Source: a bacterium
GTDB taxonomy: Bacteria; Patescibacteriota; Minisyncoccia; JACQLN01
Direction: 5' to 3'
Assembly (NCBI GenBank): GCA_030697795.1
Contig: JAUYOV010000007.1
Span: 73,810 to 137,809, forward strand
Length of the DNA: 64,000 bases
Position 1 is the stretch's first letter, and every line of letters starts with the position of its first letter. The notes below the pieces were generated by a model. That model was given only the letters and a program-made list of their open reading frames with translations. It had not been told where the DNA came from and did not search any database. The translations under genes and the position numbers were made by a program. Below, one piece after another: positions 1-64,000 of the stretch.

Positions 1-930
1 CTTCTTCTAGTATTTGATTTATAAGCTCTGGATTGTTTTCAAATTCAGCTCGGCGAGCGCGAATAGGCTCTAAAAAGTTATTTATAGCTACCACCAGCTT
101 TTCTTTAACTTCCACATCTTTAACAGTGCCTTTTTGATAGCGCGACTTTAGGTCGACAACTTCTTCTTTATTTGTATTAAAAATATCATGATAAATAAAA
201 ACAGGATTGCCTTCTACTTGCCCATGTTCATCGCCGTGAACGCGATTGGGATCAGTATACATACTCATAACTTTCTTTTTCACTTCTTCGGCGCTGTCCG
301 AAAGATAAATACAATTATTAAGCGATTTAGACATCTTGGCTTTGCCATCGGTGCCGACCAGCGTAATCGACTCATTTCCAATTAAAGCTTCTGGTTCTGG
401 AAAAACTTCGCCATACATTTTATTAAATTTATTTGCAATTTCGCGCGTAATTTCTATATGCGATTCTTGATCTTTACCCACGGGCACCAAATTAGCCCGC
501 ACCATTAGAATATCGGCAGATTGCAAAACGGGATACGATAACAAACCCAACGAAGCATTGGCTATTTTAAGATCGCGCATTATATCTTTTAAAGTGGGCA
601 CTCTTTCCAAGCGGGGCTTGCTAACCAACATAGAAAACAAAAGATATAGATAAGCTACTTCGGGCACTTGAGATTGCCGGTAAAAAACAACCTTTTTGGG
701 ATCCAAGCCCACCGCTAAATAATCCAACATAAGTTGGCGAATATTTTCGTTCAGTTTTTGGATATTTTCTTTTTCGGGTTTAGTAGTGAGCGTGTGCAAA
801 TCGGCGAGAATTATAAAAGTTTCGTATTCATTTTGTAATGCAATACGATTTTTTAGTGTGCCTACATAGTGTCCTAAATGCAGACGACCAGTGGGACGAT
901 CTCCAGTTAAAATTCTTTTTCTATTCTCCA
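1..930 (-). CDS. trpS: Tryptophanyl-tRNA synthetase (class I aaRS), C-terminus runs off window start
   Basis: Minus-strand translation from ATG at 928-930: MENRKRILTGDRPTGRLHLGHYVG (HIGH-type motif) and later KMSKS (around 323-337), the TrpRS-like order of motifs. ORF not in 6-frame track because it is open at the window edge. Confidence 0.75.
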
Positions 931-975
931 TAATATTTTTGATATTTGATATTTGATATTTGATATTTAATTTAT
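931..975. repeat. Tandem heptamer repeat (GATATTT)x4-5 upstream of trpS
   Basis: tttgatatttgatatttgatatttgatattt read directly. Confidence 0.7.
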
Positions 976-980
976 TTGTG

Positions 981-1052
981 TGCCCCCGCCAGGACTTGAA
1001 CCCGGAATACGACGTCCGAAGCGTCGCGTGATATCCATTTCACTACAAGGGC
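981..1052 (-). tRNA. tRNA-Arg (anticodon TCG)
   Basis: Reverse complement GCCCTTGTAGTGAAATGGATATCACGCGACGCTTCGGACGTCGTATTCCGGGTTCAAGTCCTGGCGGGGGCA folds as cloverleaf. Anticodon loop CTTCGGA, T-arm GGTTCAAGTCC, acceptor with two G-U pairs, no encoded CCA. Confidence 0.85.
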
Positions 1053-1141
1053 CTCTTATTTATCTAATATCTAGTGGCTATTTACTAATTACTTCTTTAC
1101 TGCTACCTTCCTAGCGTAAATATAGCATATTGTACTAACCA

Positions 1142-1170
1142 TTGACAAGTTAATAATAATATGCTAGTAT
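1142..1170 (+). promoter_or_regulatory. Candidate sigma70-type promoter (TTGACA-17-TAGTAT) followed by small hairpins
   Basis: TTGACA at 1142-1147, 17-nt spacer, TAGTAT at 1165-1170. Downstream hairpin cgcgtttctgacgcg+T-run (1181-1202). Confidence 0.35.
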
Positions 1171-1323
1171 TGCACCATATCGCGTTTCTGACGCGGTTTT
1201 TTGTTTGTTTATCTACGCTTTAGCGTAGGTATAAACCAAACACCCTTCCGAAGCTCCGAGCTTTATCGAGGAGCGAAGGAGGGTATTCCCTACAAATAAC
1301 GTAGGATGATTCTCTAAACTACT

Positions 1324-1866
1324 ATGAAAAATATTATACAAAAAGCGTTTATTATAAGGCTGATTATAGCCATCATAATAATGTCTGCTATACCCGCTTA
1401 TGCGCAGGCCGGCTTAATTGATATAAGCGCCGATAGCATAAGCTCTTGGTTTAAAACAAAACTAGCTCCGGTAGTTTTAGCCGACAACGAAAAAGATATT
1501 AATGGCCTTGCCACCATAAACGGAATCGCTTTGATTACTTCTAAGCAACCTCTGATAGGTGTACTTAAAGTTTACGAAACCTATGTAACCGCTTATTCAT
1601 CTAGCGTAGATGAAACAGACAGCACCCCGTTTATAACCGCTTCCGGTAAAAAAGTAAGAGACGGTATAGTGGCCGCCAACTTTTTACCAATGGGTACAAA
1701 AATAAGGATACCCGATATTTTTGGCAATAAAATATTCGTGGTTGAAGACCGCATGGCTAGACGCCACGCCGATAAAGTAGACGTTTGGTTTCCTACCAAA
1801 CAAGAAGCCAAAACCTTCGGCCGAAAAAAATTGCAAATTGAAGTTATAGAAGATTACTCGCTTTAA
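1324..1866 (+). CDS. Secreted 3D-domain protein (MltA/YuiC-like cell-wall binding/lytic domain)
   Basis: N-terminal signal peptide (IIAIIIMSAIPAYAQA). C-terminal VTAYSSSVDETDSTPFITASGKKVRDGIVAANFLPMGTKIRIP...VVEDRMARRHADKVDVWF matches the 3D (Asp-Asp-Asp) domain pattern. Confidence 0.6.
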   Translation: MKNIIQKAFIIRLIIAIIIMSAIPAYAQAGLIDISADSISSWFKTKLAPVVLADNEKDINGLATINGIALITSKQPLIGVLKVYETYVTAYSSSVDETDSTPFITASGKKVRDGIVAANFLPMGTKIRIPDIFGNKIFVVEDRMARRHADKVDVWFPTKQEAKTFGRKKLQIEVIEDYSL

Positions 1867-1874
1867 ACAAAATT

Positions 1875-1907
1875 CCCCCGACAGAATGTCGAGGGGGTTT
1901 TTGTTTT
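1875..1907. terminator. Bidirectional rho-independent terminator
   Basis: cccccgacagaatgtcgaggggg hairpin followed by tttttgtttt. Lies between convergent genes 1324-1866(+) and 1914-2114(-). Confidence 0.6.
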
Positions 1908-1913
1908 GACTAC

Positions 1914-2114
1914 TTATTCACGTGTTACTTTCGTAGCAGATGTTCTGCCTTCTTTTTCAACAATTTCGAAAGAAACTGTATCTCCAGAATTTAGTTCATC
2001 GGGTGTAACACCCACAAGTTCTGAAAAGTGAAAAAAGGTATCTTTTTCTTGACCTTCGCGAGAAATAAATCCATAGCCTTTTCCTTTTAGAACGCTTTTG
2101 ATTGTACCTGTCAT
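1914..2114 (-). CDS. Cold-shock protein (CspA family)
   Basis: 66 aa. MTGTIKSVLKGKGYGFISREGQEKDTFFHFSEL matches the cold-shock RNP motifs (KGFGFI / VFVHF). Confidence 0.85.
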   Translation of the reverse strand: MTGTIKSVLKGKGYGFISREGQEKDTFFHFSELVGVTPDELNSGDTVSFEIVEKEGRTSATKVTRE

Positions 2115-2204
2115 CGTATGATTATTTTTAAATTTTTAATTTGAAACATTCGACGTTGCTCACACACCATAACACTATTTACGAATAACACAAACTTTAA
2201 AATG

Positions 2205-2286
2205 TGTCGGGAGGGAGACTCGAACTCCCATGGGTTGCCCCGCTAGCTCCTAAGGCTAGTGCGTCTGCCAATTTCGCCATCCCGAC
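2205..2286 (-). tRNA. tRNA-Leu (anticodon TAG), long variable arm
   Basis: Reverse complement GTCGGGATGGCGAAATTGGCAGACGCACTAGCCTTAGGAGCTAGCGGGGCAACCCATGGGAGTTCGAGTCTCCCTCCCGACA. Anticodon loop CTTAGGA, type II variable arm, T-arm GGAGTTCGAGTCTCC. Confidence 0.85.
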
Positions 2287-2425
2287 ATGTGCATTTATGT
2301 TATCAGAATCCGAATCTATTCGCACTTGACTTTTATACTGTTTTGATATATCATATCGGAATTACAGAAAATGGCAAGTTATTTGAAAATTGAATAACAA
2401 ATAAACCTTACCTAAGGAGGCCTAT

Positions 2426-3157
2426 ATGGCAGGCGAGCGAAGACCCAGACGAGAAGAGTTTAAATCTACGCCTTCTCAACCCGTAACCGTAACAGACGTT
2501 CGGCTTGAACAAGTTGGGCGTTCTGGAGACAGGTTAAAAGGACGTATCGCGGCCACCGCGAAGAAGGGTGGCCAGCCATGGTCTGGAGCGGATATAAGTT
2601 TCAAAGTCGGCGGAGTGCAGACGCCAAACTCACCATTGCAAAGTGGTGATGATGGTACTGCCAACGACGATTTTGATATTCCGCTTGATCCTGCCACAAG
2701 CAGGGTTCTCATTGAGGCTTGGTTTACAGGATCAAATCCAGCAAGAAAGTTTCTGGATATTGCCACAGCAACGAAACCTTCAGCACCAAAGAAAATAGAT
2801 AAGCTGGCGGTTAATGCTACGGGCAATAAGAATGGTCAGTGGGTTGTGTCTGTTATGGCCTCAACTCAAGACAACCAACCCGTTGAAGGAGTTGAAGTAA
2901 TTTTTCTTTACAATGGTGAATCGAAACCTGAAACTCTGACTAAAGGCGTGGCCTCGCATACAATCTTGGTAACAGGAAAATCTTGCGAGGTAGTTGTGCA
3001 AGCACCGGGCATAGAGCCAAAAACTCTGCGCCTGGCGGGACCAAAAGAAAAAATTAAAGTCCCGCCTGTTCCAGAAGAAGTAAAAACATGGTGGCAGAAA
3101 ACCAAAGCCGCGTGGAACATGGCAGCTGAAGACTCAAAAAAAGAAAAGGAGAGATAA
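2426..3157 (+). CDS. Hypothetical protein, first gene of GC-rich 3-gene operon
   Basis: 243 aa, no TM. Strong RBS taaggagg 6 nt upstream. Local GC about 50% versus about 35% for surroundings. Confidence 0.5.
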   Translation: MAGERRPRREEFKSTPSQPVTVTDVRLEQVGRSGDRLKGRIAATAKKGGQPWSGADISFKVGGVQTPNSPLQSGDDGTANDDFDIPLDPATSRVLIEAWFTGSNPARKFLDIATATKPSAPKKIDKLAVNATGNKNGQWVVSVMASTQDNQPVEGVEVIFLYNGESKPETLTKGVASHTILVTGKSCEVVVQAPGIEPKTLRLAGPKEKIKVPPVPEEVKTWWQKTKAAWNMAAEDSKKEKER

Positions 3158-3158
3158 A

Positions 3159-3689
3159 ATGTTTAGATTCGTTTACCTTCTGCGTCGGAGCAACAACTTC
3201 CGACTGGTAATGTTGTGGCTGTTGGTTGTGATTCATTGGATCATCAACCATACAATCCTTTCCACTACCGCATCAAAGTTTTCTCACCTTTCGGATATAC
3301 GGCAACGCCATATGAATTTTTATGATATTGGCGATGCCAAAACCGATAATGAAATCGCTGATCTGGGGTCACAGTTTCCTTGGACAGAGCTCAAAGCAAA
3401 CTGGCTCCACACCTCGGAACAAATCTGGTTGCTCCTGCTGATAGGGGCGATTATATATATACCTATCGCCTTATGTGAAGAATGGGGCCGAGCATGGACA
3501 GTTGCCCGCGCTAAAAAAGAAGCATGGGTGAATTTACCGGATGATCCACTTCCAGCAATTACTGGAACAATAACTACCGCAGTAACTCCCAGACATAACC
3601 AGATACTCAAACAAGCCTATATTTTTACTAGAGAGTTCGTTACAGCTCTTATAGCCGAACTCCTTGGAGAAAGGATGATGATACGATGA
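3159..3689 (+). CDS. Hypothetical membrane protein (2 predicted TM)
   Basis: 176 aa. Start overlaps previous stop (taaAATG); translationally coupled. GC-rich. Confidence 0.45.
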   Translation: MFRFVYLLRRSNNFRLVMLWLLVVIHWIINHTILSTTASKFSHLSDIRQRHMNFYDIGDAKTDNEIADLGSQFPWTELKANWLHTSEQIWLLLLIGAIIYIPIALCEEWGRAWTVARAKKEAWVNLPDDPLPAITGTITTAVTPRHNQILKQAYIFTREFVTALIAELLGERMMIR

Positions 3690-5068
3690 CGACGAAACCT
3701 TGGATGATTGTTTGCGGTCTAGCCATAATAGCGTTCTTCAAGTTCGCGGGCTGGATTGGTAGCTGGAGTATTGGTTTAGGTATTATTGCCATTGTTCTCG
3801 CAGTTGTGGTTTTACAGAACGTGGCATCAGCTCAACTAGGAACATTCAGCAAGATTTTTTTGTGGATGTTCGGAATAGCTGTGGTTGTTCCCGGTTTATA
3901 TAACGCAATTCTCGGTGAAGCTCCGCTAACAAGCGAAGCCATAGAAATGCGCAAACAAGAAGCCGATGTTAGTACAGGCCAAAGAATCCGCCCGCCTATG
4001 CTTTATGGTGTGGAAGGAATTTTGAGCGCTGCCAACGAACTAGACGACGAGATTGGCAAGACTTTGGGCAGAAAAGCAAAAAATCTGGTTGATCAATACT
4101 CGCAAGCCACTGGATCAAATACCGAAATTATCCAAAGAGAATTATTGGTGCTAACCGAGGAAATCAACCAGCACAAAAAATACCTAGAACAGATAAGATT
4201 AAAGACTACCGGTGACCAAGTAAGCTTTACAGGTTTTATAAGTGACCTACAAAAATCGTCCTTGCGGATGGTTATGTGGATCATCTGCTTTATCGGCATA
4301 GCCGTTCTCATAGCCTCCCCATGCTTCGCAAGAGAGTGGAAAAAACTCCCCAAAGGCATAGGCTTATCGCTGGCAATTTTTGGAGGAGTATTCTTGCTAG
4401 ACAGTATCGTCTATGCCGAAGGTACTGTTGGTTCGCCAAATGTGCCCAGTATAAACATGCCGAACCTAGAAGGCCAGGCGTTGTTCTGGATCACAGTTGC
4501 TGTAGTGGTCGGCTTTATAATCGTAAGTATAGCAACCAAAAAAGCCCGATGGGCCTTTATCGGAATCACCATTGGCATAGCTGTGATCGCCGCTACCCAT
4601 TTTTCGGGTTGGTATTACGGCGGTGGGTATGCTGCCGAAGTAGCCGCTCATAACAGGTTGGTGGCTAGTGTTCGAAATGTTGAAAAACGTAAGGAATCTT
4701 TAAACCCTCCGCCGAGTCAACGTGGGCGCTATAATAATCCTGTGCTAAAAGTGCAGGGTCTCGCCCAGAAAGTTACAATAAACATGGACGAGGTTCATTG
4801 GTCTCGACCAATCCAGTGGAGCAGGGATTACAATGTCATCTGGGAAATGCCGGGCTGGTATGAAATAATGCTTCTACCCACCGAGGATAGGATTATAAAT
4901 CGTAATGACGGCACCCTTAGTTCTGGTTTTATCACCTATATTCAAAAAATAGGTCCCGTCATTAGCTATCCCAATAGTATGGAGTTTCGGCAACCGGGCG
5001 TAGTTAAGTCGTTCATAATGCGCGGTGCGCCTGGCACCGGCACGGTGACAGTTTATGACAACTTCTAA
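3686..5068 (+). CDS. Hypothetical polytopic membrane protein with coiled-coil and C-terminal soluble domain
   Basis: 460 aa. ATGA overlap with upstream gene. Hydrophobic segments at N-terminus and mid-protein. GC-rich. Confidence 0.5.
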   Translation: MTTKPWMIVCGLAIIAFFKFAGWIGSWSIGLGIIAIVLAVVVLQNVASAQLGTFSKIFLWMFGIAVVVPGLYNAILGEAPLTSEAIEMRKQEADVSTGQRIRPPMLYGVEGILSAANELDDEIGKTLGRKAKNLVDQYSQATGSNTEIIQRELLVLTEEINQHKKYLEQIRLKTTGDQVSFTGFISDLQKSSLRMVMWIICFIGIAVLIASPCFAREWKKLPKGIGLSLAIFGGVFLLDSIVYAEGTVGSPNVPSINMPNLEGQALFWITVAVVVGFIIVSIATKKARWAFIGITIGIAVIAATHFSGWYYGGGYAAEVAAHNRLVASVRNVEKRKESLNPPPSQRGRYNNPVLKVQGLAQKVTINMDEVHWSRPIQWSRDYNVIWEMPGWYEIMLLPTEDRIINRNDGTLSSGFITYIQKIGPVISYPNSMEFRQPGVVKSFIMRGAPGTGTVTVYDNF

Positions 5069-5091
5069 GTTCTTTATTTTGTACACTCATC

Positions 5092-5128
5092 CCCCGAGAC
5101 GCAACGCGTCTCGGGGCTTTTTATTTTT
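5092..5128 (+). terminator. Rho-independent terminator of GC-rich operon
   Basis: ccccgagacgcaacgcgtctcgggg perfect hairpin + ctttttatttttct. Confidence 0.7.
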
Positions 5129-5155
5129 CTAAACACAAATGTATAATAATAGTTA

Positions 5156-5548
5156 ATGGAAAAAGATTTTGACAAATGGAACATTAAGAAAAAATCAGTC
5201 CACTATCACGGAGCTTCCTTATACTGTCATCCGAGAGAGGTCTGGTGGTGTTCCCTTGGTGTTAATGTTGGTTTTGAGCAGGATGGCACGGGTGAAAATT
5301 TCGATCGGCCAGTTGTAGTTATTCGCGGATTTAACGAATATATATTTTTTGGTGTAGCTCTTATTGGTAAAAATAAAAAAGGGAAATATTATTTTCCTGT
5401 TGGAAAAATTGAAGAAAGAGAAGCATCAGCAGTGCTTTCTCAAGTTAGAATCATCGATACTAAAAGGCTAATAAGGAAAATAACTACACTTGATGAGGAA
5501 CTATTTATAAAGTTAAATAACTCTCTCAAAGAGATACTTTTCGGCTAA
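5156..5548 (+). CDS. MazF/PemK/EndoA-family endoribonuclease toxin (no adjacent antitoxin seen)
   Basis: FEQDGTGENFDRPVVVIRGFN...SQVRIIDTKRLIRKITTLDEELFIKLNNSLKEIL parallels B. subtilis EndoA (SEQGGVRPVLVI...EQIRTIDKQRLTDKITHLDDEMM). Confidence 0.6.
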   Translation: MEKDFDKWNIKKKSVHYHGASLYCHPREVWWCSLGVNVGFEQDGTGENFDRPVVVIRGFNEYIFFGVALIGKNKKGKYYFPVGKIEEREASAVLSQVRIIDTKRLIRKITTLDEELFIKLNNSLKEILFG

Positions 5549-5765
5549 AAATAGTTTACCTCCGCTTGCGCGGGGGCGAGGCCGAAGCCCTTTATAAACT
5601 GATTCTAACAAGCTATGTAAAACCAGTCAAGGCTATTGCTGGCAAACCAAAATATCATATAATAAATTAAACAGTTCTTTGTTTTTCTGTTCCGAAGGAA
5701 TAACCTTTAAAACCAGAAGGTCATTCCTTCGGGAAATACTGCTCTTTAAAAATTAGGAGGCATAA

Positions 5766-6248
5766 ATGGATAAGCCCGCTTTAGCTGGCACGGCTGGATT
5801 GCTGGACCCTGTGTTGATAAGTTTAGCCCGCGAAATTGCCAAAATAATTCCTGCTAACAGTTTGTTGCGTTCAAGATTTATGGAATCTTTTATGGGCGCT
5901 GTTCGCGGTTTTTTAGAAGCGCGCACGGAACAACTCCCCGCAGTACCTGCGGTAGTTTCGGAAAAAGCCCTAGACGTTTGGGGATTTGTATCGGCTTTTT
6001 TAGCCAACAGCAAAAAATCTCTCCCAGAAACTGACCCCGAAACTATAATGCTTGCCGCCATAGCCGAAAGATTGCAAAAAGCGGAAGATCCCAAAAAAGA
6101 AGCCGAGAAAATAAAAGAAGAATTAAGGCTAGTTAAAGAAATAATGGACCAGGCACGCCCAGAAGAAGAATCCGAGGATTCGGCTGTGTTACAAGTAATA
6201 AACAAAAAACTTAGAAAAATCCGCCAAGATTTGCAAAAAAGGAGATAA
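5766..6248 (+). CDS. Hypothetical protein
   Basis: 160 aa. RBS aggagg at 5753-5758. Overlapping antisense ORF 5753-6349 judged spurious. Confidence 0.45.
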   Translation: MDKPALAGTAGLLDPVLISLAREIAKIIPANSLLRSRFMESFMGAVRGFLEARTEQLPAVPAVVSEKALDVWGFVSAFLANSKKSLPETDPETIMLAAIAERLQKAEDPKKEAEKIKEELRLVKEIMDQARPEEESEDSAVLQVINKKLRKIRQDLQKRR

Positions 6249-6251
6249 ATC

Positions 6252-7103
6252 ATGGCCACAAAAACGGCGTCATTCGCAGAAACTATAGAAATTTTATGGG
6301 ATATACTTGGCCTTAAAAAAGATGAGGCTTTAGCTAAGATAAAAAGCATAGGCCTTTCATATACAAAAACTCTTCTTTTGATTTTAGCTCTATGGGCTGG
6401 ATCTACTTTTTTCCTGATTTATTTGAAAGCTCTAACCGGAATAAAGTTTTTTGCTTTTTTGGCAGCCCTAGTTTCTTTTGTGTTCGCAGTAGCTATGAGA
6501 ATTTTATGGCTACCTATATCCACATGCCTTAGCATGATGGCACAAGAAACACTAAACCCCGCCAAAGCCAGCGAAGACTATATGAAAAGATCTGCAATGT
6601 TTGTTCTGGCGGGTCTTTCTGCATCTCTTTATGCTATGAATAACCCAATAGAAAACAACACAGATCTTCTTATGGGTTTAGCCGTAGCATTCATTGCGCT
6701 TTTGTTGCTAATTTATATTGCCGGTACTGTTGTTCCAATAAATGTATACGCGATTGCGCTTGGTATATATATAATTTATACCACTCTTCTTTTTAGGACT
6801 GATAAGCCGATTGACTATCTCCTAAGCGGATGCAATCAGCAAGTAACTTACTCCATCTACCAAGGCAAAACATACGGATCAAGCGAAGAGATAACGGTTT
6901 ATAATAAACCAGGAGAATTTTCTAGTGTAATTACTTTATCTGGAGTCTATAAACCAAGGTTCGTGGGTTCGGCAGAACTTCTGCCAGCTGGTTCAAATAC
7001 GGCTGTAAAAATAAAATCTGGCGAAAGATTCAATCTTGATTTCAATACATTCCAAGTCCGTAGCCAACTTGACTGGATAACATTTGTTCCTGCAAACAAA
7101 TAA
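6252..7103 (+). CDS. Hypothetical integral membrane protein
   Basis: 283 aa, multiple hydrophobic helices. 3 nt after upstream stop. Confidence 0.5.
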   Translation: MATKTASFAETIEILWDILGLKKDEALAKIKSIGLSYTKTLLLILALWAGSTFFLIYLKALTGIKFFAFLAALVSFVFAVAMRILWLPISTCLSMMAQETLNPAKASEDYMKRSAMFVLAGLSASLYAMNNPIENNTDLLMGLAVAFIALLLLIYIAGTVVPINVYAIALGIYIIYTTLLFRTDKPIDYLLSGCNQQVTYSIYQGKTYGSSEEITVYNKPGEFSSVITLSGVYKPRFVGSAELLPAGSNTAVKIKSGERFNLDFNTFQVRSQLDWITFVPANK

Positions 7104-7152
7104 CCTGTGCCTCCGAAATTTATCCCGCATATAAATTTATGTGCGAAAACCA

Positions 7153-7182
7153 AAACACTCCGACATATATCGGAGTGTTTTT
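7153..7182. terminator. Bidirectional terminator
   Basis: aaacactccgacatatatcggagtgttt hairpin with T-runs on both strands, between convergent genes. Confidence 0.55.
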
Positions 7183-7219
7183 AAATATCTGCTTTGGAAA
7201 AAACTAATACCTAATAGTA

Positions 7220-7588
7220 CTACCCTAAGAAACTCCTTGCAAAACTAACTATAGAATAAGAAAGTATAACCACAACTATACCAATCACACCATAAAGAAG
7301 CATCTTTTTGGCCTTTTCAACATTCTTCTCGTCCATACCAGCTGTGATATATAAATAGCCCGCCCAAACAATCATAACCACAGCTATTATGGCCACAATT
7401 CCTATAATATAATTAACCACGATTGTTATGGTATCTGTCAGACGCTCTTTAGTAAAGCTTTCTACACCCACTATCTCTGGCTGTATATCTCCATCCTGTG
7501 CTCCAACAACCGCATAACTAAAGGCGAATAAGAAAACCGAGAGTAAACCTACAGAAATCAACTTATTCAAATTTATACTTTTAAACAT
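7220..7588 (-). CDS. VirB2/TrbC-like pilin-family small secreted membrane protein (paralog 1)
   Basis: 122 aa. Signal peptide, then hydrophobic helix - loop (AGMDEKNVEKAKKML) - hydrophobic helix, the VirB2/TrbC helix-loop-helix topology. Same motif in 7746-8120, 8101-9117 and 48880-49722. Confidence 0.5.
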   Translation of the reverse strand: MFKSINLNKLISVGLLSVFLFAFSYAVVGAQDGDIQPEIVGVESFTKERLTDTITIVVNYIIGIVAIIAVVMIVWAGYLYITAGMDEKNVEKAKKMLLYGVIGIVVVILSYSIVSFARSFLG

Positions 7589-7745
7589 TTTTAAATTTTA
7601 GAGAATTTTTTATTTAATTAAATAACAAGAAACGACTTTATAGCATCATTCTATCACATAGACATAATACAAAACAACAAGCCTGTGGATATTACTGCGT
7701 TAGGAATGACAGCCCTTCCAAAAAGGGCGGTCCTTCCTGAATACT

Positions 7746-8120
7746 CTACTTCAAAAAGCTTTCCACAAACACAACCGCCGATTTTGAAAGTATAAGCACT
7801 ATTACACCGATAACAATCCATAACAGCATTTGCCTAGCTTTTTTAACTTGTTCCGGCTTATCACCGCCCGTTATAAATAAAAACCCAGCGTAGACTGTCA
7901 TTATAACTGCTATGGGACCCGCCAAATATAGAAGAAAGTTTACAATTCTATCAACCAAAACTGTTATATCAGCATTATTTCCTAGGGGATTACATATAAC
8001 ACCATCGCAAGCAGGCGCAGGCGCTTGAGCTAGGGAAATTAAAGGAAAAATAAATAAAGCTAGCAAATAAAGAATTTTTTTCATATTTTTATATGTTAAA
8101 TTAATTACAAGTAAAAACAC
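7746..8120 (-). CDS. VirB2/TrbC-like pilin-family protein (paralog 2)
   Basis: 124 aa. Signal peptide (LISLAQA), CxxxxC, helix-GGDKPEQVKKARQML-helix. Confidence 0.5.
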   Translation of the reverse strand: MFLLVINLTYKNMKKILYLLALFIFPLISLAQAPAPACDGVICNPLGNNADITVLVDRIVNFLLYLAGPIAVIMTVYAGFLFITGGDKPEQVKKARQMLLWIVIGVIVLILSKSAVVFVESFLK

Positions 8121-9117
8121 TTAGCCTATTTTTATCTTTTTCTAAATTAGATTTAAGTTCAAAATGCCAAGGTTCTTTGTTGTAAACGCAAAAACCGTTA
8201 ACTTTCATTACTTGTATAACTCTATCTTGACAGCATTTAGATCCACTCTCATTATAACCCCAAACATCTAAAGCCCTACCTGTAGTATGGCGGCAGTTTT
8301 GACCATCCACGCTTCCATTGCCATCAGTGTCTTTAGGAATGCAGGTTATAGCATGTCCTGGTATTGGATCACATTTAACAGCTTCGGGATCTTTGCAATT
8401 TTCTTTAACAAGCTCTTCTTGCCTATCTAAACTTCTAAAACCAGACGCAACTTTTAAATCTACTAGATTTAATTTAGCATCTACTACTGCTCCTCTTAGA
8501 TTGCTAAGAACGTTTCTGCCTATATTATCCAAATCTACACCTGGATTTGTTTTTATTTCCACAGCAATACCTTCATTAGTATCGCCTAAATCGATAACCT
8601 CCTCCTGTCCAGACACAATTTCCGGAGCTGGTTCTTCTTCGGCTAATAAAATTTCTTCCTTTATTTCAAACGAAAAACTTCCGTTTTGCAGATATTTGCC
8701 TGTAACATCATTGATTGTTCCTCCTGTGCACTGAATATCAAACTGGCCATTTTTAAAACTATATCCAGCCACGCTATTTTCGCCGGCAAAAAATCTAACC
8801 ACAAAAGAAGCTAATATATAAGAAGAATAAACAATAGCTATGCCAATTAAAGTGGCGGTTATCATTTTTCTGCCTTTTTTAACTTGGTCGGGCTTGTCGC
8901 CTGCGGTTAAAATTGTAAAACCGCTCCAAATAATCATACCGGTGGCCAATATCGGCACCAGCGTCCACACCACAAGATTAAAAACATTTTGCACCAAATC
9001 AAAAAGACTGCAGAGGGAACAGTCTATGCCGGTACAGGGCACAAGCCCTTGAGCATAAGCAGACAGTGAGATTGTAACAATTACCGCTAAAAAAATAGCA
9101 ACTTTAATAATTTTCAT
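8101..9117 (-). CDS. Fusion protein: VirB2/TrbC-like pilin N-terminal domain + M15 (VanY-like D-Ala-D-Ala carboxypeptidase) peptidoglycan hydrolase domain
   Basis: N-term: signal peptide, CxxxxC, helix-AGDKPDQVKKGRKMI-helix. C-term: SGFRSLDRQEEL...GHAI...HTTGRALDVWG...EPWHFE, the Zn ligands/motifs of peptidase M15. Overlaps upstream gene by 20 nt. Confidence 0.6.
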   Translation of the reverse strand: MKIIKVAIFLAVIVTISLSAYAQGLVPCTGIDCSLCSLFDLVQNVFNLVVWTLVPILATGMIIWSGFTILTAGDKPDQVKKGRKMITATLIGIAIVYSSYILASFVVRFFAGENSVAGYSFKNGQFDIQCTGGTINDVTGKYLQNGSFSFEIKEEILLAEEEPAPEIVSGQEEVIDLGDTNEGIAVEIKTNPGVDLDNIGRNVLSNLRGAVVDAKLNLVDLKVASGFRSLDRQEELVKENCKDPEAVKCDPIPGHAITCIPKDTDGNGSVDGQNCRHTTGRALDVWGYNESGSKCCQDRVIQVMKVNGFCVYNKEPWHFELKSNLEKDKNRLSVFTCN

Positions 9118-9127
9118 CTAAGTAATA

Positions 9128-9260
9128 TAAAATATATTTTTAAATTTCCAATTTCTAATATCTAATTACTAATCAAATCCCAATGACTAATGAACAAATA
9201 ACTAAAAAACTTTCTGACATTAGGCGTTTAAGCATTAGACATTGATTAGAAATTGGTAAT
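9128..9260. repeat. Inverted-repeat intergenic element, TCTAAT-unit family (copy 1)
   Basis: Arms aatttccaatttctaatatctaattactaatcaa ... ttgattagaaattggtaatt are reverse complements of each other. Same architecture at 10631, 34508, 36560, 47428, 52253. Confidence 0.7.
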
Positions 9261-9336
9261 TGCTCGCCCTGCGAAGCTTTACTGTGTCCTTCCGAAGCCT
9301 CGTGCGAAGGAGGAGCGGAGTAGGGGAAATTAGGAA

Positions 9337-10629
9337 TTATCTAAGTAAATTTGTTACTTCCGCTACTCCCTCCTTTAAGGCTTCTTTAGCCGAGGACTGG
9401 CTTAGGGCCACAGAATTTATCATCCGTTCAAATATTTTCTTAACCTCGGCGTCATCCGGTTGCGCCCAACTGGCGGCCGTTAAAATTTGTTTGGCAAAAA
9501 CATTTAAAGCCGCGTCCGAGGCGGTATAAGAAATTAAATCGCGCCTAGCCGGCGGCAAATGCGAAACAGCAATATAACTGCCCTCGGCGTTTTTGGTTGA
9601 AACAAAAAATAAAAACTTCCAAGCGGCATCTTTTTTAGCACTGGCGCCCGTGACCGCGCCGGCTTGATAAGAAGCAAAATTAATATCTAAATAAGAACTA
9701 TCTTTTTGCGAATCTTTAATCTGGGGCGCAGGCGCTACGCCTAAATTATTAACTGCGAAAGCAACTTGTTTTAAATCCTTGGCATAGCCTAAATACATTG
9801 CGGTTTTTCCCGTCTTAAAAGCTTCTAAAGCTTGGGGCATTCTAGCGTTCCAAGTATAAACGGGTTTAGAACTTACGGCAAAACTGGTATAAAAATTTAA
9901 AGCCGATTCGCCTGGGTTAAAAGCCTTGCCTTGCGAGGAGATAGAAGCGTCAAAAGTTGCGCGCTGGCCGTCTTTACTTAGCATAGGCGCGCCGGTTTGG
10001 AGCATTAAAAGAGAAAGAATATCGCTGGCATAATTAACATTAGCCACCGTGCCTAAAGCCGCGCCCGATCTAACAAAATCGCCCGAACTATCTTTTTGGG
10101 TTAGCTGTTTTACAGCCTCGTTAAATTCGTCCCAAGTTTTGGGCGGATTTATTAGGCCAGCATTATTAAAAAGCGCTTTATTGTAATAAAGGCCGATAGT
10201 ATCTATATAAAAAGGTACAGCATAAACTCTGTTAGCTCTAACTAAATCGCTAAAAGCCACATCGGCAAAAGTATCTTTAAAAATTTGCGCGGTCATCAAA
10301 CTGCCGGGCATAGGCGATAATTTATTTAAGTGCTTGTTTAGCCAAGTATTGTTTATGGCTACAATATCTGGGCCCGTGCCCGAAGCTAGAGAATTTACAA
10401 AATCTTTTTCGTATGAAGAAACATTTTTTTGAACATATTTAATAGTAACGTTGGGATTGGCGGTTTGATAAGCAGAAATTATAGGCGTCCAGTAACTGGC
10501 CGGATCGGTGCCCCAAAATTCTAAAGAAACTTTATCGCCTGCCCCCGGCTTTTTACCAAACAAAAAAGCTGAAACTGCCAAAAGCACTAGAATACCGATT
10601 ATTGAAAATATAATTATTTTGTAACGCAT
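9337..10629 (-). CDS. ABC transporter extracellular solute-binding protein (family 1, sugar-type), no adjacent permease
   Basis: 430 aa. N-terminal TM/signal. GPDIVAINNTWLNK...YAVPFYIDTIGLYYNKALF...PKTWDEF is typical of MalE-like SBPs. Confidence 0.75.
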   Translation of the reverse strand: MRYKIIIFSIIGILVLLAVSAFLFGKKPGAGDKVSLEFWGTDPASYWTPIISAYQTANPNVTIKYVQKNVSSYEKDFVNSLASGTGPDIVAINNTWLNKHLNKLSPMPGSLMTAQIFKDTFADVAFSDLVRANRVYAVPFYIDTIGLYYNKALFNNAGLINPPKTWDEFNEAVKQLTQKDSSGDFVRSGAALGTVANVNYASDILSLLMLQTGAPMLSKDGQRATFDASISSQGKAFNPGESALNFYTSFAVSSKPVYTWNARMPQALEAFKTGKTAMYLGYAKDLKQVAFAVNNLGVAPAPQIKDSQKDSSYLDINFASYQAGAVTGASAKKDAAWKFLFFVSTKNAEGSYIAVSHLPPARRDLISYTASDAALNVFAKQILTAASWAQPDDAEVKKIFERMINSVALSQSSAKEALKEGVAEVTNLLR

Positions 10630-10630
10630 C

Positions 10631-10760
10631 TTGGAAATTACTAATTACCAATTTCTAATTACTAATAAAACTTTAAATGACTAATGACTAAATACTTTTG
10701 GACATTGGGATTTTGGTATTAGACATTGATTAGAAATTAGGTATTAGATATTAGAAATTC
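10631..10760. repeat. Inverted-repeat intergenic element, TCTAAT-unit family (copy 2)
   Basis: ttggaaattactaattaccaatttctaattactaat ... attagacattgattagaaattaggtattagatattagaaatt. Confidence 0.7.
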
Positions 10761-11296
10761 TTTTTAAATAAGAGTCCCCAATGATCGTTCGTTGTAATAA
10801 TTTCTTTATCTAAATTAAAACCAAGCCCTGCTACTATTTGCTGACATTCTGCCTTAGAAAATTTGTAACCGGCTTCTTTTGTGCCAAAAAGAGAGGTTGG
10901 TTCCCAATCTATAACAACCAATTCCCCGCCAATTTTTAAAACCCGGTGAGCTTCTTTTATTATTTCTAACTTTTTTTGGGATTGAAACAAAATATTTGTA
11001 AGCAGTGCCACATCCTGGCTGGAGTCGTTAAGTTTAGAACTGCCCCAAACCTCTAAATCGCCCCTGACATAATTTATATTAAAAAGTCCGCGTGATTGCG
11101 CCGCAGACTTTAGCGTATCTAACTTGCCCTGCAAAACATCTATAGCCGTAACCGAACCGGTATCGCCCACGATCGCCGCAATAAGCAAAGCAAAATAACC
11201 CGAACCAGAACCAAAATCGGCCACATTGTAGCCCGTTTTAATATTTAAACTAGAAATTATAGTGTCTGGATTTAAAAATCCGCCTTGGGGAATCAT
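10751..11296 (-). CDS. Class I SAM-dependent methyltransferase
   Basis: 181 aa. VADFGSGSGYFA motif I, and D/E after a beta-strand (AIDVLQ). Confidence 0.6.
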   Translation of the reverse strand: MIPQGGFLNPDTIISSLNIKTGYNVADFGSGSGYFALLIAAIVGDTGSVTAIDVLQGKLDTLKSAAQSRGLFNINYVRGDLEVWGSSKLNDSSQDVALLTNILFQSQKKLEIIKEAHRVLKIGGELVVIDWEPTSLFGTKEAGYKFSKAECQQIVAGLGFNLDKEIITTNDHWGLLFKKNF

Positions 11297-11366
11297 CTAG
11301 CTTTTAGCTTTTAGCTTTTAGCTTTCTAGGGAATTTCCTAAAAAGCTGAGAAGCTAGAAAGCTATT

Positions 11367-13889
11367 TTATAATGTTGTCGTTGAGCCTATCTGATCGCCA
11401 TCTTTTAGCTTCATCACTCTGACGCCTTGCGTGGCGCGCCCTAAAACAGAAATATCTTTTAAGGGAGTTCGGATTAGCTGGCCTTTTTTAGAAATTACTA
11501 TCAAATCCTCTTGTTCCGGATCAAGAATCTTAGCCGAAACTATTTCGCCTGTTTTGGGTGTAACTTTAGCCGTTTTTATGCCCGAACCAGCTCGCTTTTG
11601 ACGTTTATACAGCTTAACGGGCGTTCTTTTGGCATAACCCTTAGCTAGCACCACCAGCATTTGCGCATCTTTATTTTGCGAACTAATTACATCGGCTCCC
11701 GCAATTAAATCGCCATTTTTTAGCCTCATCGCATTAACACCGCTGGCGTTTCGGCCCATATCGCGAACATCATTTTCGGAAAACTTTATAGCCTGCCCCT
11801 TTTGGGTAACTAAAATAATTTCGTCCTTACCCGAAGTTAACTTAACCCAATCCAGCTCGTCATCTTTACGGAGCTTGATGGCAATTAAACCAGACCGCCT
11901 GACGTTAGCAAAATCTGCAACCTCTGTTTTCTTAATTATACCACTGCGGGTTATCATAACTAAAAACCTGCCAGCCTCGTTTGACGAGATTTTTGATTTC
12001 TTGATGTCGAATTTCACCGGCACAATCGCCGTAATGACTTCTTCTTGAGCAATTTCTAAAAAGTTAACCAAAGCCCTGCCCTTAGAAGTTCTAGTGGCTA
12101 CTGGGATCTCGTGAACTTTAGCCAGAAATACTTTGCCGGTAGAGGTAAAGAATAAAATGCTGTCGTGGGTATTGGCTACAACCAAATTCTGTATAAAATC
12201 TTCTTCAGCTACGGCCGCGCCAATCTTGCCCGAACCGCCCCGTTTTTGCGTGCGATAAGTACCCGGGGGCAAGCGCTTAATAAAGCCATCTCGGCTTAGC
12301 GTAATAATAACTTCTTCGTTTGGAATTAAATCTTCTTCGCTAAATTCGCCAATAGGGTTGGCATAAATTTTAGTGCGGCGTTCACTAGGATAGCGCGTCC
12401 TGACTTCTTTAAATTCTTCTTTAATAACGCCCAAAAGTTTTTTAACATCGTCTAAAATGCTATTTAAATAAGCAATCAGTTTCTTTTTCTCGACGAGTTC
12501 GTCTTCTATTTTCTTTCTTTCTAAACCCGCCAAAGTTTGCAAACGCATTTCCAAAATAGCGGTGGACTGAACTTCGGACAGCTTAAACTTTTTAATTAAA
12601 TTAACGTGAGCCTCTTCGCGAGTTTCTGATTTTCTGATGGTATTAACAACTTCATCTATATGATCCAGCGCTTTAGACAGGCCTTCTAAAATATGTTTTC
12701 TTTCCTCGGCTTTTTTAAGATCAAATCTGGTTCGGCGTTCCACAATAACTTTTCTGTGGGCCAAATAATGCTCTAAAACAGATTTTAGCGATAAAACCTG
12801 TGGTTGAATACCGTCAACCAACGCCAGCATATTTAAGTGAAAAGTTTTTTGAAGATCGGTTAATTTATAAAGCTTATTTAAAACTTTTTGAGGATAAGCG
12901 TCGCCCCTTAACTCAATCATTATCCTAATACCGTCTTTATCGGATTCATCGCGAATATCTTTTATGCCTTCAATCTTTTTTTCTTTTACCAAATCGGCCA
13001 AATGTTCCAACATAGTGGCCTTATTAACTTGGTAAGGAATTTCTTTAATAATTATTTGAAAACCTTTTGCACCCTCGCCCTTCGTAGCCTTGGCGGAGGA
13101 GGGTTTGCCTTCTATAACATCGGCCACACCCCGCACCACCATCGGCCCGCGCCCCGAAGCATAAGCTTGTATAATATCTTTTTTGCCATAAATTGCCCCG
13201 CCAGTTGGAAAATCTGGGCCTTTTACAAACTGCATCAAATCTTCGCCTGTAGCTTTGGGGTTATCGGACAAATAAAGCAAAGCGTCTATAACTTCCACTA
13301 AGTTATGAGGCGGAATGTTGGTGGCCATACCAACAGCAATACCCACCGAACCGTTAAGCAATATGTTGGGAACTTTGGCTGGCAAAACCGAAGGCTCTTC
13401 CCTACTGCCATCATAGGTTTCTTTCCAATTTACAGTTTCTTTATCTATATCTGTAAGCATTTCTTCGGCTACAGTTTCCATACGGCATTCGGTGTAACGA
13501 TAAGCCGCTGGCGCATCGCCATCTATAGAGCCAAAATTGCCCTGGCCATCTACCAATGGATAACGCAACGAAAAATCTTGAGCCATACGCGCGAGAGCAT
13601 CGTAAATGGCGGCATCGCCGTGAGGATGATACTTGCCAATAACGTCGCCCACCACCGTGGCGCATTTTCTATATTTAGCACTGTGGCGCAAGCCGTTTTC
13701 GTGCATGGAGTAAAGAATTCTGCGGTGCACCGGCTTTAAACCATCGCGCACATCCGGCAAAGCGCGCGAAACTATAACGCTCATAGCATAATCTAAATAA
13801 GCGTCCTGCATCTCGTGCGTTATTTCGCGCGCTTGAATTTTTTGTTCTATATTTGTTCCTTCGGAGGCGGCTTGTTTTTTTGATTCCAT
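11367..13889 (-). CDS. gyrA: DNA gyrase subunit A
   Basis: 840 aa. [27 protein letters not shown], active-site region, and C-terminal beta-pinwheel repeats. Confidence 0.95.
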
Positions 13890-13893
13890 TTTT

Positions 13894-14241
13894 TTATTCT
13901 ACAGGCAGTTCATATACTGTCCTTTCTTTTTCTACTTTTTCTTGACCGCCATTTGATACACTATTTCCATATTCACTAATTTTGTTAGTAGCATCCTTTT
14001 TAAAACTTTTAAAACCCTGAACCAAAGCGGCCAAGGGGCTAGCCATTTTTTCTTCTTCACCCAGCAACTTAGTTACGCCCGAGCCCTGTGATAAATCTAC
14101 CTTACGCAGCTGACTTTTAAACATCAACACCCAAAAAGACATTAACAATATAAAAGAAACGGCTAAAAGCCCAACCAATATTCTTTTCTTGGCTTTATGG
14201 CTTTTTCTTTGAAGATTATAAACGAAATTATATAAACTCAT
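13894..14241 (-). CDS. Hypothetical small membrane protein (start ATG 14241; GTG 14265 alternative)
   Basis: One TM ([21 protein letters not shown]). 5 nt upstream of gyrA start, so co-operonic. Confidence 0.4.
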
Positions 14242-14247
14242 AAATAC

Positions 14248-14352
14248 CAATCTACGAATGTACACGAATTATACTAATGGCTTCACAAATTCGTTTTCTA
14301 TTCGCATTATTCGTTAAACTTATTCGTAGCATTCGCATAAATTCGTATATTG
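14248..14352. repeat. Inverted-repeat intergenic element, ATTCG/CGAAT-unit family
   Basis: ctacgaatgtacacgaatt...aaattcgttttctattcgcattattcgtt...cgtagcattcgcataaattcgtatattggc. Confidence 0.6.
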
Positions 14353-14359
14353 GCATAAA

Positions 14360-14971
14360 TTACACTACGTTTAGTAACAAAGTTTTGGTTTCCTCCTGCG
14401 GCAAATCTTTCTTTTTTATATTAAGTTTATTCTGCGGTTCAACATCGGAAGCGCCCATTTCTTTAAAAAATACCGAGGCTTTTTTGCTATCATCGTAACC
14501 TATGGGAATAACAATTCTCGGTTCTATTTGGTTAACTATTTTACTGGCAGTTTCGTTAGAATCATCAGTTGAACCTATATCTATTAGCAAAATATCTATA
14601 TCGGAAAAATTTTCTAACTGCGCATCGGTTAGTTCTTTGTCTAAACCAGCCAAATGGCAAAGTCTTACCCCTTCTACTTCTATAGTATAGGCAATATTTT
14701 CGCCAAAACCGCCAAGCCCCATAACAAAAAAGCCCTTAACATCGTATTCGCCGGGATTATTTATTAAAAAAGAATTTGTTTTGGATGGCACTTTGACCTC
14801 TTGAAGCTGTGACACCAAAACCACATCAGCGCCCCTAGCCGACTTGCCTGCCGACGAGGCAGGCTTTAATTCTTTTTCCAAATCCAAAGAACTGACAACA
14901 AGAGAATTTTCCCCGCTATCAATACCTACGGAGTTCTGACCGTACCAATACAAATTCATGTTTGATAACAC
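14360..14971 (-). CDS. Putative MBL-fold metal-dependent hydrolase (UPF0173-like)
   Basis: 203 aa. Weak resemblance (GEYDVKGFFVMGLGGFGENIAYTIEVEGVRLCHLAGL). Assignment tentative. Confidence 0.4.
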   Translation of the reverse strand: MLSNMNLYWYGQNSVGIDSGENSLVVSSLDLEKELKPASSAGKSARGADVVLVSQLQEVKVPSKTNSFLINNPGEYDVKGFFVMGLGGFGENIAYTIEVEGVRLCHLAGLDKELTDAQLENFSDIDILLIDIGSTDDSNETASKIVNQIEPRIVIPIGYDDSKKASVFFKEMGASDVEPQNKLNIKKKDLPQEETKTLLLNVV

Positions 14972-15157
14972 TAAAACATAAACATAACAAAAGAATATTT
15001 GTTATATTTCGCTTTTCAATTTGCTTATATTAGTGAAAAGCATAACATATCATTATTTTTTTCTCACTATTGACAAATAGATGTTATAGAGTGTATAATT
15101 AAAATATACAGTCAAAGCAAGCACCTGAAACCAAAACAACCCCAAAAGGAGGTAAAT

Positions 15158-15436
15158 ATGAGTCGCGGAAAATGGTACTTTACGTACATATATCGAGACA
15201 CATTTGGAGGCGGCCTCGCTGGTACAACCGAGCATGAGGAAATTCCTCTGAACGCAATTACTGAAGACGAAGCGATCATAGAGGCGAAGGTAATGTTAGA
15301 TAAGAAAGTTGTAGCGGCAAAAGCCTATTGGGAAAAACAAAGAAAGGAATGGGTGAATCCGCCTGCAACTCCATTTGAAGACGGACCTATAAATCCTTAT
15401 GTCGTATATAAAATCCCACTACAATGTCCAGATTGA
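15158..15436 (+). CDS. Hypothetical protein
   Basis: 92 aa. Strong RBS aaaggagg. Terminator follows. Confidence 0.5.
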   Translation: MSRGKWYFTYIYRDTFGGGLAGTTEHEEIPLNAITEDEAIIEAKVMLDKKVVAAKAYWEKQRKEWVNPPATPFEDGPINPYVVYKIPLQCPD

Positions 15437-15461
15437 TCGAAATTCGACTTCAACCACAACC

Positions 15462-15491
15462 CCCCGACGCTAAGCGTCGGGGCTTTTTTTA
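15462..15491 (+). terminator. Rho-independent terminator
   Basis: ccccgacgctaagcgtcgggg + cttttttttatttt. Confidence 0.7.
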
Positions 15492-15518
15492 TTTTGTAAA
15501 TTTAGCTAAGATAACATT

Positions 15519-15953
15519 ATGGTACTGGATATTAAAAAGAATAAACTAAAAATAGAAAAAATCGCCCAGAACCGCAACTTAAAATTTGCGGTGGTTTTTG
15601 GCAGCGCGGCTTCTGGTTTAATGAGGGACTCCAGCGACACCGACATAGCAGTTTTGCAGAAAAACCATATTCCCCTTGATTATAGATCATTCTTAGATAT
15701 CAACTCTGAATTGACTGACGCCTTGGCGCTGGGCTTTAGAAAAATAGACCTAGTGGATCTGGCAACAGCTAATATACTTTTACGTTACGAAGCTACCCAA
15801 AATGGAATCCTGCTTTATGGAGATGAAACTGATTACCAAAATTACCGAACCTTCGCCTTTAAAGACTATATAGACAGCCAATCACTACGAGATCTGGAGT
15901 CATTGATTATAAGAAAACGACAAAGCGCCCTAGCCACTCAACTTAATGTTTAA
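15519..15953 (+). CDS. mntA: MntA-type minimal nucleotidyltransferase (antitoxin of HepT/MNT TA pair)
   Basis: 144 aa. AVVFGSAASGL...SDTDIAVL matches the Pol-beta NTase GS...D.D motif. Overlaps next gene by 8 nt. Confidence 0.6.
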   Translation: MVLDIKKNKLKIEKIAQNRNLKFAVVFGSAASGLMRDSSDTDIAVLQKNHIPLDYRSFLDINSELTDALALGFRKIDLVDLATANILLRYEATQNGILLYGDETDYQNYRTFAFKDYIDSQSLRDLESLIIRKRQSALATQLNV

Positions 15954-16377
15954 AAAAGATCTAGTTCAAAGGAAAATATCTCTTATACAAGACGACTTGA
16001 GCAATCTTGCTCAATTGTCTAGTTTTTCCATTGAAGAAATCGCGGGCGATTTTTTAAAACAAGCCACAGTAGAACGACTTTTAGAGCGAATCATTTCGCG
16101 GGCTATAGACATTAACGAACATCTTATTGCCGAACTGGCAACCGCAAACACTGTGCCGCCCAAAGATTACCGAGAAACATTTTTTAGACTTTCAGATTTA
16201 AACATCTATCCCAAAGAGTTTGCCAAGGAAATCGCCAAAAGCATCGGCACCAGAAATCTTTTAGTTCACGAATACGACAAGATAGATTATGAAAAAGTGT
16301 ACGCCTCTATCGGCGATTGCTTAAAAGACTATCATCAGTATGTTGATTATATTATAAAGTTTTTAGAAAATCGCTAG
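15946..16377 (+). CDS. hepT: HepT-type HEPN-domain toxin (DUF86)
   Basis: 143 aa. RNLLVHEYD matches the Rx4HxY HEPN motif near the C-terminus. Confidence 0.65.
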   Translation: MFKKDLVQRKISLIQDDLSNLAQLSSFSIEEIAGDFLKQATVERLLERIISRAIDINEHLIAELATANTVPPKDYRETFFRLSDLNIYPKEFAKEIAKSIGTRNLLVHEYDKIDYEKVYASIGDCLKDYHQYVDYIIKFLENR

Positions 16378-16396
16378 TTCTAAACCAGCTTTTACC

Positions 16397-16428
16397 CCGC
16401 ACCTTTTTAATCAAAAAAGGTGCGGGAT
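16397..16428. terminator. Bidirectional terminator hairpin (cccgcaccttttt...aaaaaggtgcggg)
   Basis: 13-bp stem, A/T-rich flanks, between convergent HepT and RelE genes. The same stem sequence recurs at 53287-53335. Confidence 0.6.
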
Positions 16429-16704
16429 TTATTTTAGACCCTTATAAACATCTTTGCGGTGACGGATTCGCAATAATATTATGGAATCTTTATTAAATGA
16501 ATAGATTAAACGATGTGTTCCCACTCTAACACGCCATAGATTAGTGCCAATTTTTAATTTTTTAAGTTTAAGCGAAATATCCGTTAGATTTAATTTCAGC
16601 ACAGATAAAACCATCTCGGCTTTGGCAAAAATATCTTTGTTGACTTCGGCTAAGTCTTTTTTAAACTGCGGTGTAGCAAAAATATTCCGCATACAACGAG
16701 CCAA
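16429..16704 (-). CDS. relE: RelE/ParE-family toxin
   Basis: 91 aa. LWRVRVGTHRLIYSFNKDSIILLRIRHRKDVY is the classical RelE/ParE C-terminal signature. Confidence 0.7.
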   Translation of the reverse strand: MARCMRNIFATPQFKKDLAEVNKDIFAKAEMVLSVLKLNLTDISLKLKKLKIGTNLWRVRVGTHRLIYSFNKDSIILLRIRHRKDVYKGLK

Positions 16705-16741
16705 AAGGACCGCCCTTCCTGGAAGGGCGGTCCTTTTTCGA

Positions 16742-16963
16742 TTATTTAAGGTTCTTTAAGGATTTAATTTTCTTAAGCTTCCCGTTTTTAGCTTCTTTAA
16801 CAGACTGTTCTAGCCCTAACAAAAATTCTTGTTTATATTCTCCCAATTCTTCCAGAACCTCCTCTGCTAATTCGGCAACTTCCGAGCCAACATTAAACAA
16901 TCGGCGTATTTTACTGATACCTAGAGGAGTTACTTCCCTATTTTTGATTATAGCCCCATTCAT
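16742..16963 (-). CDS. Putative antitoxin partner of RelE (start uncertain; internal Met of the 116-aa track ORF)
   Basis: Small acidic, helical protein (EVAELAEEVLEELGEYKQEFLLGLEQSVKEAKNGK) immediately upstream of the toxin. The longer N-terminal extension would overlap the rpsA start, so a shorter start was chosen. Confidence 0.35.
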   Translation of the reverse strand: MNGAIIKNREVTPLGISKIRRLFNVGSEVAELAEEVLEELGEYKQEFLLGLEQSVKEAKNGKLKKIKSLKNLK

Positions 16964-17045
16964 AAGTAAGTATATTAGCATATTACTATCATTTTTGACT
17001 ATATTGTCTTTGTCTAGGCGTTCTGTTATAGTTTCTACACAAAAT

Positions 17046-18197
17046 ATGACTATCAACGAAACCAACACTTTTGTTTCCCTAGCCCCTCCCAAAGAGGCTC
17101 AATCTATGAAGGATTTGCTTCTGGAAAAAAACATAAATATCGTCGTGCCTAAAGTGGGCGATACCTTACAAGGCCTAGTTATAGAAAAGGGCCGAAACAG
17201 AATATATCTAGATTTAAGCGGTTTTAGAACTGGCGTTCTATATAAGAACGATCTGGAGTCTTTTAATGCCAGTTTTCAAGATATTAAAAAAGACGATATT
17301 TTGACAGTTAAAATAACTGAAATAGAAAATAAAGATGGCTTGGTGGAAGTTTCTTTAATACAAGCTACTATGGACCAATCTTGGGATGTTATAAGAAATC
17401 TTAAAAATAGCGGCGAAGTTATAGAAGCCAAAATAACCGGCGCTAACCGTGGCGGTTTAACCGCTCAAGTAGAAGGGCTTGCCGCTTTTTTGCCGGTATC
17501 CCAGCTGGCCAGCCAAAACTATCCTCATGTTGAAGGCGGCGATAAAGAAGAGATATTAAAAATACTTAAAAAGTTTGTGGGCCAAACAATTTTGGTTAAA
17601 GTTATTGATTACGATCAAAAAAACCAAAAAATAATCCTTTCCGAAAAAGCCAAAATATCTAAAGAAATGGAGGCTAAATTATCTGGCTACAATGTGGGCG
17701 ACAACGTAGCGGGCGAAATATCTGGCTTAGTTGATTTTGGGGCTTTTGTTACATTTAACGGCATTGAAGGTTTAATTCATATTTCGGAAATAGGCTGGCA
17801 ACTGGTGGAAAAACCTAGCGATGTTTTAAAAATAGGCGACAAGATAGAAGCCAAAGTTATTTCTGTAGAAGGCGATAAAATCTCTTTATCTTTAAAGACC
17901 TTAAAGCAAAACCCATGGGATGAAGTTGAAAATAAGTATAAAAAAGGCGATGTGGTTGATGGCACAGTGGTTAAATTTAACCCCTTTGGCGCTTTTGTTA
18001 GATTAGATTCCGAAATACAGGGCTTAGCCCATATTTCCGAATTCAAAACCTATAAAGATATGACCGCCGCCATGGAGCTAGGTAAAACCTATCCTTTTAA
18101 GGTCTCTACTCTAGAGCCCAAAGAATACAAACTGGCCTTACAGCCAGCCTTTGAGTTTAAAATAAGCGGCAGCACCGAAAACTCTATCCAGAGTTGA
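17046..18197 (+). CDS. rpsA: 30S ribosomal protein S1 (short, 4 S1 domains)
   Basis: Four S1-domain repeats (GDTLQGLVIEKGRNRIYLDL; GEVIEAKITGANRGGLTAQVEG; VGDNVAGEISGLVDFGAFVTFNGIEGLIHISEI; KGDVVDGTVVKFNPFGAFVRL...GLAHISEF). Start could alternatively be ATG 17106. Confidence 0.75.
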   Translation: MTINETNTFVSLAPPKEAQSMKDLLLEKNINIVVPKVGDTLQGLVIEKGRNRIYLDLSGFRTGVLYKNDLESFNASFQDIKKDDILTVKITEIENKDGLVEVSLIQATMDQSWDVIRNLKNSGEVIEAKITGANRGGLTAQVEGLAAFLPVSQLASQNYPHVEGGDKEEILKILKKFVGQTILVKVIDYDQKNQKIILSEKAKISKEMEAKLSGYNVGDNVAGEISGLVDFGAFVTFNGIEGLIHISEIGWQLVEKPSDVLKIGDKIEAKVISVEGDKISLSLKTLKQNPWDEVENKYKKGDVVDGTVVKFNPFGAFVRLDSEIQGLAHISEFKTYKDMTAAMELGKTYPFKVSTLEPKEYKLALQPAFEFKISGSTENSIQS

Positions 18198-18305
18198 CAT
18201 CTTATATTCAGTGTGTTAGACTGAACAAGTTTTAAATTAAGTATCAAAAATAAAATATAAAAATTTAAGATTTTTTATATTTGATATTTAATCTTTTATT
18301 TTTTT

Positions 18306-20141
18306 ATGAAAGATGTGTTAAAAAATATATTTTTTGCTTTGGTAATTTTTATGGTTTTGGTCTCCCTTTTCTCGGGAGCTAATACCTTTTTTGTTAAGGA
18401 AAACGTTATTTCCTTGTCCGATTTAGCTCTAAAAGCTAAAGCCGGAGAAATTAAAACTGCTCTAATTTCTGGCGATAAAATAGAACTGGCCTTAACCGAT
18501 GAATCTAAGGCGGTGGCTTACAAAGAAGCTTCCGGTTCTCTTTTAGAAAGCTTAAAGAATTTAGGCGTAAGCGACAACGATATAAAGAAAATAAATATTC
18601 AGGTTAAAACCGAAGGCGGTTTAGCCTATTTTTTAATAAATATTCTGCCTATAGTTCTACCTTTTCTTTTGATCCTGCTTTTCTTTTACTTTATGTTTCG
18701 CCAAGCCAAAGGCGGGCAGATGCAAGCTTTTAATTTTGGCGCTTCCAAAGCTAAATTGTTTGATGCCAATAAAGAAAAAATAAATTTTAAAAATGTGGCG
18801 GGCGCCCATGAAGCCAAAGAAGAACTAAAAGAAGTTGTGGAATTTTTAAAAAGTCCGGCCAAGTTTTTGGGTATGGGCGCTAAAATTCCTCGCGGCGTAA
18901 TTTTAATAGGCTCGCCCGGCACAGGCAAAACCCTGCTCGCCCGGGCCGTAGCCGGCGAAGCCAGTGTGCCGTTTTTTCATATTTCTGGCTCGGAATTTGT
19001 GGAAATGTTTGTGGGCGTAGGCGCCTCTAGAGTTAGAGATTTATTTAATGTAGCCAAAAAACACGCACCCGCCATTGTTTTTATAGACGAAATTGACGCC
19101 GTCGGTAGGCACCGCGGTTCGGGTATGGGCGGTGGCCACGACGAACGCGAACAAACCTTAAACCAAATACTGGTGGAAATGGACGGTTTTGAGCGCGACA
19201 CCAATATTATTGTTATAGCGGCCACCAACAGACCAGACATTTTAGACCCGGCTTTATTGCGCCCGGGACGTTTTGATAGGCGCGTAATAATAGACGAACC
19301 AGATATAAAAAATCGAGAAGAGATTTTAAAAATACACTCCGAAGGCAAACCCTTATCCAGCACTGTTAATTTGCGAATAATTGCCGAGCGCACCCCCGGT
19401 TTTAGCGGAGCTGATTTAGCCAATTTAATGAACGAAGGCGCGATTTCGGCCGCTCGTAAAAATCAAAAAGAAATTACCCAAACCGAGCTGACCGAATCCA
19501 TAGAAAAAGTTATGATGGGGCCGGAAAGGCGCAGTAAAGTTTATTCGGCTAAAGAAAAAGAAATCGTGGCTTTCCACGAAGCTGGCCACGCTTTGGTGGC
19601 CGCTTCCCTTTCTAACGCTGATGCTGTTCATAAAATTTCTATAATTTCGCGTGGCCGAGCTGGGGGTTACACCTTAAAATTGCCAGTGGAAGAAATAAAT
19701 TTTTATTCCAAAAATAAATTTGTAGATGAACTAGCTACTTTGCTGGGCGGTTACGCCGCCGAAAAAACTGTTTTTGGCGATGTGACCACCGGCCCGCATT
19801 CCGATTTAAAAACCGCTTCCGATTTAGCCCGCCGGATCGTGACCGAATACGGTATGTCGGAAAAAATGGGGCCGATGACCTTTGGCGATAGGGAAAGGTT
19901 GGTATTTTTGGGCAAAGAACTCTCGGAAAACAGAAACTATTCCGAATCTGTGGCCACTAAAATAGACGATGAGGTTTCCAGTTTTATAGATAAAGCCTAT
20001 AAAACAGCTATGAAAATTGTTAAAGAGAAAAGAAATGCTCTAAACAAAATCGCGTCTGTGCTTATAGAAAAAGAAACCATAGAGCAAACTGAATTTAATG
20101 AGCTGATGAAAAGCATGCGCATCTCGGGATCAACGGCTTAA
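18306..20141 (+). CDS. ftsH: ATP-dependent zinc metalloprotease FtsH
   Basis: 611 aa. N-terminal TM, Walker [18 protein letters not shown] zinc motif. Confidence 0.95.
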
Positions 20142-20163
20142 AAAATTTCTGAAATGATTATAA

Positions 20164-20193
20164 AAACACCTCCTTGAATAAGGAGGTGTTTTT
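20164..20193 (+). terminator. Rho-independent terminator after ftsH
   Basis: aaacacctccttgaataaggaggtgttttt. Confidence 0.65.
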
Positions 20194-20252
20194 AGTTAAA
20201 GTAAGTTCATATGTAAGGGCATTGCCCTTCGTAGCTCCAAAGGAGCGAAGTA

Positions 20253-20329
20253 GGGCGTGTAGCTCAATTGGTTAGAGCACAGAGCTTATACCTCTGCGGT
20301 TCTAGGTTCGAGTCCTAGCACGCCCACCA
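20253..20329 (+). tRNA. tRNA-Ile with anticodon TAT (UAU), CCA encoded
   Basis: GGGCGTGTAGCTCAATTGGTTAGAGCACAGAGCTTATACCTCTGCGGTTCTAGGTTCGAGTCCTAGCACGCCCACCA. Ile-like body (compare E. coli Ile GGGCCTGTAGCTCAG...). Anticodon loop CTTATAC. Confidence 0.75.
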
Positions 20330-20406
20330 CGTAGGAAAAGTCAAAGAGTTTTGGGGGCAAAAACAAATTGGCGGTTTCGCATTTTGGGGGAAGAAAATTT
20401 TTAATC

Positions 20407-20637
20407 ATGATGAATAAATTAGAAAAAACAATTTTTTGGGGCGGTTTGATAGTTATAATCATAGATAATATCTATTGGCAGTGGTGGATTAAACTAACAG
20501 TAGACCCGTCTGTTGGCGGAGATGTCTTCAAAGGGTGGAGTATGGCTTGGGATATAATTTTTTTGGCTGTATGGGTTTATGTTCTTATCCGAATTTATAA
20601 AAGAGCCAGCAGAAAAGAAAAAGAAACAGGCGAATAG
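20407..20637 (+). CDS. Hypothetical small membrane protein
   Basis: Two hydrophobic helices. Start taken at first ATG (MMNKLEKT); the track ORF starts upstream at a non-ATG codon. Confidence 0.35.
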   Translation: MMNKLEKTIFWGGLIVIIIDNIYWQWWIKLTVDPSVGGDVFKGWSMAWDIIFLAVWVYVLIRIYKRASRKEKETGE

Positions 20638-20652
20638 GAACTTAAAAAATAC

Positions 20653-21108
20653 ATGGACTCTCAAAACAAAACTTTTAGTTACGCTGGATTTTGGAAAAGA
20701 TTTGCCGCTTTTATCATAGACATGTTTATTGTGTCTATCGGTGGTTTTATTATTGGTTTTATATTTGGAGTTCCCTACGATGTTCTCACTGGCAAAGCTG
20801 AGCTTGTTGGATTTGCCGATGATTATATTCTTAGTTTCATTTTGAGTTTTCTGCTTGTTTGGATTTACCAAGCGGTCATGGAAAGCTCTTCTAAACAAGC
20901 GACTCTTGGCAAAATGGCTCTTGGAATAATAGTTACTGATTTAGATGGAAGCCGAGTATCTTTCGGAAAAGCATCGGGTCGCTATTTTGGACAAATGCTT
21001 TCCGGGTTTATCCTCGGTATAGGATTTCTCATGATTGCTTTTACTGCAAGAAAACAGGGTCTTCACGATAAAATGGCTGGTTGTTTTGTTGTAAATAAAA
21101 ATGCATAG
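20653..21108 (+). CDS. RDD-family membrane protein
   Basis: 151 aa. FWKRFAAFIIDMFIV...KQGLHDKMAGCFVV matches RDD-domain topology/motif. Confidence 0.6.
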   Translation: MDSQNKTFSYAGFWKRFAAFIIDMFIVSIGGFIIGFIFGVPYDVLTGKAELVGFADDYILSFILSFLLVWIYQAVMESSSKQATLGKMALGIIVTDLDGSRVSFGKASGRYFGQMLSGFILGIGFLMIAFTARKQGLHDKMAGCFVVNKNA

Positions 21109-21200
21109 ATTTTTGTCACCAAAGAAAAACTTGAAATCGTAAAAACTTAAGTTTTAATTTCGGAATATTTAACCAGACTACCAATACCAAACTCACAACT

Positions 21201-21230
21201 CTCATTTTCACGCTCGAGCGTGAAAATGAG
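21201..21230. repeat. 30-nt perfect palindrome ctcattttcacgCTCGAGcgtgaaaatgag (CTCGAG-palindrome family, copy 1)
   Basis: Read directly. Preceded by ccaata and followed by ggaaagtttaa, as is copy 2. Confidence 0.8.
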
Positions 21231-21366
21231 GAAAGTTTAAATCTAAATTAGTCCAATGTTGACTTATAAATTATGTTTTGTTATAAATCTTAAATCGGAA
21301 AAACCGATAATCCCTTAACAGGGAAATTGCAATAACTTAGTCCCTTAAAAGAAAGAGAGTGATACC

Positions 21367-21669
21367 GTGAAAAGATCTAGATCTACGCTGTATCTAGTTC
21401 TCCTAGCTACAATTTTTGCCATCAGCTGTACTGCTGGACCAAACTCTGCAGTAGGGACATCTGCTTTGGATGGCAATATCGCTGGTTTCTGGCTCGGTCT
21501 ATGGCAAGGAATGATTATAGGGTTTTCGTTTATTATTTCACTCTTTTCTGATAGTGTGCGCATATACGAAACGCACAACAACGGAAGCTGGTATGACTGG
21601 GGTTTTGTGCTCGGTATTGGCGGACTAAGTGCTTCTTTAAAATTACTAGACAGAAAAAGTAATAAATAA
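21367..21669 (+). CDS. Hypothetical small lipoprotein/membrane protein (GC-richer)
   Basis: 100 aa. Signal peptide with lipobox-like IFAISC. Terminator follows at 21697-21735. Confidence 0.45.
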   Translation: MKRSRSTLYLVLLATIFAISCTAGPNSAVGTSALDGNIAGFWLGLWQGMIIGFSFIISLFSDSVRIYETHNNGSWYDWGFVLGIGGLSASLKLLDRKSNK

Positions 21670-21696
21670 TAGAGTTACTCCTAACAACCTTCATCA

Positions 21697-21735
21697 CGAA
21701 CTCCTAGCAGGCAAACTCCGCTAGGAGTTTTTTTA
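21697..21735 (+). terminator. Rho-independent terminator
   Basis: aactcctagcaggcaaactccgctaggagtt + tttttattt. Confidence 0.6.
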
Positions 21736-21759
21736 TTTAATTAACAAAATCCAATAACT

Positions 21760-21789
21760 CTCATTTTCTCGCTCGAGCGGGAAAATGCG
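21760..21789. repeat. CTCGAG-palindrome family, copy 2 (ctcattttctcgCTCGAGcgggaaaatgcg)
   Basis: Read directly. Stem differs from copy 1 by compensatory changes. Confidence 0.75.
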
Positions 21790-21821
21790 GAAAGTTTAAG
21801 ACTGATAGACAAAATTAAATT

Positions 21822-22388
21822 TTAAGATAATCCGAAGCTATTCTTGAGAGCTAAGTCATCATCAAACTTACTAATTTCCAAAAACCTTACGTGCGGGCGT
21901 AAGTTGAAGAATTCAACCACGTAATCAACCTCATTTTTGCATTCATAAGGCAAAATGAAAGCGCTTTCCTGGTATTTTATAAATCCCAGCTGTTTTAGCA
22001 TATTTCTTAGCACATCCCTTTCTTTTTTACGTTTATTGGGTATATCGAACATAACCATTCGCCATTTGCCGTCCCATCTGGCGGGTTTTTTGATGGTCAT
22101 GGTATCCATATTGTAAGTTAAAGCCTTTTTGCGCCCATCATCCGAAAGAACCACCGTCATAGAACCGTTTTCATGTTCTCTGGCTTCTATAAGTTTAGAT
22201 TCATAAAGTGATTTTATAGCGCGCTTAAGCGAGGTCTCATTAATTTTATTCCATTCATCTGCTACACTTTTAATAACAGCAAAATATTTTTTAGGCGTAC
22301 CCGCCAAAGAAAGCCCTACTCCCCCAGCCAGCAATAATATAATTTTTTTCTTTGTTGGGCCTAATTTGTTAAAACTATTCTTATCCAT
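21822..22388 (-). CDS. PaaX-like winged-helix transcriptional regulator (short form)
   Basis: 188 aa. ...ARWDGKWRMVMFDIP...LKQLGF...ESAFILPY parallels the E. coli PaaX central WDGKWLLLLSEGL...LIWQGFG region. N-terminal wHTH-like segment. Confidence 0.45.
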   Translation of the reverse strand: MDKNSFNKLGPTKKKIILLLAGGVGLSLAGTPKKYFAVIKSVADEWNKINETSLKRAIKSLYESKLIEAREHENGSMTVVLSDDGRKKALTYNMDTMTIKKPARWDGKWRMVMFDIPNKRKKERDVLRNMLKQLGFIKYQESAFILPYECKNEVDYVVEFFNLRPHVRFLEISKFDDDLALKNSFGLS

Positions 22389-22490
22389 TTTATATTTTTA
22401 TTTATCTTATTATATATAATATTTTTATATAAGATTATTTTATTTATACAACACTTTATACAATATTCTAACCTACTTCCGCTAGACAAT

Positions 22491-22520
22491 CTCATTTTCA
22501 AGCTCGAGCGACAAAATGAG
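22491..22520. repeat. CTCGAG-palindrome family, copy 3 (ctcattttcaagCTCGAGcgacaaaatgag, imperfect)
   Basis: Read directly. Confidence 0.7.
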
Positions 22521-22569
22521 AATAGTTAGAAACGGATGTTTTAATTAATTAGAGTATACACCATATTTT

Positions 22570-23079
22570 ATGTTCCATATAGAATCAAATTCTCCACAAC
22601 ATTTAAAAGTAGGAAAAGCAGGCGAAGACATTGCCTGTAAATATTTAAAAAACAAAGGCTATAAAATAATAGAAAGAAATTTTAGAAGAAAGTGGGGCGA
22701 AATAGATATTGTTTGTTTAAAAAAAAATAATAACGGTTCTATATGGAATAAAATAGCTAATAATGTTTTAGTTGTTCTACAGGGAACAAATTACAACAGA
22801 CAAAACTTAAATATTGATCTGTGCGATGATCCACAAGAAGCAAGTAATAATAAACTTATTTTTGTTGAAGTAAAAACATTAAAAGAAGGATCTGGCTTAA
22901 GTCCGGAAGATAATCTGACTTACTCCAAACAAAAGAAACTAATTAGAACATGTAAATTATATGTTTCAAATAATCCTACATATGCAGATTACGACTGGCA
23001 AATAGATGTGATATTAATAAACATAAATAGTGATCTAAAGAAAGCAAAAATAAAACATATGGAATCAGCCATATATTGA
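22570..23079 (+). CDS. yraN: YraN-family (UPF0102) endonuclease-like protein with low-complexity insertion
   Basis: GKAGEDIACKYLKNKGYKIIERNFRRKWGEIDIV...LIFVEVKT matches the YraN/UPF0102 core. Asn-rich insert in the middle. Confidence 0.6.
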   Translation: MFHIESNSPQHLKVGKAGEDIACKYLKNKGYKIIERNFRRKWGEIDIVCLKKNNNGSIWNKIANNVLVVLQGTNYNRQNLNIDLCDDPQEASNNKLIFVEVKTLKEGSGLSPEDNLTYSKQKKLIRTCKLYVSNNPTYADYDWQIDVILININSDLKKAKIKHMESAIY

Positions 23080-23163
23080 TATAATAGAAAAATATTTTTA
23101 TTAATTCCTTACAGGAAACCCCGCACTCTGTGCTGGGAGAAGATAATTTAACCTAAACCTACT

Positions 23164-23201
23164 CAATCTCATAATCACGCTCGAGCGTGATTATGAGATT
23201 G
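23164..23201. repeat. CTCGAG-palindrome family, copy 4 (38-nt perfect palindrome caatctcataatcacgCTCGAGcgtgattatgagattg)
   Basis: Read directly. Confidence 0.8.
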
Positions 23202-23463
23202 AATTTCATTAAAGAAAAAAACAAAAAGAACAAAAAAATGGAAAATGGAATGGAAAATGGTCAGATTGTTATTGGTTTATTTGATTCATTTGGTTTATAG
23301 GCTTATCTCTAAGCTATTTAATATGAAATTATTTAATATTAAATAAAGAGACCAGATATTACAAACAATATCCACATTTGCCAAAAAAGATAATGGCTGT
23401 TAATATTATATAAATAAGTTAAGTACCCACTTGGAACAGTGACGCTGTCCCAGTTGATCTTTC

Positions 23464-23730
23464 ATGCTTACAACAAAACAAAAGGATAAAATAATCAAGT
23501 CTTATCAAGACCACGAAAAAGACACTGGTTCAGCCAGTGTTCAAGTTGCCGTAACCACAGAAGAAATAGAACGGCTAGCTTCACATCTTAAGAAAAACCC
23601 TAAGGATAACCACTCGCGCCGAGGGCTTCTTAAGATGGTATCCAAAAGAAAATCCCTTTTGGATTATTTATCTAAAAACGACGAGAAAAAATATAATTCT
23701 CTGATCCGCAAATTGGGATTAAAGAAGTAA
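23464..23730 (+). CDS. rpsO: 30S ribosomal protein S15
   Basis: 88 aa. ...DTGSASVQVAVTTEEIERLASHLKKNPKDNHSRRGLLKMVSKRKSLLDYL is the canonical S15 sequence pattern. Confidence 0.9.
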   Translation: MLTTKQKDKIIKSYQDHEKDTGSASVQVAVTTEEIERLASHLKKNPKDNHSRRGLLKMVSKRKSLLDYLSKNDEKKYNSLIRKLGLKK

Positions 23731-23746
23731 GATAGCCAATCAAAAG

Positions 23747-24262
23747 ATGAGCGCAATAAAGCATAAAGAACAAAGAGTAGGCGTTTTTATAGACGTCCAA
23801 AACTTATACCACTCTGCCAAACATATATACAGTAGCAGAGTTAATTTTAAAGAAGTCTTGCGCATGGCCACCTCCGGCAGGAAACTTGTTAGAGTTATCG
23901 CCTACGTTATAAAAACAGAGTCTGGCGAGGAAAAGTCTTTTTTTGAGGCTCTAAATAAATTAGGTATAGAAATGAGGGTTAAAGATCTTCAGATTTTTCC
24001 TGGTGGCATGAAAAAAGGCGATTGGGATGTAGGCCTGGCCGTTGATGCTGTTAGGTTATCGGCCCAGCTGGATGCCGTTGTTTTAGTTACGGGCGATGGT
24101 GATTTTGTGCCATTGGTTGAATATTTAAAGTTTAATCGCGGACTTCAGGTTGAAGTTATGGCTTTTGAAAGAACCGCCTCGAGCAAACTTATGGAATCTG
24201 CCGATATTTTTATTAATTTAGGAATTAACGAACAATATTTACTAGGTAAAAACAATAAATAA
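23747..24262 (+). CDS. NYN-domain (LabA-like/DUF88) protein inserted between rpsO and pnp
   Basis: 171 aa. VGVFIDVQNLYHSAKH...DVGLAVDAVRLSAQLDAVVLVTGDGDFVPLVEYL is the NYN/LabA signature. Confidence 0.6.
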   Translation: MSAIKHKEQRVGVFIDVQNLYHSAKHIYSSRVNFKEVLRMATSGRKLVRVIAYVIKTESGEEKSFFEALNKLGIEMRVKDLQIFPGGMKKGDWDVGLAVDAVRLSAQLDAVVLVTGDGDFVPLVEYLKFNRGLQVEVMAFERTASSKLMESADIFINLGINEQYLLGKNNK

Positions 24263-24342
24263 AGCCGACACTCAATCGGAAAGCGAGTTTATCCTTATGT
24301 TTCTTGGCGAAGGGAATATAAGGATATATTCGAGCCTTGGTT

Positions 24343-24362
24343 GTATTGTCGGCCGACAATAC
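24343..24362 (+). promoter_or_regulatory. 20-nt perfect palindrome in pnp 5' leader, 2 nt before the start codon
   Basis: gtattgtcggccgacaatac read directly. In position to occlude the translation-initiation region. Confidence 0.35.
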
Positions 24363-24364
24363 AA

Positions 24365-26464
24365 ATGAATAACAAAAAAAGATTTGAAACCGAAATCGGT
24401 TCAAAGAAATTAGTGGTAGAAACAGGACACTGGGCTATACAAGCCAGTGGCGCTGTAACGGTAAGCTATGGAGAAACAGTAGTACTAGCTACTGTAGTTA
24501 TGTCTAAAAACGAAAGAACTGGCATAGACTATTTCCCTTTAACCGTAGATTTTGATGAAAAATTTTATGCCGCAGGTAAAATCAAAGCTTCCCGCTGGGT
24601 TAAAAGAGAGGGTAGACCTACGGACGAGGCTATTTTAACAGCCAGATTAGCCGATAGAACCCTGCGACCACTTTTTAACCACAGATTAAGAAACGAAGTT
24701 CAGCTTATCTTAACTGTACTGTCTTTTGACGGAGAAAACGATCCAGATGTACCAGCCATAATTGCAGGCTCCACCGCTATATTAATTTCCGGTATTCCTT
24801 GGAACGGGCCGGTTGGGGCTATAAGAGTAAGTCGAGATGAAAATAAAAAAATAGTAATAAACCCTACTTATGCCGAGCGCGCAAAAAGCGATTTAGATTT
24901 AGTAGTGGCCGGCCCAGAAAAATTAGTAAATATGATAGAGTGCCGGTCCCGCGAAGTAACCGAGGAAGATTTGCTGGTGGCTTTTGAAAGCGCCCAAAAA
25001 GAAATTCAAAAGATAATAGATTTTCAAAAAAATATTGCCGAATCTCTTGGTCATAAATCGTTATTAACCGCTGTGCCTTCGGCCGATGAAATCTTAAGAA
25101 AAGAAATAAAAAATTTTGTGGGCCAGCGCTTAGCAGAAACAATTTCTAAGGGCGATATGAACGCAACTGAAGAAATTAAAAAAGAATACTTCCAAAACCT
25201 GTCCGAAGAAAAGAAAAATCCCAAAAATATAGCCGAGGCCAACATTCTTTTTGAAGAAGAAATGAATGAAATAATCCACAGAAATGTTTTAGAAAAAAAT
25301 CAGCGTGTGGACGGCAGAAAAATAGAAGAAATTCGCCCTTTGAGCATTGAAGTTGGTGTATTACCGCGCACCCATGGTTCAGCTATTTTCCAAAGAGGCC
25401 AAACCCAAGCTTTGTGTGTAGCTACACTGGGCGCGCCAGGTATGGAGCAAGCCATTGAAACCATGGAATTTGAAGGCACTAAGCGCTATATCCACCATTA
25501 CAACTTTCCTCCGTTTTCATCTGGAGAAACAGGTAAAACTGGCAACCCCGGCCGAAGAGAAATCGGTCACGGCGCTTTAGCCGAAAGCGCGCTAGAACCG
25601 GTAATTCCTGCTAAAGTGGATTTTCCTTATACCGTTAGAATCGTAACAGAAATACTTTCTTCCAATGGTTCAACGTCTATGGCCGCAACTTGCGGTTCGA
25701 CTTTGGCTTTAATGGACGCTGGGGTGAAAATTAAAAAACCGGTGGCGGGCATAGCTATGGGCTTATTTATTGAAGACGAAACCAATCCAGAAAAAAAATT
25801 CGTGGTGGTCACAGATCTGCAAGGCGCGGAAGATCACTACGGCGATATGGATTTTAAAATAGCTGGCACCACAGAAGGTGTTAACGTTTTGCAGTTGGAC
25901 GTAAAAATATCTGGTCTAACTTCTAAAATACTGGCTCAAGCCTTAACTCAAGCCAAAAAAGCTAGATTAGAAATTCTGGAAGCCATGCTTAAAGTTATAC
26001 CTAAACCCAGAGAGAAAATGTCACCTTATGCACCGAAAATATTAACTTTAAAAATAAATCCTGCTAAAATTAGAGATGTTATTGGCGTCGGCGGAAAAAC
26101 TATACACCAGATAACAGACGAAACAGGTGTTACAATAGATATAGATGACGATGGCACTATATTTATAACTTCCAGCGATGAAGCCTCGGCCGAAAAAGCC
26201 AAGGAATGGATAAACAACCTGACGCGCGAGATTATTCAAGGCGAAATATTCCAAGGTAAAATAGTAAAAATATTAGATTTTGGAGCCTTTGCCGAAATAC
26301 TGCCGGGCCAGCAGGGTCTGATTCACATTTCCGAATTAGCGCCCTTTCGCGTAAACAGAGTGGAGGATATTGTTAATATAGGCGACATTGTGCCTGTTAT
26401 AGTAAAAAACATAGACACCGAAGGCAGAATTAATCTTTCGCTTAAAGACGCGCAAAAAAAATAA
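24365..26464 (+). CDS. pnp: Polynucleotide phosphorylase
   Basis: About 700 aa. Two RNase PH domains, KH and C-terminal S1 domain (GKIVKILDFGAFAEILPGQQGLIHISEL). Start chosen at ATG MNNKKRFETEIG; the track ORF begins at upstream TTG inside the palindrome. Confidence 0.92.
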   Translation: MNNKKRFETEIGSKKLVVETGHWAIQASGAVTVSYGETVVLATVVMSKNERTGIDYFPLTVDFDEKFYAAGKIKASRWVKREGRPTDEAILTARLADRTLRPLFNHRLRNEVQLILTVLSFDGENDPDVPAIIAGSTAILISGIPWNGPVGAIRVSRDENKKIVINPTYAERAKSDLDLVVAGPEKLVNMIECRSREVTEEDLLVAFESAQKEIQKIIDFQKNIAESLGHKSLLTAVPSADEILRKEIKNFVGQRLAETISKGDMNATEEIKKEYFQNLSEEKKNPKNIAEANILFEEEMNEIIHRNVLEKNQRVDGRKIEEIRPLSIEVGVLPRTHGSAIFQRGQTQALCVATLGAPGMEQAIETMEFEGTKRYIHHYNFPPFSSGETGKTGNPGRREIGHGALAESALEPVIPAKVDFPYTVRIVTEILSSNGSTSMAATCGSTLALMDAGVKIKKPVAGIAMGLFIEDETNPEKKFVVVTDLQGAEDHYGDMDFKIAGTTEGVNVLQLDVKISGLTSKILAQALTQAKKARLEILEAMLKVIPKPREKMSPYAPKILTLKINPAKIRDVIGVGGKTIHQITDETGVTIDIDDDGTIFITSSDEASAEKAKEWINNLTREIIQGEIFQGKIVKILDFGAFAEILPGQQGLIHISELAPFRVNRVEDIVNIGDIVPVIVKNIDTEGRINLSLKDAQKK

Positions 26465-26552
26465 GCACGAAGCACGAAGCACGAAATCCGAAACATTTTG
26501 AATTTAGAATTTGGGATTTGTTTCGAATTTCGAATTTCGATATTCGAATTTA
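26465..26552. repeat. Inverted-repeat intergenic element, CGAAAT/GCACGAA-unit family (copy 1)
   Basis: gcacgaagcacgaagcacgaaatccgaaaca ... tgtttcgaatttcgaatttcgatattcgaattt. Similar modules at 48786-48879 and 50866-50990. Confidence 0.65.
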
Positions 26553-26621
26553 AGAAAATTGCCTCCAGCTTCTTCAACAACCCAAGAACCTAAAAGTGCT
26601 CCGGCTTACAAAATAAGAACT

Positions 26622-28001
26622 ATGGCCGGCGATATTGAAGCCCTCAAAAAAGGCTCGGTGCCTTCGCATTCAGAAATAAAAATAGACCCAGCCATCGTAC
26701 CTCAAAACAACAATATTAAATTATCTTTTCCTAAATTAGAACCTTTAAAACAAGAAGAAAAACCTACTATAAAACCTATATCGATGGGAACAGCCAACCC
26801 AAAAGAGGAAATACCAAAACCAATAATAACGCCTCCTGTTTATAAACCATTAGTTTCTCCTCCTCCGCTCTCTCCTAAGCAACCTCAACCTTTTGAAAAT
26901 CCAATCAAAAAACCTATTATGCCTCCGGAAAATTTAAATCAACAACGTGTTCAAGCTCCACCGCTGGGCTTACCAACAGAGCCATCAACACCTCCGCGCC
27001 CAACAACCACACCTATGAGGCCACTAACACCGCCTCCAATATACCAACAAGCGCCAAAACTACCCCCGCTACCTCCTTTACCAGTATCAAGGCCAAACCT
27101 GCCACCCTTGCCACCTATACCATCAAGACAGGCAATCCAAATGCCTTCTTTACCTTCCAGAGGTGGTAAGAGTAAGTTGATTTTGATTGGAATTGTATCG
27201 GTTTTAATTTTATCTTTTGTGGCTGGAGAAATATGGTGGTTCTTTTTAAGACAAACCCCAGCAACCGAACAAGCGACCACGCAAGATATTTTGCCCCCAC
27301 CCCAAGAACTTCAGCCTCTTTTACCGGTTGAAGAAGCCCCAGCAATAACAGACACCTCAACTGAAACAGTAATCCCCGCCGTACCGGCAGGACTTCTTTC
27401 TTATAATCAATCAGAACAAATTGTAAGTGTTGCCAATATAAAAACCTTAAATAGTGATTCTGTAGCGGAAAATGCCTTTGTTAGGCTAATGGTTGAGCAG
27501 AGCATAGTTGATAAAACAACGAGTGAAGCTTCAACTTCAGAAATAACGACTATAGACGAGCTACTGACGGCTTTAAAAATTAAGATACCTGCTTCGGTAA
27601 AAAAAGAACTATCTGAAGAATTTGATGTGTTTGCTTTTGGAGGAAACACATTCGATAAAACCGAATGTGAAAAAATAAAAAATACTTCTCCTTCTTGTTA
27701 CGGGCCAAGATTGGGTCTCGCTTTAAAGGTTTTAGATTCTGCTAAAATGAACCCCTTGCTTAAAACTTGGGAAAAAACAATGGTTACCGACCTTAAACCT
27801 ATGATACTAGCTAAAGTAGGTTCGTCGGCTAGCACTATTTTTCAATCTGGGATTTATCAAGATCAAACTATCCGCTATAAAAATTTACCCTTAAATACCA
27901 TAACAGTTGAATACGCTTTGGTGGGAAATGTTTTGATAATAACTACTTCTAAAAGCGCGGTGCTTAAAGCTATAGATTCTGTAAACGTTTCAAACCCGTA
28001 A
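26622..28001 (+). CDS. Proline-rich single-pass membrane protein with C-terminal globular domain (function unknown)
   Basis: Start at ATG MAGDIEALKKG; the track ORF extends upstream into the repeat via a non-ATG start. Long PPxP-rich region, then TM LILIGIVSVLILSFVAGEIWWFFL. Confidence 0.5.
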   Translation: MAGDIEALKKGSVPSHSEIKIDPAIVPQNNNIKLSFPKLEPLKQEEKPTIKPISMGTANPKEEIPKPIITPPVYKPLVSPPPLSPKQPQPFENPIKKPIMPPENLNQQRVQAPPLGLPTEPSTPPRPTTTPMRPLTPPPIYQQAPKLPPLPPLPVSRPNLPPLPPIPSRQAIQMPSLPSRGGKSKLILIGIVSVLILSFVAGEIWWFFLRQTPATEQATTQDILPPPQELQPLLPVEEAPAITDTSTETVIPAVPAGLLSYNQSEQIVSVANIKTLNSDSVAENAFVRLMVEQSIVDKTTSEASTSEITTIDELLTALKIKIPASVKKELSEEFDVFAFGGNTFDKTECEKIKNTSPSCYGPRLGLALKVLDSAKMNPLLKTWEKTMVTDLKPMILAKVGSSASTIFQSGIYQDQTIRYKNLPLNTITVEYALVGNVLIITTSKSAVLKAIDSVNVSNP

Positions 28002-28003
28002 CT

Positions 28004-28714
28004 ATGTTAGAAAAAGATTATAAAATATCTCTACTAAAAAAATTTTTACCAATACTAATAAACTGTCCCTATACTCGCGCAATTTTTTTAGCGGGCTCTA
28101 CCGCAGTAGGTAATCCCAAACCGGAAAGCGATATAGATTTAATAATAATTTCTCAAGAAAAAAGAGTCTGGTTAAACAGACTCTTTTTAGAACTAGCAAC
28201 TTTTATTTTTGGTAAAAAAAGATCAGGAAAAAAAATAAAAAATAGATTTTGTTTTAATATTTTTTTAGCCAACGCTTCGCCCTTATTACCCCACCAAGAT
28301 CTGATAGGCGCCAGTTTTTATAAAAATATAAAACCGGTCTGGGGCAGTGAAATTGAAATAAAAAAATTTTGGAGTGAAAACTTTTGGCTGAAAAACTTTT
28401 ATGAAAATGATTTTGAAAATGAAAAAAGTTTTTTAATCAAATATGATAATAAGAAAATCTGGCTTAAAAATATTTTAGAAAAAGTTTTAGAAAAAATTCG
28501 CCTGGGAAATATTTTAGAAAAAGTTTCTTACCAAACGCAAACCTATTATTTAAAAAAGATATTTGAAAAAAAGGTTTTTAATAAAAATTCTAAAAAATAT
28601 GACTTCGAAATTACCCCGGATTTAATCGCTTATCACTTTCCAATATCAAATCACTTTAAAGCCTCTTTGGGGTTATCCACTAAAAAGGAGAATTCAACCT
28701 CTGTGGAAAATTAG
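28004..28714 (+). CDS. Nucleotidyltransferase-domain protein (Pol-beta superfamily)
   Basis: 236 aa. AGSTAVGNPKPESDIDLIII has the GS...D.D motif. Confidence 0.45.
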   Translation: MLEKDYKISLLKKFLPILINCPYTRAIFLAGSTAVGNPKPESDIDLIIISQEKRVWLNRLFLELATFIFGKKRSGKKIKNRFCFNIFLANASPLLPHQDLIGASFYKNIKPVWGSEIEIKKFWSENFWLKNFYENDFENEKSFLIKYDNKKIWLKNILEKVLEKIRLGNILEKVSYQTQTYYLKKIFEKKVFNKNSKKYDFEITPDLIAYHFPISNHFKASLGLSTKKENSTSVEN

Positions 28715-28989
28715 CTGTTCTACATATATTTTTAGCTAATATTGTTCAAAAAAGCCAAGCATCCATCGGACGATTAACTTGCTGACAGCTCTCGACAGCA
28801 TTTTAAGATTCTGTTGTATTTACTTTTGAAGAACGAAGTGAGAAAATTAGATAGTTCTAACTAGTTCAATGTTTTTCTCGATGCCAGCTGGTCACAATGT
28901 TGGTGTCACTTGCTCTTTATTATTCCTTATTATATAGGATGAATTTGTTAGAACTCTAAGGTGTCCGTATTTAAATTGGGATACCCTAG

Positions 28990-29320
28990 AAATTTTTTCT
29001 TGCAGCAAAAAAACTGCTTGAATCTTGTTGGGTCGGTTCCGACCCAAATATAAATTAGTGGTCGCTAGAACCGGCTCCAACATATCCCCTCCGATAATAA
29101 TCGGGGAACAACGTTGTTCCGAGCCTAGAACGGAACAGGCAAATGTTTCTGTTAGTATAATCTTTCAGTTATGGATTGCTCTTTCTAAAAAAATAAAGGG
29201 AACAAGAGAAAAGTAATTTTCTCTTGGAGGCATAATGCCTCACACAGGGTGCTTAAACAATCTAGCAGTTTGGAAAAAAACAAACTGCGCAACCGGCTCG
29301 TTCCAGAGCCGGTTTTTTTA
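28990..29320 (+). ncRNA. Candidate structured non-coding RNA (unassigned family) ending in an intrinsic terminator
   Basis: About 770 bp with no credible ORF. Multiple perfect hairpins (gggtcggttccgaccc; ggaacaacgttgttcc; gaggcataatgcctc). Terminator ccggctcgttccagagccgg+T7 at 29293-29320. Confidence 0.25.
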
Positions 29321-29440
29321 TTGTTTATCTATGAGCGAAGCGAATAGTTATAAACAATAACCCGCTTAAGTTTTTGTTTTACAAAAATTTTGGCGGGTTA
29401 TAATATTAAAATAATATAATTTTTCTCTCCTGCAAGTATG

Positions 29441-29478
29441 AAAAATCCGCGCTCTTTGTAGAGCGCGGATTATTTTTT
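29441..29478. terminator. Bidirectional terminator
   Basis: aatccgcgctctttgtagagcgcggatt hairpin flanked by A5/T6 runs. Confidence 0.65.
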
Positions 29479-29488
29479 GGAACTAGTT

Positions 29489-30397
29489 TTAAAACCTGAA
29501 TATCACCGAGAGCTGACCGCCTTTGGGAAGATCATCGGCAAATCTAGACATAAGTTTCACATCTATATTTTTTGTGTAGTATCTTATTCCCGGTGTAAAA
29601 ATGTTTTCTCGCCCTCTAAGATTTTCATATCTTGCTGTAAAAATACAGTCTGGCGCAATCATCTTGCCGTAATTAAAAAACCATTGAATATCTTCTCCAA
29701 AACCAACAGCTTCGAAAGATATATTTTCAGAACTTCCTTTCCGCCATTTGACTGCTGCCGCCCAAAGATTATCTCTGGTACGGCTCCAACGATAACTGCC
29801 AGAAAGTCCTAGGCCGGCTGGCAAATCTAAAATCGCTTTGGAATAGAGATGGATCTTGCCATCTTTTTGTTCACGCATAACTCCGCCCTCACGTTCGCCC
29901 AAAAAAGAGGCAAGCGACCAGCGAAGTCTTTTTTCTATAAAATCAATCTGTGCGCCATCATCTCTGTACACCAATTGACCAAAAATCGATGAATATCCAA
30001 TCAAGTTTAGCTGATCAGGGTACTTCAACCATTCCTCCGCAAATGGAGGAGCGAAACGGCCCACAGTGACTTTACTGATCGCCTTAATTACCTTAAAAGG
30101 ATTTGCGCACTTGATACTAGCCTGCTTGACCTCTATCTTTCCACGAGACACCACTGTGGAAACCTCCATATAGGAATATTGGATATCTTTGGGATGGCCA
30201 ATATTTTTCATTCCGTTTATCCAAAGATCTCCTAAGGCAAGATGGTTATCGCTATTTGCACGCTTGTGCTCATAGTTGTAACCCAAACTCACAAATCCAT
30301 CAAAATAAACAGAGTCTCCTCTAGCCACAAAGGCAGAGGCGGTTCTCGGTAAAAACGTGAAAATCGCCAATAAAGCCATTAAAACAGCCTGTTTCAT
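29489..30397 (-). CDS. Secreted beta-barrel OMP/porin-like protein (GC-richer; C-terminal Phe beta-signal)
   Basis: 302 aa. Signal peptide MKQAVLMALLAIFTFLPRTASA. Alternating hydrophobic pattern. C-terminus ...GQLSVIFRF ends in F like BAM-dependent outer-membrane proteins. Confidence 0.4.
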   Translation of the reverse strand: MKQAVLMALLAIFTFLPRTASAFVARGDSVYFDGFVSLGYNYEHKRANSDNHLALGDLWINGMKNIGHPKDIQYSYMEVSTVVSRGKIEVKQASIKCANPFKVIKAISKVTVGRFAPPFAEEWLKYPDQLNLIGYSSIFGQLVYRDDGAQIDFIEKRLRWSLASFLGEREGGVMREQKDGKIHLYSKAILDLPAGLGLSGSYRWSRTRDNLWAAAVKWRKGSSENISFEAVGFGEDIQWFFNYGKMIAPDCIFTARYENLRGRENIFTPGIRYYTKNIDVKLMSRFADDLPKGGQLSVIFRF

Positions 30398-30528
30398 ACA
30401 TCAAACTCCTTATTATGGGGTAAGTTTATAAGGTTCTATCCATTTTCAGTGTCGTTATATATAAGCACAATACCTAAAACACGGCAAATGAGCTTTTAAT
30501 CTTTGAAGCAATAAAATATAATGGGGGT

Positions 30529-30876
30529 ATGAATCAGGAACTAATGAAAGAGCTAGGCTCGCTTTTAGAAAAAGAAAAGAAAGCTTTAACCGAAGAGCTG
30601 GGTACTTTTGCTCACCCCGACAAAAACGTAAAAGGCGATTGGGATGCTAACTACGAAAACTTAGGCGATGGTTGGGATGAAAATGCTCAAGAAGTAACTG
30701 AATACGCCACACGGCTACCTATGGAACATAACTTAGAAACAAGGTTGCAAGATATTAACGATGCGCTAGAAAAAATAAAAAATAACGCTTTTGGTATTTG
30801 TGAAAAATGCGGAGAAGCGATTGATGTTGAAAGATTAAGAGCTGAACCGGCAGCGAGAGTATGTGTTCAACATTAA
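30529..30876 (+). CDS. DksA/TraR-family C4 zinc-finger protein
   Basis: 115 aa. N-terminal coiled coil, C-terminal CEKCGEAIDVERLRAEPAARVC Cys4 finger. Confidence 0.7.
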   Translation: MNQELMKELGSLLEKEKKALTEELGTFAHPDKNVKGDWDANYENLGDGWDENAQEVTEYATRLPMEHNLETRLQDINDALEKIKNNAFGICEKCGEAIDVERLRAEPAARVCVQH

Positions 30877-30963
30877 AATCAAAAATTAAATAGTAAATAT
30901 TAAAAATACATATAAAAATATCAAATTTTGATTTTTTATATTTTATATTTTATTTTGTAAATC

Positions 30964-32481
30964 GTGCCCAGTAAAATTTATTCCGCCGCCCTAGTCGGCT
31001 TAGAGGCCCAACCCGTAGAAGTTGAAGTAGACATGGCTCGAGGTCTACATATTTTTAATATTGTAGGCCTGCCAGATAAAGCCATAGAAGAAGCTAAAGA
31101 CAGAGTTTCGGCGGCTATAAAAAACACAAAATTAATTCCGCCCAATCAATCTAACCGCAGGGTAATTGTTAATTTAGCTCCGGCCGATTTAAAAAAAGAA
31201 GGGCCAAAATACGACCTGCCCATTGCTCTCGCTTATCTTTTGGTTTCTAGGCAGATTAATTTTAACCCTGAAGGAAAGATATTTATAGGCGAATTAGCTT
31301 TAGACGGGTCTATTCGGCCTGTTTTTGGCGTTATGCCAATAGCGCTTATGGCCAAAGCCTATGGCGCCAAAGAAATTTATGTGCCCAAAGAAAATGCCCA
31401 AGAAGCGGGATTAGTTGATGGCCTAGCTGTCTATCCGTTAAAGAATCTAGCCGAAGCCTGCGAGCATTTTTCTAAAAGAAAAATAATAAAACCCATAGAT
31501 CCAGTTATACTCGAGCCTATTAAACAAGAATATGAACACGACTTTGCTTTTATTAAAGACCAAGATTTTGCTAAACGCGCTTTGGAAATTGCGGCCGCCG
31601 GTAGCCACAATGTGCTTATGTCTGGCCCGCCAGGAAGCGGCAAAACATTGCTAGCAAGAGCCCTAGTTTCTATATTGCCAGCTATGACTAAGGAAGAAAT
31701 TTTGGAAACTACAAGAATTTTTTCGGTAGCTGGCTTAATTAGCCACCAAGAACCTTTAATAAGAACTCGGCCATTTAGATCGCCCCACCATACTTCTTCG
31801 GCCGCAGCTTTAGTGGGTGGAGGCAGTATACCCCGCCCCGGCGAGATAACTTTGTCGCACCGCGGTGTTTTGTTTTTAGACGAGTTTCCAGAATTTAATC
31901 GCGACGTTTTAGAAAGCTTGCGCCAACCCTTAGAAGACGGCGTTGTTACGGTTTCGCGCGTAAAAGGCAGTTTAACTTTTCCCGCCAAGTTTATTTTAAC
32001 CGCTACTATGAACCCGTGCCCCTGCGGTTTTTTAAACGACCAGCAAAAAGAATGTGTCTGCACGCCTTTTCAGGTTCAAAAATACAAACGTAAAATTTCT
32101 GGCCCATTATTAGATAGGATTGACCTTCATGTGGAAGTGCCTAGGGTAAAATACGAAAAATTAGCTTCGGAAAGCGTAGCCGAAGCTTCTAATAAAATTA
32201 GGGAGAGAGTGGAAACAGCTAGAAAAATTCAGCGTGAAAGATATAAAAATTTTTCTTTCGCCACCAACGGCGAAATGCGGTTAAAAGATATAAAACTATT
32301 TTGCCGTATAGATGAACAATGCCAAGAGCTTATCAAAACCGCGGTTTATAAATATAATCTTTCCGCTCGCGCCTACCACCGAGTTTTAAAACTCGCCCGC
32401 ACCATCGCCGACCTAGGCGAATCGGAAAATATTGCCCCCGACCATATTAACGAGGCTTTGCAGTATCGACCACAGAGTTAG
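30964..32481 (+). CDS. comM: YifB/ComM-family Mg-chelatase-like AAA+ ATPase
   Basis: 505 aa. N-terminal Lon-like domain, Walker A GPPGSGKT, C-terminal chelatase domain. GTG start. Confidence 0.85.
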   Translation: MPSKIYSAALVGLEAQPVEVEVDMARGLHIFNIVGLPDKAIEEAKDRVSAAIKNTKLIPPNQSNRRVIVNLAPADLKKEGPKYDLPIALAYLLVSRQINFNPEGKIFIGELALDGSIRPVFGVMPIALMAKAYGAKEIYVPKENAQEAGLVDGLAVYPLKNLAEACEHFSKRKIIKPIDPVILEPIKQEYEHDFAFIKDQDFAKRALEIAAAGSHNVLMSGPPGSGKTLLARALVSILPAMTKEEILETTRIFSVAGLISHQEPLIRTRPFRSPHHTSSAAALVGGGSIPRPGEITLSHRGVLFLDEFPEFNRDVLESLRQPLEDGVVTVSRVKGSLTFPAKFILTATMNPCPCGFLNDQQKECVCTPFQVQKYKRKISGPLLDRIDLHVEVPRVKYEKLASESVAEASNKIRERVETARKIQRERYKNFSFATNGEMRLKDIKLFCRIDEQCQELIKTAVYKYNLSARAYHRVLKLARTIADLGESENIAPDHINEALQYRPQS

Positions 32482-32520
32482 AATTGACGTAGAACTAACC
32501 ATTGTATATACTTTGGTTAT

Positions 32521-32799
32521 ATGTCAAAAACTGTAATAAACATCAAAACCGAAAAAGAAGTAAAAAACCTAGTTCAAAAACTAGCTAAGGATTTGGGCTT
32601 ATCTTTGAGCGATGTAATGAATGCGGCCTTAAGAAATTTTATCCGTAGCCGCGAGGTTTATTTTTCCCATATTCCGCAAATGACACCAGAATTTGAAAGG
32701 CTTTTAGGCGACATTGAAAAAGATATACAGATAAAAAAGAACCTGTCGCCAGCTTTTGATTCGGCCGACAAGGCTATAAAATATCTTAATTCTCTATGA
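32521..32799 (+). CDS. dinJ: DinJ/RelB-family antitoxin
   Basis: 92 aa. INIKTEKEVKNLVQKLAKDLGLSLSDVMNAALRNFI is RHH-type. 4-nt overlap with the toxin gene. Confidence 0.6.
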   Translation: MSKTVINIKTEKEVKNLVQKLAKDLGLSLSDVMNAALRNFIRSREVYFSHIPQMTPEFERLLGDIEKDIQIKKNLSPAFDSADKAIKYLNSL

Positions 32800-33056
32800 T
32801 TATTCTTTTTCATAGAAATTTCAAAAAACAGTTTCAGAAATTAAAAGCGGGCGAGAAATCTAAATTAAAAGAAAGGCTAGAACTTTTTCTGGTGGATATA
32901 TTTAACCCTAGCCTAAATAATCATCCGCTTAAAGGTAAATATGCCGGTTATAGAAGCATAAACATAAGCGGCGATTTAAGAGCTATATATAAACAAAATA
33001 CTAAAGACGCAGCCATCTTTGTAGCTGTTGATAGCCATAATCATCTATACCAATAA
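32796..33056 (+). CDS. yafQ: YafQ-family (RelE superfamily) toxin
   Basis: 86 aa. ...LKGKYAGYRSINISGDLRAIYKQ...VAVDSHNHLYQ resembles the YafQ C-terminal ...GSHSDLF. Confidence 0.6.
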   Translation: MIILFHRNFKKQFQKLKAGEKSKLKERLELFLVDIFNPSLNNHPLKGKYAGYRSINISGDLRAIYKQNTKDAAIFVAVDSHNHLYQ

Positions 33057-33057
33057 A

Positions 33058-33096
33058 CAAAAACCGCATGGTTCGCCCAGCGGTTTTTTATTTTAT
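33058..33096. terminator. Putative bidirectional terminator
   Basis: aaaaccgc...gcggtttttt with 13-nt loop. Weaker than the others. Confidence 0.35.
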
Positions 33097-33118
33097 ATAT
33101 TAATTACTACTTTCAATA

Positions 33119-34225
33119 TTAATTCACAAAAGGATTTCTGGCGCCTCTAACTTCAAAGTGCACGTGGCAACCTGTAGTATTACCGGTGGAACCCATCAAG
33201 GCAATGGTTTGGCCCTTAGTTGCAAATTGGCCTTCGCTAATTAATAATTGCGAAGCGTGAGCGTAAAGAGTAATAGTGTTATTATCGTGAGCTATTTTTA
33301 TATATTTGCCGTAGCCACCATTCCAGCCTTGAGCATCGGCTGTAATAATTGTACCCGCCGCCGAAGCATAAAGCGGTGTGTTGCACCATTCGCGCCCACC
33401 AATATCCACGGCGTTAAATCTGTGTAAACCAAATGTTTTTCGCCCATTAGACGGGTAACCGTAATAACCCGTAAGATTTGGCAAACTTTCGGCCGGCGGA
33501 TTTTTGGCTGGAGCGTATTTTGCGCTTATAGGTACGTGATATTCGCCGCCAGGAATTGTTAAAATTTGCCCCGACACTATTTTGCCGTCGTCCGGTAAAT
33601 CGTTAAAAGCCAATATTCTAGCTTCATCGGCATTGTATTTAATGGCGATAGATTTAATAGTGTCTCCAGATTTTACCGTGTGCCTTACACCATCAACTGG
33701 TAAAACCGAAAGTTTATCGCCAATTTTTAATTTTGTGCCCCTAGGCAAGTTATTAGCGCTAAGCAGAGTAGCCACTGAAATTCCAAAATCATCTGCTATA
33801 GATTCCAAACTATCGCCCGATTCAACTTCGTAAGTAAGAATGTTGCCATCGGACAGAGAACCTTCGGCGCTAGCTGGAATTATGGCTAGCACCGAGCCTT
33901 GCGCTACTAAAGCGTTGCCCACGGTTTCCAAACTAACAGAATTTAAACTTTCGTCTGGACCGCCTAAAGCGCCGTTAGAATTTGTGCCACGGAAAATACC
34001 GCTAATTTTACTTTCCAAATTACCGGCAAAAAGAATAGCCGAAGTTACGGGAGATTCTTGAGGTATTATTTTTTTAATAAAACTTTCGTCTTCGGTATCT
34101 ATTTCTTCTACTATATTTTTATTAGCCGAATCTAAACTGGCAGAATCATTGCCAGAAAAAAACAAAATTGAGACAGAAAAAAACATAACAAAAAAAGCTA
34201 GTATATAAACCAGCTTTTTAGACAA
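33119..34225 (-). CDS. LysM-domain M23-family peptidoglycan metalloendopeptidase
   Basis: 368 aa. N-terminal TM. Two LysM repeats (GDSLESIADDFGISVATLLSANNL; GDTIKSIAIKYNADEARILAFNDL). C-terminal M23 motifs (GYGKYIKIAHDNN...HVHFEV). Confidence 0.8.
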   Translation of the reverse strand: MSKKLVYILAFFVMFFSVSILFFSGNDSASLDSANKNIVEEIDTEDESFIKKIIPQESPVTSAILFAGNLESKISGIFRGTNSNGALGGPDESLNSVSLETVGNALVAQGSVLAIIPASAEGSLSDGNILTYEVESGDSLESIADDFGISVATLLSANNLPRGTKLKIGDKLSVLPVDGVRHTVKSGDTIKSIAIKYNADEARILAFNDLPDDGKIVSGQILTIPGGEYHVPISAKYAPAKNPPAESLPNLTGYYGYPSNGRKTFGLHRFNAVDIGGREWCNTPLYASAAGTIITADAQGWNGGYGKYIKIAHDNNTITLYAHASQLLISEGQFATKGQTIALMGSTGNTTGCHVHFEVRGARNPFVN

Positions 34226-34507
34226 AGAAAAACTTAAAAATAAAACTCGCTTACCCCTTAGAGCAGTCAGAAGATTTTCAAAAAAAGATGAAATTTTATA
34301 CCAAATACTAATCGGATATTGACCTTTACTTAACTAATCTGGTTTAGATAACTATTCTAACCCCAAAATAGGTGGGTATTGGCCTAACAAGCTTACTTAA
34401 GCACAAAACCCTGGTGGGCAGGGTTGTAGGTAAATACTAGCTTTTTTGAGAAGTAAGGTCAATTAGGATATTCCACAGACTACAGCCAAAACACAAGGCT
34501 AGGAAAT

Positions 34508-34618
34508 GTCTAATTTCTAATATCTAATCAATGACTAATTCCAAAATGGCTAATTTTAAAATTTGATCATTAGGCATTAGGATTTGATTAGAAATTAGAA
34601 ATTGGTAATTAGAAATTT
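34508..34618. repeat. Inverted-repeat intergenic element, TCTAAT-unit family (copy 3)
   Basis: gtctaatttctaatatctaatcaatgactaatt ... ggatttgattagaaattagaaattggtaattagaaatt. Confidence 0.7.
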
Positions 34619-34643
34619 TATTATGATCTGCTATAATTTTGTG

Positions 34644-36554
34644 ATGTCTAATATTCTTGACTCTCTAAATAAAGAACAGCGCGAAGCGGTAACTACTATA
34701 GATGGCCCTATTTTGATAATTGCGGGCGCAGGAAGCGGAAAAACCAAAGCCCTGACGCACAAAATTGCCTATTTAATAGAACAAGGAATTTCCCCGGAAA
34801 ATATTTTAGCTTTAACTTTTACAAATAAGGCTGCGGGGGAAATGAAAAACCGTATCAATAAACTGCTGACTAATAACTATCCACTACCAACTTTTGTAGG
34901 CACTTTCCATTCTTTTGCGGCCAGAATTTTAAGACGAGAAATAGATAATATTGGTTATGGCAAAAATTTTGTTATATACGACGTAAGCGACGTACTCTCT
35001 CTCTTAAAAGAAATTGTAGCCGAACTCGGCTTAGACCCAGACCAATTTAAAGCCAATGGTATATATTCGGCTATATCGCGCCAAAAAAATGAACTTGTTA
35101 ATGCCACGATTTATGCTGAAAAAGCAGGAAATTTTAGAGAAAAAATAATAGCTAAAGTTTTCGAAAAATACGAAGCGAGATTAAAAGAAGCTAATGCTTT
35201 AGATTTTGATGACTTGCTTTTACTGCTGGTTAAAGTTTTAAAAAATAATCCTGTTATATTAGAAAAATATCAAAACCAGTTTAAATATGTTTTGGTAGAC
35301 GAATACCAAGACACCAACCATGCTCAATACACTTTGTTAAAGATGTTAGCGCAAAAACACAAAAATATTTGTGTGGTGGGCGACGACTGGCAATCGATAT
35401 ACCTGTTTAGAGGATCCGATTTTAGAAATATGCTTAATTTTGAAAAAGATTATCCCGGCACAAAAATAATTTTTTTAGAAGAAAATTATAGAAGTTCTCA
35501 AAATGTTTTGGATGCCGCCCACGCGGTTATAGCCAAAAATGTTTTTAAAACAGAAAAAAAATTATGGACCGAGCGGGGCGGGGGCGAAAAAATTAAAATA
35601 ATCCAAACGAGCAACGAAACAGAGGAGGGGATTTTTGTGACCGAAGAAATTAAAAAAATATTAAGGACGCAATCAGAAATAGCGCGGGATTTAAATGATT
35701 TTGTTGTTCTTTACCGCACCAACGCCCAATCTCGCGCCATAGAAGAAGCCGTTATAAGGGCTGGCTGGCCCTACCGAATGGTGGGTGCTATAAAATTTTA
35801 CGAACGCCGAGAAGTTAAAGATATTATTGCTTACTTGCGATTTATTCAAAACGAAAAAGATTTAATCAGCTTAAAAAGAATTGTTAATGTGCCACCGCGC
35901 GGGATTGGCAAAACCACGCTAAACCAAATACTTTTAGCCGAACATATTTATGTCTTTAAACATACTAAGTTCGAAGGCTTTCTTAATTTAATTAACGAGA
36001 TTAAAAATGAATCGGCTAATAAAAAAGTTTCCGAGTTAATAAAATTTTTATTAGAAAAAATAGATTATAAAAAATATTGTTTGGATGGCACGGCCGAAGG
36101 CGAATCCCGTTGGGAAAATATTTTAGAACTTATAACCGTGGTCACTAAGTTTGATGTTTTAGAAACACCGGATGGGCTTTCTTCTTTTTTAGAAGAAATA
36201 ACTTTAACAACTTCGGCCGACGATATTTCGGAAGAAAACGGCACGCTAAATTTAATGACACTACATTCGGCCAAAGGTTTAGAATTTCCTGTGGTGTTTA
36301 TTATTGGTGCCGAAGAAGGCTTGTTACCACATGCACGAAGCATGTTTGACCAAACCCAAATGGAAGAAGAACGCCGTCTGGCTTACGTGGGCCTAACTCG
36401 GGCTAAAGAAAAGGCCTATTTTGTTTTTACGCGCCGAAGAAGCATATATGGTAAAAGTGAACCCGCCTTGCCTTCACGTTTTTTGGGTGATATACCAGTA
36501 AGATTGGTGGAGTTTGAAGAATACCAAGCAGGAGAAGAGGTGTTGGATATATAA
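34644..36554 (+). CDS. pcrA: UvrD/PcrA/Rep-family ATP-dependent DNA helicase
   Basis: Start at ATG MSNILDSLNKEQREAV; upstream track extension lies in the repeat. Walker A AGAGSGKT and helicase motifs through to C-terminus. Confidence 0.9.
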   Translation: MSNILDSLNKEQREAVTTIDGPILIIAGAGSGKTKALTHKIAYLIEQGISPENILALTFTNKAAGEMKNRINKLLTNNYPLPTFVGTFHSFAARILRREIDNIGYGKNFVIYDVSDVLSLLKEIVAELGLDPDQFKANGIYSAISRQKNELVNATIYAEKAGNFREKIIAKVFEKYEARLKEANALDFDDLLLLLVKVLKNNPVILEKYQNQFKYVLVDEYQDTNHAQYTLLKMLAQKHKNICVVGDDWQSIYLFRGSDFRNMLNFEKDYPGTKIIFLEENYRSSQNVLDAAHAVIAKNVFKTEKKLWTERGGGEKIKIIQTSNETEEGIFVTEEIKKILRTQSEIARDLNDFVVLYRTNAQSRAIEEAVIRAGWPYRMVGAIKFYERREVKDIIAYLRFIQNEKDLISLKRIVNVPPRGIGKTTLNQILLAEHIYVFKHTKFEGFLNLINEIKNESANKKVSELIKFLLEKIDYKKYCLDGTAEGESRWENILELITVVTKFDVLETPDGLSSFLEEITLTTSADDISEENGTLNLMTLHSAKGLEFPVVFIIGAEEGLLPHARSMFDQTQMEEERRLAYVGLTRAKEKAYFVFTRRRSIYGKSEPALPSRFLGDIPVRLVEFEEYQAGEEVLDI

Positions 36555-36559
36555 AAACA

Positions 36560-36682
36560 AATTTCTAATTACTAATATCTAATTTCTAATCAAATCCTAA
36601 GGCCTAATTATCAAACCTTAAAATAGACATTTTAGAATTAGACATTGATTAGATATTAGAAATTGGATATTAGATATTTCAA
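36560..36682. repeat. Inverted-repeat intergenic element, TCTAAT-unit family (copy 4, clearest example)
   Basis: Left arm aaatttctaattactaatatctaatttctaatcaa. Reverse complement of right arm aaatatctaatatccaatttctaatatctaatcaa. About 50-nt unique centre. Confidence 0.75.
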
Positions 36683-36685
36683 AAT

Positions 36686-37564
36686 ATGTTAAAAAGAAAA
36701 AATAAATTGTTATTAGAATCAGCCGACATTCGCCCAATTAAACATATGGGGCAAAACTTCTTAGTTTCCGAAGAAATTATAGAGAAAATAATTTTAGAGG
36801 CAAAGATTAAAACGGGCGAAACTATTTTAGAAGTTGGACCAGGTACGGGCAATTTAACTATGGCGTTATTGGCAACAGGGGCAAAAGTGGTAGCAATAGA
36901 AAAGGATTCTAAATTAGTTCATCTGTTAATTTCTAATTTCCAATTTCTAATTTCTAAAAAAAAATTAAAGGTAATTGAACAAGATATTTTGAGTTTTGAT
37001 GAAATGGCGATCAAATCGCCATATAGAGTAATCGCCAACATTCCCTATTATTTAACGGGCAAGCTGATTCAAAAATTTCTGCTTTCGGCTAATAAACCAT
37101 CGGAATTAATACTTATGGTTCAAAAAGAAGTGGGCGAGAGGATAACGGCGCAACCACCCAAAGCTAATTTTCTTTCTTCGCTAGTGCAGTTTCTGGCCGA
37201 AACCAAAATTTTATTTAAAGTAGGTAAAGAAAACTTCTGGCCTCAACCTAAAGTAGATTCAGCCTTGATTAAACTAACCCCGTACCAATATACACCGAGC
37301 ATACGATCGTATGCTCGTGATACGGTTGGAATCAATATCAATAATAATGAGGAATTTATAGAGTTTTTGAAGATGGTTTTTAGGCAACCGCGGCAGACGC
37401 TTTTTAATAATCTAAGAAAATATCTAGTTAGCACGAGTCAGCGATCGCCAGCTCATGCTAAATTAGATTCAGTCTTTCAAGAGCTTGGATTTGATAAAAA
37501 AATACGAGCTCAAAACTTGGGCAAGGAAGACCTTGTCAATCTTTTTAGCTTATTAGGATATTAG
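36686..37564 (+). CDS. rsmA: 16S rRNA (adenine1518/1519-N6)-dimethyltransferase RsmA/KsgA
   Basis: 292 aa. ILEVGPGTGNLT (SAM motif I) and NIPYYLTGKL match KsgA. Contains an internal ttaatttctaatttccaatttctaatttctaaaaaaaaa stretch coding LISNFQFLISKKK. Confidence 0.8.
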   Translation: MLKRKNKLLLESADIRPIKHMGQNFLVSEEIIEKIILEAKIKTGETILEVGPGTGNLTMALLATGAKVVAIEKDSKLVHLLISNFQFLISKKKLKVIEQDILSFDEMAIKSPYRVIANIPYYLTGKLIQKFLLSANKPSELILMVQKEVGERITAQPPKANFLSSLVQFLAETKILFKVGKENFWPQPKVDSALIKLTPYQYTPSIRSYARDTVGININNNEEFIEFLKMVFRQPRQTLFNNLRKYLVSTSQRSPAHAKLDSVFQELGFDKKIRAQNLGKEDLVNLFSLLGY

Positions 37565-37722
37565 CTTCCTAGTTTTCTAAAATATTATCTTCCTAATTCC
37601 TAAAAACCTAGAAAGCTAACTCCTAGTTAGCATAGTTTATTAATGTTTTTGCTGTTTTTCTGTGGAAAACATTAATAAATTTGCAGACGTAAAAACTCGC
37701 TAATAGTGTTAAAATTTACCTA

Positions 37723-38508
37723 ATGATTAATCACCCGAGAAAATACTTTTGGCTTGGCTTAGTTTTGGTTTTTTTGTTGGGTATTTTTGGTGGCGCTTAT
37801 TTGGTTTTAAGAACCACGGTTAGCTATGGCGAAGAAGAAGCTTCTACACCGCTGTCGGCAGGGAAATCGAGCGACGAACTGTTAGCCGAACTTTTAACAC
37901 TTAACGAACAAGAAAAAGAAAGCCAAAATGCTTATGTCGCGCCCGAAGATAAAAACTTAACAGATGATTTTTTAAGCACAATGGTTTCTGCCACTGGCAT
38001 ATCTGAAGCAGCTGTCAGAAAAGCTGAGAGTTCTGATTTTATGGTAGAAACGGTTTTGCCTTATTTTAAGTCAAACGAAATCAACTTACTTCCTATAATA
38101 CCGACTTCTGTTTTTAAAACAGTATCAGATTCAAAACTAAATTATAAAAAATATTTTACCGATACCGAAAAAGACGCGACAAATATATATGGTGCCATTA
38201 ACAAGATTCTAGATGTTGATTTAGAGAACATATCCGAAACGAAAGTTATAAATAATCTTACAACTTACTCCGAAACCTTAAGCATATCGTTTGGAAAACT
38301 TTCAGAAGTAAGTGTTCCTAAAAAATATACCGAACTTCACAAAAATATTTTGTTAAGTGCCATCTCTGCAAAAAAAATTGCGGAAGCAATGATTAACCGA
38401 GAAGAAGACCCTTTAAAAACCTTGATTGTTCTAAACCAATTCGACGAAGTTGTTTTGTTTTGGACAAAAACTTTTGGCGATTATCAAAAATATTTTTTGT
38501 TAAAGTAA
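37723..38508 (+). CDS. Hypothetical secreted/membrane-anchored protein (first gene of T4SS-like cluster)
   Basis: 261 aa. N-terminal TM/signal. Confidence 0.45.
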   Translation: MINHPRKYFWLGLVLVFLLGIFGGAYLVLRTTVSYGEEEASTPLSAGKSSDELLAELLTLNEQEKESQNAYVAPEDKNLTDDFLSTMVSATGISEAAVRKAESSDFMVETVLPYFKSNEINLLPIIPTSVFKTVSDSKLNYKKYFTDTEKDATNIYGAINKILDVDLENISETKVINNLTTYSETLSISFGKLSEVSVPKKYTELHKNILLSAISAKKIAEAMINREEDPLKTLIVLNQFDEVVLFWTKTFGDYQKYFLLK

Positions 38509-38511
38509 CTA

Positions 38512-41124
38512 ATGGAAAATAATAAAAAACACAAAAAAATAATATTAGTTACTTTAATATTGTTTATGTTTTTTTCTCTATTAATACCTAAAAAAGTAGA
38601 TGCTTTTGCTCCTTTTGGCGTTACCATAACTCTAAAAGACGTAGAAAGAAAAGCAGACGCATTTAAAAAAAAGCTTGGAAAATTTGGTGAAATTGCCTTT
38701 CAAGCTCTAAGAAAAAGAATGTTGATCCAGATCCAAAATGATTTGGTTAATTGGGCGCAAGGCAACGGAGATCCAAGATTTATAACAAATCCTGGAAAAT
38801 TTATTAAAGAAAACGCTACGTTTGCAGCAGTATCAACTATAGATAAATTTTTTAGACAACACGGAACCGACATCTGTTCTCCATTTAAAGCTAACGTACA
38901 ATTTTTAGTAAACAAAACCCAATTTTTAAGGGAAGAACAGCTACGTTGCAGCTGGACGGACGTTAAAGAAAATATGGAAAAGTTTGCTAATAATTTTGAG
39001 GATGGCGGCTGGACATCTTGGTTAAAACTTCACGAAACCAGAAACACATTACCCGGAGTCTACTTGGCCTCTACACAGCTTATAGGCCAGGAAGTTGCTC
39101 TTGCCGGAAATACAGCCCAAGCCAAGCTTTCAGCTGGCAAAGGTTTTTTGGATCAGAAAAAGTGCGCGGTATATACAATTCGTGCCGAATATACAATAAG
39201 TGGCGATGCCATAGACTCGGAAGGAAATTTAATAAGTCCAGACTCTCCACAATTTCAAGGTTTTACTGGTGTGGGGATATCGGATCCTGTAAAACCCCTA
39301 AAACCAATAGATATGGATAAACTACCGCCAAACGCAACATGTATCCAAGAAGAAACTGTAACACCAGGAAGTGTTGTTGGGGATTTTGTTACACAAGGAT
39401 TATTAAAGGGAAGTTTAGACAGTATAGTAAATGCTACTGAACTTAGTCAAATAGTTAATGCTGTTTTAGATGCTTATATAAATAAAGTTGCCCGTGATGG
39501 TTTATCTAACGTAAAAACTGGCAATGGATCATGGACATCGGCAAGTAAAGCTAATGGTGGAACATATAGTAGTTTGGATACTATAAAAACAAGCCAATTA
39601 GGCTTTGAAAGTCCCGAGGTAATTTCTTTATTAAATAGACTGATAGGATTTCAAAATACAGCGGGCCAACTAATAAACCAAATAAATTCTTTGGTAAGAA
39701 GCGAAGAACAAGCTGAAAATTTTAAAGAGAAGCTGAAAAATGACATTACAGCAATCAAACTTTCTACTGTGGGTGTAAATTTGGGTGGCGAAACTGACGA
39801 AACAGATGATGTTATTGATAGGCTTTACCACAGAAAAAATTACAACGATGAACCAAAGAACCCTGGCCCATATGTGGCTAATCAAGTTTTTTATAATGTA
39901 ATTGGTGGCTTATGGGAACAAATAGAAACTAAGCTAGAAGACATAGAAAATAAAAGCTGTTCAATTGCCAGTATCCCAGATATTCGAATCTACGCATCGC
40001 CTAAAAAAGAAGCACTGCCATTCACGGATGGTAATGGTAAAGTTTTTATTTGGCTCCCAGAAACCCTTACTTCTCCTACTGGAGCTCGTGCACCTTTTAC
40101 ATATCTTACATATGATGGAACGTTTACCCAAAATGTTGAAGATGTAGAACCAACAAAAATGACATCTTTTGATGCTTGGAAAAGCAGCTACTTAACGACT
40201 AACGGACTAATAGTGGCTGGGTCGGCAAAAAGTATAAATAAAACAACGGCTCAAGCATATGCAGAATCTATATCAAATTCAAAAAAGATTGCAGAAACCT
40301 TTCAAGAGGACTTAAAGGAGGTGTCGGAAGTAGTTGATGGCACAAGCAGGCTTACTTCTTTGCTTACAGATTACGACAAAGCGCTAAGAGAAACTAACAC
40401 TATAAAAGCAATGCAAGACTACTTATCTGCCTTAGAATCTAGTGATGAAAACCAACTCAAAACCAAGCGATCTGTTCTATTAGAAAAACAGCTTGAAGCC
40501 AGAAATAAATGGCGTTTAGACCAAGAAACAATATTAAAAGACTCAAACATCTCTATAACAGAAAAAGATAAAGTTGCCGCTAAAATTAGAATAATAGAAA
40601 TAGCTATAGACGCTATAGAAAGCTCTTTAAGAGGTTTGGCATCACTTGCCCCAGATTTAACGTCAAATTATATTTCTCTTAATACCGAAAATTTTTCGGA
40701 ACTCTCAAAAGATGAAGTTATAGAACTGGAAGAAAACACCAGAATTTATATTCGTTCTAGGATACCTACACCAGAACTAATTAAAATAATAGCTGTTTTA
40801 GATTCAGTAGATTTTATTAAAAACGGAGAAAGCGTTTCTGATGCTGTAGCTAACGCTTTGAGTATAAATATTCCACAAATAGAAAAAATGCTGGAAGAAA
40901 AAGAAAGCAGAGCTAGTTCATATTCTACAGATGTAACTAATACAGTTGGTAATTTCCTAACAAAAGAAGACGAAAACGAGGTGGGTAACATAGCAGAAAA
41001 AAGAAAGGAATTGGGAGTTACTGGTGGAGAAAGCGAGTGGGAAAAATATTATAAAAATAGATTTCAGTTGGCTTATGCGGTCTTAATTGATGACTATTTT
41101 ACAAATAAATTTCCCTGCAAATAA
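38512..41124 (+). CDS. Large (870 aa) secreted protein of the T4SS-like cluster, function unknown
   Basis: Signal peptide (LILFMFFSLLIPKKVDA). Long coiled-coil-rich C-terminal half. Start 4 nt after upstream stop. Confidence 0.5.
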   Translation: MENNKKHKKIILVTLILFMFFSLLIPKKVDAFAPFGVTITLKDVERKADAFKKKLGKFGEIAFQALRKRMLIQIQNDLVNWAQGNGDPRFITNPGKFIKENATFAAVSTIDKFFRQHGTDICSPFKANVQFLVNKTQFLREEQLRCSWTDVKENMEKFANNFEDGGWTSWLKLHETRNTLPGVYLASTQLIGQEVALAGNTAQAKLSAGKGFLDQKKCAVYTIRAEYTISGDAIDSEGNLISPDSPQFQGFTGVGISDPVKPLKPIDMDKLPPNATCIQEETVTPGSVVGDFVTQGLLKGSLDSIVNATELSQIVNAVLDAYINKVARDGLSNVKTGNGSWTSASKANGGTYSSLDTIKTSQLGFESPEVISLLNRLIGFQNTAGQLINQINSLVRSEEQAENFKEKLKNDITAIKLSTVGVNLGGETDETDDVIDRLYHRKNYNDEPKNPGPYVANQVFYNVIGGLWEQIETKLEDIENKSCSIASIPDIRIYASPKKEALPFTDGNGKVFIWLPETLTSPTGARAPFTYLTYDGTFTQNVEDVEPTKMTSFDAWKSSYLTTNGLIVAGSAKSINKTTAQAYAESISNSKKIAETFQEDLKEVSEVVDGTSRLTSLLTDYDKALRETNTIKAMQDYLSALESSDENQLKTKRSVLLEKQLEARNKWRLDQETILKDSNISITEKDKVAAKIRIIEIAIDAIESSLRGLASLAPDLTSNYISLNTENFSELSKDEVIELEENTRIYIRSRIPTPELIKIIAVLDSVDFIKNGESVSDAVANALSINIPQIEKMLEEKESRASSYSTDVTNTVGNFLTKEDENEVGNIAEKRKELGVTGGESEWEKYYKNRFQLAYAVLIDDYFTNKFPCK

Positions 41125-43391
41125 TGCCTAAGCTAATAAATTTAATTACGAAAAATTATTTTAAACTCCTAACTTTTGTTGGCTTGTTTTTGTTTGTACC
41201 AAAAATGGCTTTTGCGCAGTGGACTTTAATGGGTCTGGCCATGGATTCATTTTGGGACATTGTGCTGGGTATAGTTTCCCTGGTTATAGATTTTTTTGGA
41301 ATGTTATTAATAACCGCGGCGGGGTCTATAGTAAATTATGTTTTTAGTTTTCAATCTTTCGCCACTGTACCCGTGGTTCAAATCGGCTGGACCATCAGCC
41401 GAGACTTAGCCAATATGTTTTTTATATTAATAATGTTGCTTATAGCTTTTGGCACGGTTTTGCGTATGGAAACTTATAGCTGGAAAAAACTTATACCCAA
41501 ACTGGTTATTGCCGCTTTAACCATTAACTTTAGCTTGATAATCTGCGCCGCCGTAATTGATTTTGGCAATTCTGTTTCTAAATTTTTTATTTCTGGCGGT
41601 AATACTAGCGAAGAACTGGACGTGAGCGCCTCTATTTTAAGTTCTTTGCGCGCCGGCACCATCGCCCAGTTAAGAAACAACGTCAGCGGCAATTCGCCTG
41701 TAACATCTTTAATAATGGCCTCCATCGGCCAGCTTATAATGTACGTGGTTATTGCTCTTATATTACTGGCTTACGCGGGAGTTATGATATCTAGGTTAAT
41801 AAAATTGTGGATTTTAATTATAATCTCGCCTTTGGCTTGGGTAAGCTCGGCCTTGCCGGGAATTAAAGGCGTGCCGGGGCTTAGCAACCGCTTTAGCGAA
41901 TGGTGGGGCAAATTTTTTAACCTGGCTGTATTTTTTCCTGTTTCTATAAGCTTTTTTTTGATGCTGGGCTTGATAGCTGGGTCTACATTTAATTCGCTGG
42001 AACAAAGCACTATAAATGATATTAGCGGTAGCAATTTTGACAGCCTAAGAGACGCCGGCGGATTTTGGGAAGTACTTTTTCCATCTACGGGTTTTTCGGT
42101 AATAATGCAGTTTATTCTGGTGATTGGCATTTTATGGTACGGCTTAGAGCAGGCCAAAGCCTCGGGCACTTACGGCGGTAAATTGGTGGTGGGCTGGGCC
42201 GAACAAGGCAGAAAATGGGCGGAAGGTAAGTTAAAAACCAGCCCACGATTGGTTGGCGGAACCGCCTTGAGAATGGCTGATCGGCTTGCGGGAACAGGAG
42301 CGGCCACCAGAGGTATAGCTAGAGGCTTAGAATATTTAGAAAAAAAGCCACTAATAGGCCGAGCTATTGGCGGAGCCGGCACAAGGTTTGCGGCTCAACA
42401 AAAGGCGCTTAATGATGCTGCGGGCAAAACTGCTAAGCTCCGTCCTAACGATATAGAAGTTAAATTAAAACAAGCAGCTTTTACGCCCGAAGGTTTAGCT
42501 GAACGCGCTGGTTTAATAAAGAATTTAATAGACAAGGGGCAATTTACTTTGGACCAAAAACCTGAATTTGAGAAGGAATGGCTTAGTATGCTTCAGACGT
42601 TTCAAAACTTTGGCGGAAGTGTAGTTGATCTTATAAAAAAACGTCCAGACTTAGCTTTAAACGAAAATGTTCAAAAAATGATTGGGCGCGATGTTAATGC
42701 TCCACCACCCGTACAGGCTAAATGGAACAAAATTTCAACCCTCGCAACACCAGAAGCTAAAGAAGCCGATATTCATAAAATACTTAATGAGGATATATTT
42801 AAAACATCTGCTGATATTGCAGGTATTCAAAAAGAAGCCTTTGATACAAAAGGAAAATTGGATCCAGTACAACTTACACAATACGATAGGATTGGTGGTG
42901 ATATGAAAACAAGAAAAGAAACACATGAAACAGACATCGAAAGCAATAATAGAGAAATTAAAGAACTGGAAATTCAACTTGCAGCCGCAAGAAACCAAAA
43001 TAACGCCGCTGACATTACCCGTCTTGAACATATAATAGAAGGACTAGCTTCGGCCGAAGAAAACCTAATGAGAAATTACACGGTAGAAATGAAAGATCTT
43101 ATGACTCAACAAATCCAAGTATCTGGCCGAACGGGGCAAAAAATGTTGCTTGATTTTTTGGCTAAGGAGTCTGAAAAAGCGGGCACTATGACCCAGGGCA
43201 ACTTAAATTCTTTAGCTTCCAAAAATAAGGCTGCTCATTTGGAACTTATGAAATATCTTAGCCTTGTGGCTCCTGGCATGAAAGGTAAATGGAAAGACAG
43301 TATTTATAAACAAGTCATAACCAACGAAACATTAAATACTATGCCTGATCCCTTAGCGGCAGCTCCACCACCACCTCCAGCAGGTCCATAA
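41124..43391 (+). CDS. VirB6/TrbL-like polytopic membrane protein with long C-terminal coiled-coil tail ending in poly-Pro
   Basis: 755 aa. 6+ hydrophobic helices in the first ~330 aa. Position adjacent to the VirB3/VirB4-like genes. C-terminus ...AAAPPPPPAGP. ATGA overlap with upstream gene. Confidence 0.5.
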   Translation: MPKLINLITKNYFKLLTFVGLFLFVPKMAFAQWTLMGLAMDSFWDIVLGIVSLVIDFFGMLLITAAGSIVNYVFSFQSFATVPVVQIGWTISRDLANMFFILIMLLIAFGTVLRMETYSWKKLIPKLVIAALTINFSLIICAAVIDFGNSVSKFFISGGNTSEELDVSASILSSLRAGTIAQLRNNVSGNSPVTSLIMASIGQLIMYVVIALILLAYAGVMISRLIKLWILIIISPLAWVSSALPGIKGVPGLSNRFSEWWGKFFNLAVFFPVSISFFLMLGLIAGSTFNSLEQSTINDISGSNFDSLRDAGGFWEVLFPSTGFSVIMQFILVIGILWYGLEQAKASGTYGGKLVVGWAEQGRKWAEGKLKTSPRLVGGTALRMADRLAGTGAATRGIARGLEYLEKKPLIGRAIGGAGTRFAAQQKALNDAAGKTAKLRPNDIEVKLKQAAFTPEGLAERAGLIKNLIDKGQFTLDQKPEFEKEWLSMLQTFQNFGGSVVDLIKKRPDLALNENVQKMIGRDVNAPPPVQAKWNKISTLATPEAKEADIHKILNEDIFKTSADIAGIQKEAFDTKGKLDPVQLTQYDRIGGDMKTRKETHETDIESNNREIKELEIQLAAARNQNNAADITRLEHIIEGLASAEENLMRNYTVEMKDLMTQQIQVSGRTGQKMLLDFLAKESEKAGTMTQGNLNSLASKNKAAHLELMKYLSLVAPGMKGKWKDSIYKQVITNETLNTMPDPLAAAPPPPPAGP

Positions 43392-43400
43392 AATAAAAAT

Positions 43401-44087
43401 ATGAACAGCCAACAACTAACATTAGACCAAATAGAACAACTAAACCAAGTTTCGGACCCAGTGGCCCGAAGACGCTTTTCTGTTCTGTTTCAGTTGCCCC
43501 AAGACTTGCAAACTGCTTTTGAAAGCGAGCAAACCGAAAATAGCGTTTGGGATATTGCTAAGGTAAAATATGATTTAGTCGATAGCGACGTCAGCAAAGT
43601 TTCACGAATAATCGGCTTAATATTTTTGGGTGAACTGCCCATTAAAAACTTTATTGCCGAATTAAAAAATAAATTAAATGTAGATATTCAAAAAGCCCAA
43701 GCCATTGCTCAAGATATTAACCAAGCCATCTTCCAGCCGGTCAGAACAAGTTTGATGCAAGTGCATGGGATAACCTCTACCGAAAATCCGAAATCCTCCT
43801 CCTTCGCTAAAGCTACGAAGGACAAGCAAATACCCCTACTCCGCCCACCCTTCGCCAGAGGCTACGGCGTGGCACAGCAACCTGTTAAACTTACACCACC
43901 GGCCTATCAACCTAGTTACGATAATGCCCAAAAAAGAAGAGATGAGGTGTTAAGTAAAATTAGACAGCAACCCCCTCCAGCTAAGCCCGCCTCGTTTTAT
44001 TTTTCTCGCAATATAAGACCAAATAACCTGAAGAAAAGTAAAATGACGAAGAGAGTTAATAATAAGTACGATGGATTTTTTAGTTAA
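43401..44087 (+). CDS. Hypothetical protein (T4SS-like cluster); contains in-frame GC-rich palindromic motif
   Basis: 228 aa. Internal segment aaatcctcctccttcgctaaagctacgaagg (43794-43821) coding SSSFAKATKD, see findings. Confidence 0.45.
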   Translation: MNSQQLTLDQIEQLNQVSDPVARRRFSVLFQLPQDLQTAFESEQTENSVWDIAKVKYDLVDSDVSKVSRIIGLIFLGELPIKNFIAELKNKLNVDIQKAQAIAQDINQAIFQPVRTSLMQVHGITSTENPKSSSFAKATKDKQIPLLRPPFARGYGVAQQPVKLTPPAYQPSYDNAQKRRDEVLSKIRQQPPPAKPASFYFSRNIRPNNLKKSKMTKRVNNKYDGFFS

Positions 44088-44122
44088 CACACTAATATAT
44101 AAATGACAAATGAATCCAAAAA

Positions 44123-44155
44123 CCCTAAATCATAAATCCGAAACTCTAAACAAAC
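44123..44155. repeat. Left arm of inverted-repeat element carrying four-helix-bundle gene (CTAAAT-unit family)
   Basis: ccctaaatcataaatccgaaactctaaacaaac. Reverse complement resembles right arm at 44531-44575. Confidence 0.6.
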
Positions 44156-44159
44156 ACTA

Positions 44160-44519
44160 ATGAACCAAATTACAAACAAGAATAATTACGACCTAGAAGA
44201 AAGGACGTTAAAATTTGCCCAAAGAGTAAATGAATATGTCCGTAAGTTATCAAGGACAATAACTAACATAGAGAATGGCAAACAATTAGTGAGATCAGGT
44301 GGATCAGTAGGAGCAAACTATATAGAAGCTAACGAATCCCTTGGTAGAAAAGACTTTATGATGAGAATTAAGATATCCAAAAAAGAAACAAAAGAAAGTA
44401 GATACTGGCTAATACTAACAGAGCCGAATAAAGACAACCTACTTGAAAAAGAAAGTTTGATTAAGGAATCTACGGAGCTTATGAAAATATTTGGTTCAAT
44501 CCTAGAAAAATCAAAATAG
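44160..44519 (+). CDS. Four-helix-bundle protein (family often found in 23S rRNA intervening sequences)
   Basis: 119 aa. ...TLKFAQRVNEYVRKLSRTITNIENGKQLVRSGGSVGANYIEANESLGRKDFMMRIKISKKETKESRYWLILTE matches the four-helix-bundle (TIGR02436-type) signature (QLxRS..SIGANI.EA...S.KDF...I..KE..ET.YWL). Confidence 0.7.
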   Translation: MNQITNKNNYDLEERTLKFAQRVNEYVRKLSRTITNIENGKQLVRSGGSVGANYIEANESLGRKDFMMRIKISKKETKESRYWLILTEPNKDNLLEKESLIKESTELMKIFGSILEKSK

Positions 44520-44530
44520 GTTATTGGTAA

Positions 44531-44575
44531 ATTGTGATTTATAATTTGTTTAGGATTTAGATATTAGAATTTAGT
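44531..44575. repeat. Right arm of inverted-repeat element carrying four-helix-bundle gene
   Basis: aattgtgatttataatttgtttaggatttagatattagaatttag. Confidence 0.6.
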
Positions 44576-44591
44576 ATTTCACACACATATT

Positions 44592-44870
44592 ATGCAATTT
44601 CAGGTTCCACAATTTATAGAAATGGAAGATAAAATAATCGGCCCGTTAACCCTAAAGCAGTTTGGCTTTGTGGCGGTGGCCGGTGTACTTTGTTTTATAT
44701 TTTTTAGCACTCTTACCACCACTTTTGCGTTTATTCTTTCTTTCCCTGTGGCTTTAGCGGCTCTGGTTTTGGCTTTTGGCAAAATTAAGGGCCTACCAGC
44801 CTTAAAATATTTATCGTCGTTTATTAAATTTTCCTTAAAGCCACAATTATACTTGTGGAAGAAGAAATGA
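44592..44870 (+). CDS. PrgI-family / VirB3-like small membrane protein (precedes VirB4 as in Gram-positive T4SS)
   Basis: 92 aa. MQFQVPQFIEMEDKIIGPLTLKQFGFVAVAGVLCFIFF... fits the PrgI family N-terminal pattern (..P.FI..EDKI.GPLTL.Q) plus two TM helices. Confidence 0.55.
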   Translation: MQFQVPQFIEMEDKIIGPLTLKQFGFVAVAGVLCFIFFSTLTTTFAFILSFPVALAALVLAFGKIKGLPALKYLSSFIKFSLKPQLYLWKKK

Positions 44871-44892
44871 TAAACAATCAAATTATAAATAC

Positions 44893-44985
44893 TAAATCCG
44901 AAACTCTAAACAAACTCCAAATGCCAATTTACCAAATTAGAATTTGTGATTTAAATATTGTTTAGGATTTAGATATTAGAATTTA
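44893..44985. repeat. 'Empty' copy of the four-helix-bundle-carrying inverted-repeat element (left + right arms with about 25-nt gene remnant)
   Basis: ctaaatccgaaactctaaacaaac | tccaaATGccaatttaccaaattag | aatttgtgatttaaatattgtttaggatttagatattagaatttag. Arms near-identical to those at 44123 and 44531. Confidence 0.6.
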
Positions 44986-44991
44986 GAGATT

Positions 44992-45660
44992 ATGGCAAAT
45001 ACTTCTTCAACCCACCAACTTATAGAAACCAAAGAAATTAAAGATGGTCTTGTTGTTTTAAAAAATGGGGGATTAAGAGCTATTTTGATGGTATCTTCCA
45101 TAAACTTTGCTTTAAAATCCAGCGAAGAACAAGAAGCCATAATCGACCGCTTTCAGGGTTTTATAAATTCCATAGATTTTCCTGTTCAAATTTTGGTTCA
45201 ATCCAGAAAACTGGATATTTCTGAATATTTAAAATTTCTAAACGAAAGAATCGGCATACAAACCAACGAGCTCTTAAAAATACAGACTTCTGAATATATT
45301 AATTTTATACAAGAATTAATTAAGCTAACCAATGTTATGTCTAAGTTCTTTTATGTGATAATTCCCCTAAGTACGGTGGCCGTTCTAGCAACAGGGTTTT
45401 TTTCTAAGTTTTTTTCTAAAAACAAAAAAGGCGTTCAAGATCAAAAAGACTTAAACTTTGAAACACAAAAAAATACAATTCAACAAAGAGTAGACCAAGT
45501 TACCAGTTTGTTAAGTTCTATGGGTTTAAAAGCGATACCCTTAGAAAAAGAAGCTTTAATCGAGCTTTTGTATACATCGTATAACCCCGGCAGCGAAGTT
45601 AAGCAAAAGAATATGGAGGCCTTAATTGCCACAGGGGATGAAGCTAAAAAATCAGGATAA
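44992..45660 (+). CDS. virB4: VirB4/TrbE/PrgJ-like ATPase, N-terminal fragment (gene interrupted at A6 run)
   Basis: 222 aa. ...IKDGLVVLKNGGLRAILMVSSINFALKSSEEQEAIIDRFQGFINSIDFPVQILVQSRKLDISEYL is the typical VirB4 N-terminal domain. Confidence 0.75.
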   Translation: MANTSSTHQLIETKEIKDGLVVLKNGGLRAILMVSSINFALKSSEEQEAIIDRFQGFINSIDFPVQILVQSRKLDISEYLKFLNERIGIQTNELLKIQTSEYINFIQELIKLTNVMSKFFYVIIPLSTVAVLATGFFSKFFSKNKKGVQDQKDLNFETQKNTIQQRVDQVTSLLSSMGLKAIPLEKEALIELLYTSYNPGSEVKQKNMEALIATGDEAKKSG

Positions 45661-45665
45661 AATAT

Positions 45666-47426
45666 ATGGAACCGAAAAACCAACAAATCGCCTCGGCCGG
45701 CACCCTAGAAGATCTTTTAGCCCCGCCGGCTTTACAGGTCAATCCTTCTAATTTGCAGATAGGCGAGAAATTTTCTAGAACAATATTTGTGGCTAATTAC
45801 CCTAGATTTTTGAGCGTGGGCTGGTTTTCGCCTATTATTAACTTAGATAAAATTTTTGATGTTTCTTTATTTATTCAACCCTCCGAAACTGGTCCTGTTT
45901 TAAAAAAACTAACCAAAAAAACAGCGCAGATCGGCGCGCAGATGTCGGAAAAAGAAGAGGGGGGTTTTATACGCGATCCCATGCTAGAAACAGCTTACCA
46001 AGATTTAGAATCTTTGCGCGATAAACTGCAACAAGGCACTGAAAGGTTTTTTCGGGCCGGCTTATATCTTACTTTTTATGCTAGTTCCGTAAAAGAACTG
46101 GATGATGTTGAAAGCAGAGTAAATACGATATTAGAATCAAAATTAATATATTCTAAAGTTGCGGTGTTCCAGCAACAAGAAGGCTATACCTCTACCCTGC
46201 CTTTAAATTTAGATAAGCTTCAGGTTTATAATAGCTTAAACACTGGCCCGCTTTCTTCTTTCTTTCCTTTTGTTTCAGCCGATCTTACCTCCAACAAAGG
46301 TGTGCTTTATGGCATAAACAGGCACAATAACAGCCTTATACTTTTTGATAGATTCTCTTTAGAAAACGCCAACACGGTTGTTTTTGCTAAATCCGGTTCG
46401 GGCAAAAGCTATACTGTTAAATTAGAGGTTTTACGTTCCTTAATGCTAGGCACCGATGTAATAATTATAGACCCAGAAAGCGAGTATAAATACTTAAACG
46501 ATGTAGTGGGCGGAACTTTTGTAAATATTTCTTTAACTTCTGCTAACCATATAAATCCGTTTGATTTAACTATACCCAGCGAAGATGAAAGCCCAGCCGA
46601 AGTTTTAAAAGCTAATATTATAGAGCTGACCGGCTTATTAAAAGTAATGTTGGGCCAGTTAACGCCCGAAGAAGATTCAATTATAGACAAAGCCTTAACC
46701 GAAACCTATGCTTCGCGCGATATCAGCATAAATTCGGATTGGCGGGGCAAACAGGTACCTTTAATGGGCGACCTGCATACCGTATTAAAAAACATGCAGG
46801 GCGCGGAAAAATTAGCCATTCGCATAGAAAAATATGTGACAGGCACATTCTCTGGCTTTTTAAATCAACCCACCAATGTGGCCTTAAACAATAACTTAGT
46901 TGTTTTTTCTATAAGAGATCTGGAACCAGAACTTCGCCCAGTGGCTATGTATATTTTATTGCACTATGTTTGGAACTTAATAAGAGCGCAAAGAAAGAAA
47001 AGAATAATGGTGGTGGACGAGGCCTGGTGGATGATGCAACATCAAGAAGCCGGCGCGTTTTTATTTAGCATTGCCAAAAGATGCCGTAAATATTATTTGG
47101 GGCTTACCACTATAACCCAAGACGTGGAAGATTTTATGAAATCGCAATACGGCAAGCCCATTGTAACCAATTCCGCCCTGCAAATATTGCTAAAGCAATC
47201 GCCGGCGGCCATAGACACGGTGGCTCAAACATTTAATTTAACCGATGAAGAAAAGTTTTTACTTTTAGAGTCCAGCGTGGGCGAAGGCATATTTTTAGCC
47301 GGTTTAAAGCGCGCGGCTATAAAAGTGGTGGCTTCTTATACCGAAGATCAAGTTATTACATCCGACCCAGCGCAATTATTGGAAATAGAAGCGGCTAAGA
47401 AAGAACTAGCCGAAGCACAGAAATGA
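45666..47426 (+). CDS. virB4: VirB4/TrbE/PrgJ-like ATPase, C-terminal ATPase fragment
   Basis: 586 aa. Walker A FAKSGSGKS, Walker B/DEAW (IMVVDEAWWMM), and the conserved motifs of T4SS VirB4 ATPases. Confidence 0.85.
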   Translation: MEPKNQQIASAGTLEDLLAPPALQVNPSNLQIGEKFSRTIFVANYPRFLSVGWFSPIINLDKIFDVSLFIQPSETGPVLKKLTKKTAQIGAQMSEKEEGGFIRDPMLETAYQDLESLRDKLQQGTERFFRAGLYLTFYASSVKELDDVESRVNTILESKLIYSKVAVFQQQEGYTSTLPLNLDKLQVYNSLNTGPLSSFFPFVSADLTSNKGVLYGINRHNNSLILFDRFSLENANTVVFAKSGSGKSYTVKLEVLRSLMLGTDVIIIDPESEYKYLNDVVGGTFVNISLTSANHINPFDLTIPSEDESPAEVLKANIIELTGLLKVMLGQLTPEEDSIIDKALTETYASRDISINSDWRGKQVPLMGDLHTVLKNMQGAEKLAIRIEKYVTGTFSGFLNQPTNVALNNNLVVFSIRDLEPELRPVAMYILLHYVWNLIRAQRKKRIMVVDEAWWMMQHQEAGAFLFSIAKRCRKYYLGLTTITQDVEDFMKSQYGKPIVTNSALQILLKQSPAAIDTVAQTFNLTDEEKFLLLESSVGEGIFLAGLKRAAIKVVASYTEDQVITSDPAQLLEIEAAKKELAEAQK

Positions 47427-47427
47427 C

Positions 47428-47538
47428 AAATTCCTAATTTCTAATCAATTTCTAATGCTTAAATGCCTAATTTCAGAACTTAGCCATTAGACATTTTGGT
47501 TTGATTAGATATTAGAAATTAGATATTAGACATTTTAA
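47428..47538. repeat. Inverted-repeat intergenic element, TCTAAT-unit family (copy 5)
   Basis: caaattcctaatttctaatcaatttctaatgcttaaatgcctaatt ... gtttgattagatattagaaattagatattagacatttt. Confidence 0.7.
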
Positions 47539-47539
47539 A

Positions 47540-47941
47540 ATGGATGAACAAAACGAATTAGAAGCCGAGGGCTTAACAGAAGAAGAAATTGAGGGCGTTA
47601 AAAACGGCGATATTAAAGAACCAGTGTTTCCAACTATGATTTTTGCCGCCGCTTTAACTAAAGATACTTTAGATATAATAGAGGCGTTGTGGGTTGTTAC
47701 TTTTGGTATAATAGGCACAATAACAAATACATTTATGGTGCCTCTAGTTTATACTTATGTGAATACTAACTTAAACCTATCCAGAAGATATATTTATAAA
47801 AGACTCATCGGCAAAGCTATAGCGGAATTTGTGCCATATTTATCGGCTGTCTCGTTTTGGTCGTTGTTTGTTTGGAAAGCTCATCAAAGAGAAAAAAAGA
47901 AAATGGAAAAGGTGCTAAGCATTATGAATAAATCATCTTAG
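47540..47941 (+). CDS. Hypothetical small membrane protein (acidic N-terminus, 2-3 TM)
   Basis: 133 aa. Immediately downstream of virB4. Confidence 0.4.
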   Translation: MDEQNELEAEGLTEEEIEGVKNGDIKEPVFPTMIFAAALTKDTLDIIEALWVVTFGIIGTITNTFMVPLVYTYVNTNLNLSRRYIYKRLIGKAIAEFVPYLSAVSFWSLFVWKAHQREKKKMEKVLSIMNKSS

Positions 47942-47944
47942 ATA

Positions 47945-48781
47945 ATGAAATTAAAACATACAAAACTATTTACGATTCTAGTTATAACTATTTCTATAAT
48001 AACAGTGCCTATTTTTTCTTTGGCTCAAGAAAATCTAGATCAAGTTAGCGATACAGATATTGAGCAGGTAGAAAATTTAATAAACTCTACAATAGAAACA
48101 GCTCTTAAGGAAGAGCGAGCAGAAGGCAACGACTTTAATTTAGATATAGTTTGGAAAGCCAATACTTTATTGCCTTACGATTATAAAGGTAAAGCCTGGC
48201 CCAGCTCTTTATCGTCTATCGTTTTTTACGCTATGGCCGACGTGCCCAACCCCGATAGTTTAGTTTATACCTGGTTAATAGACGATATTTCTTCTAACAA
48301 AGAGGGTCCCGAACTTCAAGGCCGGGGTAAAAGCACCTTTAACTGGTTTACATTCCAAACTCCAGAGTTTACACACGAGTTAAGGGTTTTTGCCCAAGAC
48401 AACGATGGGCGCAAGGGTAGTGCTTCTTTAAATATTAAAACAGTAAGCCCAGAAATTAATTTTAGTATAATCAACAACAATATTTTTAATAATTCAATTT
48501 TTGGTTCATTAAAACTCCAACCGGGTAGCAGTACTAATATATTGGTTCGCCCCTTTTACTTTAATTTATTTAATCTGGATGGTTTAGATTTTATATGGAA
48601 GTTAAACGGCAAAGCCGATAAAAATTCTGGCCCCAGAAAAGATATTCTGCCTTTGAACATTTCCTCTTCAGCCCTACCGGGCGCTTATTCTAATTTACGC
48701 CTAGAATTAAAAAATAATAAGCAAAAAAATAATATTTTTGACAGTGCTAATGCCACAATCAATATAAATATAATTAAATGA
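47945..48781 (+). CDS. Hypothetical secreted protein
   Basis: 278 aa. Signal peptide LFTILVITISIITVPIFSLAQ. Asn-rich. Confidence 0.45.
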   Translation: MKLKHTKLFTILVITISIITVPIFSLAQENLDQVSDTDIEQVENLINSTIETALKEERAEGNDFNLDIVWKANTLLPYDYKGKAWPSSLSSIVFYAMADVPNPDSLVYTWLIDDISSNKEGPELQGRGKSTFNWFTFQTPEFTHELRVFAQDNDGRKGSASLNIKTVSPEINFSIINNNIFNNSIFGSLKLQPGSSTNILVRPFYFNLFNLDGLDFIWKLNGKADKNSGPRKDILPLNISSSALPGAYSNLRLELKNNKQKNNIFDSANATININIIK

Positions 48782-48785
48782 TAAA

Positions 48786-48879
48786 TAAATCCGAAGCACG
48801 AAATCCGAAGCACGAAACAAATCTCAAATTCAAAATTTTAAATTACAAATTTTGGGTATTAAGATTTGGATATTGGAAT
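48786..48879. repeat. Inverted-repeat intergenic element, CGAAAT/GCACGAA-unit family (copy 2)
   Basis: aaatccgaagcacgaaatccgaagcacgaaacaaatctcaaattcaaaat ... attttgggtattaagatttggatattggaatttgtttg. Confidence 0.6.
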
Positions 48880-49722
48880 TTGTTTGTAATTTGTTGCTTG
48901 GGATTTGTAATTTTGTCGTCTTCGTCTTCGGCGCTGGAGGTTTCTTTTCCCACAGTTCAAGGCGCGGAAGTGGGCGACTCTATGGGGCCGGCTGAATGGA
49001 TAAAATATATTTTTCTTTTGGCCCAAGCTCTGGTGGGCCTCGCCATAATATACGCCTTTGTTAGAGCGGGCTTATTATGGATGACGGGCGGCGACAATCA
49101 AACCAGAATAGGCGAGGCTAAAAAGTGGATCACCGGCGCTATAACAGGACTCGTTATACTTTTAGGCTCTTATTTATTTTTAAAAACTATAAACCCGCAA
49201 CTGGTTAACATTAAAAACCCGGGCGTAAACTTTGGCACCGACGCACCCAGTGGTATATTAGATTTTTGGAATAAATTGTTTTTTAAAAAACATGGCGTGG
49301 GAGAATCTTGTGGGTCTAGTTTTGATTGCCAAGGCCTTCTTGAGTGCGTGAGAGACCCTAAAAACCCCAGAGCATCTAGTGGTGTATGCACCAACACAAG
49401 CGAGTTATTTTTAGGATATGAAGCTGGTCATGCATGCGGAAAAGATTCTGAATGTGGTGATGATTTAACTTGTGACGACGAAAAAAAAGTTTGTGTCGCT
49501 GGAACAAAAACAGCTGGGGGATCAATATGCGGACCAGGAAATCAGTGTTCTAGTGAACAAAGATGTTTTAAAACATCTTCTGGCGAATTAGCTGAAAACA
49601 TACCTGGCGAGTGTAGTTCTTACAAAGCGCTAGGCGAAGATTGTAGAACAGATATCGCCAATGAATGCCGTGGTATTGGAACAGAATGCGACCTAACAAC
49701 TAAAAAGTGTATAAAAAAATAA
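48880..49722 (+). CDS. VirB2/TrbC-like pilin-family N-terminal domain fused to a C-terminal domain of four Cys-rich repeats
   Basis: Probable TTG start at 48880 (signal-like LFVICCLGFVILSSSSSA). Helix-MTGGDNQTRIGEAKKWI-helix as in the 7220/7746/8101 paralogs. C-terminus has four repeats of C-x-C-type modules (CGSSFDCQGLLEC; CGKDSECGDDLTC; CGPGNQCSSEQRC; CRTDIANECRGIGTEC). The track ORF starts at 48778 inside the repeat. Confidence 0.5.
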   Translation: MFVICCLGFVILSSSSSALEVSFPTVQGAEVGDSMGPAEWIKYIFLLAQALVGLAIIYAFVRAGLLWMTGGDNQTRIGEAKKWITGAITGLVILLGSYLFLKTINPQLVNIKNPGVNFGTDAPSGILDFWNKLFFKKHGVGESCGSSFDCQGLLECVRDPKNPRASSGVCTNTSELFLGYEAGHACGKDSECGDDLTCDDEKKVCVAGTKTAGGSICGPGNQCSSEQRCFKTSSGELAENIPGECSSYKALGEDCRTDIANECRGIGTECDLTTKKCIKK

Positions 49723-50859
49723 ATGAGTCAAAAAGGTAAAAAACTTCTAATTATTTTATCGGTAATTTTAGGCTTAACTTTAATAAGTTTGGGTATATAT
49801 TATTTTTTCTTTAAAAAAACCGTTGAAGCACCGGCAACTGTAACAGATGAAGAATTACTAGGCGGAGAAGTAACTCCGAGTGCCAAAGAAAGGTTAATTC
49901 CCATAACCGAAGAGGCTGTTTTAGGCGCGGGCTTAAACATAATCGACCAAGAAGCTGGGGTAAGTAAAATTGTTTACGCGGCTTGGGACGGCAGTATTAA
50001 CCAAATAGATTTAAACGGCGCGGGTAAGAACAAAATTGGCCTAGTGGCTGTAGACAGAATCGGTGAGGTTAATGTTTCAGAATCCGGAGAGCTTTTGTCT
50101 TTTAAATATAGTTTAGCTTCGGGCGCCAATAGATTTATAATTTATAATGTAACCGACAAAACCCTAAAAACCCTGTCTCAAGAAACAGAGGATGTTTCTT
50201 TAAGTAATAGCAATAAAGAAGCAGTTATTGTTTATTCCGATAGAAATGGCAAAAAAATAGCTATAAGTTATGACGATTTTTCAAAAAATAGGGATATTAT
50301 TCCAACCAAAATACCCGATATTAAAATAGATTGGTTTAACAGCGATAACATTGCCCTAACCACAAGACCGTCCGGCGTGGCCCAAGGCATTTTTTATGTG
50401 TTAAATATTAAAACTAAAAAAAACACCCGTGTATTGGGCGGGGAATACGGTTTAACTACTAATTTTTCACCCAGTGGTAAAAAAGTTTTAGTTTCCAGAA
50501 CAAATTCCGATGGGCGCAATTTAAAACTTTCTAGTATTAACCTAGACAAAAAAACAGAAAGAAATATCAGCCTGTTTACACTGCCCGAAAAATGTTCGTG
50601 GGGCCAAGATGAAAGAATTCTATTTTGTTCTGTTTTTAAAGTTAACGACCCAGATATTTTTGTAATGCCCGACGATTATTACAAAAGACGCGTGCGCTCC
50701 AACGGCGAAGAAATTGTGAGAATAAACACCGAAACCGGCCAAATCCAAAAAGTTATAGACGGGTCTTTTGATGCTTCAAATTTGTTTTTAGTGCCAGACG
50801 AGAGCTACCTTTTCTTTATAAATAAGATAGATGGACGTCTATATCGTTTGACGCTCTAA
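49723..50859 (+). CDS. Membrane-anchored TolB-like (PD40) beta-propeller repeat protein
   Basis: 378 aa. N-terminal TM. Repeated ...SPSGKKVLVSRTNSDGRNLKL... / ...IVYSDRNGKKIAISYDD... blocks characteristic of PD40/WD40-like propellers. Confidence 0.5.
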   Translation: MSQKGKKLLIILSVILGLTLISLGIYYFFFKKTVEAPATVTDEELLGGEVTPSAKERLIPITEEAVLGAGLNIIDQEAGVSKIVYAAWDGSINQIDLNGAGKNKIGLVAVDRIGEVNVSESGELLSFKYSLASGANRFIIYNVTDKTLKTLSQETEDVSLSNSNKEAVIVYSDRNGKKIAISYDDFSKNRDIIPTKIPDIKIDWFNSDNIALTTRPSGVAQGIFYVLNIKTKKNTRVLGGEYGLTTNFSPSGKKVLVSRTNSDGRNLKLSSINLDKKTERNISLFTLPEKCSWGQDERILFCSVFKVNDPDIFVMPDDYYKRRVRSNGEEIVRINTETGQIQKVIDGSFDASNLFLVPDESYLFFINKIDGRLYRLTL

Positions 50860-50865
50860 AGAAAA

Positions 50866-50990
50866 TTCAAAGCACGAAATACGAAATTCGAAACAAATTC
50901 CAATGTTCAAAATCCCAAATCCAAAACCGTTTAGAATTTATAATTTGGTATTTAGATATTGTTTCGGATTTCGATATTGGGATTTCGTAT
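50866..50990. repeat. Inverted-repeat intergenic element, CGAAAT-unit family (copy 3)
   Basis: aaagcacgaaatacgaaattcgaaacaaattccaat ... attgtttcggatttcgatattgggatttcgtattt. Confidence 0.65.
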
Positions 50991-51446
50991 TTAAGCAGGT
51001 TTGATTACTACTCTCCTTTCCTCTCCTTCGCCCACACTTTCACTCTTAACCCCGTCAATCTGTTCTACTGTTAAGTGTATTATCTTTCTTTCCATGGCCG
51101 ACATAATTCCCAGTTCTACAGCTTGGCCGGTTTCTAAAACTTTATGGGCGCTATTTTTGGCTAAAGCCACCAAATAATCTTCTTTTTCTTTTTGGTAGTT
51201 ATTAATATCAAAAACAAAACTGGAGAATATAGAAAAATCTCCAGTTTTTTTAGCCACCAGTAAAGATATTATATACTGAAAAGATTTTAGATTCTCTCCG
51301 TCTCGGCCAATTAAAAACCCTGCTTCAGTAATAGAAACATTGGCTCTTATCCGTCCATTATTATTTTCTATAGTTAGCTCCGGTTCAATATTTAAAAAGC
51401 TAAATATTTTTAAAATAGTTTCCCGAATTATTTCTGCATTTTCCAT
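50991..51446 (-). CDS. jag: Jag/KhpB-like KH + R3H domain RNA-binding protein
   Basis: 151 aa. KH-like GFLIGRDGENLKSFQYII and R3H-like ERKIIHLTV. Conserved position downstream of yidC. Confidence 0.7.
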   Translation of the reverse strand: MENAEIIRETILKIFSFLNIEPELTIENNNGRIRANVSITEAGFLIGRDGENLKSFQYIISLLVAKKTGDFSIFSSFVFDINNYQKEKEDYLVALAKNSAHKVLETGQAVELGIMSAMERKIIHLTVEQIDGVKSESVGEGEERRVVIKPA

Positions 51447-51541
51447 GAGTTTTCGCCAATATGACTAATCTAAACTAATATACCAATAGATTTAATTAGC
51501 TATATTCGCGTCAATTCGTATATTAGCTTTTATTGGCTATA
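51447..51541. repeat. Inverted-repeat intergenic element, ATTCG-unit family; contains 27-mer identical to 56824-56850
   Basis: tatattcgcgtcaattcgtatattagc at 51501-51527 is identical to 56824-56850. Confidence 0.7.
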
Positions 51542-52249
51542 TTAGCGATTACGCATAATAACATACTGCTGAAGTAGGGTAAACAAAGTTGTAACTACCC
51601 AATAAAGAGCAAGCCCCGAAGGCAGTTTCCAAGAAATTAATACAGTAAACACTGGCAAAAAGTATAGAGTTTGCTTGGTTATGGCTTGAGTTATGTATTC
51701 ATCGGAGGCTTTGGGTGCGTTAGGCAATTTACTGTTTTTGGGCATCGTCATTTTAGCCTGAAAAAACTGGCTCACGCCGGCTAATATAGCCAAAACACTG
51801 TTCGGCAATGCTAAATTAACAAAACCAAAAAACATAGGATCAATAACATTTGGGTTATTAACAAAAGAATAAAGATCCGATAAACTATTTGGATCAAACC
51901 CCTTAAGAAAGACTTGATATAGAGCTATAAGAATAGGAATTTGGACCAACAAGGGCAAACAGCCAGACATGGGGTTAACCTTGTTCTCTTTATAGAACGC
52001 CATTAACTTTTTTGACTGCTCTTCTTTATTATCTTTATATTTTTCTTGAATTTCTTTGATTTTCGGCTGAATTTCTTGCAAAGCCCTTTGGGATTTAACA
52101 GCTTTGCCGGTCAGGGGCCAAAAAACAAGTTTAACAATCGCCGTTACAGCTATAATGGCAAGGCCAATGTCGGAACCGGGTATGGTGTTGTATAAAAAAA
52201 CTAAAAGATTAAATAAGGGGCGATATAAAAATTCGTTGAAAATATTCAC
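51542..52249 (-). CDS. yidC: Membrane protein insertase YidC (short monoderm-type)
   Basis: 235 aa. ...GLAIIAVTAIVKLVFWPLTGKAVKSQRALQEIQPKIKEIQEKYK...MSGCLPLLVQIPILIALYQVF is typical of YidC/Oxa1. Confidence 0.9.
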   Translation of the reverse strand: MNIFNEFLYRPLFNLLVFLYNTIPGSDIGLAIIAVTAIVKLVFWPLTGKAVKSQRALQEIQPKIKEIQEKYKDNKEEQSKKLMAFYKENKVNPMSGCLPLLVQIPILIALYQVFLKGFDPNSLSDLYSFVNNPNVIDPMFFGFVNLALPNSVLAILAGVSQFFQAKMTMPKNSKLPNAPKASDEYITQAITKQTLYFLPVFTVLISWKLPSGLALYWVVTTLFTLLQQYVIMRNR

Positions 52250-52252
52250 TTT

Positions 52253-52352
52253 AATATCTAATGTCTAATTACTAATATCTAATCAATTTCTAATGTCTAA
52301 ATAGTCTTATCATTAGTCATTGGGATTTGATTAGAAATTAGATATTAGAAAT
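52253..52352. repeat. Inverted-repeat intergenic element, TCTAAT-unit family (copy 6), inside the rnpA-yidD-yidC operon
   Basis: atatctaatgtctaattactaatatctaatcaatttctaatgtctaaat ... gggatttgattagaaattagatattagaaattt. Confidence 0.7.
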
Positions 52353-52355
52353 TTG

Positions 52356-52586
52356 TTACTTACACCTAATTATTCTTTTAATAGCCAGCCGAAGACCCCT
52401 GCACACCCCGTGTTTATCAATAGACTCCACACTATATTGTGAACAAGTAGGTTTTTGCCTGCAACCAGAAGGTAGGCCTGAGTTTAAGTTAAACATAGGC
52501 GATAAATAAATAAAATTAAAAAACCCCGTGCTAGGCGATAGGGTTTTTTGATAAATTTTAATCAAAAATATGGCTAGTTTCTTCAT
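52356..52586 (-). CDS. yidD: Membrane protein insertion efficiency factor YidD
   Basis: 76 aa. ...CRQKPTCSQYSVESIDKHGVCRGLRLAIKRIIRC matches the YidD Cys motif (CRF.PSCS.Y...A....G...G..L...RI.RC). Confidence 0.75.
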   Translation of the reverse strand: MKKLAIFLIKIYQKTLSPSTGFFNFIYLSPMFNLNSGLPSGCRQKPTCSQYSVESIDKHGVCRGLRLAIKRIIRCK

Positions 52587-52587
52587 C

Positions 52588-52854
52588 TTATAAATCGCTT
52601 AGTATTTCTGTCAGGCTTGTTTTAATATCGGAAAATTTAATATTAACAATACTGGGCAAAACAACAATCTTTAGACTCGCCGCCGATTTAGTTAAATCAA
52701 TCCTTCTTACTATTTCCCTTATTTGTCTCTTTATCTTATTCCTTACAACAGCTTTTTTAGACACGTTAAGCCCTATAACAATATCAATCCGGCGATCCTC
52801 GTTGGATTCTTTCTTACTAGCATAAACAACAAAAAACTTGCCGGAACGCTTCAT
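52588..52854 (-). CDS. rnpA: RNase P protein component
   Basis: 88 aa. ...GLNVSKKAVVRNKIKRQIREIV matches RnpA (VSKKVGKAVVRNRVKRRLRE). Immediately downstream of rpmH. Confidence 0.7.
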   Translation of the reverse strand: MKRSGKFFVVYASKKESNEDRRIDIVIGLNVSKKAVVRNKIKRQIREIVRRIDLTKSAASLKIVVLPSIVNIKFSDIKTSLTEILSDL

Positions 52855-52866
52855 TTTATATAAAAA

Positions 52867-53010
52867 CTAACGAGAAACAGTTAGCCTCTTCCTGCCTTTG
52901 GCTCTACGTCTTTTAACCGTATTACGTCCTGTATAGGTAGACATTCTATTCAAAAAACCGTGTGTTCTGGCTCTTTTTTTATTCTTTGGTCGATATTTAG
53001 TTATTTTCAT
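52867..53010 (-). CDS. rpmH: 50S ribosomal protein L34
   Basis: 47 aa from reverse complement: [46 protein letters not shown]. Not in the track (<60 aa). Confidence 0.85.
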
Positions 53011-53341
53011 TTAAAATAATCCTAATCTACGAATTTTATCCGAATTCTCCGAATAAATCTATTTGGAGCATTAGGATACATTCGGATTTTTTGGATTATG
53101 TCATTGTAGCAACAATGTAAAAGTTAGACAATATTTGGTTAAAGTATTCTCGCGTAAAATAACTTTACAAACTAGGCAAGATTTATTGCACAATTAATTA
53201 ACAAGTTATCCACAGTTTGGTACAATTGCTTAACAAATTTTATTATTTGCTTGGCGTGATATAATTCCCAACGTTAAAAGCCTCCCGCACCTTTTCAAAG
53301 TAAAAATATCTATACCACAAAAAGGTGCGGGACAAAAAATA
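53011..53341. promoter_or_regulatory. rpmH-dnaA spacer: oriC candidate / dnaA promoter region with perfect DnaA box TTATCCACA (53206-53214), an ATTCG-type inverted repeat and a hairpin immediately before dnaA
   Basis: TTATCCACA read at 53206-53214. AT-rich. Hairpin cccgcaccttttc...aaaaaggtgcggg at 53287-53335. Confidence 0.5.
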
Positions 53342-54715
53342 ATGGACAAAGACGAACTTTGGCAGGCGGCTCTGGCCGAATTAGAACTTTCTCTTTCTAA
53401 ACCTAATTTTATTACGTGGTTTAAAAATACTTCTATAGCTTCTAAAAAAGAGGGTATGGTTTTAGTCTCAACTCCCAGTGCTTTTATAAAAGAGTGGCTA
53501 GAAGATAAATATAATCTGCTAATACTAAAAACCCTTAGGGGACTATCTAACGATATTAAGGAAGTAAAGTTTTCAATTAAACCCCAGTTATCTGCGGAAG
53601 ACAAAAAAAGTTTAAAAAAGAAGGATATACCAAACCAAATCTTACTAGACCATCAGTTAAACTTAGCTGAATCTGCGGTTTTAGATAAAGAAACCAATCT
53701 AAACCATAAATATACGTTTGATAGCTTTATAGTCGGCTCATCCAATCAACTGGCTCACGCGGCCGCCATCGCTGTTAGCAAAGACATGGGCACGACTTAT
53801 AATCCGTTATTTATCTATGGTGGCGTAGGTTTAGGCAAAACCCATTTACTTCAAGCTATTGGTAACGAAATAGTTAAACAAAACCCCAAAAACAAGGTTC
53901 GCTATATGTCTTCGGAAAAATTTTTGGGCGATCTGATAAATTCCATAAGAAATAAAACTATAGATAAGTTTAAAGAGGAATACAAAAAAATTAACCTTTT
54001 AATTGTTGATGATATTCAATTTATTGCCGGCAAAGAAAAAACCCAAGAAGAATTTTTTCATATCTTTAACGAATTATACGCCAATAACAACCAAATAGTT
54101 TTGTCTTCGGATAGGCCACCTAAAGCTATTACCACGCTGGAGGAGCGCTTAAGGAGCCGGTTTGAGGGTGGTATGATAGCCGACATAACCCCGCCCGACT
54201 ACGAAACCAGAATGGCTATTTTAAAGGCTAAGTTAATAGAAAAAAACCTTGGCGATTTAGACGACAGCATACTTGGTTTTATAGCTAATACGGTAACTAA
54301 AAATATAAGAGAGTTGGAAGGGTCTTTAAATAGGGTGGTTATGTCGTGTAAGGTAGCTAATTCAATTCCGACGTTAGACAAGGTTAAATCTATCCTAGCC
54401 ACCACAAATTCGTTTAATAGTGCTAAAACCTCGCCTAAAGCCATAATTAAAATAGTATCCGAATTTTATGATATTAGAGAAGAAGAGTTAATTAATCAGT
54501 CCCGTAAAAGAGAAATTGTTTTACCCCGACAAATTTGTATGTATTTGATGCGGGAGGAATTAAAAAGCTCGTATCCTTTTATAGGCGACCGGTTTGGCGG
54601 TAGAGACCACACTACTGTTATGCACGCTTGCGATAAAATAAATAAAGAAATTCAAAGTAACGAAAATTTAGTTGAAGAATTAAGCATAATTAAAAATAGA
54701 ATTTACGAAGCCTAG
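53342..54715 (+). CDS. dnaA: Chromosomal replication initiator DnaA
   Basis: 457 aa. Walker A GGVGLGKTHL, sensor motifs, C-terminal DNA-binding domain (...YLMREEL..S...IGDRFGGRDHTTVMHA). Confidence 0.95.
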   Translation: MDKDELWQAALAELELSLSKPNFITWFKNTSIASKKEGMVLVSTPSAFIKEWLEDKYNLLILKTLRGLSNDIKEVKFSIKPQLSAEDKKSLKKKDIPNQILLDHQLNLAESAVLDKETNLNHKYTFDSFIVGSSNQLAHAAAIAVSKDMGTTYNPLFIYGGVGLGKTHLLQAIGNEIVKQNPKNKVRYMSSEKFLGDLINSIRNKTIDKFKEEYKKINLLIVDDIQFIAGKEKTQEEFFHIFNELYANNNQIVLSSDRPPKAITTLEERLRSRFEGGMIADITPPDYETRMAILKAKLIEKNLGDLDDSILGFIANTVTKNIRELEGSLNRVVMSCKVANSIPTLDKVKSILATTNSFNSAKTSPKAIIKIVSEFYDIREEELINQSRKREIVLPRQICMYLMREELKSSYPFIGDRFGGRDHTTVMHACDKINKEIQSNENLVEELSIIKNRIYEA

Positions 54716-54969
54716 TAGCGTGGGAAAACTTGTGGAATAAATTGTTGATTATAAGTGTTAAAAGAAAAATAAACTTATTAGAAAAAATTTTAAACAGGTT
54801 ATTCCACAAAAATAATAAATATTAACCTAAAATAATCCCACTATTTTCCACAATACTTTTTACCAAAAACATAAATAAAATCTGGCTATAATTTAACTTA
54901 ATAAAATATGTGGATAGCTAATAGTTATAATAATTTAATTAAACATATAAAGAATAATTATAAGAACAT
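54716..54969. promoter_or_regulatory. dnaA-dnaN spacer: AT-rich oriC candidate with DnaA-box variants
   Basis: TTTTCCACA at 54844-54852. TGTGGATAG (reverse complement CTATCCACA) at 54909-54917. Weaker ttgtggaataa (54729-) and ttattccacaaa (54799-). About 80% AT. Confidence 0.5.
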
Positions 54970-56085
54970 ATGGAAATAGTTTGTAATATAAATAAATTAA
55001 AAGAATCTTTAGGCTATACCGAAAGAGTTGTAACCCGTCATCTTACTTTACCTATTCTTAATAATGTTCTTATTAAGTCTGACAAGAATGGATTAAGAAT
55101 TTCTTCTACTAACTTAGAAATAGGTGTTAATTCATGGTTTCCTTGTAAGGTTGTTCAAGCTGGAGAAATAACTGTTCCGGCAAAAATATTTCATAGTATT
55201 ATTTCATCTTTAGTTTCAGATAAAGCCAGTTTAGAAGTAAAAGGAGATAATACTTTAAATATTACTTCAGAAGGATATAAGGCGTCTTTAAAAGGAGAAA
55301 GCGCAAAAGATTTTCCAATAATACCTAAGCTTAAAGATGATTTAGTTATTACGTTAAACTCTAGTATTTTTTGTAGGGCCTTGTCCCAACTGGTTGGTTT
55401 TGTTTCTAATTCGGAAACTAGGCCAGAAATAACCGGTGTTATGCTGTATAAAGATGCTGGAGAAAAATTTTTAACAGCCGTAGCCACCGACAGCTTTAGA
55501 TTGGGCGAAAAGAAGATAGAGTTAAAAGAAGAGTATAAAGATGTCACTTTCTCGGTGATCGTGCCTGCCAGGACTATCACAGAGGTTGTACGAGTGTTTT
55601 CTGATAAGACCGAGGATATAAATATTATCTTAGAGAAAAATCAAATAGGCTTTGAATTAAATAAAACGGAAATAATTTCTAGATTAATAGAAGGTAATTA
55701 TCCGGATTATAAAAGATTAATTCCTAATGAATTTAATACTGTGGTTAGATTGGACAAGGATAGATTTAGTAAAATAATAAAGCTGGTTGGTCTTTTTTCA
55801 AGCAAAGTTAATGATATTAAATTATCTTTTGTTAAAGAAAATGGACCCAAATTGGTTATTTATGCTGGAGATAGTGATTTAGGTGAAAACGATTCCGAAT
55901 TTAAAATAGATATGTCGGGTGAGGCTTTAGAAGTTAAATTTAATTGGAGATATTTAGTTGAGGGTGTTTCCAGTATTAGCGGCAATACCGCGGTTTTTAA
56001 TTTTATTGATGAACAAAAGCCTTGTTTAGTTAAATCTTTAGAAGATACCTCGTTTTTATATATAGTGATGCCCATAAGGGCTTAA
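54970..56085 (+). CDS. dnaN: DNA polymerase III beta sliding clamp
   Basis: 371 aa. Three-domain clamp pattern. Immediately downstream of dnaA. Confidence 0.9.
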   Translation: MEIVCNINKLKESLGYTERVVTRHLTLPILNNVLIKSDKNGLRISSTNLEIGVNSWFPCKVVQAGEITVPAKIFHSIISSLVSDKASLEVKGDNTLNITSEGYKASLKGESAKDFPIIPKLKDDLVITLNSSIFCRALSQLVGFVSNSETRPEITGVMLYKDAGEKFLTAVATDSFRLGEKKIELKEEYKDVTFSVIVPARTITEVVRVFSDKTEDINIILEKNQIGFELNKTEIISRLIEGNYPDYKRLIPNEFNTVVRLDKDRFSKIIKLVGLFSSKVNDIKLSFVKENGPKLVIYAGDSDLGENDSEFKIDMSGEALEVKFNWRYLVEGVSSISGNTAVFNFIDEQKPCLVKSLEDTSFLYIVMPIRA

Positions 56086-56196
56086 GGAGTAATCACTAAT
56101 ATACGAATATTAAACGAATATACAAATAATAAAGAATTAGATTCGTTATGCCTATTCGTATATTGAAATAGATTTGTATATTCGCGATTACTAAAT
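56086..56196. repeat. Inverted-repeat intergenic element, ATTCG-unit family
   Basis: gtaatcactaatatacgaatattaaacgaatatac ... ttcgtatattgaaatagatttgtatattcgcgattac. Confidence 0.65.
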
Positions 56197-56745
56197 ATGT
56201 CTGGTCACAGCAAGTGGTCTACCATCAAAAGAAAAAAAGAGGCAACTGATGCCAAAAAAGGTCAGTTGTTTTCCAAACTATCAAAATTAATAGAAATAAC
56301 AGCAAAAAAGGGAGCTGACCCTAAAACCAACTTTTCTTTAAAAGCTGTAGTAGATAAAGCCAAAGCTTCTAATATGCCCGTGATTAATATAGAGAAAGCT
56401 ATTAAAAAGGGCGCGGGTCTTGGGGCAAATGTGAGCAATTTAGAAGAGATTTTATACGAGGCCTACGGTCCGGGCGGAGTGGCTATTTTGATTACTGGTG
56501 TTACCGATAATAAAAACAGGACTACGGCCGAAATTAAACATATCCTTACCCAGCACGAAGCTAATTTGTCTGGAGTGGGTAGTGTTAAATGGCTTTTTGA
56601 ATCCAAATACGAAGACGGCAACGCGGTTTGGGTTTCCAAACAAACTATAAAATTAAGCGATACAGATGAAAACAAATTGGAAGGTCTAATGGAAGAACTG
56701 GATGAACAAGAGGATGTGTCGGAGGTATACACCAATGCGGAATAA
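56197..56745 (+). CDS. yebC: YebC/PmpR-family transcriptional regulator
   Basis: MSGHSKWSTIKRKKEATDAKKGQLFSKL is a canonical YebC N-terminus. Here 182 aa, shorter than the usual ~240. Confidence 0.8.
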   Translation: MSGHSKWSTIKRKKEATDAKKGQLFSKLSKLIEITAKKGADPKTNFSLKAVVDKAKASNMPVINIEKAIKKGAGLGANVSNLEEILYEAYGPGGVAILITGVTDNKNRTTAEIKHILTQHEANLSGVGSVKWLFESKYEDGNAVWVSKQTIKLSDTDENKLEGLMEELDEQEDVSEVYTNAE

Positions 56746-56858
56746 TTTGTAGTGTTCGCCAATATAGCTAATCAAAGCTAATATAGCGAATCGCGTCTGA
56801 CGCTACGAATGAATTCTTATTAGTATATTCGCGTCAATTCGTATATTAGCGAAAAGTA
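56746..56858. repeat. Inverted-repeat intergenic element, ATTCG-unit family (shares exact 27-mer with 51501-51527)
   Basis: ...agtatattcgcgtcaattcgtatattagcgaaaag. Confidence 0.7.
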
Positions 56859-57332
56859 ATGATTATCTTAGGCGTTGATCCCGGCACCAATAAAGCAGGT
56901 TATGGCCTAATTAAAAAAGATGGAGATAATATTTCTTTGTTAGATTATGGTTGTATAGAAATCAAAGCCAAGAGTGATCACAACAACGGGCTTCTTATCG
57001 TTCATAAGGCTTTTGGCAAAATTATTAAAAAATGGAAACCAGAAGTACTCGCCATAGAAAAACTTTTTTTCTTTAAGAATGCTAAAACCATAACCAAAGT
57101 CAGCGAAGCTAGGGGAGTTATTATTTTGGCTGGATTAAAATTAGGTTTGGCCATTAGAGAGTTTACCCCCTTAGAAGTAAAGCAAGCTGTTTCGGCTTAC
57201 GGTAGAGCCGACAAAAAAGCTGTTCAAAAAATGGTTAGGCTTATACTATCTTTAAAAGAAGACCCTCAACCAGATGATGCAGCCGATGCCTTGGCTGTGG
57301 CTATTTGTTCGGCGAACACTAGGGTTTTCTAG
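56859..57332 (+). CDS. ruvC: Holliday junction resolvase RuvC
   Basis: 157 aa. MIILGVDPGTNKAGYGLI and ...DAADALAVAICSA catalytic Asp motifs. Confidence 0.85.
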   Translation: MIILGVDPGTNKAGYGLIKKDGDNISLLDYGCIEIKAKSDHNNGLLIVHKAFGKIIKKWKPEVLAIEKLFFFKNAKTITKVSEARGVIILAGLKLGLAIREFTPLEVKQAVSAYGRADKKAVQKMVRLILSLKEDPQPDDAADALAVAICSANTRVF

Positions 57333-57466
57333 TCACTACAGGGTGGGGACAAAAAGGTCTTGACCTATGTTTAAGCTAAGTGTATTCTGTATAAAAATAA
57401 ATCTCACACCTTTTTAAGGTATACATTTTTACTCTGAAAAGGCGTGGGAAGTCATAAATAATAAAT

Positions 57467-57631
57467 ATGAAAAAAAATAAGCCTTACGGTGATGACTACA
57501 TACCTAGCGATGACGCGGCCGATACTGTGGACGCACAAGAAGAAGAATTAGACGATGAAGACGGGGACGAAGAAGATGCGGATCTCGATGATTCAGATGA
57601 AGACGATGATGAAGAAGAGGAGTTAGAATAA
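57467..57631 (+). CDS. Small (54 aa) extremely acidic protein (Asp/Glu about 60%); not in ORF track
   Basis: MKKNKPYGDDYIPSDDAADTVDAQEEELDDEDGDEEDADLDDSDEDDDEEEELE translated by hand. Followed directly by a strong terminator. Confidence 0.3.
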   Translation: MKKNKPYGDDYIPSDDAADTVDAQEEELDDEDGDEEDADLDDSDEDDDEEEELE

Positions 57632-57637
57632 GAAAAA

Positions 57638-57669
57638 GCACCTCCGACATAAGTCGGAGGTGCTTTTTA
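57638..57669. terminator. Bidirectional terminator (shared with tyrS on minus strand)
   Basis: gcacctccgacataagtcggaggtgc + ttttt. A-run on the other side. Confidence 0.7.
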
Positions 57670-58878
57670 ATCTTCAGGGATTATTTTTATAAATCTATGT
57701 TTGCCTATTTTTACAGTTATAGGTTTATCTACGGTTATTTTTTTATATGGAGAGGCAATAACTTCGCCGTCTTTGTCAGTGGCGCCGTCTTCTATTAAAC
57801 GCCTGGATTCTGTTTTTGATTTTGTTAATCCAGATAAATTTATCACCTCAAGCCAAGTGTATTCTCCTTTTTTAATCTTCTTTTCTTCTATGTTGCTAGG
57901 AGTTTCTTTTTTAGAAAATGTTTTTTCGAAATTATCGGCAACTGCTCTCGCTTCTTTGGCGGAGTGAAAGAAGGAAACTATCTCTTGGCCTAATTTAATT
58001 TTTAAGTCACGCGGGTTAACAGAGTTTTTTTCTAAAGATTCAGATATTTCCTTAATATCAGCTAACGGCAGGCGCGTTAGCAGGGTAAAGTAATCTACCA
58101 TTAAGCTATCTGGCAAAGACATTATTTTCCCAAATTTATCTGTGGCGGAATCATTTAAGGCAATATAGTTGTTCAAACTTTTAGACATTTTTTGATTACC
58201 ATCCAACCCCGCTAAAATTTTAATAGCCACAATATCTTGGGGTTCATCGCCGTGTTTCTTTTGTAAGTCGCGGCCAAAACTTTCGTTAAAAACTTGGTCA
58301 CTGCCTATGACGGTTAAATCGCTTTTTAACATTACAGAATCGTAACCCTGCAGTACTGGATAGATAAGTTCATGTAATTGAATGGCTTCTTTTCTTTTTT
58401 TTCTCTCTTGAAACATATCTCTTTCTAAAACTTGATCCACCGTAAAGTTAGACATTAACTTAAGCAGTTCTTCCGCATTCATTTTATCGTACCATTCGTT
58501 GTTGGTGCGCACCTCAAGCTTCTCTGGATCTAAAATACCACTTATTTGTTTAATATAATTTTTAGCAGCCTCTGTTGTTTCCTCTCTAGACTTTAAGGTT
58601 CTTGATTTTAGTTTTTGCGTGGGGTCGCCAAAACGCCCGGTAAAGCCACCTATTAAAAAGACTATAATATGGCCCATTTCTTGCAAATCGCGCAGTTTCA
58701 AGTAGACTGCTGCGTGCCCTAAATGCAAATCTTGGCCGGAAGGGTCAACACCGTGCTTAACCCTTAAAGGCTTGCCCGAAGACAATTTCTTTGTCACACT
58801 GTCACGGGTTATGATTTCGGAAACGCCCCGCTCTAGGAAGTCGGCTATCTTTTGTGGAGAAGTATCAATCTTATTCAT
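57667..58878 (-). CDS. tyrS: Tyrosyl-tRNA synthetase
   Basis: 403 aa. GVDPSGQDLHLGHAAV (HIGH), KMSKS, C-terminal S4-like domain. Confidence 0.9.
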   Translation of the reverse strand: MNKIDTSPQKIADFLERGVSEIITRDSVTKKLSSGKPLRVKHGVDPSGQDLHLGHAAVYLKLRDLQEMGHIIVFLIGGFTGRFGDPTQKLKSRTLKSREETTEAAKNYIKQISGILDPEKLEVRTNNEWYDKMNAEELLKLMSNFTVDQVLERDMFQERKKRKEAIQLHELIYPVLQGYDSVMLKSDLTVIGSDQVFNESFGRDLQKKHGDEPQDIVAIKILAGLDGNQKMSKSLNNYIALNDSATDKFGKIMSLPDSLMVDYFTLLTRLPLADIKEISESLEKNSVNPRDLKIKLGQEIVSFFHSAKEARAVADNFEKTFSKKETPSNIEEKKIKKGEYTWLEVINLSGLTKSKTESRRLIEDGATDKDGEVIASPYKKITVDKPITVKIGKHRFIKIIPED

Positions 58879-58907
58879 CTATCTAATATATAATATAAAA
58901 CAGAGCC

Positions 58908-61088
58908 ATGCCAGTCAGACGATTTTATAACAGCAGAAGTTTTAGGTTTTTAAAACCGATTTTTTTAATATTCTTTTTTTCGGCGATTGTAATTTCTGCC
59001 CTGCTCCTGATTCTTTTTGTTGTTTTTGCTAGAAACTTACCCAATCCCTATAATTTAGAGGATAGAAATATTACGGAGTCTACAAAAATTTATGATCGTA
59101 CTGGCAAAACTATTCTTTACGATATTCACGGCGAAGAAAGGCGCACGGTGGTGCCTTTTAACGAAATTCCTCAAGTGGTAAAAGATGCCACCATAGTTTC
59201 GGAGGATAGGAATTTTTATAAACATAAAGGCATAGATTTTGAGGCTATTATCAGAGCAGCTTGGCTAAGTTTAACCAGCGATTCTTTACAGGGCGGTTCA
59301 ACTATCACCCAGCAGTTTATTAAAAAATCTATATTAACTTCCGAAAGGACTTTTAGCCGAAAAATAAAAGAAGCCATTTTAGCCTTAGAATTAGAAAGGA
59401 AATATTCCAAAGACGAAATTTTAAATTTTTATTTAAATCAAATTCCTTACGGTATTAATGCTTATGGTATTGAAGCGGCGGCCGAAACATATTTTTCTAA
59501 AAAAGCTACCGAATTAGATTTAGCCGAAGCCGCTCTTTTAGCTTCTTTAATAAGAGCGCCCAGCTATTTTTCGCCCTACGGCGATCACAAAGAAGAATTA
59601 ATAAAGCGCCAACATTTAGTTTTAGATAGAATGCTAGAACTAGATTATATTTCTAAAAGCGACGCTACCAAAGCCAAAAAAGAGGTTTTAGAATTTTCCA
59701 AAATAAGAACAAGTATTTCGGCGCCCCACTTTGTTTTTTATGTTAAAGCTTTATTAGAAGAAAAATACGGCGAAGAATATATAGAAAAAGCCGGGTTAAG
59801 AATAATAACTACGCTGGATTGGGAGCTTCAAGCCCTGGCCGAAGAGGTGGTGGCTACGGGCGCTGAAAGAAACGATAAAGCTGGTGCCCGTAACGCTGCC
59901 CTTGTTGCTCTTGATCCAAAAACCGGGCAAATGTTGGCTATGGTGGGCTCCAGAGACTATTTTAAAGATCCTATTCCGGCAGGTTGTACGCCGGGTGTTA
60001 ACTGCCAATTTGAAGGCAATGTAAATGTGGTAACCCGTATGCGCCAACCGGGCTCTTCTTTTAAGCCTTTTGTTTATGCCACGGCTTTTAAAGAAGGCTA
60101 TACAGATAAAACAATTCTTTTTGATATACCCACGCAATTTGATACGGGTTGCAACCCTCAAGGCCAGCCCATAACGCTAGGCGCAAAATGTTATGCGCCC
60201 AGAAATTTTGATTTTAAATTTAGAGGCCCAGTTACTGTTAGGCAGGCTTTAGCTAATTCTTTAAACATTCCGGCGGTTCAAGTTCTTTATTTGGCTGGCG
60301 TGGATGATTCCATAAACACCGCCGAAGATATGGGTATCACCACATTAAAAGATAGATCTAGATTTGGTTTGTCTTTGGTTTTAGGCGGAGGAGAGGTTAA
60401 ACTTTTGGAAATGGCTTCGGCCTACGGAGCTTTGGCTACAGAAGGCGTCAGGCATCCCTTCGCATCTATTTTACGCATAGAAGATAACAAGGGAAATATT
60501 TTAGAAGAATACAAAGATGAACCGGTGCAGGTTTTAGACACAGAGGTTTCTAGAATGGTAACTAATATTCTTTCCGATAATGTGGCCAGAACCCCAACTT
60601 TTGGCGCCAGAAGCCCGTTATTTTTTTCAGATAGGCCGGTAGCCGCCAAAACCGGTACTACTAACGAATTTAGAGACGGTTGGACAGTGGGTTACACGCC
60701 TTCTTTGGTGGCTGGCGTTTGGGTGGGCAACAATGACAATACTCCTATAAAACAAGAGCCGGGTGTTTATGTGGCAGCGCCCATTTGGCATGATTTTATG
60801 GTGCAAGCTTTTGATAAATTAAATTTAGCGCCGGAAAGTTTTACTCCGCCACATTTTCCAGAAGTTTCTAAGCCCATTTTAAATGGGCAGTATTTAATAA
60901 ATGGAGAAATACATTCTACTTTATATTATGTAAATAAAGATGAGCCTACTGGGCCAGCGCCGGCTAATCCTAGCGCGGATCCGATGTTTAATAATTGGGA
61001 GACTGCAGTAAGAAGCTGGTTTGGGCCCGTGCCTGTGGTCAATAAAGAAACAGCTCCGCTGCAAACGGAAAATACGCCCCAACCATAG
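58908..61088 (+). CDS. mrcA: Class A penicillin-binding protein (glycosyltransferase + transpeptidase), PBP1A-type
   Basis: 726 aa. N-terminal TM. GT51 motifs (EDRNFYKHKGID; GGSTITQQFIKK). TP motifs (SxxK in RQPGSSFKPF, SLN, KTGTT). Confidence 0.9.
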   Translation: MPVRRFYNSRSFRFLKPIFLIFFFSAIVISALLLILFVVFARNLPNPYNLEDRNITESTKIYDRTGKTILYDIHGEERRTVVPFNEIPQVVKDATIVSEDRNFYKHKGIDFEAIIRAAWLSLTSDSLQGGSTITQQFIKKSILTSERTFSRKIKEAILALELERKYSKDEILNFYLNQIPYGINAYGIEAAAETYFSKKATELDLAEAALLASLIRAPSYFSPYGDHKEELIKRQHLVLDRMLELDYISKSDATKAKKEVLEFSKIRTSISAPHFVFYVKALLEEKYGEEYIEKAGLRIITTLDWELQALAEEVVATGAERNDKAGARNAALVALDPKTGQMLAMVGSRDYFKDPIPAGCTPGVNCQFEGNVNVVTRMRQPGSSFKPFVYATAFKEGYTDKTILFDIPTQFDTGCNPQGQPITLGAKCYAPRNFDFKFRGPVTVRQALANSLNIPAVQVLYLAGVDDSINTAEDMGITTLKDRSRFGLSLVLGGGEVKLLEMASAYGALATEGVRHPFASILRIEDNKGNILEEYKDEPVQVLDTEVSRMVTNILSDNVARTPTFGARSPLFFSDRPVAAKTGTTNEFRDGWTVGYTPSLVAGVWVGNNDNTPIKQEPGVYVAAPIWHDFMVQAFDKLNLAPESFTPPHFPEVSKPILNGQYLINGEIHSTLYYVNKDEPTGPAPANPSADPMFNNWETAVRSWFGPVPVVNKETAPLQTENTPQP

Positions 61089-61236
61089 GCGTATCTTGAG
61101 GTACTCGTTGGACTTTACAAACAATTTTCGCAATGGTATAGTCTTTTTAATAGTTCCTTGTCAATTTTCTTAAATAATGTCATAAACACACATTATTTCA
61201 ACCCTATACCTATCCTAAAAGGATAAGGAGGCAGTT

Positions 61237-63897
61237 ATGAACAAGAATTTCGGCTGTTTTTTGGCCATTCTCGCGTTGGTTTGGGCGACGAGTTTGCGGG
61301 CCCAGACGGTGGAGTTGGGCGGCATCAACAATGATGGTGGCAGTTTCGTAAACTTTGGCATCGCTGACAGCTCTAATAACGAAAAGATAACGATGCCCTT
61401 GAGTCTTTCGGCTCCAGTGGCCATCAGCAAGGTAGTTATCCATTTGGCAAAAGTCGGCAACCCAACCGATAATGCCGTGATAGAAGTCAGACAGGGTTCT
61501 CCCGATGGGGCTGTGCTTGCCAGCGGTTCTATAGGTGGATCTTCCGTCGGCGCTACGGGGTCTCGACACGAATTAACAGTGTCAAGTTTCGTGGTTCCTT
61601 CAGGAACTATCCATGTGGTTTATTCTCGATCTGGCGCCTCTGACCCAAGGAATTTTTTCAAGGCAATTAGAGGCACCAGTGCGTCGGCTTACGGCATTGT
61701 GAGTTCCGGCGGATACATGTACCTAAAAACAGGCTACGGCTGGAATGGCACTGATTTTGCCAACAGTCCCATCGTTTCCCTTTGGGGAACACTTGTTTCT
61801 TTGGGTCAAGTGACTTTGTCGCCGGCCAGTCTTGATTTCGGTAATGTTAATGTTGGACAGACTGCCCAGCTCACACTCCGAATCAAAAATACCGGTACGG
61901 CGGCGCTGGCGCTAAATAGCGCTGTGTCCAATAATTCCACGATTACTTTTTCTCCGGCGATTCCGCCGAGTGCAAACGCGAATGCGGGAGACAGCACCGC
62001 TGTCGTTGTTAGCTTTATGCCAACTGCGGCAGGAAGTATTTCTGGAAATATCACGATCACCCACAATGGGGTCAATAGCCCCACGGTGGTTGCGGTAACT
62101 GGAAACGGTGTTGCGAGTGGTGGAGGAGGAAGCTCTGGTAGTGGCGGTTCTATTGTCACCGGTCCGATGACTTTTTCTAATACCAATCCCAACATTGGCG
62201 CAGTTAATGTTGGTGCAAGCGCATCGACCATTATTTATCTACGTAACCCGAGTTCGTCGGTAGTAGCTGTGGGGCTGGCCGTTCCTAATTCTGAGTTTGG
62301 AGTTAGTCCGGTGTCTACATCGGTGCCAGTCAACGACAGCGTGGCTGTTACTGTGAGTTTTATACCTTCGTCCGGAGGAACCAAGACCACTACTTTAGTT
62401 GCCAGTTACGGCTCCAACAATAGTGCGTCGGCTGTCCTCACTGGTACAGGAGTAGGATCGACAAGTCCTATACCTGTATTGACGGTGTCCAGCACCAATG
62501 TCTCGGTCGATAGCACAATCGTCAACCAGACAAGGGGATTTACAGTCTCTATGCAGAATACAGGGGCCTCAAATCTTTTCATAACCAATATGTATATTGG
62601 CGGGAATAATGTGTCGGCGTTTACGCTGACATCGGCTTCCGCTGTTACTGTTGGTTCCGGAGAGACTTACCCTGTTTCCATACTCTTCGGTCCTCGTGTT
62701 GCAGGCCTAAGAACTGCTGTCTTGAACATTAACCATAATGGTTCTGGTGGCAGTACGCAGATTTCTTTGAGCGGTGTCGGGAAAGAGTCTCCTCCGGAGG
62801 CAAAACCTGTCATTAACATCAAGGCCACGTCGCTTTCTGGTATGCCCCCGTATTCGATTACTTTTACGAATGAGAATACGGGCGGCAGTGTTACCAGAAC
62901 AGAGTGGCAAGTAATACGGCTCAGGGATGATGCACTAGGTATTGGGATCAGAAGCACTGCCGAAGTTTTTCCTTGGTATCAAGAGAGCTACACATACAAC
63001 TTCACCGAAGTGGGGCGATATGTGATAGAACTTGATCTAGAAGGACGAGGCGGCGGAGATCATCAGCCTATGAGGGATACGGTATGGATTTCTATTAAGG
63101 ATCCGAAAATTTCCGTGTCCCAAGAGGTTGTCGCTTTGCCGGCGGTTGAGCTTGGTAAGGGTAGTAGTACTGCCAAGTTTTCTATCGCGAATGTTGGAGA
63201 ATCGGGTTTAAACGTTATTCGATTTCAGATGTCCGGTTTGGACTCAACTGATTTTCGGGTGATCACACTTCCGGATTTCAGTGTTAGTCCAAATTCAACC
63301 AAGGATATAGAGGTAGAATTTAGGCCAATCAAGACGATTGGCGATAAACAAACCTATCTTTATATTCATTTCATAGGTCCGGATTCTCCAGCAAGGGTCA
63401 AGTTGTCTTCTACGGCAACAGATCCTCCATATGGGCCGGCTTCGATCATCGATTTCACTGCCAACAAAAGGCAGGGAATCGACAGCCTCGCTGTTCAGTT
63501 TTCCTATAGGTTGGAAGGGGTTCGATATTCGTCGCTTATGATGTATTTCGGCGACGGAGATTCGTCTTCTGTGTTTGATCCTGTCCATGTCTATATGACC
63601 AAGGGTAAGTTCTCTCCAAATTTGGTGGTCACACTCGCTAATGGCGAGAAGGTGACGCCAAAAGTAAAAGAAAACTACATCGAGGTTATTACTTTGCCGC
63701 CGTCACCAGATTTTAATGGCAGTGGTGGCAAGATCGATTTCGCCGATTTTTTTATGTTGGCGGAACAGATCAACAAAGCGAGCCATACCGTTGAGGAGGT
63801 TAAGAAATATGACCTCAACGTGGATGGTTTTATCAATATGGATGACTTCTTTGCCTTCAATGATGTTTACGGAAAGGAGGCACCAGTAGTTCCTTAA
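61237..63897 (+). CDS. Large secreted protein with multiple ASH/HYDIN-type Ig-like repeats and a C-terminal dockerin-like module (GC-rich, about 50%)
   Basis: Signal peptide MNKNFGCFLAILALVWATSLRAQ. Repeated ...LDFGNVNVGQTAQLTLRIKNTGTAAL... / ...GAVNVGASASTIIYLRNPSS... blocks. C-terminal DFNGSGGKIDFADFF...DLNVDGFINMDDFFAF resembles paired dockerin Ca-binding loops. Confidence 0.55.
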   Translation: MNKNFGCFLAILALVWATSLRAQTVELGGINNDGGSFVNFGIADSSNNEKITMPLSLSAPVAISKVVIHLAKVGNPTDNAVIEVRQGSPDGAVLASGSIGGSSVGATGSRHELTVSSFVVPSGTIHVVYSRSGASDPRNFFKAIRGTSASAYGIVSSGGYMYLKTGYGWNGTDFANSPIVSLWGTLVSLGQVTLSPASLDFGNVNVGQTAQLTLRIKNTGTAALALNSAVSNNSTITFSPAIPPSANANAGDSTAVVVSFMPTAAGSISGNITITHNGVNSPTVVAVTGNGVASGGGGSSGSGGSIVTGPMTFSNTNPNIGAVNVGASASTIIYLRNPSSSVVAVGLAVPNSEFGVSPVSTSVPVNDSVAVTVSFIPSSGGTKTTTLVASYGSNNSASAVLTGTGVGSTSPIPVLTVSSTNVSVDSTIVNQTRGFTVSMQNTGASNLFITNMYIGGNNVSAFTLTSASAVTVGSGETYPVSILFGPRVAGLRTAVLNINHNGSGGSTQISLSGVGKESPPEAKPVINIKATSLSGMPPYSITFTNENTGGSVTRTEWQVIRLRDDALGIGIRSTAEVFPWYQESYTYNFTEVGRYVIELDLEGRGGGDHQPMRDTVWISIKDPKISVSQEVVALPAVELGKGSSTAKFSIANVGESGLNVIRFQMSGLDSTDFRVITLPDFSVSPNSTKDIEVEFRPIKTIGDKQTYLYIHFIGPDSPARVKLSSTATDPPYGPASIIDFTANKRQGIDSLAVQFSYRLEGVRYSSLMMYFGDGDSSSVFDPVHVYMTKGKFSPNLVVTLANGEKVTPKVKENYIEVITLPPSPDFNGSGGKIDFADFFMLAEQINKASHTVEEVKKYDLNVDGFINMDDFFAFNDVYGKEAPVVP

Positions 63898-63914
63898 AGC
63901 CTAAATAAGGCGAA

Positions 63915-63947
63915 CCCCCGACTGCAACAGCAGTTGGGGGTTTTCTT
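63915..63947 (+). terminator. Rho-independent terminator
   Basis: cccccgactgcaacagcagttggggg + ttttctttac. Confidence 0.65.
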
Positions 63948-64000
63948 TACTCAACACTTGATGTTGAGTAAAGACTCTGAGCGAGTCCGCGAGTCGAAGA

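Follow-up and report, generated by a model that had tools for sequence, protein, structure and literature searches.

The closest known relative of the elements described here is Coxiella's 23S rRNA intervening sequence (IVS), in which an S23p open reading frame (ORF) lies in the loop of a 28-bp stem that is cut by RNase III (PMC4990558). Two to three tandem GACAGAT heptamers stand by the start of this ORF, their number varying among strains, and IVSs with an S23p ORF are known from Coxiella burnetii and have been reported as well for Leptospira, Xanthomonas, and Brucella (PMC4990558). Heptameric simple sequence repeats (SSRs) include the cyanobacterial STRR repeats, the TAACTGA repeats of Beggiatoaceae, Cyanobacteria, and Bacteroidetes (PMC4679880), and the GGGAATC and GGGGAYT repeats of Xanthomonas and Nostoc (PMC4692102). 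These repeats have been described as free-standing direct repeats of unexplained origin, for which parts in G-quadruplex formation, control of translation, or slippage have been suggested, and in the searchable literature they are not tied to any gene. Tandem heptamers have been a puzzle in bacterial genomics since 1990. Avd, the accessory protein of diversity-generating retroelements, belongs to the PF05635 superfamily; it is pentameric, binds nucleic acid, and acts on structured RNA.

The window analysed here, a 64-kb stretch of CPR bacterial DNA, contains, where an earlier note on this DNA had seen inverted repeats, three imperfect hairpins of ~90-130 nt whose arms are built of 7-nt units (nnnCGAA/CGAAATn). 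Site 1 (26463..26552, + strand) is a short gene-less type-A element whose first bases are the last two of the pnp stop codon, and the next gene follows ~70 nt past its end (ATG 26622). Look-ups of the exact pnp protein, read from either start codon, matched no record. Its 5' arm, (AAGCACG)x3 followed by AAATCCGAAACA, spans 26463-26495, and its 3' arm, TGTTTCGAATTTCGAATTTCGATATTCGAATTT, spans 26519-26552. Site 2 (48786..48915, + strand), also a gene-less type-A element, starts where first reported but ends at 48915, beyond the 48879 first given. Its 5' arm is (AAATCCG AAGCACG)x2 plus AAACAAATC, and its 3' arm has decayed to TTTGT/TTGG units that form G.U pairs on the + strand. Site 3 (50863..50993, + strand), the most complete gene-less type-A element, lies between the convergent genes 49723-50859 (+) and khpB/jag (50991-51446, -), and retains the hinge together with a gene-start remnant, CGAAACAAATTCCAATGttcaaaatcccaaatccaaaac. 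By blastn, the three sites are 73-85% identical and are thus mutual homologues.

The arms at all three sites are complementary, to a modest degree: pairing reaches 71-80% over gapless stretches of 20-31 nt, with 75% over 28 nt at site 1, 71% over 31 nt and 78% over 27 nt at site 2, and 71% over 28 nt and 80% over 20 nt at site 3. Against dinucleotide shuffles, the folds of the three sites have z-scores of -1.9 to -3.8, which by themselves are suggestive but short of decisive. When element coordinates were folded, no preference for the sense strand was seen (sense better in 5 elements, antisense in 7, ties in 3), so that folding lends no support to selection on the structure of the sense RNA. 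An impression from whole spacers that the antisense strand folds better was gone once the folding was repeated on element coordinates.

The heptameric character of the arms emerges from the whole window. If a run counts as periodic from 16/21 self-matches upward, there are 17 runs (710 nt) at lag 7, compared with 0-1 runs at lags 4-6, 8-11, and 13; lag 14, the harmonic of 7, gives 13. This periodicity is well above chance, and the excess of tandem 7-nt units over other unit lengths is mainly intergenic, as it is for STRR repeats. Within an arm, 7-nt units of the form C(G/T)AAATn make up a two-tier array with a joining hinge, which reads CKAAACAAAT on the 5' side and ATTTGTTTMG on the 3' side; arrays are commonly ~4.4 units long. 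The CGAAA/GCACGAA units are a variant of the CTAAA unit that is free of stop codons; in arrays of CTAAT or CTAAA, every one of the six frames contains 2-8 stop codons.

A covariance model, R1, was trained on the CGAAA/CTAAA copies alone. Sites 1, 2, and 3 score 79.9, 109.6, and 130.6 bits, and the E-values of the three sites (1.5e-21, 1.1e-17, and, for site 1, 3.2e-12) arise by construction, all three being training members. In the family alignment the AA/TT(T) columns are invariant every 7 nt, and in 7 of the 22 consensus pairs both partners have changed (GC/CG/UA at the variable position of the unit), while the pairing terminal inverted repeats enclose the element in the manner of an IVS-type hairpin. 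Rfam covariance models, applied with gathering and E-value thresholds, assign these elements to no family: only tRNAs reach the gathering score, and the sub-threshold matches are chance resemblances to miRNA-like hairpins. No rRNA was found in the window.

Searching the window with R1 returned four type-A and six CTAAT elements, and the three copies counted by the earlier note therefore prove too few. The fourth gene-less type-A element, a CTAAA variant, lies at 44880..44992 (+ strand; 99.7 bits) and nearly duplicates the arms of a gene-bearing element 350 nt upstream (44100-44579): its right arm matches 44529-44574 at 91% identity over 46 nt, and its left arm 44126-44183 at 82% over 60 nt. 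The gene-bearing element consists, on the + strand, of a 5' arm (44100..44165) that reads ATGACAAATGAATCC...CCCTAAATCATAAATCCGAAACTCTAAACAAACACTA and then ATG, a four-helix-bundle gene in the hairpin loop (44160..44519; TIGR02436 / PF05635, '23S rRNA intervening-sequence protein', S23p), and a 3' arm, TTGTGATTTATAATTTGTTTAGGATTTAGATATTAGAATTTAGTATTT (44529..44579). The encoded protein matches TIGR02436 with E 3e-17 (62.8 bits, where the cut-off is 24) and PDB entry 2RLD with E 3e-12; it is 100% identical to P0001, and its homologues number in the thousands.

The six CTAAT-subfamily elements, all gene-less, lie at 9143..9262 (R1 E 2e-5; hinge CTAATCAAAT ... ATTGATTAG), 10636..10760 (E 4e-10), 34505..34617 (E 1e-7), 36558..36682 (E 4e-8), 47421..47535 (E 6e-7), and 52252..52358 (E 7e-7). 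The proposed parallel with a TCTAAT family thus holds, as R1 recovers six of six TCTAAT hairpins at full length (E 4e-10 to 2e-5). Furthermore, both the CGAAA/CTAAA and the TCTAAT kinds include versions whose loop holds a four-helix-bundle gene. A single propagating system shared by both families, also anticipated in the earlier note, is therefore the best reading. Enrichment next to type IV secretion system (T4SS) genes is not significant, with ~5 of 10 copies in 14 of 64 kb. A T4SS-specific association was therefore dropped. Copies in relatives adjoin genes of various kinds, among them pnp, type IV pilus, Mnh, and dnaE.

Comparison with gene-bearing copies elsewhere places the three sites in context. 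All six type-A four-helix-bundle genes (in the window, L124, L134, L154, L155, and L156) are framed by C(G/T)AAAT arms and preceded by the hinge CTAAACAAAT and then ATG. The motif AAACAAAyyCCAATG is retained without a gene in site 3, L112, and L124b, and alignment of site 3 to the gene-bearing elements of L134, L124, and L156 reveals that site 3 has kept hinge and ATG along with a remnant of the N-terminus. With the beginning of the gene, from the hinge through the start codon to the initial codons, still present in site 3, the sites look like derivatives that lack the gene. Type-B genes (L082, L087, L088, L089, and L016) lie between CTAAT/CAAAT arms, such that arm type and gene type co-vary. 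A PF05635/TIGR02436 ORF was found in the loop in the window, L124, L134, L154-L156, L082, L087-L089, and L016, and is absent from the three sites first noted. At the orthologous position, the gene of L082, a close relative, is only 38% identical to that of the window although the VirB4-like ATPase is 92% identical, whereas a Sungbacteria copy is 71% identical to the window gene.

Some longer versions carry a GxxExxY (PD-(D/E)XK) gene instead. On plasmids GxxExxY gave a single match (Persicobacter), with repeats of ~8-9 nt in direct orientation, and the GxxExxY case therefore rests on two CPR examples. As for the direction of change, the remnant ATG argues for deletion of the gene from a fuller form, although capture of the gene by pre-existing hairpins could be the alternative direction. 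The association could also arise in part from four-helix-bundle genes favouring existing heptamer hairpins as landing sites.

Taken together, these comparisons lead us to regard the three sites as, on balance, probably non-autonomous, gene-less copies of a selfish hairpin element, the full form of which bears an S23p / PF05635 / TIGR02436 gene in its loop. The elements are homologous to gene-bearing copies, are dispersed to non-orthologous sites, and turn over fast at orthologous ones; gene type co-varies with arm type, and the arms carry compensatory changes.

The distribution in relatives provides the evidence for dispersal. Site 3 has homologues in L112 (81.5% over 119 nt) and L086 (81% over 100 nt) at a different junction. 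With homologues at non-orthologous junctions in L086, L112, and L124, the copies are lineages of one dispersed element class. R1 matches occur in the close relatives L001 and L124; in L001, pnp is followed by an orthologous element (5499-5629, E 2.7e-19) whose units differ (CAAAT/ATTTG), and an R1 search of the other 79 pnp loci found no copies. The junctions of sites 2 and 3 hold other families or none in L081-L092, with some hairpin present at the convergent site-3 junction in five of six genomes, and whole spacer cassettes differ between the near-identical genomes L081 and L082.

Independent generation at each site, which the earlier note had allowed, is contradicted by features common to the copies: the hinge CGAAACAAAT, the odd GATATT unit of the 3' arm, and the remnant ATG. 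In its fullest form, such an account would have each hairpin made in place, through replication slippage of heptamers and quasi-palindrome template switching that act separately in each spacer, without any copying from site to site. Many bacteria have an excess of heptameric SSRs, and slippage of the polymerase has been suggested as its cause (Mrazek 2007, as cited in PMC4679880 and PMC4692102), and the perfect (AAGCACG)x3 and (AAATCCGAAGCACG)x2 repeats among the arms point to recent local duplication. A single arm has likewise been homogenised in L156, whose arms consist of unlike units (CGAAAT vs TTTAG), so that pairing is not strictly maintained. Yet copies from separate junctions and genomes have several non-repetitive peculiarities in common (hinge, GATATT unit, AAATTCCAATG remnant, and inner loop AAATCCAAAAC(C/G)GTTTAGAATTT), the same arms surround 71-85%-identical genes in distant CPR lineages, and copies cluster across junctions. 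Formation in place is therefore unlikely as the source of the elements.

Movement is read from the distribution, since the analysis turned up neither a transposase nor a target-site duplication nor an excision footprint, and the comparison of empty with filled junctions is ambiguous in AT-rich DNA, giving only TA-level repeats. One could also see in them classical MITEs or REPINs that a DDE transposase or a RAYT (IS200/IS605-like), encoded elsewhere in the genome, moves in trans. In favour of this are a length of ~100-130 nt, a palindromic form, and a dispersed, intergenic placement, as well as conserved outer ends in several copies (ATGACAAAT ... ATTTGTCAT). But the target-site duplication expected of a MITE is undefinable at filled vs empty junctions, the sequences lack the REP palindrome of 20-40 nt with its GTAG head, and the longer versions found encode only four-helix-bundle or GxxExxY proteins and never a transposase. 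Nor was a transposase noticed beside any copy in a non-systematic look through ~1.3 Mb of loci. We consider this origin highly improbable. A scan of IMG/VR for the hinge motif CKAAACAAATTCYAATG returned 38 matches, all of them attributable to chance and none with heptamer context, an R1 match, or a four-helix-bundle gene, and thus gave no evidence of phage carriage.

The placement of the elements bears on whether they serve the host. They occupy intergenic spacers, often filling them exactly from stop to start, and are mostly co-oriented with the flanking genes, with whose operons they are therefore probably co-transcribed. The 47421..47535 element, for example, exactly fills the space between the stop codon of the VirB4-like ATPase and the next start, at a junction that is empty in L089 and L091, where stop and start are adjacent or overlapping. 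Such positions might suggest punctuation, in the form of terminators, 3'-end stabilisers, or translational insulators selected at each spacer. Consistent with that, most elements lie just past stop codons, a hairpin recurs at the site-3 junction, the folds beat shuffled controls, and the CTAAT/CTAAA arrays close all six frames. However, no element has a G+C-rich stem with a U-tract, promoter and terminator scans show neither enrichment (terminator-like sites are no more numerous than in shuffled controls) nor overlap with the elements, and many copies lie inside tightly coupled operons such as the one just described, where a terminator would be harmful. One copy, at 34505..34617, sits in a divergent spacer and abuts the start of the gene at 34602-36554; presence differs between L081 and L082; and the CGAAA variant lacks stop codons, while sense-strand folding is not favoured. 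Punctuation is accordingly fairly unlikely, and we infer a selfish function for the elements rather than one as terminators.

A regulatory or structural role could also stem from arrays that bind a host protein (cold-shock, KhpA/B, or nucleoid), the four-helix-bundle gene being a passenger. CspB has been reported to bind as one protein per heptamer (reviewed in PMC4679880), arrays of ~4.4 units are common, and the KhpB/Jag gene adjoins site 3. Nevertheless, the units differ among subfamilies within one genome and among genomes, unlike what one conserved host protein would demand, near-identical genomes differ by gains and losses of elements, and KhpB is a neighbour of one copy only. This explanation is very unlikely in our estimation.

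Site 2 illustrates how a selfish hairpin may come to be used. It lies inside the sole open frame, by a count of stop codons in each frame, that links ATG 48778, which overlaps the stop of the upstream gene as ATGA, to a T4SS-pilin ORF. The ORF downstream of site 2 has a Pfam pilin match, and the frame from ATG 48778 has a hydropathy peak at residues 30-46. As it falls within the only frame that joins this ATG to the pilin ORF, site 2 probably encodes a putative pilin signal peptide, and it appears to have been co-opted as a coding segment for that peptide.

The link between heptamers and four-helix-bundle genes extends to other phyla. The lag-7 result was repeated in many of them, including Nostoc L153 with 11 runs compared with 0-2 at other lags. 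Of 13 four-helix-bundle genes carried on plasmids in Cyanobacteriota, Bacteroidota, Chloroflexota, Spirochaetota, and Bacillota, 12 are flanked on both sides by lag-7 arrays (at least 15/21), vs 0 of 30 control genes in L153. Units in CPR arrays vary at 2-3 positions, and a cut-off of at least 16/21 is consequently too strict for the flanks of CPR genes; an inverted-repeat score across the gene, together with a comparison of lags, served instead. By this score, 7 of 10 four-helix-bundle genes rank in the top 2.5% when set against 1114 control genes. Heptamers similar to STRR2 (CTGGTCA) and TAACTGA stand beside four-helix-bundle genes in L151, L146, and L153, and tandem heptamers of variable copy number occur beside the ORF, as in Coxiella. 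The Nostoc L153 element is surrounded by a 10-bp direct repeat, GGAGTTGGGT.

On the selfish-hairpin reading, the arrays would grow, shrink, and homogenise through replication slippage and gene conversion. By analogy with rRNA intervening sequences, the RNA stem might be cut by RNase III, and a pentameric four-helix-bundle protein might recognise its own heptamer arrays and help them to spread; a protein that recognises arrays of short repeats, as the earlier note had wondered, is plausible. More tentatively, the heptamer repeats of bacteria (STRR, TAACTGA, GGGAATC, and the 7-nt SSR excess) may largely be the arms or footprints of one ancient, cross-phylum class of selfish hairpins. Its autonomous forms would encode an S23p/Avd-like pentamer, sometimes a GxxExxY nuclease, with one unit per subunit, and rRNA IVSs would be copies that landed in rRNA. 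One unit per subunit of a pentamer fits the commonest array length of ~4-5 units.

A general link between heptamer repeats and four-helix-bundle genes appears to be undescribed in the searchable literature. It would join three puzzles that have been treated separately, namely the function and mobility of rRNA IVSs and their S23p ORF, the scattered four-helix-bundle family, and the intergenic excess of heptamers, and may help to explain why 7-base repeats are so frequent between bacterial genes. The 'four helix bundle proteins' are a huge, unexplained family scattered between operon genes, including those of cas, restriction-modification, and efflux systems. A specific pairing of protein and site is predicted, of type-A protein with C(G/T)AAAT arrays and type-B protein with CTAAT arrays. 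The density in the 64-kb window, ~1 element per 6 kb, would be a sizeable selfish load for CPR bacteria with genomes of ~1 Mb. The elements also reshape operon spacers, at site 2 apparently to the point of supplying a predicted signal peptide, and their arrays can mislead CRISPR and repeat finders as well as gene-start prediction.

Of the known systems, Rho-independent terminators resemble these elements as hairpins downstream of genes, but the stems here are A+T-rich, imperfect, and 30-50 nt long, have no U-tract, and occur inside operons and in divergent spacers. REPINs with their RAYTs and bacterial MITEs (e.g. PMC3116915) are likewise ~100-nt intergenic hairpins in many copies that evolve as populations inside a genome, and a single-gene 'master' has been proposed for them. 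Here, there is no GTAG motif or target-site duplication, longer forms encode no RAYT or transposase, the associated gene is four-helix-bundle or GxxExxY, and the arms are tandem heptamers. Avd shares the four-helix-bundle family, although no reverse transcriptase, template repeat, or variable repeat is present here.

The likeness to the IVS is closer. Both are selfish inserts of sporadic distribution whose ends pair into a long stem, with a PF05635-family ORF in the loop that lacks a good ribosome-binding site and tandem heptamers near that ORF. IVSs lie in rRNA helix 45 or 25 and are excised by RNase III, whereas the present elements all lie in spacers between protein-coding genes or, once, within such a gene, and no insertion in 23S or 16S rRNA helices was seen among them; they are therefore IVS-like and not strict IVSs. 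Both of their arms are, moreover, almost wholly two-tier heptamer arrays, and the ORF has been lost from most copies. With the heptameric SSRs they share a mostly intergenic, 7-nt unit, often repeated ~4 times and heterogeneous at 2-3 positions, arrays that vary in length and sequence among close relatives and often abut start or stop codons, and the occurrence of some inverted pairs. Unlike those repeats, the heptamers here belong, as its arms, to a defined element that has a cognate gene.

The sequence at 26463-26552, 48786-48915 and 50863-50993 (sites 1-3) is as the earlier note described it, and each site is an imperfect inverted repeat; site 2, first taken to end at 48879, extends to about 48915. 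The 5' arms are A/C-rich and built of the 7-nt units AAGCACG, AAATCCG, AAATACG and AAATTCG, the 3' arms form the T/G-rich complement (TTTCGAA, TTTCGGA, ATATTCG), and a hinge, CGAAACA(AAT) ... TGTTTCG, divides an outer from an inner tier of units. Arm complementarity is modest (71-80% over 20-31 nt, gapless), and fold energies lie 1.9-3.8 SD under dinucleotide shuffles on either strand; taken alone, this support for hairpins is only suggestive. Decisive is the 7-nt periodicity: with low-complexity stretches taken out and at least 16 of 21 self-matches required, the window contains 17 runs at lag 7 and 13 at its harmonic, lag 14, against 0-1 at lags 4-6, 8-11 and 13. The observation at sites 1-3 is genuine and beyond chance.

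Tandem-repeat and inverted-repeat scans place heptamer-armed hairpins in many spacers of the window. A covariance model, R1, was trained only on CGAAA/CTAAA-type (type-A) copies, namely sites 1-3, a fourth gene-less copy at 44880-44992, and copies from the compared loci L112, L086, L124 and L001; it recovers the four type-A window copies, which, being training sequences, match by construction. Outside the training set, R1 further picks up all six TCTAAT hairpins (starting at 9143, 10636, 34505, 36558, 47421 and 52252) over their whole length, at E-values of 4e-10 to 2e-5, bearing out the parallel that had been drawn between these and a separate CGAAAT/GCACGAA family. The two are therefore subfamilies sharing one architecture, and the three copies originally counted were an undercount: the 64 kb examined hold ten gene-less copies, or roughly one every 6 kb. 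Copies lie inside operons as well as in tandem, convergent and divergent spacers.

Other repeats occupy further spacers. A CGAAT/ATTCG-type family (14266-14359, 51447-51541, 56086-56196, 56763-56855; also L088 13986-14455, L084 1144-1530 and at least eight copies in L091), with an arm period of about 7-10 nt, is separate from type A and CTAAT; its gene-bearing versions hold a GxxExxY gene (TIGR04256, PD-(D/E)XK) in the loop, and its gene-less copies retain a remnant of that gene's N-terminus, AATAAGAATAAA. A fourth family has TAGCTTT/AAAGCTA units (11297-11366, 37558-37650; L083 2258-2340), and in L083 the ATPase gene ends on a TAG that forms the opening triplet of the first TAGCTTT unit. A perfect (TTTGATA)x4.4 array at 938-968, with no obvious partner arm, abuts a tRNA-Arg gene (980-1052, minus strand). 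The convergent spacer at 28715-29488, 774 nt without genes, has a very stable predicted structure (-253 kcal/mol on the plus and -227 kcal/mol on the minus strand), with one terminator-like hairpin near 29290-29325 and another near 29440-29480; no tRNA, tmRNA or Rfam match above noise came from this spacer, and it may represent an undescribed or divergent structured RNA.

The source genome is within Patescibacteria/CPR; its pnp product shares 78% identity with the one in the CPR MAG L001 and about 55% with those of Moranbacteria. Scanning metagenomes with the VirB4-like ATPase (45666-47426) yielded syntenic contigs at 82-93% identity, most of them from the 0.1 and 0.2 µm size fractions of Hainich groundwater. 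The site 2 junction is filled by a CGAAA element in the window, by a CTAAT element in L082, by a TTTTCAA/TTGAAAA element in L092 and by an ATTCGTA-type piece in L089 and L091; in L081 it holds essentially nothing. At the site 3 junction, the CGAAAT element of the window corresponds to CTAAT elements with a nested G+C palindrome in L081 and L082, CAAAT/CTAAT in L089, CGAATGA-type in L088 and L091, and none in L090. Between the ATPase and the next gene the window carries a CTAAT element, where stop and start are adjacent or overlapping in L089 and L091 (TAATATG, TAATG). L081 and L082 are nearly identical genomes, yet two junctions hold entirely different spacer cassettes. Conversely, L086 and L112 have clear homologues of site 3 at another junction (81% identity over 100-119 nt), and all three share a non-repetitive inner AAATCCAAAAC(C/G)GTTTAGAATTT and an odd GATATT unit. 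The element after pnp in L001 has the same boundary as site 1 (R1 E-value 2.7e-19), and all its units, in both arms, read CAAAT/ATTTG instead of CGAAA/TTTCG. Such junctions are what a dispersed repeat family with fast turnover and concerted evolution would leave; they speak against hairpins grown independently in place, and equally against conserved regulatory sites.

The differing junctions of L081 and L082 are those between 47945-48781 and the pilin gene and between 54970-56085 and 56197-56745, where unrelated hairpins replace the whole stop-to-start spacer; at the latter, five genomes have five different hairpins within identical outer boundaries. Small G+C-rich palindromes nested in the arms or loops of heptamer elements (L086 2070-2095, CCTCACTTCGCGGGCGAAGCGGG; L081 15200-15270; L016 about 2790-2825) suggest a second, smaller mobile hairpin aimed at these elements.

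The gene-less copy at 44880-44992 is 91% identical in its 3' arm to 44529-44574 and 82% in its 5' arm to 44126-44183, and between these two segments lies an ORF (44160-44519) annotated as a four helix bundle protein (TIGR02436, E 3e-17; Pfam PF05635, 23S_rRNA_IVP; PDB 2RLD, E 3e-12). Inverted periodic arms surround every homologue of this gene in the loci compared, as well as both GxxExxY (TIGR04256) genes. The whole set of gene-bearing elements is small: CPR and allied MAGs supply two GxxExxY and 11 four-helix-bundle genes, and plasmids a further 13 four-helix-bundle genes. All six type-A genes (the window, L124, L134, L154, L155, L156) have one layout: [C(G/T)AAATn]n, the hinge CTAAACAAAT(TC)C(A)ATG, the gene, ATTTGTTTAG, and [rATTTAG, ATATTAG]n. 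The five other proteins are 71-75% identical to that of the window, in settings that include Sungbacteria (L124), type IV pilus genes (L134) and an Mnh/Mbh operon in a WOR-3-labelled MAG (L154). Aligned at hinge and start, site 3 reads CGAAACAAATTCCAATGttcaaaatcccaaatccaaaac and the gene-bearing L134 CTAAACAAATTCCAATGactcaaatatcaaattccaaac; the gene-less copy thus keeps the gene's start codon and heptamer-like first codons. From these alignments we conclude that sites 1-3 are likely gene-less derivatives of a four-helix-bundle-gene element, site 3 nearly complete, site 2 with a decayed 3' arm and site 1 without the inner tier.

Gene type follows arm type. The type-B genes (L082, L087, L088, L089, L016) are mutually close and have CTAAT/CAAAT arms with the hinge AATCAAT. 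In L082, whose ATPase is 92% identical, the orthologous position holds a type-B gene with just 38% identity to the type-A gene of the window, whereas type-A genes in Sungbacteria and other CPR are 71-85% identical to it, with pnp there only about 50-55% identical. This distribution indicates that whole elements have probably been replaced and spread horizontally, and a cognate relationship between each protein type and its arms is plausible.

Since 7 mod 3 is 1, three CTAATnn or CTAAATn units give TAA in all three frames, and hairpins of such units contain 2-8 stops per frame in all six frames. The CGAAA variant, which defined the second family of the earlier note, abolishes these stops: two or more frames are open at sites 1 and 3 and exactly one of six at site 2. 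There, within 48778-48981, the single open frame runs from the ATG at 48778, which shares bases with the upstream TGA (ATGA), into the T4SS-pilin ORF. Translated, the A-rich 5' arm would yield a polar, Lys-rich stretch (n-region) and the T-rich 3' arm FGYWNLFVICCLGFVIL (hydrophobic h-region), followed by SSSSSA|LEVSFP; L081 and L082 have an ordinary signal peptide ahead of the same LEVSFP. The element at site 2 probably came to serve as the part of the pilin gene that encodes the signal peptide, in what looks like exaptation of a selfish hairpin.

Outside CPR, tblastn finds four-helix-bundle genes on plasmids, mostly of cyanobacteria and also of Bacteroidota, Chloroflexota, Spirochaetota and Bacillota. 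In the 13 loci they sit between genes of an operon: cas2 and cas1 (twice), drmD and MmeI, RND adaptor and permease, helicase and methylase, hsdS and hsdR, KAS III and hydrolase. Lag-7 arrays (at least 15 of 21) flank both sides in 12 of 13 loci, and with a single exception no lag scores better than 7 in any flank. The arrays are usually inverted, sometimes direct (L144, L147, L150). The units are genome-specific: CCCCAAT and CGTAAAT (Planktothrix), CTGGTCA (Euhalothece), CTCCGCT (Treponema), AACTGTn with TAACTGA-like units (Chondrinema, Nostoc), and AATTCAA/TTTTGAA (Nostoc, Aulosira). The Euhalothece unit resembles STRR2. Across 40 kb of a Nostoc flagelliforme plasmid, lag 7 gives 11 runs and other lags 0-2; among the 31 genes there, the four-helix-bundle gene alone is flanked by arrays on both sides (21/21 each), and gene-less hairpins nearby have the same unit. 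On this plasmid (L153, 19850-20420), a 10-bp direct repeat, GGAGTTGGGT, brackets an element with (AATTCAA)4/(TTTTGAA)4 arms, and could stem from target duplication or from the doubling of a gene end.

The 80 pnp loci, drawn from many phyla, also contain more arrays at lag 7 than at lags 6 and 8, often in inverted pairs, with heptamer arrays in Acidobacteria, Atribacterota and Synergistaceae. Inverted repeats with genome-specific heptamer arms lie near pnp in L043 (Atribacterota) and L045, L073 and L080 (Acidobacteria); in L043, two different arrays, A and B (6653-6719), are followed about 320 nt on by A' and B' (7036-7107), in non-nested order. In three cyanobacterial plasmids (L144, L196, L150), heptamer arrays accompany four-helix-bundle genes placed between cas2 and cas1 or beside cas1. 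23S_rRNA_IVP genes have been reported as CRISPR-associated (PMC3936711), an association that selfish insertion, not function, may explain.

The comparisons demonstrate the family relationship, dispersal and turnover of the elements. Compensatory arm changes affect 7 of 22 pairs, every 7 nt and at a variable unit position, units are locally duplicated (perfect x3 and x2 repeats), and in L156 one arm was homogenised independently of the other; arrays would change via slippage and gene conversion, within and between copies. The elements would ride host operon transcripts: most element genes point the same way as the genes beside them, and where a type-A gene-less copy has co-directional neighbours, it shares their orientation in all seven cases. 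By analogy with rRNA intervening sequences (IVS), the long stem could be an RNase III substrate. More speculatively, the pentameric four-helix-bundle protein might bind one heptamer per subunit and promote spread, in line with the frequent 4.4-unit arrays; a speculative alternative is that similar arms across spacers let cassettes move by homologous recombination.

No Rfam family matches the elements, which lack an intrinsic-terminator signature and an excess of promoter-like sites; neither target-site duplication nor transposase was found for them, and strand fold preference is inconsistent (sense better in 5 elements, antisense in 7, ties in 3). Heptameric SSRs are reported to be in excess in the intergenic DNA of bacteria, and polymerase slippage has been put forward as the cause (Mrazek 2007, cited in both PMC4679880 and PMC4692102). 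TAACTGA repeats occur in Beggiatoaceae, cyanobacteria and Bacteroidetes (PMC4679880), and the GGGAATC/GGGGAYT repeats of Xanthomonas and Nostoc, mostly of four units, differ among close relatives and are sometimes inverted pairs (PMC4692102). In the openly accessible literature, no paper was found that makes a general link of four-helix-bundle genes with heptamer repeats. PF05635 ORFs are known also from CPR rRNA insertions and within cas loci. In Coxiella, the selfish insert known as the 23S rRNA IVS spans 428 nt; RNase III cuts its 28-bp terminal stem, and in its loop an S23p ORF follows 2-3 tandem GACAGAT heptamers, whose number is strain-dependent (PMC4990558). Sites 1-3 are best read as gene-less miniatures of such an IVS-like hairpin element, with heptamer arms and a four-helix-bundle gene, a reading that would have broader implications, beyond this genome, for heptamer repeats and four-helix-bundle genes.

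Follow-up and report, generated by a model that had tools for sequence, protein, structure and literature searches.

A gene on a Patescibacteria (CPR) chromosome was found to encode a protein which is predicted to fold into a 16-stranded porin-type transmembrane β-barrel, although the group to which the source organism belongs is regarded as monoderm. That the protein has this fold and that the gene is native to CPR is, taken together, highly probable. As a whole, the reading preferred here is that of a vertically inherited CPR porin-type barrel which serves as a diffusion channel, preferably in the outer layer of the CPR cell itself, and we assign to it a probability of about 45%. The gene lies in a 64-kb stretch of DNA, the whole of which was analysed and is referred to below as the window.

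β-Barrel outer-membrane proteins are taken to indicate that a second membrane is present. With a porin family that is confined to CPR, inherited vertically, and equipped with intact export and β-signals, the envelope question has a concrete and testable molecule: either some CPR bacteria have an unrecognised outer layer, or the pore is placed in the membrane of a host. No description of a CPR porin was found in a full-text literature search; the 'CPR porin-cytochrome' of FeGenie was rejected as such, the mentions concerning non-CPR candidate phyla.

Protein ends and predicted fold

The N-terminus, MKQAVLMALLAIFTFLPRTASA/FVARGD, is composed of a basic n-region and a hydrophobic core of 13 residues, followed by ASA22 and then F, without a lipobox cysteine. 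The signal peptide was called by eye and from hydropathy, on the basis of the n-h-c organisation. A comparable hydrophobic N-terminus is present in 59 of the 64 full-length family members and a lipobox in none of them (0/64), while in the structural model described below pLDDT falls under 50 at residues 16–26, the junction of the signal peptide and the mature protein. At the other end, the last residue is aromatic in 51 of the 64 members (W in 29, F in 21, and Y in 1), and about ten further members carry F at position −3. The family consensus, Q-h-V-h-R-[W/F]-COOH, is by its pattern a canonical outer-membrane β-signal. The preliminary description of this DNA had claimed a cleavable signal peptide, a length of about 300 residues and a terminal aromatic-x-Phe; an AXA-type Sec signal, an open reading frame of 302 codons' worth of residues and the ending ...SVIFRF bear it out on these points. 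Coordinates are collected in Table 1.

Table 1. Features of the porin-like gene and its expression unit (positions in the window)
Feature	Position	Strand	Basis and remarks
Gene for porin-like, predicted 16-stranded β-barrel protein, 302 aa	29489..30397	−	ORF, homologues, AF2 model, Foldseek; founding member here of a Patescibacteria-restricted family
Predicted signal peptide, residues 1–22 (MKQAVLMALLAIFTFLPRTASA); predicted SPase I site after A-S-A, no lipobox	30332..30397	−	Sequence
Loop with short helices between strands 5 and 6, residues 116–142	29972..30052	−	DSSP on AF2 model; alignments A1 and A2
Last predicted strand, residues 293–302 (GGQLSVIFRF), with C-terminal β-signal-like motif	29492..29521	−	Comparison of 64 full-length members
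Shine-Dalgarno AAGGAG, 8 nt upstream of ATG	30406..30411	−	Invariant in four orthologous loci (alignment A7)
Promoter-like block: TTGCCG (−35-like), 17-nt spacer, TGcTTATAT(A) (−10-like)	30458..30487	−	Alignment A7
Intrinsic terminator of the porin gene: 12-bp G+C-rich hairpin, T-runs on both strands	29444..29471		Terminator scan

AlphaFold2 (AF2) was run with two alignments. With nine sequences it gave a mediocre all-β model (pLDDT 70), which nevertheless already matched porins in Foldseek. With the alignment of 29 sequences (A2), pLDDT rose to 89.7 and pTM to 0.81, all five models lying at 88–90. DSSP assigned 16 strands to this model, namely residues 30–43, 53–65, 75–84, 87–98, 107–115, 143–155, 158–171, and 183–192 for strands 1–8 and residues 196–205, 211–220, 224–233, 236–248, 251–260, 263–274, 278–286, and 293–301 for strands 9–16. 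The loop between strands 5 and 6 comprises 27 residues of pLDDT ~91 and corresponds in topology to L3, the constriction loop of porins. The family motif GRFxPPF[GA]xEW, conserved in A2, marks its start, and the residues G113, F115, P117, F119, E122, W123, and D128 are invariant in alignment A1. The predicted surface loops L2, L6, and L7 consist of only 2 residues each.

In the Foldseek comparison with the PDB, the top matches were all porins, with E-values from 1.7e-11 to 1e-9 and TM-scores of 0.64–0.71. The best match was the porin of Rhodobacter blastica (E 1.7e-11, TM 0.65–0.68), and Vibrio OmpU, OmpF/OmpC/PhoE/OmpK36 (TM up to 0.71), and Veillonella OmpM1 were also among the top ones. The alignments of ~306–375 columns cover most of the 16-stranded porins, which have 289–353 residues. 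The model is a closed antiparallel barrel of 16 strands, as expected of a general porin, and a single chain makes up the whole of it, which is different from a pore-forming toxin, where each monomer gives one hairpin to an oligomeric barrel. In keeping with this, the structural neighbours are porins and not toxins.

The alternating hydrophobicity noted in the preliminary description is found in most strands across the family: one residue phase is 65–83% hydrophobic and the other 10–45%. On the model, such a split is characteristic of a barrel wall that faces lipid. The charged residues R203, E229, R256, E258, and K281 are invariant or nearly so and fall on the polar phase, predicted to face the lumen, which fits a conserved pore interior. 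The earlier proposal of a transmembrane porin-type β-barrel thus finds support in a confident model, in the porin matches, and in the hydrophobic outer face. A soluble β-sandwich, which had been named as the outcome that would refute the proposal, is not what AF2 and Foldseek gave, and the barrel model, the porin matches, the two faces of the strands, and the β-signal all speak against it.

Distribution of the family and origin of the gene

The protein had no match in Pfam or NCBIfam at E ≤ 10, nor in PHROGs. Pfam returned nothing for 29 family members either, hence no porin family (Porin_1, Porin_4, or others), and phmmer and profile searches of PDB sequences gave nothing meaningful; a match to DNA polymerase eta there (E 0.67) was dismissed as chance. 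Nine homologues of 41–100% identity, all of ~300 aa, were obtained by a word-index search, and only 3 close loci by a related-locus search with a narrow alignment. When 1.84 billion cluster representatives were searched exhaustively with an HMM, 43 clusters (counted at 50% identity) were obtained at E ≤ 1e-3, of which 23 had E ≤ 1e-10; nearly all matches were of 260–320 aa. The family is rare, as judged from detectable similarity. It is missing from Pfam, NCBIfam, and PHROGs and deserves to be added to them.

All family members with a named source, whether from the word-index, related-locus, cluster, or profile searches, belong to the Patescibacteria group. The names are 'Patescibacteria group bacterium' (several, including isolate AH-259-L05, a name which resembles that of a single-cell genome), Candidatus Yanofskybacteria, Candidatus Kerfeldbacteria, and 'Parcubacteria group bacterium'; the CPR members added by the profile word-index search are those among the matches listed. 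Further sources are unclassified 'bacterium' MAGs from groundwater. The exhaustive profile search found no diderm homologue among the 1.84 billion representatives, and relatives that could be detected by sequence are absent outside Patescibacteria. Within CPR, the family diverges down to ~20% identity, which indicates that it has been resident in Patescibacteria long enough for such divergence.

The window is typical of the region around the origin in a CPR chromosome, with dnaA-dnaN, YidC, Jag/KhpB, gyrA, ftsH, PNPase, PBP1a, and LysM-M23 genes. Its monoderm-type features include a short YidC (235 aa), T4SS pilin clusters, a VirB4/TraG-type ATPase, and LysM-M23. No Omp85/BamA, Skp, SurA, Lpt (LptD), Lol, TolC, secretin, or OmpA domain was found in the 64 kb. 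The annotated flanks of the homologues, which amount to roughly 200 kb or more, likewise showed none for BamA, Skp, SurA, Lpt, Lol, and TolC. The monoderm-style machinery described earlier, with a short YidC, T4SS, and LysM-M23 and with no Omp85, Lpt, or Lol, is therefore indeed what the window holds. Apart from the porin gene, a single ORF (3686–5068) combines a hydrophobic N-terminus with a terminal Phe; it was rejected as a second barrel, being a multi-pass helical membrane protein. A sugar-binding protein (9337–10629), examined as a test of a free periplasmic versus an anchored location, has an ambiguous N-terminus with a 20-residue hydrophobic segment, a possible VSA/F site, and no Cys.

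An elevated GC content of ~45% and acquisition from a diderm donor had both been proposed for the gene, and neither could be upheld. With a measured GC content of 41.8% (38.2% in the window as a whole), the gene is equalled or surpassed by 20% of all 909-bp windows. Its GC/GC3 values (41.8/38.6) are within the range of the housekeeping genes of the window, as seen from gyrA (42.6/40.2), ftsH (42.2/40.5), and the Mg-chelatase/ComM-like gene (43.2/37.5). Orthologues of 54–58% identity are present on a 384-kb Hainich groundwater contig (0.1-µm fraction) and in GTDB species representatives, and the order is kept there gene for gene: UvrD, LysM-M23, a toxin-antitoxin pair, ComM-like, DksA-like, and porin genes, followed by a gap of ~780 bp, a nucleotidyltransferase, a proline-rich protein, PNPase, NYN, and S15. 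The distant members (20–30% identity) occur in other CPR lineages and in other conserved housekeeping neighbourhoods, one with IF2/RbfA/ClpP/RNase Y, another with L31/RF1/PrmC...S2/EF-Ts/PyrH, and a third on a 190-kb contig which carries a short YidC, YidD, and RnpA and has the gyrA...S1-ftsH order of the window. Altogether, the porin gene is embedded in conserved surroundings of housekeeping genes in four CPR lineages or more. The porin contig of AH-259-L05 also carries a 23S rRNA gene with a group I intron and a LAGLIDADG gene; intron-bearing 23S rRNA is common in CPR.

If the gene had come from a diderm by recent horizontal transfer, or if it belonged to a diderm fragment assembled or binned in error, the protein would have no working context in the CPR cell. 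Such an origin could account for a fold which is that of diderm porins and for a GC content slightly above the window mean. Nevertheless, it is hardly credible in view of GC and GC3 values equal to those of neighbouring housekeeping genes, the identical gene order around orthologues on the Hainich contig and in the GTDB representatives, the conservation of the promoter-like block, Shine-Dalgarno sequence, and terminator, the depth of divergence within CPR, and the lack of any diderm homologue in the exhaustive search and of any Pfam porin family in the 29 members. On these grounds, chimerism, mis-binning, and recent transfer from a diderm were rejected.

Expression unit and neighbouring candidate RNA

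The gene would be expressed singly, from its own conserved promoter, with a consensus ribosome-binding site and a strong terminator. This monocistronic unit is deduced from the conserved Shine-Dalgarno, −10-like, and −35-like elements together with the 3′ hairpin. The 14-nt ATTGTGCTTATATA, which holds the −10-like element, is invariant in the four orthologous loci, and the conserved upstream block is probably a promoter. The hairpin lies directly 3′ of the stop codon and is kept, with base changes, in two related loci (L001 and L007). On its 5′ side, the porin gene shares with the DksA/TraR zinc-finger gene a divergent promoter region of 131 bp in which there is no terminator. The 'strong bidirectional terminators' thought to bracket the gene are thus reduced to a single strong one at the 3′ end; the remaining hairpins, at 29203–29314, are part of a structured RNA candidate of the + strand next to the gene and are not brackets of the gene. 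The extra 'terminators' of the preliminary description find their explanation in this adjoining candidate of ~560 nt.

The candidate RNA itself lies in a 770-bp 'empty' region between the nucleotidyltransferase and porin genes. Between relatives, the DNA of this region is 79–82% identical, as compared with only 70–73% for their porin genes. The RNA would span about 28765–29322 on the + strand, for which the folding z-score is −8.95 versus −6.95 on the − strand. RNAalifold, in a comparison of three divergent copies, also favours the + strand (−139 vs −117 kcal/mol), where many U-G/U-A exchanges are kept. The 3′ end is formed by a hairpin (29291–29314) followed by T7, and four base pairs of this hairpin are changed on both sides between relatives and still paired. 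Rfam, at gathering thresholds and at E ≤ 1, gave only terminator-like chance matches to the intergenic RNA. The candidate was found only beside the Yanofskybacteria-type orthologues.

Possible function and location of the barrel

According to the proposed mechanism, the protein would be exported by the Sec pathway and relieved of its signal peptide, and the mature part would fold into a 16-stranded porin-type transmembrane β-barrel. With its L3-like loop and the charges in the lumen, this barrel would act as a water-filled channel through which small hydrophilic solutes diffuse passively. From the model, we infer such a channel to reside in a lipid environment outside the cytoplasmic membrane. 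Its location may be, again with a probability of about 45%, a lipid-containing outer layer of the CPR cell, in the form of membrane patches or of a toga-like porin sheath. The housekeeping context of the gene, its dedicated strong expression signals, the conserved β-signal, and the neighbouring regulators of the sugar type favour this location. A regulator of the TrmB family (sugar-sensing type) divergently adjoins the porin gene in three separate lineages, which is a weak hint at nutrient-responsive control or nutrient uptake. The toga of Thermotoga, a sheath of β-barrel trimers with only small lipid patches, provides a precedent (PMC10160955). If the barrel does reside in an outer layer of the cell that makes it, it would be a relic or retained element of diderm ancestry, and the lineages concerned would not be simply monoderm. 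An unusual envelope had been offered as the alternative in the preliminary description.

Several reports stand against an own outer layer. CPR are held to lack an outer membrane; they have neither TonB-ExbBD nor PilQ, and microscopy points to an envelope unlike that of Gram-negatives (PMC6744442). The Chloroflexi/CPR/Dormibacteraeota clade has been described as devoid, by loss, of porins (OmpM) and SLH tethers (bioRxiv 10.1101/2021.05.31.446380), and the T4SS of CPR is of the monoderm type (PMC12857230). BamA and the genes of outer-membrane biogenesis are reported as missing from CPR (PMC6744442; bioRxiv 10.1101/2021.05.31.446380). That no domains of this kind were found in the window or the annotated flanks, and that the family is rare, also counts against such a layer. 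A more far-reaching form of the proposal, which we consider somewhat unlikely, is that a subset of the Parcubacteria group (Yanofskybacteria, Kerfeldbacteria) is not truly monoderm and has a porin-containing outer layer without recognisable BAM, Lpt, or LPS machinery, the family being a relic of a diderm Terrabacteria ancestor. Patches of lipid or a toga-like sheath of barrels would make up such a layer, for which the lipids may come from the host.

The destination of the barrel could also be a host. In that case, the unfolded protein would be secreted at the attachment site and would enter the outer membrane of a diderm host, either unaided or by means of the host BAM once it has reached the host periplasm. 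A diffusion path would thereby be opened on which host solutes could pass to the epibiont. CPR are reduced epibionts without an outer membrane (PMC12857230, PMC6744442), which would suit this destination. So would a protein with a Sec signal and no anchor, and a conserved β-signal that fits recognition by BAM, when no BAM is visible in the CPR sequence of the 64-kb window. Classical porins can, moreover, insert into bilayers in vitro, and PorB of Neisseria reaches host membranes. Nevertheless, insertion into a host appears unlikely to us, as nothing links the gene to a delivery system: it lies outside the T4SS/pilin clusters (7220–9117; 37.7–50.9 kb) and among housekeeping genes in every lineage examined. 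The very short predicted surface loops give no sign of a host-recognition domain, and no classical 16-stranded porin is known to be secreted as an effector between bacteria. At least some Yanofskybacteria are, furthermore, reported on archaeal hosts (Methanothrix), which have no outer membrane. A role other than that of a membrane channel is quite unlikely, namely that of a structural barrel embedded in the wall or S-layer, or of an extracytoplasmic lipid- or ligand-binding barrel that scavenges host lipids. Surface layers of CPR are unusual, which would agree with such a role. So would the lack of fatty acid synthesis in CPR (PMC12857230), the toga, where porin-like trimers form mostly proteinaceous sheaths (PMC10160955), and a 64-kb window in which genes for outer-membrane biogenesis were looked for and not found. 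However, the hydrophobic outer face, continuous on most strands, and a size and shape which match those of diffusion porins argue for a lipid or lipid-like environment, and the invariant charges are predicted to face the lumen as in the constriction zones of channels.

Each of these destinations would have its own consequences. For a barrel in the CPR envelope, envelope diversity would have been misjudged in about a quarter of bacterial diversity, and its assembly without known BAM would have to be explained. For a barrel inserted into hosts, it would be a new kind of episymbiont effector and might account for the access of ultra-small cells to the metabolites of their hosts. If neither is the case, a classical porin fold would be working outside any outer membrane, for which no described precedent is known.

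Among known systems, the channels of mycobacteria (MspA) and corynebacteria (PorA/H) are comparable in that they serve an unconventional outer lipid layer in bacteria classed as Gram-positive. Their architecture is of another kind altogether, MspA being a goblet of eight subunits and PorA/H small helical peptides. They are absent from the Foldseek matches of the CPR protein, and the mycomembrane in which they occur is not known in CPR. The OmpM/SlpA porins of Terrabacteria, the branch to which CPR have been assigned, are closer, being porin barrels, and OmpM1 of Veillonella (8BYS) is among the structural matches of the CPR protein. They differ from it by their N-terminal SLH or coiled-coil tether: no Pfam domain is found in the CPR protein, and its first strand begins at residue 30 of the AF2 model, 8 residues past the predicted cleavage site. 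In the toga of Thermotoga (Omp-β, pOMPs), barrel trimers form the outer sheath, with few lipids and no LPS (PMC10160955). The toga barrels and the CPR family are alike in having no sequence homologues outside their own phylum. BamA is encoded by Thermotoga and Veillonella, whereas none was seen for the CPR protein in the 64-kb window or the flanks of the homologues.

The closest likeness is to the general diffusion porins, such as the R. blastica porin (1PRN), OmpF, OmpC, and PhoE of E. coli, and OmpU of Vibrio. The CPR family differs from these in that Pfam, NCBIfam, and PDB profile searches detected no sequence homology, that most surface loops are extremely short, and that it is encoded by organisms considered to be without an outer membrane and BAM. 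Common to both are ~280 mature residues, predicted in the CPR family to form an antiparallel barrel of 16 strands, a long loop which carries a short helix and joins strands 5 and 6, at the position of L3, a Sec signal peptide, and a C-terminal end of the form hydrophobic-x-hydrophobic-R-F/W. Therefore, the CPR protein is predicted to resemble a general diffusion porin, yet it stands outside the curated porin sequence families searched.

Candidate RNA and conserved neighbours of the porin gene

The porin gene is accompanied in the window by a candidate structured non-coding RNA (Table). The plus strand of this region gave a minimum free energy z-score of −8.95, and its DNA is 79–82% identical to that of relatives, versus 70–73% for the flanking porin genes of the same relatives. 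The 3′ end carries a terminator in whose stem four positions are altered on both sides among relatives with pairing retained. The candidate was found only beside the Yanofskybacteria-type porin orthologues. The Rfam search returned no family match, and no known RNA type was recognised by ARAGORN (tmRNA) or Rfam (tmRNA, RNase P, 6S, SRP). The proline-rich protein encoded nearby, also without a family match, keeps its position in relatives, where it measures 456–475 residues.

On the divergent side, a TrmB-family transcription regulator of the sugar-sensing type adjoins the porin homologue in three separate lineages of Patescibacteria (loci L008, L009 and L014 and the JGI 190-kb contig), which may reflect a regulatory pairing. 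In the window, a DksA/TraR zinc-finger protein stands in place of this regulator.

Features of the window and of one homologue-bearing contig (L013)
Feature	Position	Strand	Remarks
MazF/PemK-like toxin	5156-5548		
Three successive T4SS-pilin (VirB2/TrbC-like) genes	7220-9117	-	
MNT/HepT pair	15519-16377		
tRNA-Ile	20253-20329	+	anticodon UAU; ARAGORN; Rfam tRNA, 73.8 bits
Proline-rich protein	26511-28001	+	496 aa; N-terminal half very proline-rich; one transmembrane segment
Nucleotidyltransferase gene	28004-28714		
Candidate ncRNA	28765-29322	+	~560 nt; between nucleotidyltransferase and porin genes
Terminator of candidate ncRNA	29291-29314		plus T7
DksA/TraR zinc-finger protein	30529-30876		divergent from porin gene
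Antitoxin/YafQ-ParE-like pair	32521-33056		
T4SS-like block	37723-50859	+	
Several large ORFs	38512-43391		in block; no family
TraG/VirB4-type ATPase	45666-47426		in block
Further pilin-domain protein	48778-49722		in block
Ig-like repeat protein	61237-63897	+	886 aa; repeated ASH/HYDIN-type Ig-like, DUF1573 and PKD domains
Split 23S rRNA gene	L013, 1-3646	-	group I intron; adjacent LAGLIDADG homing-endonuclease gene

Composition and other RNA genes

The highest GC content of the window, 48–49%, was observed at 61–64 kb. The compositional outlier is the gene of the Ig-like repeat protein, probably a surface adhesin, and not the porin gene.

In most bacteria, AUA is decoded by a CAU tRNA with lysidine modification, and the UAU tRNA-Ile of the window is therefore uncommon. 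The intron-split 23S rRNA gene shares contig L013 of isolate AH-259-L05 with the porin homologue P0027.

Toxin-antitoxin-like and secretion genes

Several toxin-antitoxin-like genes are dispersed between the housekeeping genes of the window; the MNT/HepT pair consists of a Polbeta nucleotidyltransferase and a HepT RNase. T4SS-related genes occur at two places, as the run of pilin genes, the third of which is fused to a VanY-like domain, and as the separate block. These T4SS and pilin genes agree with the pilin-rich, monoderm-type T4SS reported for Patescibacteria (PMC12857230).

Follow-up and report, generated by a model that had tools for sequence, protein, structure and literature searches.

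Heptamer-array hairpins between protein-coding genes of a Patescibacteria-like genome and their likely kinship with protein-encoding intervening sequences

Inverted heptamer arrays in the spacers of a 64-kb window

The DNA analyzed here, a stretch of 64,000 nucleotides to which we refer as the window, carries six CTAAT-type hairpins of ~105–125 bases (Table 1). All six copies that an initial annotation had listed were present, each within a few bases of where it had placed them. The arms had been described as chains of 5–6 nt units, but TRF assigned them a period of 7 (4.4 copies per arm), and the heptamer that repeats in them is NCTAATN / ATTAGNN. The two arms, of about five such units each, enclose an invariant core, CTAATCAA...TTGATTAG; the count was exactly five in 31 of 46 arms, and the outer ends of the elements read AAAAT...ATTTT. 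The string CTAATNNCTAAT occurred 24 times against 0.37 expected, a count reached in 0 of 100 shuffles, and TTGATTAGA occurred 10 times against 0.93 expected. Loops measured 37–65 nt and contained stop codons in all frames. Pairwise identity among the copies was only 57–74%, and we found no unique internal sequence common to them; their interiors share motif grammar only.

The focal copy 4 follows a stop codon at 36552–36554 and precedes an ATG at 36686. Its arms (36559–36600 and 36638–36679; 42 nt each) are 79% complementary, which bears out the reverse complementarity first reported for these arms. Copy 2 is flanked by two minus-strand genes, a methyltransferase gene with its stop at 10751 and a solute-binding-protein gene that starts at 10629. 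The right arm of copy 1 is broken by a 64-nt GC-rich insert (9263–9326) and continues at 9327–9336, where it directly adjoins the stop codon of the solute-binding-protein gene; no second copy of this insert was found among the sequences compared. The first unit of copy 5 contains the TGA stop of the TraG-like gene, and the next gene begins with an ATG at 47540. Copy 6 lies within the minus-strand rpmH-rnpA-yidD-yidC-jag operon, in agreement with its original assignment to rnpA-yidD-yidC. A promoter-like TAGAAA-16-TG-TATAAT site, whose -35 region overlaps the final unit of copy 3, feeds an apparently leaderless uvrD; the true start of this gene is the conserved ATG at 34647. Open reading frame starts had been said to run into the copies, and this holds for 34602, which runs into copy 3; the spurious start at 48778, by contrast, runs into a hairpin of the CGAAA/TTTCG type.

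The family extends beyond the six copies first counted. At least nine further period-7 hairpins of other flavors were found in window spacers, and 13–14 of the 42 spacers of at least 40 nt showed strong lag-7 periodicity. The hairpin at 26465, which follows a PNPase-like gene (RNase PH, KH and S1 domains) ending at 26464, has termini that match the consensus termini of the four-helix-bundle gene elements described below. The left arm of the hairpin at 50860 ends in CAAATTCCAATG, a match to the start-codon region of four-helix-bundle genes, and the elements at 51447 and 56746 have a 27-nt stretch in common.

Table 1. Heptamer-array elements of the window and the genes flanking copy 6.
Feature	Coordinates	Strand	Location or basis
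Copy 1, CTAAT-type hairpin	9141–9263		Sequence inspection, folding
Copy 2, CTAAT-type hairpin	10634–10760		Sequence inspection, folding
TAGCTTT x4 / AAAGCTA array	11297–11366		Between gyrA and methyltransferase gene; adjoins ATG 11296
Gene-less hairpin, CGAAA/TTTCG flavor	26465–26556		TRF, terminus consensus, periodicity
Copy 3, CTAAT-type hairpin	34503–34619		In divergent spacer upstream of uvrD
Copy 4 (focal), CTAAT-type heptamer hairpin	36558–36680		uvrD-to-rsmA spacer, filled
Gene-carrying element: left array, A/C-rich, CTAAA/CGAAA-type heptamers	44088–44159	+
Gene-carrying element: four-helix-bundle gene (PF05635 23S_rRNA_IVP, TIGR02436; S23p/Avd-like), 119 aa	44160–44519	+	In element loop
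Gene-carrying element: right array, T/G-rich, TTTAG/ATTAG-type heptamers	44520–44591	+	Ends at ATG of prgI-like gene
Gene-less twin of the 44088–44591 element	44871–44991		Next junction; arm identity
Copy 5, CTAAT-type hairpin	47420–47536		After TraG-like gene
Gene-less hairpin, CGAAA flavor (CGAAA/TTTCG type)	48782–48915		TRF, terminus consensus, periodicity
Gene-less hairpin, CGAAA/TTTCG flavor	50860–50990		Convergent gene junction
Hairpin, GCTAATA/TATTAGC flavor	51447–51541		Between yidC and jag
yidC	51542–52249	minus	Flanks copy 6
Copy 6, CTAAT-type hairpin	52251–52355		Between yidD and yidC
yidD	52356–52586	minus	Flanks copy 6
Hairpin, CCGAAT/ATTCGG flavor	53011–53112		Directly upstream of rpmH, rpmH-dnaA divergent region
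Hairpin, GCTAATA/TATTCGC flavor	56746–56858		Between yebC-like gene and ruvC

Near-universal framing of four-helix-bundle genes by heptamer arrays

One element of the window carries a gene. Within a 504-nt insert (44088–44591), inverted heptamer arrays frame an open reading frame matching PF05635 (E = 1.3e-11), TIGR02436 (E = 3e-17) and PDB 2rld, an entry of five chains. At the next junction lies a gene-less twin, whose two arms match those of the gene-carrying copy at 28 of 30 (93%) and 44 of 47 (94%) positions. The 64 kb yielded no four-helix-bundle gene with CTAAT arms; the loops of the six CTAAT copies hold no PF05635 ORF, and these copies are thus classifiable only as ORF-less derivatives. 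CTAAT-armed four-helix-bundle genes do exist in other phyla. In the Planctomycetota MAGs L003 and L004, the gene is framed by CTAAT...CTAATCAA // TTGATTAG...ATTAG arrays.

We next considered the four-helix-bundle genes at large, a family (S23p) with at least 7,994 database members. In a metagenome sample of 67–77 such genes, picked by protein only, period-7 C.AA[AT] links were present in 85% of upstream flanks (n = 67) and [AT]TT.G period-7 links in 87% of downstream flanks (n = 77), while 0.9% of control windows reached two links, a stricter threshold. The left-terminus consensus of the sampled genes reads AAAAT.C.AAa..CtAAat.C.AAAt.C.AAAcAAattCaAATG. Searching with a CTAAT-arm profile (nhmmer, E <= 1), we found that 15 of 17 matches lay at flanks of four-helix-bundle genes in the expected orientation; matched singly, the CTAAA/CGAAA arms of these genes resemble CTAAT arms weakly (E = 0.1–10).

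Cultured isolates gave the same picture, with arrays on at least one side of 11 of 12 four-helix-bundle genes from five phyla; the Chlorohelix gene showed a weak downstream heptamer signal only. Operon partners flank the isolate genes, for example cas2/cas1, RND subunits and hsdS/hsdR. On plasmids of Planktothrix, Nostoc and Euhalothece, the genes stand between STRR-like heptamers (CCCCAAT, AATTCGC, TTCAAAA and CACTGGT), the Chondrinema gene is flanked by TAACTGA-type units, and in the genome L207 CTAATTACTAATTTCTAATCAATGACC precedes the gene. Framing by inverted heptamer arrays is a near-universal property of four-helix-bundle genes.

Empty sites, placement and folding of the elements

For comparison of filled and empty sites we used relatives found through homologues of the window RsmA, whose own exact sequence gave no database record. 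Orthologous spacers in L125 and L121 comprise 35–36 nt or a single nucleotide where the window has 113–504 nt. At two T4SS junctions both relatives read TAAtATG; the window holds there the 504-nt gene-carrying insert and its 121-nt twin. L125 has spacers of 35–36 nt in place of copies 4 and 5 (36 nt at the copy 5 site), and these short spacers resemble one-unit miniatures, from which slippage could have built up longer arrays on the spot. The reverse case also occurs, with an element of L207 occupying a junction where the window has none. Target-site duplications, which had been proposed as a mark to look for, were absent from all four filled/empty comparisons (the prgI, traC and traG junctions and uvrD-rsmA), and the stop codon and ATG were kept. 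Together with the 57–74% identity among copies, this leaves recent transposition undemonstrated. We infer that the elements are mobile. The earlier view of an organized non-coding inverted-repeat family is upheld, and the family shows presence/absence polymorphism against L125 and L121.

That the family is genome-specific, as had also been suggested, proved incorrect. Elements built in the same way are found in other Patescibacteria, Proteobacteria, Planctomycetota (65–67% GC) and a Nanoarchaeota MAG, with AT-rich arrays kept in genomes of 65–67% GC, and 15-nt blocks such as CTAATCAAATCCCAA / TTGGGATTTGATTAG are common to CPR, Proteobacteria and a Gammaproteobacteria MAG of 63% GC. Some hairpins of L207 have the opposite polarity, with a T/G-rich 5' arm, indicating that heptamer hairpins are a heterogeneous group. 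A scan of viral contigs returned three matches, of which only one was a real hairpin, so phages are no obvious vector.

No rRNA gene was found in the window, and all elements lie between protein-coding genes, mostly in co-directional contexts. They abut or overlap stop codons and end 3–12 nt before an ATG, and no Shine-Dalgarno sequence precedes the genes directly downstream of them, in contrast to the AAGGAGG of other window genes. Arrays end a few nucleotides before such Shine-Dalgarno-less starts at 9117, 10629, 36686, 47540, 52249 and others; some elements lie where two genes converge, away from any start codon. A scan of 34200–37000 detected no terminator-like site (G+C-rich stem plus T-run) in copies 3 and 4, and its 15 promoter-like matches were no excess over shuffles (9.9 +/- 3.4); the sole good one serves uvrD, downstream of copy 3. 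Against Rfam, only three tRNAs of the window passed the gathering threshold, with the elements unmatched, and at E <= 5 the elements drew chance miRNA-hairpin matches only.

All copies fold into long hairpins on both strands (z-scores -3.1 to -7.5), with AU-rich stems interrupted by a 2x2 mismatch every 7 nt. For gene-carrying elements, pairing between the two arms of one element reached -30.4 kcal/mol, compared with -24.9 kcal/mol for arms from other loci (p = 0.005) and -18.8 kcal/mol for shuffled arms; the sense strand gave the more stable fold 44 times and the antisense strand 22 times (p = 0.016). In the ORF-less CTAAT copies, variable dinucleotides were complementary between arms in 44%, against 48% in the control, and among ORF-less copies the sense strand was the more stable in 4 of 14, a bias that, if there is one, points to the antisense strand; these values give no sign of RNA-stem selection. 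Maintenance of the ORF-less stems by compensatory change was accordingly dropped as an explanation, since complementarity was no better than between unrelated copies, and the chance-level pairing at variable positions favors a motif-level constraint.

Likely origin and possible functions of the hairpins

A known architecture close to that of the window elements is the protein-encoding intervening sequence (IVS) of 23S rRNA. In the Coxiella IVS, RNase III cuts a terminal inverted-repeat stem, an S23p ORF lies in the loop, and two to three tandem heptamers, in a strain-variable number, precede its ATG (PMC4990558). The rRNA genes of CPR hold 23S_rRNA_IVP ORFs as well as short ORF-less IVSs (PMC11270868), and PF05635 resembles Avd (PMC10053308). 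With the rRNA IVSs of Coxiella, Leptospira and others, our elements have in common the PF05635 ORF in the loop without a good Shine-Dalgarno sequence, the tandem heptamers of variable number directly before the ORF start (PMC4990558), short ORF-less versions (PMC11270868) and a sporadic, seemingly horizontal distribution (PMC4990558, PMC11270868). Unlike rRNA IVSs, they stand between protein-coding cistrons and not in 23S or 16S rRNA helices, their two arms consist wholly of ~5 heptamers, and the six CTAAT copies are ORF-less.

We consider it likely that the CTAAT modules are ORF-less members of an IVS-type fold-back insertion superfamily, the full-length form of which bears a PF05635/TIGR02436 gene in its loop. 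Each arm in this superfamily would be an array of ~5 tandem heptamers, and the loop gene would encode S23p, which is homologous to Avd of the DGRs. The architecture would be that of the protein-encoding 23S-rRNA IVSs, with its home here in the transcribed spacers of protein-coding operons and not in rRNA helices, typically at a site exactly between one stop codon and the next start codon. Such an element would be co-transcribed with its host operon and fold back into an imperfect stem of ~40 bp, whose base would hold the stop codon of the gene before it next to the start codon of the gene after it; translational coupling of Shine-Dalgarno-less downstream genes could thus survive the insertion. 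TAA in the left arm and TAG in the right arm, recurring in all three frames within 21 nt, may insulate the element from translation. It could be speculated that a pentameric four-helix-bundle ring binds the arrays of ~5 heptamers.

The stems are probably RNase III substrates, by analogy with rRNA IVSs, for which excision by this enzyme is documented (PMC4990558). RNase III hairpins between the early genes of phage T7 are likewise long imperfect stems with internal loops that separate cistrons of one polycistronic transcript, and their processing separates the cistrons and leaves a stabilizing 3' hairpin. The T7 sites differ in being unique sequences rather than repeat arrays or insertion elements.

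Several other origins were weighed against an IVS-type insertion. The arrays might be STRR-like simple-sequence repeats that arose and expanded on site as replication slipped within AT-rich spacers, with inverted pairs persisting as harmless or mildly useful fold-backs (in transcript stability or translational coupling) and a four-helix-bundle gene that merely tends to sit there. Unit number and flavor do vary between orthologous spacers, with one-unit or four-unit miniatures in L125, the variable arm positions are not complementary, and the copies are unalignable beyond their motif grammar; heptamer copy number varies in this manner in Coxiella (PMC4990558) and Cyanothece (PMC4679880), and a role of this kind has been suggested for the hupS-hupL STRR hairpins (PMC2670836). 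We nonetheless regard slippage as unlikely, given that 1-nt spacers (TAAtATG) cannot seed arrays of 120–500 nt, that 15-nt blocks are common to distant lineages, that arm length stays narrowly at ~5 units, that AT-rich arrays are kept at 65–67% GC, and that arrays flank 85–87% of four-helix-bundle gene sides against 0.9% of controls (two-link threshold). A rather improbable further reading takes the arrays as protein binding sites, one heptamer per subunit of an oligomeric single-strand or duplex binder (the pentameric four-helix-bundle protein, or an OB-fold protein of the cold-shock/S1 type), which would govern how the flanking cistrons are translated or how stable they are, the hairpin being a by-product of inverted site orientation. 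Its appeal lies in the conservation of only the pentamer core of the unit, without co-variation between arms at variable positions, and in the match between ~5 units per arm and the homopentameric S23p toroid (PMC4990558; compare the five chains of 2rld). The flavor of the arrays shifts with lineage together with the gene, which fits such binding, but sequence-specific recognition of such diverse flavors would need rapid co-evolution; arrays take the ribosome-binding position of Shine-Dalgarno-less genes, as do TAACTGA repeats, for which S1, Csp or CsrA have been proposed as binders (PMC4679880), but there are also elements where genes converge and no start codon is close, and gene-carrying elements show element-specific arm pairing.

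Two more conventional interpretations appear to us far less probable. Classical MITEs, internally deleted DNA transposons mobilized in trans by a transposase acting on terminal inverted repeats, would likewise be small, non-coding, intergenic, multi-copy inverted repeats with presence/absence polymorphism, and the MITE-like character noted at the outset survives insofar as the same arms also occur on a partner that carries a gene. This only longer partner, however, encodes a four-helix-bundle protein and not a transposase (none was found among the approximately half of the window ORFs scanned against Pfam), the filled sites lack duplications, the dissimilar copies have no unique interior in common, and the supposed terminal repeats are tandem arrays instead of unique ends. 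Equally doubtful is transcription punctuation by bidirectional intrinsic terminators or outward-facing promoters. Elements directly after stop codons, convergent junctions included, the AAAAT/ATTTT outer ends, the resemblance of TTGATT to a -35 box and the promoter-like site at copy 3 would suit it; on the other side stand the lack of terminator-like sites in copies 3 and 4, promoter-like matches no commoner than in shuffles, AU-rich stems with a mismatch every 7 nt, and the presence of elements inside essential tight operons (rpmH-rnpA-yidD-yidC, T4SS genes), where termination would harm. We also rejected an IHF site in AATCAA by inspection, the TTR part of the consensus being unmet, and integron attC sites and CRISPR by anatomy, the host genes being housekeeping genes and a spacer-repeat regularity being absent. 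A Rho rut site in the C-containing, G-less 5' arm was rejected as a general explanation because array-rich cyanobacteria are not known to possess Rho and because some hairpins of L207 have reversed polarity.

Heptamer repeats of cyanobacteria, Beggiatoaceae and Xanthomonas have been catalogued without an agreed origin or function (PMC4679880, PMC2670836, PMC4692102). Like cyanobacterial STRRs, our elements are tandem 7-bp intergenic units that can form hairpins; STRRs do so between co-transcribed genes, as in hupS-hupL, where transcript stability or translational coupling has been proposed (PMC2670836). In contrast to STRRs, they reside in a Patescibacteria-like host (T4SS pilin, short YidC, closest RsmA homologues from Patescibacteria), their unit NCTAATN falls outside the STRR sequence set, and they have a fixed two-arm form with the CTAATCAA/TTGATTAG core. 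The TAACTGA repeats of Beggiatoaceae, cyanobacteria and Bacteroidetes (MacGregor 2015) are also stop-bearing heptamers that change in 7-nt increments, lie directly upstream of Shine-Dalgarno-less starts and have a patchy phylogeny (PMC4679880), but they form mostly direct arrays on one side, whereas those of the window are inverted NCTAATN pairs. Xanthomonas and Nostoc also have many intergenic arrays of GGGAATC / GGGGATT heptamers, with 70–75 convergent inverted pairs per genome between aligned ORFs; unlike ours, they are G-rich and read as G-quadruplex formers, with no core junction or gene partner reported (PMC4692102). We found no literature linking STRRs to a four-helix-bundle gene, the TAACTGA study makes no connection to S23p or IVS (PMC4679880), and a literature string search for the heptamers returned nothing. 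MITEs and REP/REPIN elements (Correia, RUP, BOX, REPIN-RAYT) are likewise short, non-coding, intergenic, hairpin-forming, multi-copy and often co-transcribed, and have the character of non-autonomous kin of an element with a gene. The window hairpins differ from these in lacking a target-site duplication, a transposase or RAYT partner and a unique conserved sequence, in having tandem heptamer arrays as arms, and in having a four-helix-bundle protein gene as partner.

The S23p/four-helix-bundle family has no known role outside DGRs, and the evidence presented here ties heptamers to it; the IVS-type reading may unify STRR, TAACTGA and similar heptamer repeats. More tentatively, and less probably than not, STRRs, TAACTGA repeats, the Xanthomonas GGGAATC pairs, the Coxiella IVS heptamers and the CTAAT hairpins might all be arms or remnants of one fold-back superfamily tied to an Avd-like pentameric four-helix-bundle protein. 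Its ring would engage ~5 heptamers per arm and mediate the spread of the element, possibly via an RNA intermediate as for Avd in DGRs, to rRNA helices and to stop/start junctions that are transcribed; the stems would serve as RNase III sites, making 'mRNA intervening sequences' of operon junctions.

The evidence also shows that IVS-like elements colonize the junctions of protein-coding operons and not rRNA alone. If this holds, the elements would account for the inflated spacers and the mis-called starts of compact CPR genomes, they would be a source of assembly breaks and false ORFs, and there would be a route by which insertions become harmless to translationally coupled operons. The elements occur in at least five phyla of cultured organisms as well as in many MAG lineages.

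Anatomy and placement of the hairpins

The initial annotation had described six intergenic modules with reverse-complementary arms, and all six (6/6) were found where it had placed them or a few bases away. The two arms of the focal copy (36559-36600 and 36638-36679) each span 42 nt and show 79% complementarity. They had been read as strings of 5-6 nt units; TRF instead gave a period of 7, with ~4.4 copies in every arm. The layout is identical read from either strand: the left half runs from an outer AAAAT through about five NCTAATN units, in which C is present and G absent, to a core CTAATCAA, the centre is variable yet still heptamer-like, and the right half runs from a core TTGATTAG through about five ATTAGNN units to an outer ATTTT. 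Exactly five units were counted in 31 of 46 arms (23 elements, window and other genomes). The window contains 24 occurrences of CTAATNNCTAAT (0.37 expected) and 10 of the inner junction TTGATTAGA (0.93 expected); no shuffle reached either count. Copy-to-copy identity is only 57-74% (mean column identity 64% across the six-copy alignment). Invariant columns cluster in TTGATTAG and the CTAAT/ATTAG pentamers.

A single long hairpin is predicted for all six copies on both strands (z-scores -3.1 to -7.5). When arms were anchored on the core, the two variable positions per unit were complementary in 44% of own-arm comparisons versus 48% for arms from different elements, so that pairing in CTAAT copies without a four-helix-bundle gene (ORF-less copies) comes from the inverted pentamers alone, and their stem is a run of 5-bp helices with small internal loops between. 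Of 14 copies with known transcription direction, only 4 fold more stably on the sense strand; together, these results give no sign of compensatory change keeping ORF-less stems as RNA. Because TAA (in CTAAT) and TAG (in ATTAG) return every 7 nt, any reading frame entering an arm meets a stop codon within 21 nt. In copy 1, the right arm also holds a nested 64-nt GC-rich segment (9263-9326; fold of -23.8 kcal/mol) before resuming at 9327. An element at the orthologous site in the relative L121 has a GC-rich segment of similar size in its loop, and no further copies of the window segment were found among the sequences compared.

As had been proposed, the elements sit at gene boundaries, abutting or overlapping the upstream stop codon and ending 3-12 nt before the next ATG; in copy 5 the TGA stop codon lies within the first unit. 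Five of the six occupy co-directional spacers (solute-binding protein/pilin-VanY, methyltransferase/solute-binding protein, uvrD/rsmA and TraG-like/next gene among them), one being, as claimed, between yidD and yidC of the rnpA-yidD-yidC operon, and the remaining copy separates divergent genes. Genes that immediately follow an element lack a Shine-Dalgarno sequence; AAGGAGG occurs in other window genes. The proposal of an organised non-coding system was borne out, and the system is more pervasive than described: beyond the six CTAAT copies, the window holds hairpins of several other flavours, and of the 42 spacers measuring 40 nt or more, 13-14 have a lag-7 autocorrelation of at least 0.45 (background ~0.30).

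Coordinates of heptamer elements and four-helix-bundle genes
Feature	Sequence	Position	Remark
CTAAT copy 1	window	9141-9263
CTAAT copy 2	window	10634-10760
CTAAT copy 3	window	34503-34619
CTAAT copy 4	window	36558-36680	focal
CTAAT copy 5	window	47420-47536
CTAAT copy 6	window	52251-52355
CGAAA/TTTCG hairpin	window	26465-26556
CGAAA/TTTCG hairpin	window	48782-48915
CGAAA/TTTCG hairpin	window	50860-50990	convergent junction
CTAAA/TTTAG hairpin	window	44871-44991
GCTAATA hairpin	window	51447-51541
GCTAATA hairpin	window	56746-56858
CCGAAT hairpin	window	53011-53112
TAGCTTT type	window	11297-11366
A/C-rich heptamer array	window	44088-44159	504-nt insert, left part
Four-helix-bundle gene	window	44160-44519	504-nt insert, middle; 119 aa
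T/G-rich array	window	44520-44591	504-nt insert, right part
cas-adjacent gene	L215	401-757
cas-adjacent gene	L216	392-739
cas-adjacent gene	L223	348-716

Occurrence in relatives and other genomes

We compared the window with three syntenic relatives (L121, L124 and L125; RsmA 65-69% identical). At the uvrD-rsmA spacer, the CTAAT hairpin of the window corresponds to a degenerate one in L124, to an A/T-heptamer hairpin in L121 and, in L125, to just 35 nt made of four direct NNCTAAA units; the TraG-like/next-gene spacer measures 113 nt in the window versus 36 nt in L125. At two T4SS junctions, L125 and L121 read TAA-N-ATG where the window carries inserts of 504 and 121 nt, with the stop codon and ATG at orthologous positions at both, and no target-site duplication was visible between filled and empty sites. 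The closer relative L207 shares the 504-nt insert, has a different hairpin of opposite polarity at the adjoining junction, and bears an extra hairpin where the window junction is empty. Vertical retention had been posed against presence/absence polymorphism; both were seen, retention being accompanied by fast unit turnover. Two hairpins of L207 (3713-3823 and 4493-4596), at T4SS junctions with a different element or none in the window, are reversed, with a T/G-rich 5' arm (TTCTTAG...) and an A/C-rich 3' arm (...AACTAAG) ending at the ATG.

The modules had been thought genome-specific, which did not hold. A scan with the pattern TTGATTAGANATTNGNNATTNG across one genome per GTDB species matched at least 120 loci, many of whose single matches may be due to chance. 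Among the matches listed, full two-armed modules with the same core occurred in other Patescibacteria, one 55-59%-GC 'Proteobacteria' MAG (many copies), Phycisphaerae and other Planctomycetota (64-67% GC, with units drifting toward CGAAT/CATTCGT), one 63%-GC Gammaproteobacteria MAG and one Nanoarchaeota MAG. These phyla have 15-nt blocks in common, CTAATCAAATCCCAA / TTGGGATTTGATTAG among them. In 2.9 million viral contigs there was a single convincing copy.

Association with a four-helix-bundle gene

The product of the gene in the 504-nt insert matched PF05635 (23S_rRNA_IVP; E = 1.3e-11), TIGR02436 ('four helix bundle protein'; E = 3e-17) and PDB 2rld. This insert and the 121-nt hairpin at the next junction are a gene-carrying/gene-less pair, their arms being identical at 28/30 and 44/47 positions. 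Loci fetched for the CTAAT pattern only also contained the gene, framed by CTAAT...CTAATCAA and TTGATTAG...ATTAG arrays in two Planctomycetota (L003, L004) and by A/T-rich heptamer arrays in a Saccharibacteria locus (L057). In L207, CTAATTACTAATTTCTAATCAATGACC precedes the gene. Several window copies carry, in the inner part of their left half, a stretch (CAAATCCCAATGAC) similar to the gene's start-codon region (consensus CAAATTCAAATGACC).

Such framing was general in 80 metagenome loci fetched by the protein alone. Of 67 flanks upstream of the start, 85% had period-7 C.AA[AT] links, and of 77 downstream of the stop, 87% had period-7 [AT]TT.G links; at a stricter two-link threshold these values were 69% and 75%, versus 0.9% for control windows taken from these loci, and the wrong-polarity motif was rare. 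The left-terminus consensus was AAAAT.C.AAa..CtAAat.C.AAAt.C.AAAcAAattCaAATG. In gene-carrying elements, arms paired better within an element than across loci (-30.4 vs -24.9 kcal/mol; p = 0.005) and the sense orientation was more often the stabler (44 vs 22 cases; p = 0.016). A CTAAT-arm profile matched the sampled loci weakly, with 15 of 17 matches at E <= 1 falling at gene flanks in the expected orientation.

Among 12 genes from complete plasmids of cultured organisms (Cyanobacteriota, Bacteroidota, Chloroflexota, Bacillota, Spirochaetota), 11 had lineage-specific heptamer arrays on at least one side; Chlorohelix gave a weak downstream signal only. Flavours included AATTCGC/GCGAATT, CCCCAAT+CGTAAAT, TTCAAAA/TTTTGAA, CACTGGT, TAACTGA-type, ATTAGGA/TCCTAAT and GAAAGTG/CTCTCCG. 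The genes usually lay between operon partners (cas2/cas1, drmD/MmeI, RND subunits, hsdS/hsdR). Of the cas-adjacent loci (L215, L216, L223), those on Nostoc and Anabaena plasmids have the gene on the opposite strand with cas2 and cas1 to either side, and the Pseudanabaena one has it directly upstream of cas1; copies also split DISARM, restriction-modification and RND operons in L218, L219, L220 and L225 (where it is unannotated).

Related systems are known. The Coxiella 23S rRNA intervening sequence (IVS), described as a selfish element, has a stem of terminal inverted repeats cut by RNase III and encodes S23p in its loop; two or three tandem GACAGAT heptamers, variable among strains, precede the ATG, and the 5' cut falls at the first heptamer (PMC4990558). 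Xanthomonas S23p is a homopentameric toroid (PMC4990558), and PF05635 resembles the DGR protein Avd (PMC10053308). Both 23S_rRNA_IVP ORFs and numerous short IVSs without an ORF are found in Patescibacteria (CPR) rRNA genes (PMC11270868). No function has been assigned to the short tandemly repeated repetitive (STRR) hairpins between cyanobacterial cistrons (PMC2670836), to TAACTGA repeats that precede start codons lacking a Shine-Dalgarno sequence (PMC4679880) or to Xanthomonas GGGAATC inverted pairs (PMC4692102). The CTAAT modules are heptamer hairpins of an IVS/STRR-like kind. In the literature searchable here we found no paper tying heptamer repeats to the four-helix-bundle gene or describing IVS-like elements at operon junctions. 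The link appears previously unreported; it is directly testable and may account for an entire class of bacterial heptamer repeats that have so far lacked an explanation.

On the best-supported interpretation, the CTAAT modules belong, as members without an ORF, to an IVS-type fold-back family associated with this gene, and are insertions in transcribed spacers. Elements would be co-transcribed with flanking genes, and folding back may bring stop and start codons together so that coupled translation survives; the three-frame stops could insulate, and the stem is probably cut by RNase III, by analogy with rRNA IVSs. They are likely mobile in some form, partly given that the four-helix-bundle protein shares 85% identity with its nearest homologue, versus 69% for RsmA and its own, and that a further copy, 77% identical, occurs in an unrelated context.

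Against the IVS-type reading stand the fact that no CTAAT-armed four-helix-bundle gene was seen in the 64-kb window, the 57-74% identity of the copies, the absence of target-site duplication and of stem covariation in ORF-less copies, and the opposite-polarity hairpins of L207. Growth of the hairpins in place by slippage is a live alternative, as is a pure protein-binding-array role. The MITE-like character first suggested fares worse: with no target-site duplication and such divergent copies, a classical MITE is unlikely. A terminator or promoter role is also unlikely.

Gene starts and other local features

Host signs are Patescibacteria-like (T4SS pilins, a 235-aa YidC, the dnaA/rpmH region), and the closest RsmA homologues are from Patescibacteria MAGs. 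Two ORF starts had been flagged as running into elements: the mechanical ATG at 48778, inside a heptamer hairpin, is almost certainly wrong, and the TTG at 34602 is spurious, the uvrD ATG being at 34647. The mechanical TTG start at 26511, also inside a heptamer hairpin, is almost certainly wrong too; the real starts of the 26511 and 48778 ORFs lie downstream of the elements, with 26577 and 48940 as putative working starts. uvrD is apparently leaderless (34610-34649), TAGAAA-16-TG-TATAAT being followed by its ATG 9 nt past the -10 hexamer; L121, L124 and L125 retain both TATAAT and ATG. Also conserved in these three, whereas the adjacent hairpin region is not, is ~250 nt of non-coding sequence (34226-34480) upstream of a LysM/M23 peptidase gene (33119-34225, minus strand). 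It contains the stem AACCCTGCCCACCAGGGTT (34407-34425), had no match in Rfam, and is a possible conserved leader or small RNA.

A solo CTAAT-type array (TTCTAAT TTCCAAT TTCTAAT TTCTAAA; 36927-36957) lies in frame inside the rsmA CDS (36686-37564), encoding LISNFQFLISKK in a variable loop, and CAA replaces TAA in the sole unit where TAA would be in frame. The loop peptide is the same in L124 and unrelated in L121 and L125. A perfect TTTGATA array of 4.4 copies (938-968) adjoins a tRNA-Arg gene (980-1052, minus strand). The window also encodes a tRNA-Ile with anticodon TAT (20253-20329), uncommon in bacteria, where AUA is usually read by a lysidine-modified CAT anticodon.
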